Positions 1 to 32,000 of a stretch of 32,000 nt of DNA are shown here, in pieces. The DNA comes from Xylanibacter ruminicola 23 (GTDB taxonomy: Bacteria; Bacteroidota; Bacteroidia; Bacteroidales; Bacteroidaceae). Within the stretch, counting starts at the first letter, position 1. The number at the start of each line of letters is the position of its first letter. Under the pieces are notes generated by a model, which saw nothing but the letters and a program-made list of their open reading frames with translations, was not told the DNA's origin and searched no databases. The stretch spans positions 2,820,001 to 2,852,000 of the forward strand of contig NC_014033.1 in the NCBI RefSeq assembly GCF_000025925.1, in the 5' to 3' direction. The translations under genes and the position numbers were made by a program.

Positions 1-1265
1 GTGTTGGCGGTGGTGGTGGCAATGCTGTTAACCACATGTATCGCGAAGGCATTCACGATGTTACATTCGTGCTTTGCAACACCGATAACCAGGCACTTAA
101 CGATTCGCCCGTACCCGTACATCTCCAGTTGGGTAAGGAGGGTCTTGGTGCAGGAAACAAGCCTGAGAAGGCTCGTCAGGCTGCCGAAGAGAGTATCGAC
201 GACATCCGCACCATGCTGAACGACGGCACCCGCATGGCATTCATCACCGCAGGTATGGGTGGTGGTACCGGTACTGGTGCAGCCCCTGTTATCGCCCGCG
301 TTTCTAAGGAGTTAGGTATCCTTACCGTAGGTATCGTTACTATCCCCTTCCGCTTTGAGGGCGACCGCAAGATCGACCAGGCTCTCGACGGTGTCGAGGA
401 GATGTCGAAGCATGTCGACGCCCTGCTGGTTATCAACAACGAGCGCCTGCGTGAGATTTATCCAGAGCTGTCGGTTCTCGACGCCTTTGGTAAGGCCGAC
501 GACACACTGAGCGTTGCCGCCAAGTCAATCGCCGAGATTATCACTGTTCACGGACTCATCAACCTCGACTTCAACGATGTAAAGACCGTACTGAAGGATG
601 GTGGTGTAGCTATCATGAGTACTGGTTATGGCGAGGGCGAAGGTCGTGTAAAGAAGGCTATCGAGGATGCCCTCAACTCACCGCTGCTTAACGATAACGA
701 CATCTTCAACTCTAAGAAGATTCTGCTCTCTATCTCGTTTGCAGGTTCAAAGGATGGTCAGTCATCACTCATGATGGAGGAGATGAACGATGTTAACGAC
801 TTTATGGCTAAGTTCGGCAACGACTTTGAGATTAAGTGGGGATTGGCAACCGACCTTGAGCTGGGTAAGAAGGTTAAGGTAACTATCCTGGCCACCGGTT
901 TCGGCATCGAGAATGTAGATGGTATGAACGGCCACCTGAAGAAGCACTCTCAGGAGGATATCAACCGTATTGCTGCCGAGCAGGAGAAAGCTGCCGAGCG
1001 TCAGGACCGCCGTAACCGCTACTATGGCGGTGAGGGTGCCACCAAGCGCTACAAGCGCCGTCCTAACATCTACCTGTTCCGTCCTGAGGATCTGGATAAC
1101 GACGATGTGATCTCTGCTGTTGAACAGACACCTACATACAAGCGTACCCGCGAGATTCTGGATAGCATCAACTCGCAGGCCAGCAACGTAGATGAGATTG
1201 TGAACATCGACGAGCCCAACCAGGAGCCACAGGAACCTATTCAGGGCACTATTAAGTTTATGTAA
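1..1265 (+). CDS. ftsZ: Cell division GTPase FtsZ, 5'-truncated by the window edge (frame enters at nt 3)
   Basis: Translation from nt 3 reads VGGGGGNAVNHM and runs into ORF 36..1265. It contains the tubulin/FtsZ signature GGGTGTGAAPV and the FtsZ-like stretch LVINNERL..DFNDV, followed by a long disordered C-terminal linker. Confidence 0.95.
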   Translation, partial: VGGGGGNAVNHMYREGIHDVTFVLCNTDNQALNDSPVPVHLQLGKEGLGAGNKPEKARQAAEESIDDIRTMLNDGTRMAFITAGMGGGTGTGAAPVIARVSKELGILTVGIVTIPFRFEGDRKIDQALDGVEEMSKHVDALLVINNERLREIYPELSVLDAFGKADDTLSVAAKSIAEIITVHGLINLDFNDVKTVLKDGGVAIMSTGYGEGEGRVKKAIEDALNSPLLNDNDIFNSKKILLSISFAGSKDGQSSLMMEEMNDVNDFMAKFGNDFEIKWGLATDLELGKKVKVTILATGFGIENVDGMNGHLKKHSQEDINRIAAEQEKAAERQDRRNRYYGGEGATKRYKRRPNIYLFRPEDLDNDDVISAVEQTPTYKRTREILDSINSQASNVDEIVNIDEPNQEPQEPIQGTIKFM

Positions 1266-1275
1266 ATCAGCTGCC

Positions 1276-2001
1276 TTACTGATATAAGGCTTGCAATACC
1301 TCTATCGACTTCATCTCTGGGAAATCCGGCAGATGGAGTCGATAATATTTTAGTGATACCTCCAGCAAGCGGTTGCGCTCCTGGTGTGACATGCGGAACA
1401 GATGCATGGTGGGAAAGTCCATACGCATCATCAGCTGTACTTTCTGTGCCTCTTCGGGATGCAGAAAGTCGCGATGCACAGGCGGCATTGGCATAAACAC
1501 ACTCTCGCGCAAGTCAAAATAATCGCCATCCTTGTAATCGTCAAGATTCGGATAGAAGCCTAAAAAGCGTGTCAGCCTCAACAAAAACACCAAGTGGAAG
1601 TTAGCAAAACTCGACTGCTGACCGTCCAGCCATACAATACTATTCTCCAGATACTCGTACAGCAACTCGTTACGCTGTTCCGATCGCAACGCATAATACA
1701 GGAATTCGGCTACGAATAGCGAGATGGCCAACTTGTCGGGCTCGAACGGTATCGATGCAAAGGGGGCAGCCAACCGTACATCATGCAGTTTCTGCAGCTG
1801 CTGTCTTGGACGTATATCGGTTTCTATTTCCAAAATAGTCAATGGCTGGAAAAACTGCTTCTTTACCTTACCCCTGGGTGTTTTGGGTATGCTCACAATA
1901 AACGCCTGCCTACCAAACACTTTGGTAAACATATCTACTATCAGTCGGGTTTCGCCGTATTTGATAGCATGCAGCACAATAGCCTGAGTTTTCGTCAACA
2001 T
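1276..2001 (-). CDS. recO: DNA repair protein RecO
   Basis: The N-terminus MLTKTQAIVLHAIKYGETRLIVDMFT..GRQAFIV is typical of Bacteroidales RecO, and the length fits (about 241 aa). The ORF track starts at a TTG (2010) that overlaps the putative -7 box, so the ATG at 1999..2001 is preferred. Confidence 0.85.
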   Translation of the reverse strand: MLTKTQAIVLHAIKYGETRLIVDMFTKVFGRQAFIVSIPKTPRGKVKKQFFQPLTILEIETDIRPRQQLQKLHDVRLAAPFASIPFEPDKLAISLFVAEFLYYALRSEQRNELLYEYLENSIVWLDGQQSSFANFHLVFLLRLTRFLGFYPNLDDYKDGDYFDLRESVFMPMPPVHRDFLHPEEAQKVQLMMRMDFPTMHLFRMSHQERNRLLEVSLKYYRLHLPDFPEMKSIEVLQALYQ

Positions 2002-2007
2002 ACGGTG

Positions 2008-2015
2008 CAAAGGTA
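2008..2015 (-). promoter_or_regulatory. Bacteroidota -7 promoter box (TAccTTTG on the minus strand) upstream of recO
   Basis: Plus-strand caaaggta is the reverse complement of TACCTTTG and matches the TAnnTTTG consensus. It lies 7 nt upstream of the recO ATG, implying a very short leader. Confidence 0.4.
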
Positions 2016-2078
2016 CGAAAATTATTCGTAAAATGTTATTTTTTACTAAAAAAATTTGGTAGAACCGAAAAATAGTAG

Positions 2079-2086
2079 TACCTTTG
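2079..2086 (+). promoter_or_regulatory. Bacteroidota -7 promoter box (TAccTTTG) upstream of tRNA-Glu
   Basis: TACCTTTG lies 20 nt upstream of the tRNA 5' end. A TTTG at 2055..2058 is a possible -33 element. Confidence 0.5.
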
Positions 2087-2105
2087 CACCCGCATTTTGC
2101 GCGAT

Positions 2106-2177
2106 GGTCCCTTCGTCTATCGGTTAGGACGAGAGATTTTCATTCTCTAAAGAGGAGTTCGACTCTCCTAGGGACTA
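2106..2177 (+). tRNA. tRNA-Glu (anticodon UUC)
   Basis: Folded by hand into a cloverleaf. Acceptor stem GGTCCCT/AGGGACT (G1:U72 wobble). D stem GTCT/GGAC. Anticodon stem AGAGA/TCTCT with loop TTTTCAT (anticodon TTC at 2139..2141). 4-nt variable loop. T stem AGGAG/CTCCT with loop TTCGACT. Discriminator A. No encoded CCA. Confidence 0.9.
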
Positions 2178-2331
2178 CAAAATTTAAATCTGTCATCTGC
2201 ACAGCCATGTGCTACCAGCCTTCAAGGATGGGATAAGGTGGCGGAGGGTTCGTAAGAACCCGCCCAGGGCAGCCTTAACGACGTAAGACCCATAAGCTTT
2301 ATATTAACAATTTAAATTTCATTCAAAAAAC

Positions 2332-2586
2332 ATGGCAAATCACAAGTCATCAGTGAAGAGAATCCGTCAGGAGAAGAAAAGAGCACTTCACAATCACTAC
2401 TACGCAAAGACAATGCGTAACGCAGTTCGCAAGCTCCGTGCTACAACAAACAAGGAAGAGGCTGTAGCTCTGTTCCCAAAGGTACAGAAGATGCTGGACA
2501 AGCTGGCTAAGACCAACGTAATCCACAAGAACAAGGCCGCAAACCTGAAGTCAAGCCTTGCACTGCACGTTAACAAGCTGGGATAA
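2332..2586 (+). CDS. rpsT: 30S ribosomal protein S20
   Basis: 84-aa basic protein [40 protein letters not shown], the characteristic S20 sequence. Confidence 0.95.
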
Positions 2587-2607
2587 TATTTACCCAACAA
2601 TAAGTAC

Positions 2608-2645
2608 AAGCCGTAGCCCCAAGAGGGTTGCGGCTTTCTTTTTTC
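2608..2645 (+). terminator. Rho-independent terminator of rpsT
   Basis: Hairpin AAGCCGTAGCC / GGTTGCGGCTT (two G:U wobbles), followed by TTTCTTTTTT. Confidence 0.7.
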
Positions 2646-2688
2646 AGTTTTTTAGCAGATAAACTACGTTTATCTGAACTTTTTTTTG

Positions 2689-2696
2689 TACCTTTG
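2689..2696 (+). promoter_or_regulatory. Bacteroidota -7 promoter box (TAccTTTG) upstream of gyrB
   Basis: TACCTTTG lies 50 nt upstream of the gyrB ATG and is preceded by a T-rich tract. Confidence 0.5.
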
Positions 2697-2745
2697 CAAC
2701 CAAAATGGTAAATTTCGAGAATCGAAAAATTGAAGAATTAAAATA

Positions 2746-4722
2746 ATGACAGAAGAACAACTGAACCAAGAACAAAACTACTCCGCGAGTAACATTCAGG
2801 TACTCGAGGGTTTGGAAGCTGTACGTAAGCGTCCTGCTATGTACATTGGCGACATCAGTGAGAAGGGTCTCCACCATCTGGTAAACGAAACCGTTGATAA
2901 CTCTATCGACGAGGCCATGGCTGGCTACTGTACCCACATCGAGGTAACCATCAACGAGGATAACTCAATCACCGTTCAGGACAACGGTCGTGGTATCCCA
3001 GTAGATGAGCACGAGAAGATGCACAAGAGCGCCCTCGAGGTGGTTATGACAGTACTCCACGCTGGTGGTAAGTTCGATAAGGGCTCATACAAGGTATCAG
3101 GTGGTCTGCATGGTGTAGGTGTAAGCTGTGTAAACGCGCTCTCTACCCACATGATGTCGCAGGTATTCCGTAACGGTCACATCTACCAGCAGGAGTACGA
3201 GAAGGGTAAGCCCCTCTACGACGTAAAGATTGTAGGCGACACCGACAAGACCGGTACCCGCCAGCAGTTCTGGCCCGACGGCAGCATTTTCACTACTACC
3301 GAATACAAGTACGACATCATCGCTAAGCGTATGCGCGAGCTGGCTTATCTTAATGCCGGTATCACCATCACTCTTACCGACTTGCGTCCTGATGAGGAGG
3401 GCAACCTCCGTCAGCCCGAGGTATTCCACGCCAAGGAGGGACTCAAGGAGTTCGTTCGCTACGTCGATCGTCACCGCACCTCAATCATCGGCGATCCTAT
3501 CTGCCTGAAGACAGAGAAAGATGGTGTGCCCATCGAGGTAGCCCTGCTGTACAACAGCGATTATTCAGAGAACATCCACTCTTACGTTAACAATATCAAC
3601 ACCATCGAGGGTGGTACCCACCTTACTGGTTTCCGCATCGCCCTGGCCCGCACACTTAAGAAGTATGCCGACGAGGACGATCAGCTGCGCAAGCAGATTG
3701 AGAAGGCCAAGATCGAGGTAGCCCAGGACGACTTCCGCGAAGGTCTTACCGCTATCATCTCTGTTAAGGTTGCCGAACCTCAGTTCGAGGGTCAGACCAA
3801 GACCAAGCTTGGTAACAGCGAGGTGAACGGTGCCGTACAGAAGGCTGTAGGCGAGGCTATGACCAACTACCTGGAGGAGAACCCCAAAGAGGCTCATACC
3901 ATCTGCGAGAAGGTTATTCTGGCCGCTACAGCACGTATTGCAGCCCGCAAGGCCCGCGAGAGTGTACAGCGTAAGAATCCTATGACTGGTGGTGGTCTGC
4001 CTGGTAAGCTGGCCGACTGCTCAAACAAGGATCCTAAGGAGTGTGAGATCTTCCTCGTCGAGGGTGACTCGGCCGGTGGATCTGCTAAGCAGGGTCGCGA
4101 CCGTCACTTCCAGGCCATCCTGCCTCTGCGTGGTAAGATTCTGAATGTAGAAAAAGTACAGTGGCACCGTGTGTTCGAGGCCGAATCGGTTATGAACATT
4201 ATCCAGAGTATTGGTGTACGCTTCGGCGTTGACGGCGAGGACTCTAAGGATGCAAATATCGATAAGCTGCGTTACGATAAGATTATCATCATGACCGACG
4301 CCGACGTCGATGGTTCTCACATCGACACACTGATAATGACACTCTTCTATCGCTTTATGCCACAGGTTATCCAGGGCGGTCACCTTTACATCGCCACCCC
4401 ACCACTCTACAAGTGTACTTACAAGAAGACTTCTGAGTACTGCTACACCGAGCAGCAGCGCCAGGCATTCATCGATAAGTATGTAGCTGGTAACGGCGAC
4501 GACAAGGGCTTGCACACCCAGCGTTACAAAGGTCTTGGTGAGATGAACCCAGAGCAGCTTTGGGAGACTACCATGAACCCAGAGAACCGCTTGCTCAAGC
4601 AGGTTACCATCGAGAATGCTGCCGAGGCCGACGAGATCTTCTCAATGCTGATGGGCGACGACGTAGAACCACGCCGCGAGTTCATCGAGAAGAACGCCAC
4701 ATACGCCAATATCGACGCATAA
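2746..4722 (+). CDS. gyrB: DNA gyrase subunit B
   Basis: 658 aa. Contains YSASNIQVLEGLEAVRKRPAMYIGD, GLHHLVNETVDNSIDEA, the GHKL ATPase region, the Toprim motif EIFLVEGDSAGGSAKQGRDR, IMTDADVDGSHI, and the C-terminal RYKGLGEM. Confidence 0.97.
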   Translation: MTEEQLNQEQNYSASNIQVLEGLEAVRKRPAMYIGDISEKGLHHLVNETVDNSIDEAMAGYCTHIEVTINEDNSITVQDNGRGIPVDEHEKMHKSALEVVMTVLHAGGKFDKGSYKVSGGLHGVGVSCVNALSTHMMSQVFRNGHIYQQEYEKGKPLYDVKIVGDTDKTGTRQQFWPDGSIFTTTEYKYDIIAKRMRELAYLNAGITITLTDLRPDEEGNLRQPEVFHAKEGLKEFVRYVDRHRTSIIGDPICLKTEKDGVPIEVALLYNSDYSENIHSYVNNINTIEGGTHLTGFRIALARTLKKYADEDDQLRKQIEKAKIEVAQDDFREGLTAIISVKVAEPQFEGQTKTKLGNSEVNGAVQKAVGEAMTNYLEENPKEAHTICEKVILAATARIAARKARESVQRKNPMTGGGLPGKLADCSNKDPKECEIFLVEGDSAGGSAKQGRDRHFQAILPLRGKILNVEKVQWHRVFEAESVMNIIQSIGVRFGVDGEDSKDANIDKLRYDKIIIMTDADVDGSHIDTLIMTLFYRFMPQVIQGGHLYIATPPLYKCTYKKTSEYCYTEQQRQAFIDKYVAGNGDDKGLHTQRYKGLGEMNPEQLWETTMNPENRLLKQVTIENAAEADEIFSMLMGDDVEPRREFIEKNATYANIDA

Positions 4723-4742
4723 AAATACGTCAGACACAATAG

Positions 4743-4825
4743 CAAAACAACTTGTTTTGTAGCGTAAAAGATAGTCTTTTACTATTTAAGTAGCTATCTC
4801 TTACAAAGCAAAACAAGTTGTTTTG
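4743..4825. terminator. Long imperfect palindrome, a likely bidirectional terminator between convergent gyrB and the TPR gene
   Basis: CAAAACAACTTGTTTTG (4743..4759) and its exact reverse complement CAAAACAAGTTGTTTTG (4809..4825). The arms extend imperfectly (GTAAAAGATAG vs GTAAGAGATAG). A T-run follows on the plus strand. Confidence 0.55.
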
Positions 4826-4932
4826 TTTTTATACATGTATCATATTAGAAGTGATACTTCCACTAAAAACATCACCACATCTATCATTCTGTATTTCAAT
4901 ACATTATACCCAAAAGTGATACTTTACGTATT

Positions 4933-5919
4933 CTACCACATCATCATGCGGAGGGTGCGCTGGGCAGCGGAGCGCATATCCTTTATCTTGTCGTTGTACT
5001 CTTTGTTTTCGGTAGCTTCCAGGAATCGGTTGAAATAATCTTTAGCCTTGTCGCGTTGCTTTAGTTGGAAGTAACACTGTCCCATCAGGTAGGTGAGCTC
5101 GTTTACATCTTTCTCCTCGGCATAACGCATACACTCCTGCAACTCCTCCAAACGGAAATCGGGTTCTGACTTTAGTTTAAAAGCCTCGGCCAATTCCTTG
5201 TGCAAACGGAATAAGGTCTGACGATCGGGCATCAGTAGCTTTTTAGCCTCATCGAGATACGACAAAGCCTCGGCTCCAAGGCCAACCCTGTTGCTGACAA
5301 TACCCAACATAAACAGGCAATAGGGATGATGGTCGTTCTTATCATAAGCGCGATACAGATAATCATAAGCTGTAGAGTTATCGCCCATGCGCTGATAAGT
5401 TAAGCCTAAGGTATAGAGCGTACCAAAACAGGTATCGCCAACAGCTTCGAGTTTCTTCAGCTCCTGTATGGCAAGGTCGTAATTACCTATGTTATAATAG
5501 GCCTCGGCCAATTGACGGTTAACCAGAATATGAGTAGAATCGTGCTCAACGTACTTCTTGCAGATGTCGATAACCTTCAAAGGGAAAGTCTTGCGCCCCA
5601 TATCGCCCTGCCAACCATTGTTCAGTCTTGGCGTATAATCTACAATCAACTGTGCATCGTAAGGATTGCTTTTCAGCATCTCATCAGCCCAATAAGCCAA
5701 GGAATCGTTCTGGCCAAGCTGAGCAAAATTGCTGTAGTAAAGGTGCATATCATCTGCGTTTAGGCTATCAGTAGGAATCTGTCGCAGACAATTGATACTC
5801 TTGTTGAAGTAGCCTCGTGATGCCAAACGGACGGCATCAGCACGAAGAGTTGTTGGCGTTTGTGCAAAGGCAGACAGGCCAATGAATACGGCAAGAATTA
5901 CGAGTGATATCTTTTTCAT
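4933..5919 (-). CDS. Secreted tetratricopeptide-repeat protein, last gene of the GLPGLI/OMP operon
   Basis: Signal peptide MKKISLVILAVFIGLSAFAQ. Repeated TPR-like A..YY..G.Y..A modules. The ATG overlaps the upstream stop (ATGA at 5916..5919). Confidence 0.75.
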   Translation of the reverse strand: MKKISLVILAVFIGLSAFAQTPTTLRADAVRLASRGYFNKSINCLRQIPTDSLNADDMHLYYSNFAQLGQNDSLAYWADEMLKSNPYDAQLIVDYTPRLNNGWQGDMGRKTFPLKVIDICKKYVEHDSTHILVNRQLAEAYYNIGNYDLAIQELKKLEAVGDTCFGTLYTLGLTYQRMGDNSTAYDYLYRAYDKNDHHPYCLFMLGIVSNRVGLGAEALSYLDEAKKLLMPDRQTLFRLHKELAEAFKLKSEPDFRLEELQECMRYAEEKDVNELTYLMGQCYFQLKQRDKAKDYFNRFLEATENKEYNDKIKDMRSAAQRTLRMMMW

Positions 5920-7226
5920 TGTTGTTTCTCTTTTTCTAATAATATTTTAAGTTTATCGATAGCCAGCGTGATGCTGATATTCTTAGCGATGATACGACCA
6001 GAACGGTCAACCAGATAGTTATGGGGAATGGTTTGGATATCGAGAGCTTGATACTCGGGATACATTACTCTCTTCTTATCATCGTAGGCATAATAATTGT
6101 AAATCTTGTAGGGGCGATCGGTTTGGGTGGCATCTTTGTTGCGCAGATCTTTCTCCTTTACGGTGCTCCACCACTGTTTGCGATTCTCGTCTATACCTAT
6201 CAGACACACAGCCAAGTCATCGCTAAACTCCTGTGCAGCATAGCGGATATTGGGCATCTGAGCCATGCAAGGCTGGCACCACGATGCCCAGAAATCTACC
6301 AAAACGTATTTCCCACGAAATTCATTAACGTTAGGCTTCGCTCCGTTATAAAGGCGCAAGTTCATGTAGTCGCCTACCTTCAAAGGCCTTACTTTTACTT
6401 TATCTTCTTTCTGGAATCGCTCACTATACGTTCGTAATTGCATACCAGCCCATATCTCAAAACTCTGTGCCGACATATATGTCCCCATCGTGCTATCGTT
6501 TACAAAGGCTTTCATAGGTGAATAATCAGGGAATCGCACTAACAGCGAGTTCATCATATCGTCAACCTCCTTCTCGGTATAAGGATAAAGCGTTGGATTC
6601 CTGCGGAAAGAGTAGAATACATCACTTGCAGCTTCAATCACACTATATGGACTTTTTCCTGTACAGGCATAATCAAGGATATAGCGTTCAAGTTTATCTT
6701 TCTCCTGCTTCGCTATAGCGCGGATAGAATCACACTGGGCGTCGGAAAGGTTATAGAGCTGCGACATGTTATTCTGATTGAGATATACCTGACGAAGACT
6801 ATCGTACCTACATTGATAATGCACCATTTCGAGTGTTGATGGTGAGCCCTGCACCTTATCGATATAGCGCAAACGGAAACCGTCGTCTTCATCGCCGATA
6901 TGAATCGTTAAGCTGTCGCCACCCTTTACTACGATGGGCACACACTGCGGCCCGCGCCGTTGAAGCATCAGGTTTACGTTATACTCATAAGGCACATAGC
7001 CGTGCATGGTGCCCTCGCGATGCAACGAGTCGAAACTGATAGAGTCGTGCAGTTGCATCTCGCGTTCAATCATCGAGTACATATACATTTTTTGTGGTTC
7101 GCTGGCGATGGCCGAATCAATCTTCACCGTTACCGCAAACCTATTCTCAGGCACTCCCACCCACTTCTGGGCCGATGCGCCTGAAACACTTAATGCCATT
7201 AATGTTACTAATACAATCTGTTTCAT
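5916..7226 (-). CDS. TlpA/ResA-like thiol-disulfide oxidoreductase (thioredoxin fold) with an N-terminal extension domain
   Basis: Signal peptide MKQIVLVTLMALSVSGASAQ. C-terminal GKYVLVDFWASWCQPCMAQMP carries the WCxxC redox motif typical of the periplasmic TlpA/AhpC-TSA family. Confidence 0.8.
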   Translation of the reverse strand: MKQIVLVTLMALSVSGASAQKWVGVPENRFAVTVKIDSAIASEPQKMYMYSMIEREMQLHDSISFDSLHREGTMHGYVPYEYNVNLMLQRRGPQCVPIVVKGGDSLTIHIGDEDDGFRLRYIDKVQGSPSTLEMVHYQCRYDSLRQVYLNQNNMSQLYNLSDAQCDSIRAIAKQEKDKLERYILDYACTGKSPYSVIEAASDVFYSFRRNPTLYPYTEKEVDDMMNSLLVRFPDYSPMKAFVNDSTMGTYMSAQSFEIWAGMQLRTYSERFQKEDKVKVRPLKVGDYMNLRLYNGAKPNVNEFRGKYVLVDFWASWCQPCMAQMPNIRYAAQEFSDDLAVCLIGIDENRKQWWSTVKEKDLRNKDATQTDRPYKIYNYYAYDDKKRVMYPEYQALDIQTIPHNYLVDRSGRIIAKNISITLAIDKLKILLEKEKQQ

Positions 7227-7237
7227 ACTACGCTTTG

Positions 7238-7245
7238 CAAAAATA
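7238..7245 (-). promoter_or_regulatory. Possible internal -7 box (TAttTTTG on the minus strand) ahead of the TlpA-like gene
   Basis: Plus-strand caaaaata is the reverse complement of TATTTTTG. It lies 12 nt upstream of the ATG at 7226, in the 51-nt gap after the OMP gene. Confidence 0.3.
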
Positions 7246-7277
7246 ATGATTTCTATTGATACAACAAAATATTATTA

Positions 7278-9776
7278 CTACAAATTAAAGAATACTCTTG
7301 CCAGGAAATCGCGAGGGCGGAGTTGGTTGTTTACCACTATGTCGGTATAGCTGGTGGTATAGTGGCGATGGTAGTTGCGGGTGTTCAGGATGTTTGAACA
7401 TTGTACACCAGCCTCGAAGGTCTTGGTGCGATACGATATAGACAGGTCGCTGAGATAGTTGGTAGAAACAGAATTGTCATTGCTATGATATAGCTCATTC
7501 GCCCACTCTATCTGCCAATTACCTGGCAACAGGAACACCTTAAGTTGGTGGTTAAACGACTGCAGCGATCGCGTCATCGACTGACGGCTATAGCGATAGG
7601 CTGATTCTTCTTCGATAGACAACCAACGGGTGGGTTTCATCGAGAATCGCAGAGTGGCTCTACCATTGCGGGCATGCTGGCGACTCAGCACATTGCTAAT
7701 CAGCAAATCATAGCTGCTCCACGAGTAGCTGCCACTCATCGAAACACTAAGCTTTGCCCAAAAGATTGACTTGCCCAGATTACCCGACACGCTGTAGTAC
7801 TCATTGTTTTGGCGATAATCGGTAGCCTGACGGGTATAGACGTTGCCCACCAATCTACTCTGGTAGATAATGGCATCGCGAGTATTGTTGTAGCTCGAAC
7901 TGATTGCACCAAACATACCCGTCATCACATTGCGATAGTTCAATCCGATACCAGCCGAATGGCCTGTGGTGTGCTCAAACTCCCCAGAACCCTGTTGGCA
8001 ATAAAGATAGTTGGTATAATAGGGCATGCGGGTGATAGTGGCGATATCGCTGGGTGTCCATCGGTAACTGTAGTTGCCGCTGATATCGAGTTTCGAGGTG
8101 ATGCTGTAGCGGACAAAGAGATGAGGCACTATCAGGGGCGTTTGACTACGCTGCTCCTGATACTGGCGCAACAGCCAACTAACACGTCCGTTAAGGTTGA
8201 TGCTCCAAGACCCCTCACGATAGCTGAACGAAGGCTCAACATAGGGCTGATACTCGCTATAGCGATCGCGACTACTCAATGTAAGCCATTGGTTCTTGGT
8301 TTCGAAACCAGCCTTCCAGGTGGCTTTTACCTGCTTGATACTGTGCTGATAGTAGGCATATACGTTCCAATAAAGCATCTGCTGGGTAAGGTGCTGGGTA
8401 GTATCGCCAAGCAACAGCAGCTTGCCAGGCAGATAACTATAGCTGAACAGCGAGGCTATCGAATAGCTCTTGCCGTTCTTAAGTTTGTTTATCAGCTCCA
8501 GATTATCCACGATGTAACGTTTGCGAGGCTCCACCCGTTGAGGTGTTGGCATACCGTTTAACATCGATAGTCCTTCACTCTTATTGAAATCGATATAGCC
8601 CTTCAGCGTGTTCGACAGATAGTGATTATCGCGATTGGCCTTGTAGAGCAGTTCGGCCTGCCACTCGCTGCGTGTGCTGTGCGCCGATTGCTCCTCGGTA
8701 ATCAGGGCCGAGTCGGCATCCAGATAGATGGTCTGGCGACCCTGTTGCTGCCTACTGCGGTCGTATAGGCCTGTCAGCTGCAGCTTCAGGTCGTCATCTT
8801 TCTTATTCTTAAACAGCCAGTTGGTTGCGGCGATATAGGTATCGTTGAACTTGCTGCGACGCGCTTCAAGACTGGGTGCACCAAGACTGATATTGCTAAG
8901 TATGGCCGACTCTGTGGGGGCCGATTTCTCGAATCGCGACAGGTCTGTTACTTCATGCTCGATATCCTTACCTGTATTGTTAGCTTTCACCATTGATATA
9001 CTCTGCTTTTTGCGACCAAACACCATCTCCAGCCATCGTGCATCGCGCAACCAATCATCCCCATAACCAGTAGCCATATCCACCACGCCTTGCCACACGT
9101 TCTTGGCATCATCCTTCAGCACCAGATTGAGTGCAGCCTGCTCTGAGAATTGAACATTCTTTAGAGCTTTTACGGGTTGATGGTTCTCGTAAACCTGCAC
9201 GCTTTTTACCTTATCGGCCGAGAGGTTCTCGCTGGCCATTGCATACTTGCCACCCAGCAAGTCCATCCCTTCGATATAGAACTTGTTGATTGTCTTGCCC
9301 TGATATTTGATGGAACCATTAGGCTGTACTTCAAGTCCTGGCATTTTAGCGATGACGTCAGCTATCGAGCGATCTTGTTTCTGTTTGAATCCAGCAACAG
9401 AGTAAGTCAGCGTATCGCCTTCGGCACGTATCCGTTGTGGCGTTACTTTCACCTCTTTCAGGGCTACAGCCTGTTCCTGCATCTTGATAGTCTGTCCGTT
9501 CTTATAATCCTTGAGTGGTATTACTACCTTACCAAAACCCATCATCATTACCTCTATACTCTTGGCCTCTTTGCCTTGTGGAATGATGAGCGAGAAGCGT
9601 CCATCCTGCCCAGCACGAGCAAAGGCCACCACTGAACCGCCGTTGGTTTTGGCCACGACGGAGGCTGACACAAGTGGTTGCCCACCCTTGTCAGTCACCC
9701 GCCCGGCGTATGTCTGCGCTTTAATAAAAAGAGAGACGAACATTAATTTAAATAAAATTAGCAGCAGACGTTTCAT
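7278..9776 (-). CDS. Outer-membrane beta-barrel protein: CarboxypepD_reg-like domain, plug-like domain, TonB-dependent-receptor-like barrel
   Basis: Signal peptide, then YAGRVTDKGGQPLVSASVV..DGRFSL (carboxypeptidase regulatory-like fold). Plug-like region DTLTYSV..IADVIAKMPGLEV..IKYQGK..FYIEGMDL. The remainder is long, rich in Y/S/N and has alternating beta-strand character. This protein type is the usual neighbour of GLPGLI genes. Confidence 0.8.
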   Translation of the reverse strand: MKRLLLILFKLMFVSLFIKAQTYAGRVTDKGGQPLVSASVVAKTNGGSVVAFARAGQDGRFSLIIPQGKEAKSIEVMMMGFGKVVIPLKDYKNGQTIKMQEQAVALKEVKVTPQRIRAEGDTLTYSVAGFKQKQDRSIADVIAKMPGLEVQPNGSIKYQGKTINKFYIEGMDLLGGKYAMASENLSADKVKSVQVYENHQPVKALKNVQFSEQAALNLVLKDDAKNVWQGVVDMATGYGDDWLRDARWLEMVFGRKKQSISMVKANNTGKDIEHEVTDLSRFEKSAPTESAILSNISLGAPSLEARRSKFNDTYIAATNWLFKNKKDDDLKLQLTGLYDRSRQQQGRQTIYLDADSALITEEQSAHSTRSEWQAELLYKANRDNHYLSNTLKGYIDFNKSEGLSMLNGMPTPQRVEPRKRYIVDNLELINKLKNGKSYSIASLFSYSYLPGKLLLLGDTTQHLTQQMLYWNVYAYYQHSIKQVKATWKAGFETKNQWLTLSSRDRYSEYQPYVEPSFSYREGSWSINLNGRVSWLLRQYQEQRSQTPLIVPHLFVRYSITSKLDISGNYSYRWTPSDIATITRMPYYTNYLYCQQGSGEFEHTTGHSAGIGLNYRNVMTGMFGAISSSYNNTRDAIIYQSRLVGNVYTRQATDYRQNNEYYSVSGNLGKSIFWAKLSVSMSGSYSWSSYDLLISNVLSRQHARNGRATLRFSMKPTRWLSIEEESAYRYSRQSMTRSLQSFNHQLKVFLLPGNWQIEWANELYHSNDNSVSTNYLSDLSISYRTKTFEAGVQCSNILNTRNYHRHYTTSYTDIVVNNQLRPRDFLARVFFNL

Positions 9777-10636
9777 TTTTTCTTCTTCGTAATTTTATTC
9801 TTTGAATACTTCTTCTTTAGGTTGACGCCAGGAAACTTCTCGTATAAGATACGGGTTTGAGGGGAAATCTTGACTTCATTTCCCTGTGCATCCCACATTC
9901 TTGTAACCCTCGCCGCCATACCTGTTATTTGTGACAAATGAGCAGAACGATCCCAATACTCCATCATCATGATTTCTGCTACACGTTCTGGCATATAGGT
10001 ATCAATCACACCCGATTTTGGCATTTTCATCTTGATTTCATGTCCATCACCCTTCTCTATGCCAATGCAGTTAAAACGAAACTTATCTTCCGAATCATAA
10101 GCATATAGCACCAAACCTGGCAGACCGCAGAATTTCCAAGGACCGTCGCTATAGGGCAAATCGAGTGTGTACCATACCGTCCAGATTCTACCTCTGAATA
10201 TGGTGGTAGCCTTATGGCAGGGATAGCCACATACAATAGAGTCGCCATCCAGCAGTTGCCAGTCAAATAATCCTTCTATCTTTTCACGACAAGACACCCA
10301 ACCAGGCATGTGGACAAACCGCAGATATCCTTCGTTAGGCGTATTCTTAAACACCTCATCACGCAATGTTGCATAGCCAGCATAGGGATCTTTGATTCGC
10401 TTAGCCATGATGTCGCTTTTGTTTTTAGTCAGAAATTCACCTATTATACTAATATATTGCGATGAGTGTTCGCCAATATCCAATCGCATCAGGTCTTTTT
10501 CCCTTTTAGCCACCTCTTCTACTTTCTGGTATTGCACCTCATAGGTAACCGACAGTTTGGTAACGTCTGACTGAGCATTAACCCCAGTCACACGCACAAT
10601 CAACGCTAATAGAATTAAAATAATCATTCGCATCAT
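9773..10636 (-). CDS. GLPGLI family protein (TIGR01200-like), paralog 1
   Basis: Signal peptide MMRMIILILLALIVRVTGVNAQ. Family motif ..GPWKFCGLPGLVLYA.. Lys-rich C-terminal tail KKKYSKNKITKKKK. The stop overlaps the OMP start (ATGA). Confidence 0.85.
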   Translation of the reverse strand: MMRMIILILLALIVRVTGVNAQSDVTKLSVTYEVQYQKVEEVAKREKDLMRLDIGEHSSQYISIIGEFLTKNKSDIMAKRIKDPYAGYATLRDEVFKNTPNEGYLRFVHMPGWVSCREKIEGLFDWQLLDGDSIVCGYPCHKATTIFRGRIWTVWYTLDLPYSDGPWKFCGLPGLVLYAYDSEDKFRFNCIGIEKGDGHEIKMKMPKSGVIDTYMPERVAEIMMMEYWDRSAHLSQITGMAARVTRMWDAQGNEVKISPQTRILYEKFPGVNLKKKYSKNKITKKKK

Positions 10637-10659
10637 TATCTGATTTTAGTTTTCTGCGG

Positions 10660-10667
10660 CAAAGGTA
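10660..10667 (-). promoter_or_regulatory. -7 promoter box (TAccTTTG on the minus strand) of GLPGLI paralog 1
   Basis: Plus-strand caaaggta lies 24 nt upstream of the ATG at 10636. The same surrounding sequence is duplicated upstream of paralog 2. Confidence 0.5.
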
Positions 10668-10696
10668 TATAAAAACCCCGATAGCCTGATAAAACC

Positions 10697-10717
10697 ATAG
10701 TTTGCAAATAGTTTGCA
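10697..10717 (-). promoter_or_regulatory. Tandem direct repeat ATAGTTTGCA x2 with 11-bp phasing, a candidate activator site upstream of the paralog 1 promoter
   Basis: ATAGTTTGCA at 10697..10706 and 10708..10717. The element is conserved at 12016..12034 upstream of paralog 2. Confidence 0.4.
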
Positions 10718-10882
10718 TTTGATTGTTTGCCCCGTTTTTGTTCCCACGTGAGGGAATTTTTGCGCCCTCACGAGGGAAATAATTTTTCTATTAATAGTAG
10801 CATATAGCAGGAGCGCCGTCATTGTACGGCAGTATCTGGCAGATAGTATGGCAGTATCTGATAGAAAGTCGTAATGCAGGGT

Positions 10883-11054
10883 AGAAACAGGGAAACAGGG
10901 AAAACGGGAATCGGGGTGGTTTTAGAACGCAACGAGGAAAGCTAATAATTGGATAAATGATACGATTATCATTTTTAATTATATATACCTATCTATAAGC
11001 TTACGCTCGCTGCCAAACCATACCTACTCCACGTTTCCCTGTTTCCCTGTTTCT
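10883..11054. repeat. Perfect 21-bp inverted repeat (AGAAACAGGGAAACAGGGAAA / TTTCCCTGTTTCCCTGTTTCT) flanking a 130-bp AT-rich segment
   Basis: Left arm 10883..10903, right arm 11034..11054; exact reverse complements, checked base by base. Each arm is itself a GAAACAGG tandem repeat. Confidence 0.85.
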
Positions 11055-11120
11055 CAGTTTCGTTAGCTAATAAATACTACTATCAGCATAAGTTCACAGC
11101 TAGCGAGGATGGTTTCATAA

Positions 11121-11948
11121 TTATTTCTTTTTACGCGAGCGGGGATTAGTTTTATTTTTCTTCTTGTGGTTTTGAGGGAATATTTCGTAGGGAATGGCTG
11201 TTTTGGGTGTCCACTTATAATGCCGGCCTTTTGCGTCGATTCTGTCTGTGATACGTCCTCCAGACATTGCATAAACATAAGCATCATTGTCGGCTGCTTC
11301 GAATAAGAGCAATTCTTCTGCTTTCTCTGGGGTTACTAATCGTATTCTTTTTGATGCAGGAAAAGAAAAAGTGTGTCCATCGCCTTTCTCGATGCTGGTG
11401 CAGTCGAAAATAAACTGTCGTGTACTATCTTGGGCATGAAGTATCAGCCCAGGCAAACCGCATAATTTCCAAGGGCCATCGTTATATGCCAAATCAAGTG
11501 TATACCATGCAGTCCAGGTTCGACCGCGAAATGTGGTCTGAGCTTTGTGGCAAGGATATCCACAAACAATAGAATTGCCCTCGACCAACTGCCAATCAAA
11601 CAGATGGTTGATAGAATCCTGAGTGGTTATCCAATACGGCCAATGCATGGCTGTGACAAGCCCTTTGTTAGGCATATTCTTGTAAACCTCTTCATTCTTA
11701 ATCTTTGTTCCTGGATAGGGAGCTTTGCCTACGGGATTAAAATTATACCACTCTGATACCTTACTATAATAACGCGAAGTATTTGTGCCAATATCAAGCT
11801 GAGCGATGTCTCTTGACAGCGAATCATCTTCGGCATAGTTCAGATAATGCACCTCGTACGTCACCGACAGTTTGGTGATGTCTGACTGAGCATCAACACC
11901 AGCCACACGTGCAATCAACATCAATAATAATAGAAATATCATTTTCAT
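11121..11948 (-). CDS. GLPGLI family protein (TIGR01200-like), paralog 2
   Basis: MKMIFLLLLMLIARVAGVDAQSDITKLSVTYEV.. is collinear with paralog 1 (FDWQL..SIVCGYPCHKA..FRGR.WT.WYTLDL.Y.DGPWK.CGLPGL). Lys/Arg-rich tail NHKKKNKTNPRSRKKK. Confidence 0.85.
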   Translation of the reverse strand: MKMIFLLLLMLIARVAGVDAQSDITKLSVTYEVHYLNYAEDDSLSRDIAQLDIGTNTSRYYSKVSEWYNFNPVGKAPYPGTKIKNEEVYKNMPNKGLVTAMHWPYWITTQDSINHLFDWQLVEGNSIVCGYPCHKAQTTFRGRTWTAWYTLDLAYNDGPWKLCGLPGLILHAQDSTRQFIFDCTSIEKGDGHTFSFPASKRIRLVTPEKAEELLLFEAADNDAYVYAMSGGRITDRIDAKGRHYKWTPKTAIPYEIFPQNHKKKNKTNPRSRKKK

Positions 11949-11976
11949 CCTGAATTTGATTTTGGTTTATCGGCGG

Positions 11977-11984
11977 CAAAGGTA
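11977..11984 (-). promoter_or_regulatory. -7 promoter box (TAccTTTG on the minus strand) of GLPGLI paralog 2
   Basis: Plus-strand caaaggta sits within a block (cggcaaaggtatataaaaac.ccgatagcctgat) that is duplicated from the paralog 1 upstream region. Confidence 0.5.
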
Positions 11985-12015
11985 TATAAAAACTCCGATA
12001 GCCTGATGCTACCGG

Positions 12016-12034
12016 AGTTTGCAAATAGTTTGCA
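12016..12034 (-). promoter_or_regulatory. Tandem direct repeat AGTTTGCA x2 with 11-bp phasing, second copy of the candidate activator site
   Basis: AGTTTGCA at 12016..12023 and 12027..12034, in the same position relative to the -7 box as at paralog 1. Confidence 0.4.
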
Positions 12035-12042
12035 TTTGGAGT

Positions 12043-13635
12043 TTAGAGGGTGCGAATTACCTCGTCCCAGTCTTTTGCACTGGCTTTTTTGCCAAATGTC
12101 TTTTCGTACAGACGACTGCGAACGGTTGATATGGCAGCCTTGCTGCGGAGGGTGAGTGTGGCAATTCTAACAGGTTCGAAACCTGCTTTTAGCAACAGAC
12201 TGACATGCAGTTCGTGAGTAGATGGATGACACAGATGCATCAAACGTCCTGTGAATCCATCATATACCTCATCGATGGCCTCCGATAGACTTATCCAATC
12301 ATCATCTGTTGGATGCTCACTATCAGGCAGCGTAGCCAGTCGTTGCCATATCTCTGTACTCTCTATCGTTTGTTCGGCTCGTTTTATCTCTTCTACGTCG
12401 GCCTTGGCATAGTTCTTTTTCAACTGTTGCAGGTGCTGGATACGCATCTCCATCAGTTCCTGGCGACGGCGATGACGCTGGATATAGGTAGCAAAGAGCA
12501 CTACGATAATCACCACCACAGCTATACCTATTATAATAATCGACAGTTTAAAGTTGTTGTCGGCTTTCAGCTGCACGTTTTCTTCGGCCTGTTTCTGATT
12601 GTTGTAGAAAGCGTCGGCCTGGGCGATGGCCTCGTTGTTGGCGATAAAGTTCAGTTCATCGTTCAAATCCTTATAACGTGTGAAATGGTCTTCGGCCTCG
12701 GCTGCTTTACCTTGTTGGATAGCGATATGAGCCAGAATCTCATGAACATCGCGCCTGCTAACAGAGTTGCCCTCGTTCATCACTCTCTGAGCAAAGAACA
12801 GAGCAGAGTCAATACTTCCTGTGTGGTAATATACACTTGCTAACAAGGCATCAACCTTATGACGCCCGCCTTGCATTTGCTTATCCTTCAGGGGGAGAGC
12901 CAATCCCTTGGCAGCATTATACTGCCCGCTTTCGCAGTAGTAGCTGGCCATATCGAACCTTAGTTCGTCTTGTTCATCAAACAGTCCGGCTTTTGTGGCT
13001 AAGACAAATGCGTCGTTAAGGTACGATAACATACCTCTTGGCACGCGTTCCATCTTAAACGACTGACTGATATAGCGTATTGCATGAATCATGCTGAGTG
13101 TGTCGCCCTGATTTTCAGCATAGTGCAGAATGTAATTGGCATAGCGATTGGCAACATCGGGCATATTCTGGCGCAGCAGCAGTTTCACCATCCTTTCGTA
13201 TAAATCGATATGCTGAGGCGTGATTTCGGTTGGCAACAGCTCTTCGGCCTTATGATAATAGGCGATTGCCTTAGGACCATCGCTGCAGTTAGCTGCTATC
13301 GAACCAGCTATGATATAACTACGTATCAGTTTTTTCTTATCGCCTACCTCCTCGTAATAATCCACTATTTCGTCAGCTGCCTTGAAGTTGCGTTCAGGCG
13401 ACAGCTCGTTGTTCATCTCAAGTGCCAACAGCATATAATAATGCTTCACATAATCGGCACAATTATCCGTCTGTCCCTTCAGTTGGGCCAGTTCTTTTCG
13501 AGCTAAGTCGCGATTATGTCGATGATCAATCTTGTCGAGCTCGTGGTAATAATACTTGTTGCCGCTATAATGGCAACCCGATAAGAGCGTGATGGCAAAC
13601 ATTACCATCAATCCTTGAAAACATATCTTTTTCAC
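12043..13635 (-). CDS. Membrane-anchored regulator: lipoprotein signal, periplasmic TPR domain, single TM, coiled coil, C-terminal LuxR/GerE-like HTH; no receiver domain
   Basis: GTG start. Lipobox LLSGC after MKKICFQGLMVMFAIT. TPR-like repeats. TM segment LSIIIIGIAVVVIIVVLFATYI. C-terminus HELHVSLLLKAGFEPVRIATLTLRSKAAISTVRSRLYEK resembles the HTH tail of Bacteroidota TPR regulators. Confidence 0.65.
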   Translation of the reverse strand: MKKICFQGLMVMFAITLLSGCHYSGNKYYYHELDKIDHRHNRDLARKELAQLKGQTDNCADYVKHYYMLLALEMNNELSPERNFKAADEIVDYYEEVGDKKKLIRSYIIAGSIAANCSDGPKAIAYYHKAEELLPTEITPQHIDLYERMVKLLLRQNMPDVANRYANYILHYAENQGDTLSMIHAIRYISQSFKMERVPRGMLSYLNDAFVLATKAGLFDEQDELRFDMASYYCESGQYNAAKGLALPLKDKQMQGGRHKVDALLASVYYHTGSIDSALFFAQRVMNEGNSVSRRDVHEILAHIAIQQGKAAEAEDHFTRYKDLNDELNFIANNEAIAQADAFYNNQKQAEENVQLKADNNFKLSIIIIGIAVVVIIVVLFATYIQRHRRRQELMEMRIQHLQQLKKNYAKADVEEIKRAEQTIESTEIWQRLATLPDSEHPTDDDWISLSEAIDEVYDGFTGRLMHLCHPSTHELHVSLLLKAGFEPVRIATLTLRSKAAISTVRSRLYEKTFGKKASAKDWDEVIRTL

Positions 13636-13641
13636 TATTCT

Positions 13642-15546
13642 TTAATTTGTATTTGGGATGGTGAGGATGAAGCGACAGCCAGAGTGGTAGGTGGTGTCGA
13701 GAACTACATCGCCGCCTAGGTTCTGGGCGTGGCGCTTGGCTAGCGGCAGGCCCAAGCCGAGACCTTCGGAGAGGTCATCGACCTTGGTAAAGAACTTAAA
13801 GAGGTGTTCTACTTCGGCCTCAGGGATGCCGTTACCCTGATCCTGAACCGCAAAGCTAACCATAGCCTCATCGGCCGATACCTGCAACTCAACATGCTTT
13901 CCGTCGGAATACTTGGCGGCATTGTACATCAGCTCCAACAACGCATGCATAAAATAGGTGCGGTTGGTAAGCACACTGAAATCGTCGGCCAGTTGCGACT
14001 GGATGCTGATACTAACACCAGGATAGCGCTGGCGCACCACATCTGCAGCCTGATGGGCCTCTTGTACACACAGCAGCGTGTCGGTTTTATCGCAATTCAT
14101 CTCCTCGTTCAATCCAGAATCAGAGCTGTCAAACAGCATCTGCACCATGCGGTTAAGCTGGGTGGCATTATGGTTCATGGTATCGGTAACATTCTTCAGA
14201 TCGTCGTCCGACAGGTTACCGCTACCAGCATCGCTCAGCACCTGAGCAAAGCCCATAATGATATTCAGCGGCGTGCGTATCTGGTGGGTAACGTTCTGTA
14301 TAAAAGTGGTCTTCTGGCGGTCGGCCTCCTGAGCCATACGGGTGGCCTGCAGCAGTTCCTCGTTGCGCTGGCGGGTCTGGTCGCTCACAAAGCGCACACT
14401 CTTCATGTGGTAGTTAAGCGATTCCAGCATCTGTGCAAAGCTGTTCTGCAAACGGCCTATCACATCGATACGTGTGGTGCGAGGGATAGTAACATCCATA
14501 TTACCAGCTGTAATGCTCTGGGTTTTATCCAGCAGCTCGTGCAGCGGACGGATGGTATGAGCCATAGCGCGATGACTCAACAGAATAATCACCAGCAAGC
14601 CGAGTACCAGCAGCGATACCACGATATAAATCAGTCGATGGTAACCTTCCATCACATCGCTATCAGGACACACAATAGCCAGGCTCCACTTGGTGCCAGG
14701 CACAGGCTGGTAGCACACGATGCAATCGGCACCATCCATGTTTACCATCATATTACCCCTTTTGCCGCTGGTCATCTCGTGGCCCAGCACTATCTGGTCG
14801 GCCTGTTTGCGGGTATCGGCGCCCGTAAAGATGGTTTGCTTAAACAGCAGCGTAGAATCGGGATGCACATAGTAGCGGCCATTCTCGCCTATCAGCATGA
14901 AATAAGAATGGGGATAGGGTTTCATAGCCGACATTTCGTGCGAGAGTCGCAACAGCGAGAGGTCGGTAGAAATCACACCCACAAACGCGCTATCGGCATT
15001 ATAAAGCGGTTTGCAATACGATGCCAACATGCCATCGAGGGTGAGCTCCAACGAGTCAACCTCATCGTAATATGCCACCCAGCAGGCATCGCGCAGCTGG
15101 TGGGGCGTTTTATACCATACCTTATTAAAATAGTCGTAGGGCTCTTCGATAACCGTGGTTACCGAGTCGGCTTTACGTACCGAGTAAGCCGAGAAATAAC
15201 GTCCGTACTGGGGGAACATATCAGGCTGGGCACTGATAGAGCAGCCGTCGATATGGGGATTGAGACTCACGATACGATTGGCGAAATACAACAGCGAGTC
15301 GGGTGTAAACACCTGCTCTACCTGCCACAGGTTGGCATTGGTAGCCGTCTCGATAGTCAGGAAATGCCGGTTAAGCTGCTGCATGGTGGCATTCAGTACG
15401 CTACTGGCATGCCCGATGGCCTCGTTACGAATCATTTTTCGCGACTGGGTGAACAGCACGCCCAGCGAGATGACAAAGATGGGGGCAGCCAGAATCAGGA
15501 GTGCCACGCTGAGTTTGGTTGAGAACGACTTACGGATATTAATCAT
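13642..15546 (-). CDS. Sensor histidine kinase (TM, double-Cache-like periplasmic domain, TM, HAMP, HisKA, HATPase_c)
   Basis: H-box FIQNVTHQIRTPLN (His codon 14284..14286). N-box LELMYNAAKYS. G1 box VQDQGNGIP. G2 box GLGLGLPLAKR. Two hydrophobic segments flank a periplasmic region of about 270 aa with Cache-like W/Y/HPD pattern. Confidence 0.9.
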   Translation of the reverse strand: MINIRKSFSTKLSVALLILAAPIFVISLGVLFTQSRKMIRNEAIGHASSVLNATMQQLNRHFLTIETATNANLWQVEQVFTPDSLLYFANRIVSLNPHIDGCSISAQPDMFPQYGRYFSAYSVRKADSVTTVIEEPYDYFNKVWYKTPHQLRDACWVAYYDEVDSLELTLDGMLASYCKPLYNADSAFVGVISTDLSLLRLSHEMSAMKPYPHSYFMLIGENGRYYVHPDSTLLFKQTIFTGADTRKQADQIVLGHEMTSGKRGNMMVNMDGADCIVCYQPVPGTKWSLAIVCPDSDVMEGYHRLIYIVVSLLVLGLLVIILLSHRAMAHTIRPLHELLDKTQSITAGNMDVTIPRTTRIDVIGRLQNSFAQMLESLNYHMKSVRFVSDQTRQRNEELLQATRMAQEADRQKTTFIQNVTHQIRTPLNIIMGFAQVLSDAGSGNLSDDDLKNVTDTMNHNATQLNRMVQMLFDSSDSGLNEEMNCDKTDTLLCVQEAHQAADVVRQRYPGVSISIQSQLADDFSVLTNRTYFMHALLELMYNAAKYSDGKHVELQVSADEAMVSFAVQDQGNGIPEAEVEHLFKFFTKVDDLSEGLGLGLPLAKRHAQNLGGDVVLDTTYHSGCRFILTIPNTN

Positions 15547-16891
15547 GATCGGCCTCCTTTCTCATTTCATCGTCCGACATCGATATCAGATTCTTCAGCA
15601 GCTCGGTGATGGCCTTACCCTTCTTCTGTACATCGCTCACCAACTGGGCTGTATCACGATCCGACTGACTGCAAAGCTGCTGCACATCCTGTTCGATGGC
15701 AACGGCAGGTTCCATCATCTGGTTGGTCATGTTATGTAGGAACGAGGTTTTCATACGGTCGGCCTTCTTAGCCTGATCGTAAGCCTTTCGCAATCCCTCG
15801 CAGCGCTGATACAGGGTATTCTTCAGACTCTCCAGCTCGTCTATCTGGGTGGCCAGCGAGCGTTGCATCAGCTGGAAGTTGTCCTGCAAACGTCCCACCT
15901 CATCAATATGCTTGCTATCAGGGATGGGTTCGCTAAAGTTACCTGCGGCAATATGCTGCGCCTGGGATGTAAGCATGAGCAGAGGCTTCAAGCGGCTCTT
16001 GATAACCGCATGACTCAACAGGAACGTCAACAGCAGGCCTATAATACTGATAACCAGCACATAGTACTGCAAGTTGTTGTAATCGCCAAAGATGTCGCGC
16101 TCTGGATAGATAATACCAGCGCTCCACCCCAGATGGCCGATGGCGCGGCCGCGCACACTGCTACGACTGAAGGGCTTGAAGTACACATAGAAATCGGTGC
16201 CCCACAAACGGAATGTGCGATAATCGGTCTGGCCGGCAATCATGGCCTGCACAGCCTCGCCAAGTTCAGCGTTGGCATTAGCCTTAGATATCTCAATGGC
16301 CGACTGCTGCATCAGCTGCTCAGCATCGGGATGCACAATAAAGTTGCCCACACTATCGAGCAGCACACAGAACGAGTTTTCGGAAGGTTTGGTCTGAGCC
16401 ACAATGCGCGAGAGCAAACCTATCGAAACATCGGTACTGACGTAACCCGCAAGCTGCCCTGCAGTATTATACAACGGCACACTGAAACTGATAAGCGGCT
16501 CCTTACCCTCCTGGACAGGTTTTACGGTCCACTTCGACTCTTTTATTGTAGTGTCGCCAAGGGCGATGGTGCAATCGGCCACGTAAGGGTTACTGTCTAT
16601 GAGTTTGCGGCGATAGAGTTCCAATGCCTCAGGATTGTTGATACGAGATGGCAGACTGTAATACACATTACCCGTAGCCTGCTCAACACTCAGCAGAATG
16701 TTATCGATATTCTGCACCGTGCCATCCAGCGTCTGGGTAACGCGGGCCATGGTTTCTTCCTTTACCTTTTTTCGCGAGTAAAGCAGCATGACTACCAACG
16801 AGGCTATGAGCAGAACGGCCATAGCCGAGACAGCCATCAGACTGATTTTGACTGATAGGCGGCCTTTGATAAAGTTAGTTAGTTTAGTCAT
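15539..16891 (-). CDS. Degenerate sensor paralog (TM, Cache-like, TM, HAMP, HisKA-like helix with His replaced by Asn); no ATPase domain
   Basis: Same N-terminal architecture as the adjacent kinase. The H-box equivalent is FLHNMTNQMMEPA (Asn codon 15722..15724). The protein ends about 60 aa later. Its stop overlaps the kinase ATG by 8 nt (GATCATGATTAA). Confidence 0.75.
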   Translation of the reverse strand: MTKLTNFIKGRLSVKISLMAVSAMAVLLIASLVVMLLYSRKKVKEETMARVTQTLDGTVQNIDNILLSVEQATGNVYYSLPSRINNPEALELYRRKLIDSNPYVADCTIALGDTTIKESKWTVKPVQEGKEPLISFSVPLYNTAGQLAGYVSTDVSIGLLSRIVAQTKPSENSFCVLLDSVGNFIVHPDAEQLMQQSAIEISKANANAELGEAVQAMIAGQTDYRTFRLWGTDFYVYFKPFSRSSVRGRAIGHLGWSAGIIYPERDIFGDYNNLQYYVLVISIIGLLLTFLLSHAVIKSRLKPLLMLTSQAQHIAAGNFSEPIPDSKHIDEVGRLQDNFQLMQRSLATQIDELESLKNTLYQRCEGLRKAYDQAKKADRMKTSFLHNMTNQMMEPAVAIEQDVQQLCSQSDRDTAQLVSDVQKKGKAITELLKNLISMSDDEMRKEADHD

Positions 16892-16909
16892 ACTTACCTA
16901 CGTTTTTGT

Positions 16910-17980
16910 TTACTTGTACTCCTTAGCTTTTCGTTTGCCTTGCAGCACCGCCAGGGCGTTCAGGGCCAGGGCTTCCATCTCGTCTTCGCCAGGGAAACAG
17001 CGGATGGGTGCCAGAAAGCCTACACGCTCGCGGATACGACTCACGATATATTCACTCCTGGCAAGGCCACCCGTTAGCAGGATGGCATCTATCTGACCAC
17101 AGAGCACAGCACTCTCGGAGGCAATGTTCTTGGCCACATGATATATCATCGCATCCAGGATTAGCTTGGCGTGCTGGTCGCCATAATCCTCGATGCGGCG
17201 CAACACCTCGCGCACATCGTTGGTGCCCAGATGGGCATTCAGTCCGGCCTTGCCGGCAATGCGCTTCAGCAGTTGCTTCTCGTTATATTTTCCACTAAAA
17301 CAGAGTCGGATGAGATCCGATGCTGGCAGCGAACCGGCACGTTCGGGCGAGAACGGCCCCTCGCCATCCAGGGCGTTGTTGGCATCAACGGCACGGCCTT
17401 TTTCGTGGGCTGCGATTGAGATGCCGCCACCCATGTGGCAGATAATCAGATTCAAGTCCTCGTACTCCTTACCAATCTCCGATGCATACCTGCGAGCTAT
17501 GGCACGCTGGTTAAGGGCATGCCAGATGCAGATACGGTTCATCAGCGGCGAACCTGAGATACGGGCATAGTCGTTCAACTCATCTACCACACCAGGATCG
17601 GCTATAAACGAGCGGCAATGAGGGATGGTAGCAGCTATCTCGTGGGCTATCAGGCAGCCTAAGTTACAGGCATGGTTATGCAGGGCAATACCGCTGTGGG
17701 TATCCTGTATCATCAAGTCGTTAATCTCGTAAACACCACCTTCGAGTGGTTTCACCAGTCCACCTCGGCCTATCACAGCATCAAACTCCACGGGTATATC
17801 GGCCTGGCGCAACTCGTCGAGCACCAGCTGCTTACGAAAGTCCTGCTGTTCAATCACATCGTCGAAATGGGCCAGCTCGTCGGCACTATGAGCAATGGTG
17901 CGGACCAGCAGAGGCGATTCGTCGTCGAAAACGGCAATCTTCGTAGATGTTGAACCTGGGTTTATAACTAATATCTTCAT
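16910..17980 (-). CDS. buk: Butyrate kinase
   Basis: MKILVINPGSTSTKIAVFDD.. GRGG..P..GGVY, the ASKHA-fold butyrate kinase pattern. The preferred ATG at 17978..17980 overlaps the ptb stop (TAATG). The 25-codon upstream extension in the ORF track is rejected. Confidence 0.9.
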   Translation of the reverse strand: MKILVINPGSTSTKIAVFDDESPLLVRTIAHSADELAHFDDVIEQQDFRKQLVLDELRQADIPVEFDAVIGRGGLVKPLEGGVYEINDLMIQDTHSGIALHNHACNLGCLIAHEIAATIPHCRSFIADPGVVDELNDYARISGSPLMNRICIWHALNQRAIARRYASEIGKEYEDLNLIICHMGGGISIAAHEKGRAVDANNALDGEGPFSPERAGSLPASDLIRLCFSGKYNEKQLLKRIAGKAGLNAHLGTNDVREVLRRIEDYGDQHAKLILDAMIYHVAKNIASESAVLCGQIDAILLTGGLARSEYIVSRIRERVGFLAPIRCFPGEDEMEALALNALAVLQGKRKAKEYK

Positions 17981-18816
17981 TAAATTGCAGCTAAAGCCAA
18001 AGAGTAGTACTTTGAATCGGGGCTGTCGGCACGCGATGGCAGCACGCAGCAGCACTGGGTGCCCTGCAGCACACCTGCCGTCTTGGCATAACCAAACAGG
18101 GTGATGGTTTTGTAGAACACATTACCAGCTACGATATCGGGGAATATCAAGGCATCGGCCTGTCCGTCGATCACGCTGTGGATACCCTTTTCGCGCAGAC
18201 TAACGGAGTCGAGCGATGTCTTGAGGTCGAGTGGACCATCGATGATGCAACGTCCGAACTTACCCGTCTGAGCCTCGGCTATAATCTCTAAGTAATCCAC
18301 GGTATATGGGAATGTTTTGGCGCTCACCTTCTCGGCACAGTGAATGAGCGAGATACGCGGCTCCTCGATACCCAAGGCGTGACACACATAGTTTACATAG
18401 TGTATCTGCTGGCGGCGCTGGGCCTCGGTGGGTACAGGTATCACGGCTGCGTCGGTAAAAAACAGCAGCTTCTCGTACTTAGGTATCTCGGCCATCGCCA
18501 CATGGGTTAACACATGGCCTGGGCGCAGTATACCGTTCTCCTTATCCAGGATAGCCTTCAGCAGCACATCGGTATTCACAAGGCCCTTCATCAGGATATC
18601 GGCCTCGCCATTCTTACACAGGGCCACAGCACGGCGCGCACACTCCTCCTTGTCGTCGCCATCCACGTAGATAGGCTCGATAAATCCCATCTCCTTACCC
18701 TTCTCAACAGCGTATCGGGTGCTGGCATCGTTGGCACAAACCACAGCCACGCGCTTCTTGTCGCCACGCTGCTGCAGAAAGACTATCATATCATTTAAAG
18801 TTCGTATCGACTGCAT
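17980..18816 (-). CDS. ptb: Phosphate butyryltransferase (phosphate acyltransferase, PTA_PTB family)
   Basis: 278 aa. Contains KRVAVVCANDA..ADILMKGLVNTD..LTHVAM..LLFFTDAAV..LIHCAEK..DGPLDLK..FPDIVAGNVFYK, typical of Ptb. Coupled to buk. Confidence 0.88.
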   Translation of the reverse strand: MQSIRTLNDMIVFLQQRGDKKRVAVVCANDASTRYAVEKGKEMGFIEPIYVDGDDKEECARRAVALCKNGEADILMKGLVNTDVLLKAILDKENGILRPGHVLTHVAMAEIPKYEKLLFFTDAAVIPVPTEAQRRQQIHYVNYVCHALGIEEPRISLIHCAEKVSAKTFPYTVDYLEIIAEAQTGKFGRCIIDGPLDLKTSLDSVSLREKGIHSVIDGQADALIFPDIVAGNVFYKTITLFGYAKTAGVLQGTQCCCVLPSRADSPDSKYYSLALAAI

Positions 18817-18846
18817 AGGTTTATTATTTTTATCGGTTTAATGGCG

Positions 18847-18854
18847 CAAATATA
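18847..18854 (-). promoter_or_regulatory. -7 promoter box (TAtaTTTG on the minus strand) of the ptb-buk operon
   Basis: Plus-strand caaatata lies 31 nt upstream of the ptb ATG, back to back with the GH95 promoter. Confidence 0.5.
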
Positions 18855-18866
18855 CAAATATTTTTG

Positions 18867-18874
18867 TATCTTTG
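18867..18874 (+). promoter_or_regulatory. -7 promoter box (TAtcTTTG) of the GH95 gene
   Basis: TATCTTTG overlaps the first codons of the ORF-track start at 18872. This argues for the downstream ATG at 18905. Confidence 0.5.
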
Positions 18875-18904
18875 CAAGCAGAAACCGATAAAAACAAAAA
18901 AAAG

Positions 18905-21280
18905 ATGAAGAATTACCTGCTTTTACTAACTATGACGTGCCTAACTGCTACGGCACAGCAGCAGGCTCCAATGGTATTGGAGTACAACAAACCAGCTACG
19001 TTTTTCGAAGAATCGCTACCTATTGGTAACGGTAAGATGGGTGCCCTGATTTATGGCGGCACCGACGACAACGTGATTTATCTGAACGACATTACGCTGT
19101 GGACAGGTAAACCTGTGGATCGCAACCTGGATGCCGATGCCCACAAGTGGATACCTGAGATTCGCAAGGCGCTGTTTAACGAGAACTATGCGCTGGCCGA
19201 CTCGCTGCAGCTGCACGTGCAGGGTCCTAACTCGCAGCACTACCAGCCACTGGGCACACTGCATATCAAGGACTTAGGTCTGGGCGAGATTAAGTACTAC
19301 CGCCGCACGCTGGATATCGACTCGGCGATTGTTCGCGACAGTTACGAACGCGACGGCCGCCACATCACCCGCGAGTATTTTGCCTCAAATCCTGATAAGC
19401 TGATAGCTATCCGTCTGCGTGGCGACATCAACTGCCAGATAGCTCTTACAGCCCAGGTGCCCCACCAGGTAAAGAGCGGCTTAGGACAGCTTACTATGAC
19501 GGGCCACGCCACAGGCGATGCACAGGAGAGTACACACTTCTGCACCATCCTAAGCGTAAAGACCGATGGCGAGATGGCTGCCAGCGACTCATCGCTCACC
19601 ATCACCAAAGCCAAGGAGGCTATCATCTACATTGTAAACGAAACCAGCTTTAACGGGTTCGATAAGCACCCTGTACGCGAGGGCGCCAACTACCTGGAGG
19701 CTGTAACCAACGACCTGTGGCACACACAGAACATGACGTTCGACGAGTTCTATGCCCGCCACCTGGCCGATTATAAGACTATCTACGACCGCGTAAAAAT
19801 CTGTCTGAACAAGGGCGGTCGCAATCCTAAGGACCTGCCAGGTGCCAAGGATCGCCGTATGACCGACGAGATGCTGCTGGATTATACCAATGGCAACGAC
19901 CAGACACCTTATCTGGAGGAGCTTTACTTCCAGTTCGGCCGCTATCTGCTTATCTCAGCCTCGCGCACCAAGAACGTGCCTGCCAACCTGCAGGGTTTGT
20001 GGGCCCCCCAGCTGTGGTCGCCCTGGCGTGGCAACTATACGGTAAACATCAATTTGGAGGAGAACTACTGGCCTGCCTTTGTGGCTAACATGGCCGAGAT
20101 GGCTGAGCCACTTGACGGTTTTATTGCCGGCTTGGCAGCCAACGGCAAGTTCACCGCCAAGAACTACTATAACATCCACGAGGGCTGGTGCTCGAGTCAT
20201 AACAGCGACATCTGGGCGATGACCAACCCTGTAGGCGAGAAGAACGAGAGTCCTGAGTGGAGTAACTGGAACCTAGGTGGTGCCTGGCTGGTAAACACCC
20301 TGTGGGAGCGCTACCAGTTTACACAGGACAAGACTTACCTGAAGAACATTGCCTATCCGCTGATGAAGGGTGCTGCCCAGTTCTGCTTGCGTTGGCTCAT
20401 CGACAACCCCAAGCAGCCAGGCGAGCTGATTACTGCCCCCAGCACATCGCCCGAAAACGAGTATAAGACCGATAAGGGCTATCACGGCACTACCTGCTAC
20501 GGTGGTACAGCAGATCTGGCCATTATCCGCGAACTGTTTATCAACACCATTGCTGCAGGCAAGGTGCTTGGACTGAAGAATAAGGAGATGGAGCAGGCCC
20601 TGGCTAAGCTGCACCCCTACACTATCGGCCACATGGGCGACCTGAACGAGTGGTACTACGACTGGGACGACTGGGATTTCCAGCATCGCCATCAGAGCCA
20701 CCTCATCGGTCTCTACCCAGGCAATCATCTCACTGATGCCACCCTGCAGAAGGCAGCCGAGCGTTCGCTGGAGATTAAGGGCGACAAGACCACCGGCTGG
20801 AGCACAGGCTGGCGTATTAACCTGTGGGCCCGATTGCACAACGCCAAGCAGGCTTATCACATCTATCAGAAGCTGCTTACACCTATTGCCCCACGCGGTG
20901 TGCGTAAGGAGGATTGGAAGGCCTGGCACAAGGGCGGCGGTACCTACCCCAACCTGTTTGATGCGCATCCACCTTTCCAGATTGACGGTAACTTTGGCGG
21001 CACAGCCGGTGTGTGCGAGATGCTGATGCAAAGTTCAATAGTTAATGGTCAATGTTCAATCGAGTTACTGCCAGCATGCCCAGAGCAGTGGCAGGATGGC
21101 GCCATTAGCGGATTGTGCGCTCGTGGTGGCTACGAGGTAAGCTTCGAGTGGAAAAATGGCAAGGTGCGCGGTTGCAGCATCAAAGCCAAGAAAGCAGGAA
21201 CACTTACGCTTATATATAACGGTCAGCAGAAGAAGGTAAAACTGAAGGCTGGCGAGACACAAAACATTAAAACATGGTAA
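18905..21280 (+). CDS. Glycoside hydrolase family 95 (alpha-L-fucosidase-like), secreted
   Basis: Signal peptide MKNYLLLLTMTCLTATAQ. N-terminal LEYNKPA..EESLPIGNGKMGALIYGG..E.I.LND.TLWTG. Catalytic-region motifs ANLQGLW, YTVNINLEENYWP, STSPEN, FQIDGNFGGTAG. Confidence 0.88.
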   Translation: MKNYLLLLTMTCLTATAQQQAPMVLEYNKPATFFEESLPIGNGKMGALIYGGTDDNVIYLNDITLWTGKPVDRNLDADAHKWIPEIRKALFNENYALADSLQLHVQGPNSQHYQPLGTLHIKDLGLGEIKYYRRTLDIDSAIVRDSYERDGRHITREYFASNPDKLIAIRLRGDINCQIALTAQVPHQVKSGLGQLTMTGHATGDAQESTHFCTILSVKTDGEMAASDSSLTITKAKEAIIYIVNETSFNGFDKHPVREGANYLEAVTNDLWHTQNMTFDEFYARHLADYKTIYDRVKICLNKGGRNPKDLPGAKDRRMTDEMLLDYTNGNDQTPYLEELYFQFGRYLLISASRTKNVPANLQGLWAPQLWSPWRGNYTVNINLEENYWPAFVANMAEMAEPLDGFIAGLAANGKFTAKNYYNIHEGWCSSHNSDIWAMTNPVGEKNESPEWSNWNLGGAWLVNTLWERYQFTQDKTYLKNIAYPLMKGAAQFCLRWLIDNPKQPGELITAPSTSPENEYKTDKGYHGTTCYGGTADLAIIRELFINTIAAGKVLGLKNKEMEQALAKLHPYTIGHMGDLNEWYYDWDDWDFQHRHQSHLIGLYPGNHLTDATLQKAAERSLEIKGDKTTGWSTGWRINLWARLHNAKQAYHIYQKLLTPIAPRGVRKEDWKAWHKGGGTYPNLFDAHPPFQIDGNFGGTAGVCEMLMQSSIVNGQCSIELLPACPEQWQDGAISGLCARGGYEVSFEWKNGKVRGCSIKAKKAGTLTLIYNGQQKKVKLKAGETQNIKTW

Positions 21281-22161
21281 AAGCTAAAAAGCAAATACTG
21301 ATACAGGACACTGAGTTTAAAAAGGCAAAAAACTGGGAAGGATCGGTTTGTCTCGACGACGACCTGCTGTTGTCCGACCAGATTAACAAGGCCCCTATGC
21401 CCAGCGAGCCCAGAAAGATGAACTTCATTCTGATTGGCCTTTGCACCAAAGGAAAGATTAGCTACCGCATGGACACCGAAGAACTGGTGGTGCATGCTGG
21501 CGAGTTGCTGGTGGTAAGCGAACGCCACGTTATCGATGGTTACAAGTGCTCTGATAATATGGAGGGCTTGTGCATCATGATGAGTGTGAATTTCTTCCAC
21601 GAGATCATCAAGAGCGTACACGATGTAAGCTCGCTGTTTGTGTTTGCCCGCATGCAGCCTGTGATGAAGCTCGAGGCCGACGAGATCGCAACGTTCACAG
21701 AATACTTCCAGTTTATCAAACAAAAAATCAGCGACAACCACAACCATTTCCGTAAGGATTTGATTCGCACGCTGATGCTGGCGATGTTCTACGATGTGGG
21801 CAACGTGATCTACAGGGTGAAGAACTTCGACGAGTCGCTGCTGCGCTCCGAGAAGGTGTTTACACGATTCCTGAAGATGGTTGAGGAGAACTGCAAACGC
21901 GAACGCCGCGTCAGTTGGTATGCCCAGCAGCTCAACATCACCCCCAAATACCTTTCTACAGCCGTTAAGCGCATCAGCGGTCGCACAGCAGTAGAGTGGA
22001 TTGAGAACTACGTGACCATGGAATTGCGCGTGCTACTGAAAAACAGCACCAAATCCATCAAGGAGATAACCGAAGAGTTGAACTTCCCCAATCAGAGTTT
22101 CCTGGGTAAGTACTTTAAGGAACACGTGGGCATGACGCCCTCGGCCTATCGCAAATCATAG
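21274..22161 (+). CDS. AraC-family transcriptional regulator
   Basis: C-terminal double HTH: VSWYAQQLNITPKYLSTAVKRISGRTAVEWI..IKEITEELNFPNQSFLGKYFKEHVGMTPSAYR. The ATG overlaps the GH95 stop (ATGGTAA). A downstream start remains possible. Confidence 0.85.
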   Translation: MVKAKKQILIQDTEFKKAKNWEGSVCLDDDLLLSDQINKAPMPSEPRKMNFILIGLCTKGKISYRMDTEELVVHAGELLVVSERHVIDGYKCSDNMEGLCIMMSVNFFHEIIKSVHDVSSLFVFARMQPVMKLEADEIATFTEYFQFIKQKISDNHNHFRKDLIRTLMLAMFYDVGNVIYRVKNFDESLLRSEKVFTRFLKMVEENCKRERRVSWYAQQLNITPKYLSTAVKRISGRTAVEWIENYVTMELRVLLKNSTKSIKEITEELNFPNQSFLGKYFKEHVGMTPSAYRKS

Positions 22162-22770
22162 GTAGCCCTGCTCCTTCAGCTCGCTCACGGTATCAAGCAA
22201 CTCCTGATACCAAGCCTCGCCAAAGCGACGGATCAACGGATCGCGCAGGAACTGATACAGATACAGATTCTCCTGAATGCCCTTGGCAATGGCCATCTTA
22301 CAAACGCTCCAGCGGTTGTAGTTCAAGCCCGTCAAGCCGCCGCCAAGCTGCTTTTCGCGGATAGGATACAAAGCACAGCTAATAGGCTTGCAGAAGTGGG
22401 TACGCCCTGCTCTGTAAGCCTTTTCTAATGCACACAGGCAACAGTTCTTAATGGGCAGGTGGGTATTCCAATCCTCAATGTCGCCGTAATAGGTAAACAC
22501 ACAATCCTTTCCTCCTACAATACTGGTTACCAGGTCACCCTCCTGATCGGTATAGGCCACGCCCTGCTTATCGATAACAGCCTGTGCCGATGCCGAGAGG
22601 TCGTCCCACACGTCATCCACGCATTCTTCGATGGCTGCTATTTCGTCCATCGTTACAGGGGCGCCTGCATCGCCTTCAACACAGCACTCACCCTTGCAAA
22701 CGCTCAGGTCGCAACAAAACTTCTCCGTCAGTATTTCCGACGAGAGCAACACATCACCTACTTGTATAAT
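22156..22770 (-). CDS. DUF3109-family Cys-rich protein (CxxCxxCC-type); start codon uncertain
   Basis: IQVGDVLLSSEILTEKFCCDLSVCKGECCVEGDAGAPV matches the N-terminus of Bacteroidales DUF3109 proteins. There is no ATG near the homologous start. Candidates are ATT 22770, ATA 22767, GTG 22752 and TTG 22749. The ORF-track extension to 22914 overlaps ung and translates a tandem repeat. Confidence 0.7.
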   Translation of the reverse strand: MIQVGDVLLSSEILTEKFCCDLSVCKGECCVEGDAGAPVTMDEIAAIEECVDDVWDDLSASAQAVIDKQGVAYTDQEGDLVTSIVGGKDCVFTYYGDIEDWNTHLPIKNCCLCALEKAYRAGRTHFCKPISCALYPIREKQLGGGLTGLNYNRWSVCKMAIAKGIQENLYLYQFLRDPLIRRFGEAWYQELLDTVSELKEQGYL

Positions 22771-22786
22771 TGGGGGAATTGTATTC

Positions 22787-22818
22787 AATTGATAATTGAT
22801 AATTGATAATTGATAATT
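22787..22818. repeat. Heptamer tandem repeat (GATAATT) x4 plus a partial unit
   Basis: aatt-gataatt-gataatt-gataatt-gataatt, exactly between the ung stop (22823) and the DUF3109 N-terminus. Confidence 0.85.
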
Positions 22819-22822
22819 TTGA

Positions 22823-23488
22823 TTACCATTGTATGGGAGCCTGGCCGTTTTGTTCGAGATAGGCATTACAGCGCGAGAATTGGTGCTGACCGAACCAGCC
22901 GCCACGATTAGCACTCAGTGGCGATGGGTGTACGCTCTCAAGCACCAGGTTGTTCTGCTTGTCAATCATATACGCCTTCGAGCGGGCATAGCCGCCCCAC
23001 AGCATATACACCAGGTGCTGGCGGTTTTGTGCCAATGCCTGTATAGCGGCATCGGTAAACTTCTGCCAACCCAGCTGCGAATGACTGTTGGCCTGATGAG
23101 CGCGAACGGTAAGCGATGCATTAAGCAGCAGCACGCCCTGCTCGGCCCAACGGGTGAGATTGCCCGATGTGGGGATAGGCGTACCAAGGTCGGCCTGAAT
23201 CTCCTTGAAGATATTCTGCAGCGAGGGCGGAAACTGGATACCGTCCTGAACCGAGAAACTCAGTCCGTGTGCCTGTCCTGGCTCGTGATAGGGGTCCTGA
23301 CCGATAATCACTACCTTTACCTGGTCGAACGGACACAGGTTAAAGGCATTAAATATCAGTTTGCCTGGGGGATAGCAGGTAGTAGTTTGATACTCCTTTC
23401 GCACAGCCTCAGCAAGCTGCGTAAAGTAAGGCTTTTCAAACTCGCCACTAAGGTGTCCCTTCCAAGATTCCTCTATCTGTACTGCCAT
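22823..23488 (-). CDS. ung: Uracil-DNA glycosylase (family 1)
   Basis: VVIIGQDPYHEPGQAHGLSFSV (water-activating loop), LLLNA.LTV, and the HPSPLSA leucine-intercalation loop. Confidence 0.95.
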   Translation of the reverse strand: MAVQIEESWKGHLSGEFEKPYFTQLAEAVRKEYQTTTCYPPGKLIFNAFNLCPFDQVKVVIIGQDPYHEPGQAHGLSFSVQDGIQFPPSLQNIFKEIQADLGTPIPTSGNLTRWAEQGVLLLNASLTVRAHQANSHSQLGWQKFTDAAIQALAQNRQHLVYMLWGGYARSKAYMIDKQNNLVLESVHPSPLSANRGGWFGQHQFSRCNAYLEQNGQAPIQW

Positions 23489-23503
23489 ATTCTTTTAAAA
23501 TTT

Positions 23504-23577
23504 GGCACGGATTACGCAGATTAACACAGATTATTTTTTCGTTATCAAAAATCCGTGAAATCCGTGTAATCCGTGCC
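23504..23577 (-). terminator. Long hairpin built from inverted 9-mer arrays; probable gpmI terminator or REP-like element
   Basis: GGCACGGATTAC (23504..23515) and GTAATCCGTGCC (23566..23577) are perfect inverted repeats. The arms continue as degenerate 9-mers (CGCAGATTA, ACACAGATTA / AAATCCGTG x2). The element starts 7 nt after the gpmI stop. Confidence 0.5.
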
Positions 23578-23584
23578 TAAAACA

Positions 23585-25105
23585 TTAATCGCAAATCAGG
23601 TTCTCACCAGTCATGTCGGCAGGCTGCTCCAGACCCATGATGTGCAGGATTGAAGGAGCCACGTCGGCCAGACGTCCGTCCTTAACTGTAGCCGAGTTGT
23701 TGTTGGTTACATAGATGAAAGGAACGGGGTTCAGCGAGTGAGCGGTATTTGGTGTGCCATCGGGATTGATAGCGTTGTCGGCATTACCGTGGTCGGCAAT
23801 GATGATAGCCTCGTAGTCGTTGGCCTTAGCAGCCTCGATCACATCCTTCACGCAGTTGTCAACAGCCCAAACAGCCTTGGCAATAGCATTGTAGATACCA
23901 GTGTGACCTACCATGTCGCCGTTAGCAAAGTTAACTACGATAAAGTCGTACTTAGCCTCGTTGATAGCAGCCACCAGCTTATCCTTTACCTCGAAGGCGC
24001 TCATCTCAGGCTTCAGGTCGTAGGTAGCCACCTTTGGACTTGGAACCAGGATACGATCCTCGCCATCGTATGGCTGCTCGCGACCACCGTTGAAGAAGAA
24101 TGTTACGTGAGCATACTTCTCGGTCTCGGCAGTGTGCAACTGTTTCTTGCCCTGCTTGCTCAGGTACTCGCCCAGTGTATTCTCAACGTTCTCCTTGGGG
24201 AACAGGATGTTCACACCCTTGAAGTTAGCGTCGTATGGAGTCATGCAGTAGTACTGCAGACCAGGGATAGTCTTCATGCCCTGCTCTGGCATATCCTCCT
24301 GAGTCAGCGCGATAGTCATCTCCTTAGCACGGTCGTTACGGAAATTGATGAAGATAACTACATCACCCTCTTCGATGCAACCGTTCACAGCGGCATTGTG
24401 GATTGGCTTGATGAACTCGTCGGTCACACCCTCGTCGTAGCTCTCCTGCATAGCAGCAACCATATCGGTGCTCTGCTTACCAGTACCGTTCACAATCAGG
24501 TCGTAACCCTCTTTTACACGCTCCCAGCGCTTATCGCGGTCCATTGCATAGAAACGACCAACGATTGATGCGATGGCAGCATCGTTATCGGCACAAACCT
24601 TGCTAATCTGCTCGATAAAGCCCTTACCGCTCTTGGGGTCGGTATCACGACCATCCATGAAGCAGTGTACGAAAGTCTGGTTCTTCAGACCGTAAGCCTT
24701 ACCAATCTCGATGAGCTTGAACAGGTGGTCGAGCGAAGAGTGTACACCTCCGTTAGATGTCAGTCCCATCAGGTGCAGCTTCTTGTTGTTCTCCTTGGCA
24801 TAGGTGTAAGCAGCCTTAACCTGAGGATTCTCCATGATAGAGCCGTCCTTGCAGGCACGGTTAATCTTTACGAGGTCCTGATAAACGATGCGTCCGGCAC
24901 CGATATTCAGGTGACCCACCTCAGAGTTACCCATCTGTCCGTCGGGCAGACCCACATCTTCGCCAGATGCCTGGAGCTGAGAGTGAGCTGAAGTAGCTGT
25001 TAACAGATCGAGGTAAGGAGTTGGCGTGTTGAAAATCACATCACCCTTACCATGCTTACCGATTCCCCATCCATCGAGAATCATCAAAAGTGCTTTCTTT
25101 GCCAT
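23585..25105 (-). CDS. gpmI: 2,3-bisphosphoglycerate-independent phosphoglycerate mutase
   Basis: [16 protein letters not shown].., [25 protein letters not shown]; about 506 aa, typical of iPGM. Confidence 0.95.
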
Positions 25106-25147
25106 AATCTTATTACTAATTTAAACGTACGTTCTTAAAATCGCGTG

Positions 25148-25155
25148 CAAAGGTA
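25148..25155 (-). promoter_or_regulatory. -7 promoter box (TAccTTTG on the minus strand) of gpmI
   Basis: Plus-strand caaaggta lies 43 nt upstream of the gpmI ATG. Confidence 0.5.
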
Positions 25156-25252
25156 CGAAAAAAAACTATCATAGCCGCATTACGCATCCATGTTTATTGA
25201 TAAAAAAACAAAAAACTCTGTATATCAATACGTTCGGTTCGCAAAAAACAAT

Positions 25253-25260
25253 TATCTTTG
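25253..25260 (+). promoter_or_regulatory. -7 promoter box (TAtcTTTG) of the TfoX-N gene
   Basis: TATCTTTG lies 65 nt upstream of the ATG at 25325. Confidence 0.45.
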
Positions 25261-25324
25261 CAACATCAAGTTAACAATTTTTCTTTTTGTATATATGGTA
25301 TCTGTTTAAGTAATCCCTATCATC

Positions 25325-25645
25325 ATGGCAAGCAATGCAGATTTTGTACAGTATATCGCCGACCAATGTAGCGGTGCGGGCGAGATTGTAGCCAAGAAGA
25401 TGTTTGGCGACTACGGCATCTATTGCGATGGCAAGATATTCGGTTTGATTTGCGACGACCACTTTTATCTCAAGCCCACCGATGCCGTACGTGAGATGCT
25501 GCGCACCATCGATATGCGCCCACCCTACCCCGGTGCCAAGCCCTACTTCTACATCGCCGATGTAGACGATCACGGCTACCTATCCGCCCTGGTCAAAGAA
25601 ACCTGCAAACATCTCCCTGAGCCAAAGCCCAAGAAGAAGAAATAA
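25325..25645 (+). CDS. TfoX N-terminal domain-containing protein
   Basis: 106 aa. ..FVQYIADQ......KKMFGDYGIYCDGKIFGLICDD.FYLK matches the TfoX_N pattern. Confidence 0.75.
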   Translation: MASNADFVQYIADQCSGAGEIVAKKMFGDYGIYCDGKIFGLICDDHFYLKPTDAVREMLRTIDMRPPYPGAKPYFYIADVDDHGYLSALVKETCKHLPEPKPKKKK

Positions 25646-25648
25646 AAA

Positions 25649-25686
25649 AGCCGCCGACGCATCTTTTTCGAGATACATCGGCGGTT
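25649..25686 (+). terminator. Hairpin terminator after the TfoX-N gene
   Basis: AAGCCGCCGAcgcatct / agatacaTCGGCGGTT stem starting 4 nt after the stop. The U-tract is weak (ACTATTTTA). Confidence 0.5.
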
Positions 25687-25902
25687 ACTATTTTACGCCT
25701 GTATAAGCCTTACTTTTCGTCGATTCCACTCACTTCGCAGCATCTCCAGCCAACTGCAAAGGCGACCACATGGAGATAACGCTCAAGAATCTAAAGCCCA
25801 ACACCACCTATTACTATTGCGCTCAGGCCCTCTGCACACTGGCCATCGGCCGAGCCGACTGGTACAAATCACAGGTTAAGAGCTTCACCACATCACCGGA
25901 AT

Positions 25903-25951
25903 AAAAAAAATCCCCAATATTTCTGCCCATTTAGGCATGAAATATTGGGGA
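25903..25951 (-). terminator. Strong intrinsic terminator of the large surface-protein transcription unit
   Basis: Perfect 13-bp stem TCCCCAATATTTC (25911..25923) / GAAATATTGGGGA (25939..25951). On the minus strand it is followed by T8 (plus-strand A8 at 25903..25910). Confidence 0.8.
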
Positions 25952-25969
25952 TACCAGCATAATAATCAA

Positions 25970-26104
25970 TTAATCCAGCCAATCACCGTAATCTGGTGCA
26001 TCTGGTGCACCTGGATATTTCTCGCCACTGCCTACCAACAAGGCACTCTGGTGGTGCAGTTCTATTACCTGCATAGATGGTTTGGTATATGTTTTCTTTT
26101 TCAT
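25970..26104 (-). CDS. Candidate 44-aa small protein, not in the supplied ORF track
   Basis: ATG at 26102..26104 lies 14 nt after the large gene's stop; TAA at 25970..25972 lies 18 nt before the terminator hairpin. Translation: MKKKTYTKPSMQVIELHHQSALLVGSGEKYPGAPDAPDYGDWLD. Confidence 0.35.
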   Translation of the reverse strand: MKKKTYTKPSMQVIELHHQSALLVGSGEKYPGAPDAPDYGDWLD

Positions 26105-26117
26105 AATTTTCAATTCT

Positions 26118-29100
26118 TTAATTCTTGATTACAACCTTTTTACCATTATTGATATAGATGCCCTTCTTGGTGGGCTTGCCGCTGAGCTTATGTCCGCTCA
26201 TGTCATACCAACCGCTAAAGTCAATCTCGCCCGTTTCAGTGTCGAGCGTACCGATGGCTGTTGTACCGCCCTGATTGTCGTCGTCATCCTGATTACCAGG
26301 TCCTACATTCGACAGTAGTCTGACTACGATGCTACTGGGCAGTTCCTCGTCTGAAGCACCACGGGTCTTAGATGCATTCGGCGTGTTGCTCCACAGTAGG
26401 TAGCAGGTCATCGGGCGAATCTTGGCGCCGCTCTTCACCTTCACGAAATCACCAACGTTGATGCCAGTTTTTGCCACGCCAGCAAAGCCGTAAACCTTGC
26501 CAATCTCATCGGACCGCTCTTGGGTATAATCGTTATCCTTGGTATCGCTAGTCCATTTGATATAAGAATAGGTGCCCTTGAACGTCCAATTACTACCCTT
26601 ATCAGCCTTCTGGCATTCGCCACCCTTGGTGGTGTTCAGTGTAACCTTTTCGGAGAGAGTAAACGTGATGCCATTGATATCATCTGCAGGCATAAACAGA
26701 TATGGTGTATTGGCCGTCAGCTTGTCTACCTTCGTCATGGTAGCCACCCACTGATTGTTTTTGGTTTGCTCATCCTTCTTAACATCCACAAAGTCATAGA
26801 AAACGCCACCATCTGCCTTGTCGCAGGTATAATCAAATGGCAGCATGATGGTTGAAGCCTTATCCTTACTAAACTTACGGTTCAGAGTGATTGCCTCCAC
26901 AACTGGATTGTCAGTAATCTCAACAGTACCGATAGATGTTCCATCAATGGTTGCAATCTTACCGATTTGGTCTTCAGAAGTAGTCAGGGCTCCATAGGTA
27001 GTCACCTTCGGCACGATGGTGAACTTCGCCGTTATCGAACCTGCGTAGTTGCCCGCACCGTTGATGGTCACGGTATAGTCGCCCGTATTCTGCAGTTTGT
27101 CAGTTGGAGCAGTCACAATATAGTCTGTAGCCTGTTCGAGTGTTTTCTCACCGTCCTTCACGACAACAGCCTTCTCGTCGAAAGTAATCTCACTACCCGT
27201 CCATGTCTGCGATGGAATGTCGATGGTGATGTCATCACTAGTCACGGCCTTCTGGGCGATGGTGAATGTCGCCGTGGTCTCGCCCTTATAGTTGCCCTGG
27301 CCGGTGATGGTGACGGTAGCTGTTCCTGCGCTGATGTTATTGCTGTAAGCCACCTCGTAATCTGTTCCAAGCGTAAGGTTTTTTTCTCCATCGGTTACGG
27401 TTACTTCTGGTTCGATGGCAGAGCCGGTGTAGGTCTGGACATCGATGGCGGCAATAGTGATGCCATCATTGGTCACAGCCTTCGGGATGATGGTGAACGT
27501 CGCTGCTTTCTCGCCCGAGTAGTTGCCCTTGCCGGTAATGGTAGCAGTGGCAGTACCCACATTCACATTGGCAGAATACCCGATGGTGTAATCTGTTCCA
27601 AGCGTAAGGGTTTTTTCTCCATCGTTTACGGTTACTCCTGGTTCGATGGCAGAGCCGGTGTAGGTCTTGTCAGCGATGGCGGCAATAGTGATGCCATCAT
27701 TGGTCACAGCCTTCGGGCTGATGGTGAACGTCGCTGCTTTCTCGCCCGAGTAGTTGCCCACGCCACTAATTGTATAGGTGTAGTCACCTGCGTCTTGAAT
27801 CGTGCCACTCGGAGCAGTTACGGTGTAGTCGGTATTCTTAATGAGCTCGGTCTCGCCATCCTTCACGGTGATGACGGGTGTCAATCCGCTGCCCGTCCAT
27901 GTCTGCGACGGAATGGTGACGGTGATGCCATCATTGGTAACGGCCTTCTGGGTGATGGTCACCTCGATAGAACCAGAAACATCGTTATGATTGGCATCGC
28001 CTGCCACCTTATAATATACGGTATAAGTCCCAGCATTCGTTTCTGTTGGGATGTCAGCTGAATAATTATTGCCGTCGGTGCTGTAAAGCAATGTGCCGAA
28101 GTCGGTTGTTCCAGCGGCCACGAGATTCAGGCTCCCGCCTGTATATATTAGGTTTTCAACAGCCGCCGGAGCGGTGACAGTGGGTGTAGCCTTAACGATG
28201 GTGAATGTTTTTGATGTCGTTCCAGCATAATTTCCCTTACCGGTAATAGTGATGGTTGCTGTACCTACTATCGTATTGTTGCTGTAAGTCACCTCATAAT
28301 CCACATCCTTCACAAGTGCCGTTCCCTCATACGTAATCACCAAATCAGGCTCGATTGCAGAACCTGTATAGGGCTGGTCATCTATATCAGCGATGACACA
28401 ACTCCCGAGATCTCTCTTCAGCGTCACCGTCAGGTCGAGGCCATCTCTTTGTCCGGATACGTCACTATGGAAGGTGAGTGTCATCTGCGTGCCACTGCTG
28501 ATGAGCGTACCGATGTTCTCTCCTGACTCACTACCATACTTGTCACCAATCTTTTGTGCAGAGGTAGAGCCGCCATCATACACCATCAAGTAGTCTAATG
28601 GATTATTTACCTGCACTTCCGCCGTCACCGTGCCGGTGAGCTGCAGGACATAGTGGTCGGGAGCAGTTAGAACGAGACCGCCATCATAAGAGTTGCTATA
28701 TTTGGCCTTAGCGCCGCCATCATCATACACCTTAAACGAGCTTACGCCCTCGGGGATGGTAGCATTTTCGATGCCGGTCTTTGGCATGTTGATGTAGTCA
28801 ACACCATTGGCATCTTTCTTGAAGCCGATGGAAATAACCTCGAAGGCGATGGACTTCGAACCAGTGTACGAGCCCTTGCCATTGATGGTCAGCGTGTATT
28901 TGCCCCCTTCGGTGATATGGATGGTGGTCGATTCCTGCGATGTCGTTCCGAGCGTGGCTGTGTAGTCAGTGCCCAGTGTGAGCGTATGTCCTTCGGCATC
29001 GCTCACGCTAAAGGGGATGTCGAGGTAGCTGCCCGTCAAATCGTACGAGGCGCTGATGCCCGAAATGGTGGCAGCAGAAAGCTGGTTTTGTTCACTGCCC

Positions 29101-29999
29101 TTAGGAACGAGTGTCAAACTCACCTTTTTCTTGATATTCTCGGTAGTTGCCTCACCAACACCTACAATATTGAACTTTTTACCATCGGCGAAGCTGATGC
29201 TGCCAAGACGGTTGCTAAAGCCATAAGCTCCGCTGGAATTTCCACCTGTGACTTGGATGAAATCCAAAGTCTTTGCCCAGCCGAGGACCAGCGATCCGCT
29301 GGTTTTGTCTGCGGCGCCATTGCCCGGACCTATACCAGGAGCATTTTCGCCGCCGGTAGCAGTCACCTGTCCACCGTTGATAACAATTTTACCGCAGCCG
29401 CCATAGGCACCATTATCATAACTACAATTGCCACCACCAATACCAGCTGCCTTGTTACCACCCGTGGCGTTGACGATGCCACCGTTGATGGTAATGGTGC
29501 CGTTGCCGTCGAGTTCGCTATTAGAATCGCCGCCGATACCAGCGCTCTGTGCACCACCTTTGACGTTGACGATACCGCCGTTGATGGTGATATTGCCGTA
29601 TTGGGTTGGATATTTTTTAATACCGACCTTTTTAAAGCCACCTCCGATACCGGCTCTACTAATTCCATTTTTTTCAATGGTCAGCTTGCCAGTGCCGTTA
29701 GTGCCGCCTTGGATGGTCAGAGAGTTACCAACTCTCACCTCGATGCCATTCGGGGCTGTGAGGGTATAGCCGTCGGTAAGGATGAGCGTCACGTCGCCCT
29801 CGACGGTAATACGATCTGCGATGGTCACGTCGCCGTTGGTCACGTAAGTGTTGCCGTTCGTCCACGTGGTGGATGTGGATGGTGTCAGCGTCACGTTGTC
29901 GGCCCACGTCGTAACGGCGGTGACTAGCATGAAGAGCAGGGTTAATAACAATCGTCCTTTATGGACGGTAGGATGGGCATTTTTGACAAAACGATTCAT
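26118..29999 (-). CDS. Large cell-surface repeat protein (adhesin-like): Gly-rich beta-helix-like repeats, CUB-like domain, about 7 Ig-like repeats, an unassigned domain, T9SS-type C-terminal tail
   Basis: Preferred start is M15 (MNRFVKNAHPTVHKGRLLLTLLFMLVTAVTTWA, a signal peptide). Repeats I.INGG.V.A.GG..AGIGGG occupy aa 140-240. Roughly 77-80-aa units ..YTGSAIEP.VTV.DGEK.LTLGTDY...YS.N...GTATVTITG.GNY.G...TFTI occupy aa 320-400 and 550-1010. The C-terminus is WYDMSGHKLSGKPTKKGIYINNGKKVVIKN. Confidence 0.85.
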   Translation of the reverse strand: MNRFVKNAHPTVHKGRLLLTLLFMLVTAVTTWADNVTLTPSTSTTWTNGNTYVTNGDVTIADRITVEGDVTLILTDGYTLTAPNGIEVRVGNSLTIQGGTNGTGKLTIEKNGISRAGIGGGFKKVGIKKYPTQYGNITINGGIVNVKGGAQSAGIGGDSNSELDGNGTITINGGIVNATGGNKAAGIGGGNCSYDNGAYGGCGKIVINGGQVTATGGENAPGIGPGNGAADKTSGSLVLGWAKTLDFIQVTGGNSSGAYGFSNRLGSISFADGKKFNIVGVGEATTENIKKKVSLTLVPKGSEQNQLSAATISGISASYDLTGSYLDIPFSVSDAEGHTLTLGTDYTATLGTTSQESTTIHITEGGKYTLTINGKGSYTGSKSIAFEVISIGFKKDANGVDYINMPKTGIENATIPEGVSSFKVYDDGGAKAKYSNSYDGGLVLTAPDHYVLQLTGTVTAEVQVNNPLDYLMVYDGGSTSAQKIGDKYGSESGENIGTLISSGTQMTLTFHSDVSGQRDGLDLTVTLKRDLGSCVIADIDDQPYTGSAIEPDLVITYEGTALVKDVDYEVTYSNNTIVGTATITITGKGNYAGTTSKTFTIVKATPTVTAPAAVENLIYTGGSLNLVAAGTTDFGTLLYSTDGNNYSADIPTETNAGTYTVYYKVAGDANHNDVSGSIEVTITQKAVTNDGITVTIPSQTWTGSGLTPVITVKDGETELIKNTDYTVTAPSGTIQDAGDYTYTISGVGNYSGEKAATFTISPKAVTNDGITIAAIADKTYTGSAIEPGVTVNDGEKTLTLGTDYTIGYSANVNVGTATATITGKGNYSGEKAATFTIIPKAVTNDGITIAAIDVQTYTGSAIEPEVTVTDGEKNLTLGTDYEVAYSNNISAGTATVTITGQGNYKGETTATFTIAQKAVTSDDITIDIPSQTWTGSEITFDEKAVVVKDGEKTLEQATDYIVTAPTDKLQNTGDYTVTINGAGNYAGSITAKFTIVPKVTTYGALTTSEDQIGKIATIDGTSIGTVEITDNPVVEAITLNRKFSKDKASTIMLPFDYTCDKADGGVFYDFVDVKKDEQTKNNQWVATMTKVDKLTANTPYLFMPADDINGITFTLSEKVTLNTTKGGECQKADKGSNWTFKGTYSYIKWTSDTKDNDYTQERSDEIGKVYGFAGVAKTGINVGDFVKVKSGAKIRPMTCYLLWSNTPNASKTRGASDEELPSSIVVRLLSNVGPGNQDDDDNQGGTTAIGTLDTETGEIDFSGWYDMSGHKLSGKPTKKGIYINNGKKVVIKN
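27252..27713 (-). repeat. Two near-identical tandem 231-bp coding repeats inside the surface-protein gene
   Basis: A block of about 120 nt beginning gagccggtgtaggtct at 27421 recurs at 27652 with only a few mismatches. It encodes KAVTNDGITIAAI..YTGSAIEP.VTV.DGEK.LTLGTDY twice. Confidence 0.85.
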
Positions 30000-30141
30000 T
30001 GCCCGAGATGAATCATGGAATAGTTGAATAAAGCAATACATATAGTGATATTATAAAAAAAGATAGCGACTTTGCTGTCTGTCGCCCGTTTGAATGTTGC
30101 GCCAGCAGGCGCGGATGAAGAGAAAAATTGGTTTATGGCGG

Positions 30142-30149
30142 CAAAAGTA
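30142..30149 (-). promoter_or_regulatory. -7 promoter box (TActTTTG on the minus strand) of the surface-protein gene; implies a leader of about 135 nt
   Basis: Plus-strand caaaagta is the reverse complement of TACTTTTG. It is the only consensus box in the 322-bp intergenic region. Confidence 0.45.
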
Positions 30150-30190
30150 CGGAGATTATGCGGAATCGACCATACCAAATTGTACAAACG

Positions 30191-30244
30191 CATTACAAAT
30201 GAAGCGCAAGTTCATTACATATGAATGCAAGACACATTACAAAT
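30191..30244 (-). promoter_or_regulatory. Three direct repeats CATTACA(A/T)AT phased exactly 22 bp apart; a candidate activator-binding array
   Basis: Copies at 30191..30200, 30213..30222 and 30235..30244. The array is flanked by AAATTGTACAAACG (30177..30190) and AAATTGTACAAAACG (30241..30255). It lies 40-100 bp upstream of the putative -7 box. Confidence 0.5.
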
Positions 30245-30321
30245 TGTACAAAACGTGTAAGAAACGATGTAAGAACCATCGCAAAAATACTTCATTTATC
30301 CCAAAAACTTTACCATTTGTA

Positions 30322-31425
30322 TCATTTTGTCGTTTTGGGACTCAATCCTTCGTTTTCAAGTTTTTTCTTAGCGCGATAGTAGGCCGTGTATGACGAGAAG
30401 CCCGATGCAAGAGCAGCAGATTCCTTGGTTTCGTTAGGGTGTTGAGACAGATATTGCTCGTAGTGAGTCAGTCGTAGACTGTTCACATAGTTGGCGAATG
30501 AGCTGAAATGGCAACGGAAAGTAAGCGAGACATTGGTTCGGCCGAGATGCGTGTGAGCCACGACATCATCGAGCTTCAGGTGACTGTCAAGATAAGCACG
30601 CTGGCCTTTGACGTATTCCTCTATCTCGATAGCAGTTTGTTCTATCTGTTCATTCTTGTTATCATCAGTCGGTTCTTCGTGGCATTCGGTTATGTCGGCT
30701 TCCGATGACGAGAGAATGGTCTTGCGTCGCCAAGCAGGCATGACGTTGAGCAGCAATAGGATGTTGGATGCCGCCAAGAGCACGTTATCAATGGCCATCC
30801 ACAATGGCGAGTCCCAAATGTAGGCGGGCCAAAGCAGCGGTGTGAAGAGTACAGGGGCGAGCCAGACACGACGGGCATAGTCAGCAGGGAAGTCATCAGG
30901 GTTGGAATAGTTCTGGTCGCGCGCCTCTTCCATCCAGTGTTTCACCTGCCACATGGCAAGCCCGGAATAAACCATCATGATGATACTCTCAATGAGTACC
31001 ACGTAGTTCCAGATGCGCAACCCTTGGGCATTTAGAATTCCTGAGGGAAACCAGGCATCGACGGCGGGTACGAGCATGGTGGCGACAACTATCAGCGCTG
31101 CTGCCCAACTTACGGTTTTCCACTGGTTCCATTGCTTTACCGAGCCGAAGAAACAGAGTAGCAGCACGCCACAGTAGAAATAGTAACAGGCCGGGAAGTA
31201 TGATTTTTCCAGCATCCATGCCGACGGACTAGCCGGGTTGATGATGTATGGTAGAAGGATGGTGGCGCAAAGGTAGATAAGACACTGTAGTTTGCGATCG
31301 GGCCAGATATATTTGTGGCGTTCCTTGGGGGCGCGACAGGTGTGGAACCATCGTACCGCAGAAAATGTCCAGCAAGTGGTCAGATACATCAGTGCTGCCA
31401 ATCCGTAAAAATAGTATTCGCTCAT
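30322..31425 (-). CDS. Polytopic membrane protein with C-terminal AraC-type HTH domain
   Basis: About 6-7 hydrophobic segments in aa 1-230, an acidic linker, then LDSHLKLDDVVAHTHLGRTNVSLTFRCHF.SFANYVNSLRLTHYEQYL...........ALASGFSSYTAYYRAKKK (an AraC-like HTH pair). Confidence 0.75.
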   Translation of the reverse strand: MSEYYFYGLAALMYLTTCWTFSAVRWFHTCRAPKERHKYIWPDRKLQCLIYLCATILLPYIINPASPSAWMLEKSYFPACYYFYCGVLLLCFFGSVKQWNQWKTVSWAAALIVVATMLVPAVDAWFPSGILNAQGLRIWNYVVLIESIIMMVYSGLAMWQVKHWMEEARDQNYSNPDDFPADYARRVWLAPVLFTPLLWPAYIWDSPLWMAIDNVLLAASNILLLLNVMPAWRRKTILSSSEADITECHEEPTDDNKNEQIEQTAIEIEEYVKGQRAYLDSHLKLDDVVAHTHLGRTNVSLTFRCHFSSFANYVNSLRLTHYEQYLSQHPNETKESAALASGFSSYTAYYRAKKKLENEGLSPKTTK

Positions 31426-31464
31426 TGTCGTCTCAAAAAGATTAGTGTTCTATGAACACGGATA

Positions 31465-31472
31465 CAAAATTA
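31465..31472 (-). promoter_or_regulatory. -7 promoter box (TAatTTTG on the minus strand) of the membrane AraC-like gene
   Basis: Plus-strand caaaatta lies 40 nt upstream of the ATG at 31425. A GTGTTC-tat-GAACAC palindrome (31445..31459) lies between the box and the ATG. Confidence 0.4.
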
Positions 31473-31653
31473 CAACAATTTTGGGAAATATCGTTACACT
31501 TTCGTCAGTTTAACATAATTTTTGACAATTTTGTGGCATTTTGATATAAAAACCGAGAAAAACATAGAATTAAGAAGCAAATCCGCCCTTATTAATTACT
31601 GACATTGTACTCCAAACATATAGTGCATCCGAGGTACAATGACCTTGACCATT

Positions 31654-31995
31654 TTAACCACCCGTCTGGCGAATCTGTGGCAGCACCTCGCTGGTAACCC
31701 ACCGCTTAAAGGCTTTGGCCTGTGGAAGCTTTGAAGAGAGAATCAGTGAGTAGAGACCACTTTCGTTGATGATAACTACTTTCGATTTATAGTTAGAACC
31801 AGTCCCCTGAATCAGGGTAGTGGTTTTATCTTCGATATCAACATGTGTGGAAATAGCGTTTTCAGGTTTGCTATCCCCCAGCGCCAGTGCCACATCTTTG
31901 CCAACAAAGAAAGTCTCGGGTTTCGTAGGCACCGTCGCGAATCGCGAGGGTGCCCTGAATCGGGGCCCCCCGCGACCGGTGGTCATGGTGGTCAA
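31654..31995 (-). CDS. Bro-N domain protein (phage antirepressor-like); short or possibly truncated; N-terminus at the window edge
   Basis: FFVGKDVALALG.......I..HV...DK......G........+INESGLYSLILSSKLPQAKAFKRWVTSEVLPQIRQTGG is the Bro-N signature. The start is TTG 31995 or ATG 31986. The protein stops immediately after the domain. Confidence 0.6.
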   Translation of the reverse strand: MTTMTTGRGGPRFRAPSRFATVPTKPETFFVGKDVALALGDSKPENAISTHVDIEDKTTTLIQGTGSNYKSKVVIINESGLYSLILSSKLPQAKAFKRWVTSEVLPQIRQTGG

Positions 31996-32000
31996 GGTCA

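Follow-up and report, generated by a model that had tools for sequence, protein, structure and literature searches.

Two closely packed genes for kinase-like sensors, with a gene for a membrane-tethered TPR/HTH protein directly downstream, raise the question of what the two sensors do together and to what they signal. The initial annotation of the 32,000 nucleotide stretch of Xylanibacter ruminicola 23 DNA analysed here (the window) proposed that both sensors act through the TPR/HTH protein in place of a response regulator. The three minus-strand ORFs are present at the positions given in that annotation (Table 1); the end of the pseudokinase gene overlaps the beginning of the kinase gene by 8 nt (ATGATTAA, 15546..15539), and the TPR/HTH gene begins with GTG at a distance of 6 nt from the kinase stop codon, so that the kinase and TPR/HTH genes are likely co-transcribed in strain 23. 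The ptb-buk genes are found directly upstream of the pseudokinase start at a distance of 18 nt, an arrangement present only in the close clade. An Rfam scan of the window matched a tRNA only, and a sigma-70 promoter and terminator scan of 4600..19000, with a consensus unsuited to Bacteroidetes, gave counts equal to those of shuffled controls. As argued below, 15539..16891 and 13642..15546 probably constitute one two-gene sensor in which the pseudokinase modulates the kinase, and the TPR/HTH gene encodes an independent regulator.

Table 1. Features of the sensor pair and its surroundings (window coordinates)
Feature	Position	Strand	Basis
Pseudo-histidine-kinase gene, 450 aa	15539..16891	-	ORF; Pfam dCache_1 and HAMP only
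Shortened dCache_1 of pseudokinase	about 16169..16792	-	Pfam, residues 34-241
HAMP of pseudokinase	about 15854..15991	-	Pfam, residues 301-346
DHp-like hairpin of pseudokinase	about 15542..15799	-	Alignment to kinase
Asn codon (AAC) at phospho-accepting His position	15722..15724	-	Sequence and alignment
Stop/start overlap pseudokinase/kinase, ATGATTAA	15539..15546	-	Sequence
Complete sensor histidine kinase gene, 634 aa	13642..15546	-	Pfam and NCBIfam kinase matches
dCache_1 of kinase	about 14671..15435	-	Pfam
HAMP of kinase	about 14413..14559	-	Pfam
HisKA of kinase, residues 411-475	about 14122..14316	-	Pfam, 49.8 bits
His421 codon of kinase	14284..14286	-	Motif NVTHQIRTP
HATPase_c of kinase, residues 530-633	about 13648..13959	-	Pfam, 67 bits
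TPR/HTH gene, separate module, SusR-like architecture	12043..13635	-	ORF, profiles, models
TM helix of TPR/HTH protein	about 12472..12540	-	Models/profiles
Predicted cytoplasmic LuxR-like HTH of TPR/HTH protein	about 12091..12228	-	Models/profiles
Variable cassette accompanying TPR/HTH gene: two GLPGLI proteins, 832-aa CarboxypepD_reg protein, TlpA-like thioredoxin, TPR protein	4933..11948	-	Pfam, NCBIfam, presence/absence, deletion scars
ptb-buk (phosphate butyryltransferase and butyrate kinase)	16910..18816	-	Context

The 450-aa protein is built in the order TM1, shortened dCache_1, TM2, HAMP and DHp-like hairpin, and a catalytic domain is absent. Its Pfam dCache_1 match scores 47 bits (cut-off 45), and Pfam finds neither HisKA (at E <= 0.01) nor HATPase_c in it. 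It aligns end to end with the neighbouring kinase (25% identity, E 1e-43); its DHp residues 373-450 align with kinase residues 405-486, ADRMKTxFLHNMT corresponds to ADRQKTxFIQNVT, and the Asn of NMTNQMMEP falls opposite His421 of NVTHQIRTP. Since the chain stops about 60 residues past the H-box position, a catalytic domain cannot fit within it. The initial reading of a His-to-Asn replacement and a missing ATPase domain is confirmed by the alignment and by Pfam. Judged as a class I HisKA kinase, the protein has the DHp hairpin homology and lacks both phospho-His and HATPase_c; like RocA, it combines kinase homology with loss of the catalytic requirements. We note that precomputed HisKA matches are present in some members of its family. 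That phospho-acceptance has moved to the His four positions earlier, in FLHNMTN, was also considered; this residue is Q or R in some orthologues, so there is no conserved substitute. The protein is not a chemoreceptor, as Pfam finds only dCache_1 and HAMP and no MCPsignal domain, and its NCBIfam chemoreceptor matches cover only the HAMP region with scores far under the cut-off. In the clade of the window protein the membrane-distal Cache module is shorter by about 55-65 residues, and for this reason the pseudokinase may bind no ligand of its own.

The 634-aa neighbour is a class I HisKA kinase, with a HisKA domain that carries its His and a HATPase_c domain with all boxes, the N, G1, F and G2 boxes being seen in translation as YNAAKY, DQGNGI, FKFF and GLGLGL, respectively. 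HisKA kinases have an acidic residue (Glu or Asp) directly after the phospho-His, but the H-box here is THQIRTPLN, with Gln after His in 15 of 15 orthologues and in most of the long representatives. Because Gln rather than Glu or Asp holds this position, catalytic competence of the kinase is assumed.

The pseudokinase gene lies directly upstream of the kinase gene in all sixteen related genome loci, among which orthologue identity is 39-97% for the pseudokinase and 47-99% for the kinase, and the two are adjacent in every metagenomic context sampled (about 10), whether reached from short-protein or distant-kinase queries. The tight junction is also conserved across the loci examined, mostly as 4- or 8-nt overlaps; short gaps recur in other loci, and the spacing varies by locus (-8, -4, +3, +4, +16 and +34 nt). 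Asn occupies the His position in 17/17 aligned pseudokinase orthologues. In short-protein representatives the position holds N, D, T, S, E, G, K or R, and in 120 further members it is N in 86, D in 33 and H in one; the His-to-Asn change, whose conservation the initial annotation had left to be checked, is thus invariant in the orthologues, and N or D predominates family-wide. Among 50%-identity representatives the short proteins end 45-70 residues past the H-box and never have a catalytic domain, and proteins of 600-660 aa keep the His and about 200 aa beyond it; for the clade as a whole the distance from the H-box to the end of the short protein is always 42-69 residues. The short-protein family includes at least 850 protein clusters with intact ORFs of 445-545 aa, and the motif FLHNMT[ND]QM is conserved among its members. 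An NJ tree groups the His-less short proteins in essentially a single clade, and the branching order within it follows that of their partner kinases. The dN/dS of the pseudokinase is 0.07-0.17, with the periplasmic and cytoplasmic halves alike, and its most conserved segment is DHp helix 1 (68-96% identity), a pattern that would fit a retained protein interface. A kinase of the dCache-HAMP-HisKA-HATPase type was long ago duplicated in tandem, and the upstream copy has retained topology, Cache, HAMP and DHp hairpin and has lost the phospho-His (now Asn or Asp) and the ATP-binding domain; it is encoded together with the intact kinase, to which it is coupled in translation.

The locus is not a canonical two-component operon, in which a REC gene adjoins the kinase. 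As first noted, no REC domain was recognised in the window: Pfam Response_reg is absent from all large ORFs of the window, and phmmer, run with five seed sequences of receivers against every window ORF of 70 aa or more, found none, a result which alone is a weak negative and is backed by Pfam on selected neighbours and by precomputed metagenomic Pfam annotations. No REC domain was found within 6-10 kb of the pair in L001-L016 or in the metagenomic contexts (~27 loci), and none of these loci has a cognate response regulator beside the pair; the one exception to the former is L029, where a REC/AraC protein is encoded 6.5 kb away, past seven opposite-strand genes. Orphan kinases are common, and because its HisKA/HATPase core is normal, the kinase most likely serves an unlinked receiver. 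The consistent absence of REC near the pair leaves room for a non-canonical output.

A kinase/pseudokinase hetero-complex would be the most economical explanation, since the pseudokinase is conserved and under selection, the junction is tight and the pair comes without a receiver gene in about 27 loci. Contact between the two proteins has indirect support from their unchanging adjacency, the gene overlap, the agreement of the two tree topologies and the conserved DHp helix 1; conserved adjacency by itself fits a heterodimer as well as other couplings. The pseudokinase would assemble with the kinase in the membrane, most likely as a TM/HAMP/DHp heterodimer and otherwise as a hetero-oligomer of two homodimers, and in either assembly it would set the kinase/phosphatase balance of its partner, which would act on a response regulator encoded elsewhere. 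In a heterodimer the single His and single ATPase would be on one chain, so that cis autophosphorylation would be the only kind possible; for a kinase that works in trans, the pseudokinase would instead be a ligand-controlled inhibitor. We put forward only tentatively the more specific idea of an obligate asymmetric heterodimeric kinase, in which two ligand inputs would converge on one four-helix bundle with cis autophosphorylation, and which would be a fixed design of hundreds of Prevotellaceae/Bacteroidales sensors, each with an unlinked regulator and often encoded beside genes for glycan utilisation. The corresponding division of roles is equally conjectural, the pseudokinase giving a second Cache and half of the HAMP/DHp bundle and the kinase the sole His and catalytic domain.

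The pseudokinase might instead not act on the kinase but use its DHp to dock the response regulator, serving as a scaffold, a decoy or a partner that sequesters it, and so buffer or localise the output with no phosphotransfer involved. DHp helix 1 docks receivers in kinases and is the most conserved part of the pseudokinase, and the proline after the H-box is kept. However, the residues that follow the H-box position differ systematically (NQMMEPAVAI versus HQIRTPLNII of the kinase), the Thr/Asn of the phosphatase motif is lost, and the topology, the HAMP domain and the obligatory co-encoding better fit a kinase-directed role; we consider such docking unlikely. It is also rather improbable that the short protein works with some other partner as a Cache-HAMP transducer in its own right, left beside the kinase as a relic of the tandem duplication. 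Its own complete input module and database labels that call it methyl-accepting chemotaxis, HAMP-domain or RsbU-like agree with this, but it has no MCPsignal, PP2C or other output domain, and relic adjacency would not persist, with stop/start overlaps, in all ~27 loci and at identities down to about 25-30%.

The third gene had been described as encoding a lipoprotein-type TPR sensor with one TM helix, a LuxR-like HTH and no REC domain. The protein indeed has a lipobox (with Cys21 invariant), a periplasmic TPR domain, one TM helix and a coiled coil before a predicted C-terminal HTH; no REC domain is found in it by Pfam or NCBIfam, and its models are all-helical. The TPR domain is backed by profile matches to TPR structures, an AF2 model (pLDDT 86) and Foldseek matches to LGN, Rap and NprR, and the full-length protein gave TPR matches only in both the PDB profile search and Foldseek. 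The LuxR-like character of the HTH is seen only below curated thresholds. Its best PDB profile match is EvgA (E 0.05), and hhalign places it with LuxR/GerE (91%, E 1e-6) against a LuxR-type set compiled by hand. When the C-terminal domain was remodelled alone (AF2 pLDDT 96), the top Foldseek matches were nearly all NarL/FixJ/LuxR DNA-binding domains (E 0.6-3). Pfam GerE matches one of 13 family members (E 0.005), and the window protein is not that member. In NCBIfam the protein has a weak BT3442_fam match (38 bits, cut-off 940) and a match to the TPR part of FimS, and SusR_regulator gives no match at E <= 0.01. SusR-like regulators are a one-component type typical of Bacteroidetes that control adjacent outer-membrane loci (PMC3878776). 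The TPR/HTH protein resembles them in combining a periplasmic sensor and a single membrane span with an HTH predicted at the cytoplasmic C-terminus, and differs in that its sensor is a lipoprotein-type TPR array and that the nearby genes are GLPGLI, CarboxypepD_reg and thioredoxin genes rather than SusC/D and glycosidase genes (PMC3878776).

That the pair signals to this protein as its output is very unlikely. The 6-nt gap with its likely co-transcription and the lack of receiver domains in the window and near pair loci favour it, as do the intact trio in L002, L007 and L016 (only part of the X. ruminicola clade) and the distance of only 3.4 kb that separates a TPR/HTH homologue from a probably orthologous pair in L022. 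A lineage-specific neighbourhood of pair and regulator therefore exists, and some lineage-specific link to the regulator may exist as well. But the TPR/HTH gene is missing from most pair loci: L004, L005 and L008-L015 lack it, as do all but one (L022) of the ten further metagenomic contexts; only scars of it are left in L001 and L006, and where deletion left such scars (strain D31d and L006) the pair is intact, that of D31d being still 97-99.5% identical. Its divergence history is also unlike that of the pair, with a dS relative to L016 of 0.30 as against 0.9-1.8 for buk, pseudokinase and kinase. Homologues are also found where there is no pair (L017), a 32%-identical one heads the same thioredoxin/GLPGLI/CarboxypepD_reg cassette elsewhere (L020-L022), and the part of the regulator inside the cytoplasm is entirely helical and has no receiver fold. 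The proposed wiring is thus largely refuted by the missing co-occurrence. Given its absence from most pair loci and its different divergence, we count the TPR/HTH gene outside the pair module; it is part of a dispensable cassette of its own and very probably not the output of the kinases. Its product would be an independent SusR-like one-component regulator, most likely controlling the adjacent GLPGLI/outer-membrane/thioredoxin cassette, and its gene would merely share a transcript-level neighbourhood with the pair in strain 23.

Finally, the loss of His and catalytic domain, with Asn (AAC) one base from His (CAC), could suggest that the short gene is decaying, as a pseudogene of this strain or more widely, or that a split kinase was annotated as two genes, but this is hardly credible and is already refuted by conservation: the short form, and not a full kinase, is found in 16/16 genomes, the ORFs are intact in the clusters described above, dN/dS is 0.07-0.17, the motif is kept, and each protein, as originally argued against its being a fragment, has its own TM/Cache/TM/HAMP module. 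A programmed frameshift joining both ORFs would be topologically possible, but is rejected because the junction geometry differs among loci.

RocA of S. pyogenes is a sensor-kinase-like membrane protein with a DHp region that contacts and modulates the genuine kinase CovS, and its action requires neither a phospho-histidine nor a catalytic domain (PMC7028121). The pair proposed here is similar in that a kinase-derived accessory sensor would modulate a genuine kinase, but RocA retains the His and a degenerate catalytic domain, both lost in the window family, has six TM helices and none of the Cache and HAMP domains of the window pseudokinase, and is encoded apart from CovS, of which it is not a close paralogue, whereas here pseudokinase and kinase are paralogues encoded side by side by overlapping genes (PMC7028121). 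FasB and FasC of S. pyogenes, like our pair, are encoded by adjacent kinase-like genes; one is a proposed pseudokinase in a proposed three-component system, with evidence for DHp-mediated hetero- over homodimerisation (PMC12675982). The Fas operon, however, includes the response regulator gene fasA, and no regulator is linked here; both Fas proteins keep DHp histidines and kinase-like domains, with a phosphorylated His on the proposed pseudokinase, whereas one subunit here has neither His nor ATPase (PMC12675982). In P. aeruginosa RetS controls GacS by direct DHp-level contact, disrupting or replacing the homodimer interface, and so likewise one sensor protein is proposed to govern another kinase; RetS, an antagonist within a multikinase network, is a complete hybrid kinase whose sensor domain is of another kind and whose gene is distant from gacS, in contrast to the truncated, obligatorily co-encoded paralogue here (PMC8498467). 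DivL of the DivL/CckA system of Caulobacter (PMC4211667), with Tyr at the position, and RcsD of the RcsD/RcsC system of enterobacteria (PMC3762810) are also kinase-derived proteins without a functional phospho-histidine, which regulate a genuine kinase or relay for it; unlike the window pseudokinase, both keep a repurposed catalytic-domain fold, and neither system consists of tandem overlapping paralogues with a duplicate periplasmic sensor (PMC4211667, PMC3762810). In the open-access literature we found no description of the short-protein/kinase family, only these analogues in other phyla.

Sensor histidine kinases are usually regarded as homodimers, and to our knowledge the documented pseudokinase hetero-complexes (RocA/CovS, FasBC, RetS/GacS, DivL/CckA) are few and each is lineage-specific. 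Here a co-translated pair, one partner of which has neither His nor ATPase, is fixed in at least 850 protein clusters of rumen and gut Bacteroidales. Current database names conceal the short-protein family, whose members are called "methyl-accepting chemotaxis protein", "HAMP domain-containing protein", "RsbU" or "ABC transporter substrate-binding protein". If the heterodimer is real, it would be a natural half-of-sites kinase, and cis versus trans autophosphorylation and the integration of two sensors would become directly testable. We note that the pairs often adjoin glycoside hydrolase or SusC/D genes, and for this reason they could represent an unrecognised class of Prevotella nutrient sensors beside the hybrid two-component systems, SusR-like regulators and ECF sigma factors.

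The initial annotation placed three minus strand genes in tandem here, and ORF calls and the sequence agree with it: an 8-nt overlap, ATGATTAA, joins the short (pseudokinase) gene to the kinase gene, and 6 nt separate the latter from the TPR/HTH gene. A Pfam search accounts for the short protein with dCache_1 and HAMP alone, and finds a full HisKA/HATPase_c core in its neighbour. The nearest genome match is strain D31d, whose short protein is 97% identical. The buk gene lies upstream and ends 18 nt from the pseudokinase gene. We note that its listed GTG start (18055) creates a 76-nt overlap with ptb (window 17980..18055); alignments with buk homologues at other loci begin at residue 24–26, and translation probably starts some 25 codons downstream of the listed GTG.

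Features of the pair region and its flanks (window positions)
Feature	Position	Strand	Description
Short gene (pseudokinase)	15539..16891	-	450 aa ORF; Pfam dCache_1, HAMP
Kinase gene	13642..15546	-	634 aa ORF; Pfam dCache_1, HAMP, HisKA, HATPase_c
TPR/HTH gene	12043..13635	-	530 aa ORF, GTG start
Variable cassette with TPR/HTH gene	4933..13635	-	TPR/HTH, two GLPGLI, 832-aa CarboxypepD_reg, TlpA-like thioredoxin, TPR protein
Inverted repeat	4743..4827		Probably a bidirectional terminator; between convergent gyrB and last cassette gene (reverse-strand self-match, blastn)
tRNA gene	2106..2177		Between recO and gyrB; sole Rfam match in the window

The short protein is paralogous to the kinase throughout the length that they share (25% identity, E 1e-43), and the alignment takes in the N-terminal cytoplasmic stub, both transmembrane helices and the DHp hairpin. 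The Asn of its H-box (NMTNQMMEP) is aligned with His421 of the kinase (NVTHQIRTP), and its C-terminus lies about 60 residues farther on, so the Asn-for-His replacement and the missing ATPase domain proposed from sequence are both real. Scanning one genome per species gave 16 loci in rumen Prevotella, in each of which the kinase gene directly follows the short gene, with identities to the window proteins of 39–97% (short protein) and 47–99% (kinase). The H-box residue is Asn in 17 of 17 short proteins, within a strongly conserved motif, ADRMKTxFLHNMTNQMxxP, and DHp helix 1 is their most conserved segment (68–96% identity). Compared at codon level with four or five close relatives, the short gene has dN/dS values of 0.07–0.17, in its periplasmic half as in its cytoplasmic one; for the kinase the range is 0.02–0.09. 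The short gene is thus no fragment of the kinase, as had been argued, but a conserved gene under purifying selection with a full module of its own.

This arrangement extends well beyond these genomes. An exhaustive search of 50%-identity representatives (E ≤ 1e-10) found 862 relatives in two length classes. Those of 445–545 aa end 45–70 residues past the H-box and have N, D, T, S, E, G, K or R at the His position, and those of 600–660 aa keep the His and have about 200 more residues, the catalytic domain. At least 851 further 90%-identity clusters came from a profile search; among the best 120 of these, HAMP and dCache are present in all 120 and HATPase_c in none, and at the His position 86 have N, 33 have D and one has H. 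In a neighbour-joining tree the His-less short proteins form approximately one clade apart from the kinases, and the branching within that clade parallels that of the partner kinases. Ten more metagenomic contexts, reached partly from diverged short proteins and partly from distant kinases, each have a short His-less gene immediately upstream of a full kinase, as a rule with a 4- or 8-nt overlap. Conserved adjacency, the existence of a His-less family and the dN/dS values exclude a strain-specific pseudogene, a split gene or a frameshift fusion. In MAG SIG140 (L007 9346..11249) the kinase is present as two ORFs of 351 and 318 aa beside an intact pseudokinase, owing either to a frameshift or to faulty assembly. 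The database names of P0021, P0077, P0360, P0361, P0388 and P0453 are generic or wrong and miss the architecture; members of the His-less family are called "methyl-accepting chemotaxis protein", "histidine kinase", "ABC transporter substrate-binding protein", "sigma-B regulation protein RsbU" or "HAMP domain-containing protein".

No receiver is linked to the pair. Pfam finds no REC domain in any large window ORF (those screened include FtsZ, RecO, GyrB, the GH95 enzyme, two AraC-type proteins, DUF3109, UDG, iPGM and a beta-helix protein), and a receiver seed screen of every window ORF of 70 aa or more found none either, in agreement with the initial annotation, which had recognised none in the 32 kb. 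Pfam scans of selected neighbours, precomputed annotations and the seed screen likewise gave no REC gene within the 6–10 kb fetched on either side of the pairs, except at locus L029, where a REC/AraC protein is encoded 6.5 kb from the pair with seven opposite-strand genes in between. The lack of a nearby receiver is therefore a family-wide trait. Orphan kinases with unlinked partners are common and the HisKA/HATPase core is intact, so most simply the kinase's regulator would be encoded elsewhere in the genome. The kinase H-box reads T-H-Q-[IV]-R-T-P-L-N (His421-Gln422, window 14281..14286), and Gln follows the phospho-His in 15 of 15 kinase orthologues from loci L001–L016 and in most 600–660-aa representatives. 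The usual residue at this position is Glu or Asp, and an acidic side chain here generally matters for autokinase chemistry; because Gln replaces it, these kinases may be weak, phosphatase-biased or partner-dependent.

The initial annotation wired the pair to the TPR/HTH protein in place of a response regulator, an arrangement that on its own terms should recur in other genomes. It does not, and the three-gene circuit is unsupported. Among the pair loci the TPR/HTH gene is intact only in L002, L007 and L016; it is a 92-codon remnant in L006 and absent from L004, L005 and L008–L015 (the L003 contig ends just past the kinase and is uninformative). D31d (L001) retains only 45 nt of its 5' end, a 75-nt thioredoxin piece and the 3' end of the last cassette gene, yet its kinase pair is still 97–99.5% identical. 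The TPR/HTH gene also has another history of divergence: relative to L016, its dS is 0.30, against 0.9–1.8 for buk, pseudokinase and kinase. A 55%-identical TPR/HTH homologue is found at L017, where the pair is absent. A 32%-identical homologue (P0325, contigs L020–L022) heads a 95-aa ORF, a thioredoxin, a 57-aa Peptidase_C39 fragment, a GLPGLI gene and a CarboxypepD_reg gene, the set also found behind the window TPR/HTH gene (4933..11948). Since this homologue heads the same cassette, the regulator is, on gene content, one that travels with the GLPGLI/CarboxypepD_reg/thioredoxin cassette. Only one of the ten metagenomic contexts, L022, has a TPR/HTH homologue near the pair; there the pair, probably orthologous to that of the window (42–50% identity), lies 3.4 kb upstream of it with three opposite-strand genes between, and a neighbourhood relationship therefore exists in this sub-lineage.

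The cassette itself is variable. Its subsets differ among L002, L007 and L016, and deletion scars are all that is left in D31d (L001 11251..11626) and P6B1 (L006 11258..11551). Relative to L016 its dS is at most about one third of the value for the flanking genes, suggesting that it was exchanged recently. Two of the contigs L020–L022 carry an inserted IS110 transposase, and the C39 fragment and small ORF hint at a peptide-related cassette function.

The TPR/HTH protein has an invariant lipobox Cys, a TPR array (profile matches to TPR structures; AF2 pLDDT 86; Foldseek matches to LGN, Rap and NprR), one transmembrane helix, a long coiled coil and a highly conserved C-terminal domain. The last aligns with a LuxR-type reference set entered by hand (hhalign probability 91%, E 1e-6), and its best PDB profile match is the EvgA DNA-binding domain (E 0.05). 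Its AF2 model (pLDDT 96) has Foldseek matches that are almost all NarL/FixJ/LuxR, each of them weak (E 0.6–3). The domain is likely a LuxR-like HTH that falls below curated thresholds. A receiver fold is absent from the protein. SusR-like regulators of Bacteroides share this architecture (PMC3878776); the NCBIfam SusR model does not match the protein. The likeness of its TPR domain to the peptide-binding Rap/NprR sensors in Foldseek is at the level of the generic TPR fold only.

Gene neighbours hint at a nutrient- or glycan-sensing role for the pair. It often adjoins carbohydrate-utilisation genes (L009, L013, L014, L022, L023, L029, L032 and L036), among them GH43, SusC/SusD, GH5, GH31, GH97, arabinofuranosidase, GH20 with SusC/D, and GH9. 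In the L026–L028 lineage (9000..13443) an NMT1-like periplasmic binding protein gene overlaps the pseudokinase start by 4 nt, making a three-gene unit of binding protein, pseudokinase and kinase. In the window clade the upstream neighbours are ptb-buk, with a divergent GH95 gene and an AraC-type gene farther out. Pseudokinases of the X. ruminicola clade are without about 55–65 residues of the membrane-distal Cache module (window ~16480..16560, residues ~111–137) that are kept in L008–L010 and L012–L014; L011 and L015 have a seemingly independent deletion at the same position. With these residues missing, the window-clade short protein may not sense a ligand on its own and may instead serve as a structural or regulatory partner.

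In the upstream copy the His and the catalytic domain are gone, but topology, HAMP and DHp hairpin have been kept under purifying selection; the two genes always occur together, and their junctions are mostly overlaps of 4 or 8 nt. We infer that the short protein acts on its partner kinase. The most economical form would be a heterodimer through TM2, HAMP and DHp; its single His and single ATPase would lie on one chain, so that activity would require autophosphorylation in cis. With a kinase that acts in trans, the short protein would be a dominant inhibitor, and its own periplasmic domain could tune the inhibition. Alternatively, two homodimers could form a complex, or the His-less DHp could dock the regulator. 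Control of a genuine kinase by a kinase-derived pseudokinase is already an established concept, with RocA/CovS (PMC7028121), FasB/FasC (PMC12675982), RetS/GacS (PMC8498467), DivL/CckA (PMC4211667) and RcsD (PMC3762810) as examples. The window pair differs from all of these in that His and ATPase are wholly lost family-wide, the partner is a paralogue encoded next door that shares the Cache-HAMP input, translation of the two genes is coupled and a linked regulator is absent. Full-text searches of open-access papers gave no description of this family. The most unusual proposal of the initial annotation, the TPR/HTH output, did not survive, whereas the conserved kinase/pseudokinase pair did; the family is large and conserved, and would offer a clean natural setting in which to study heteromeric signalling by histidine kinases.
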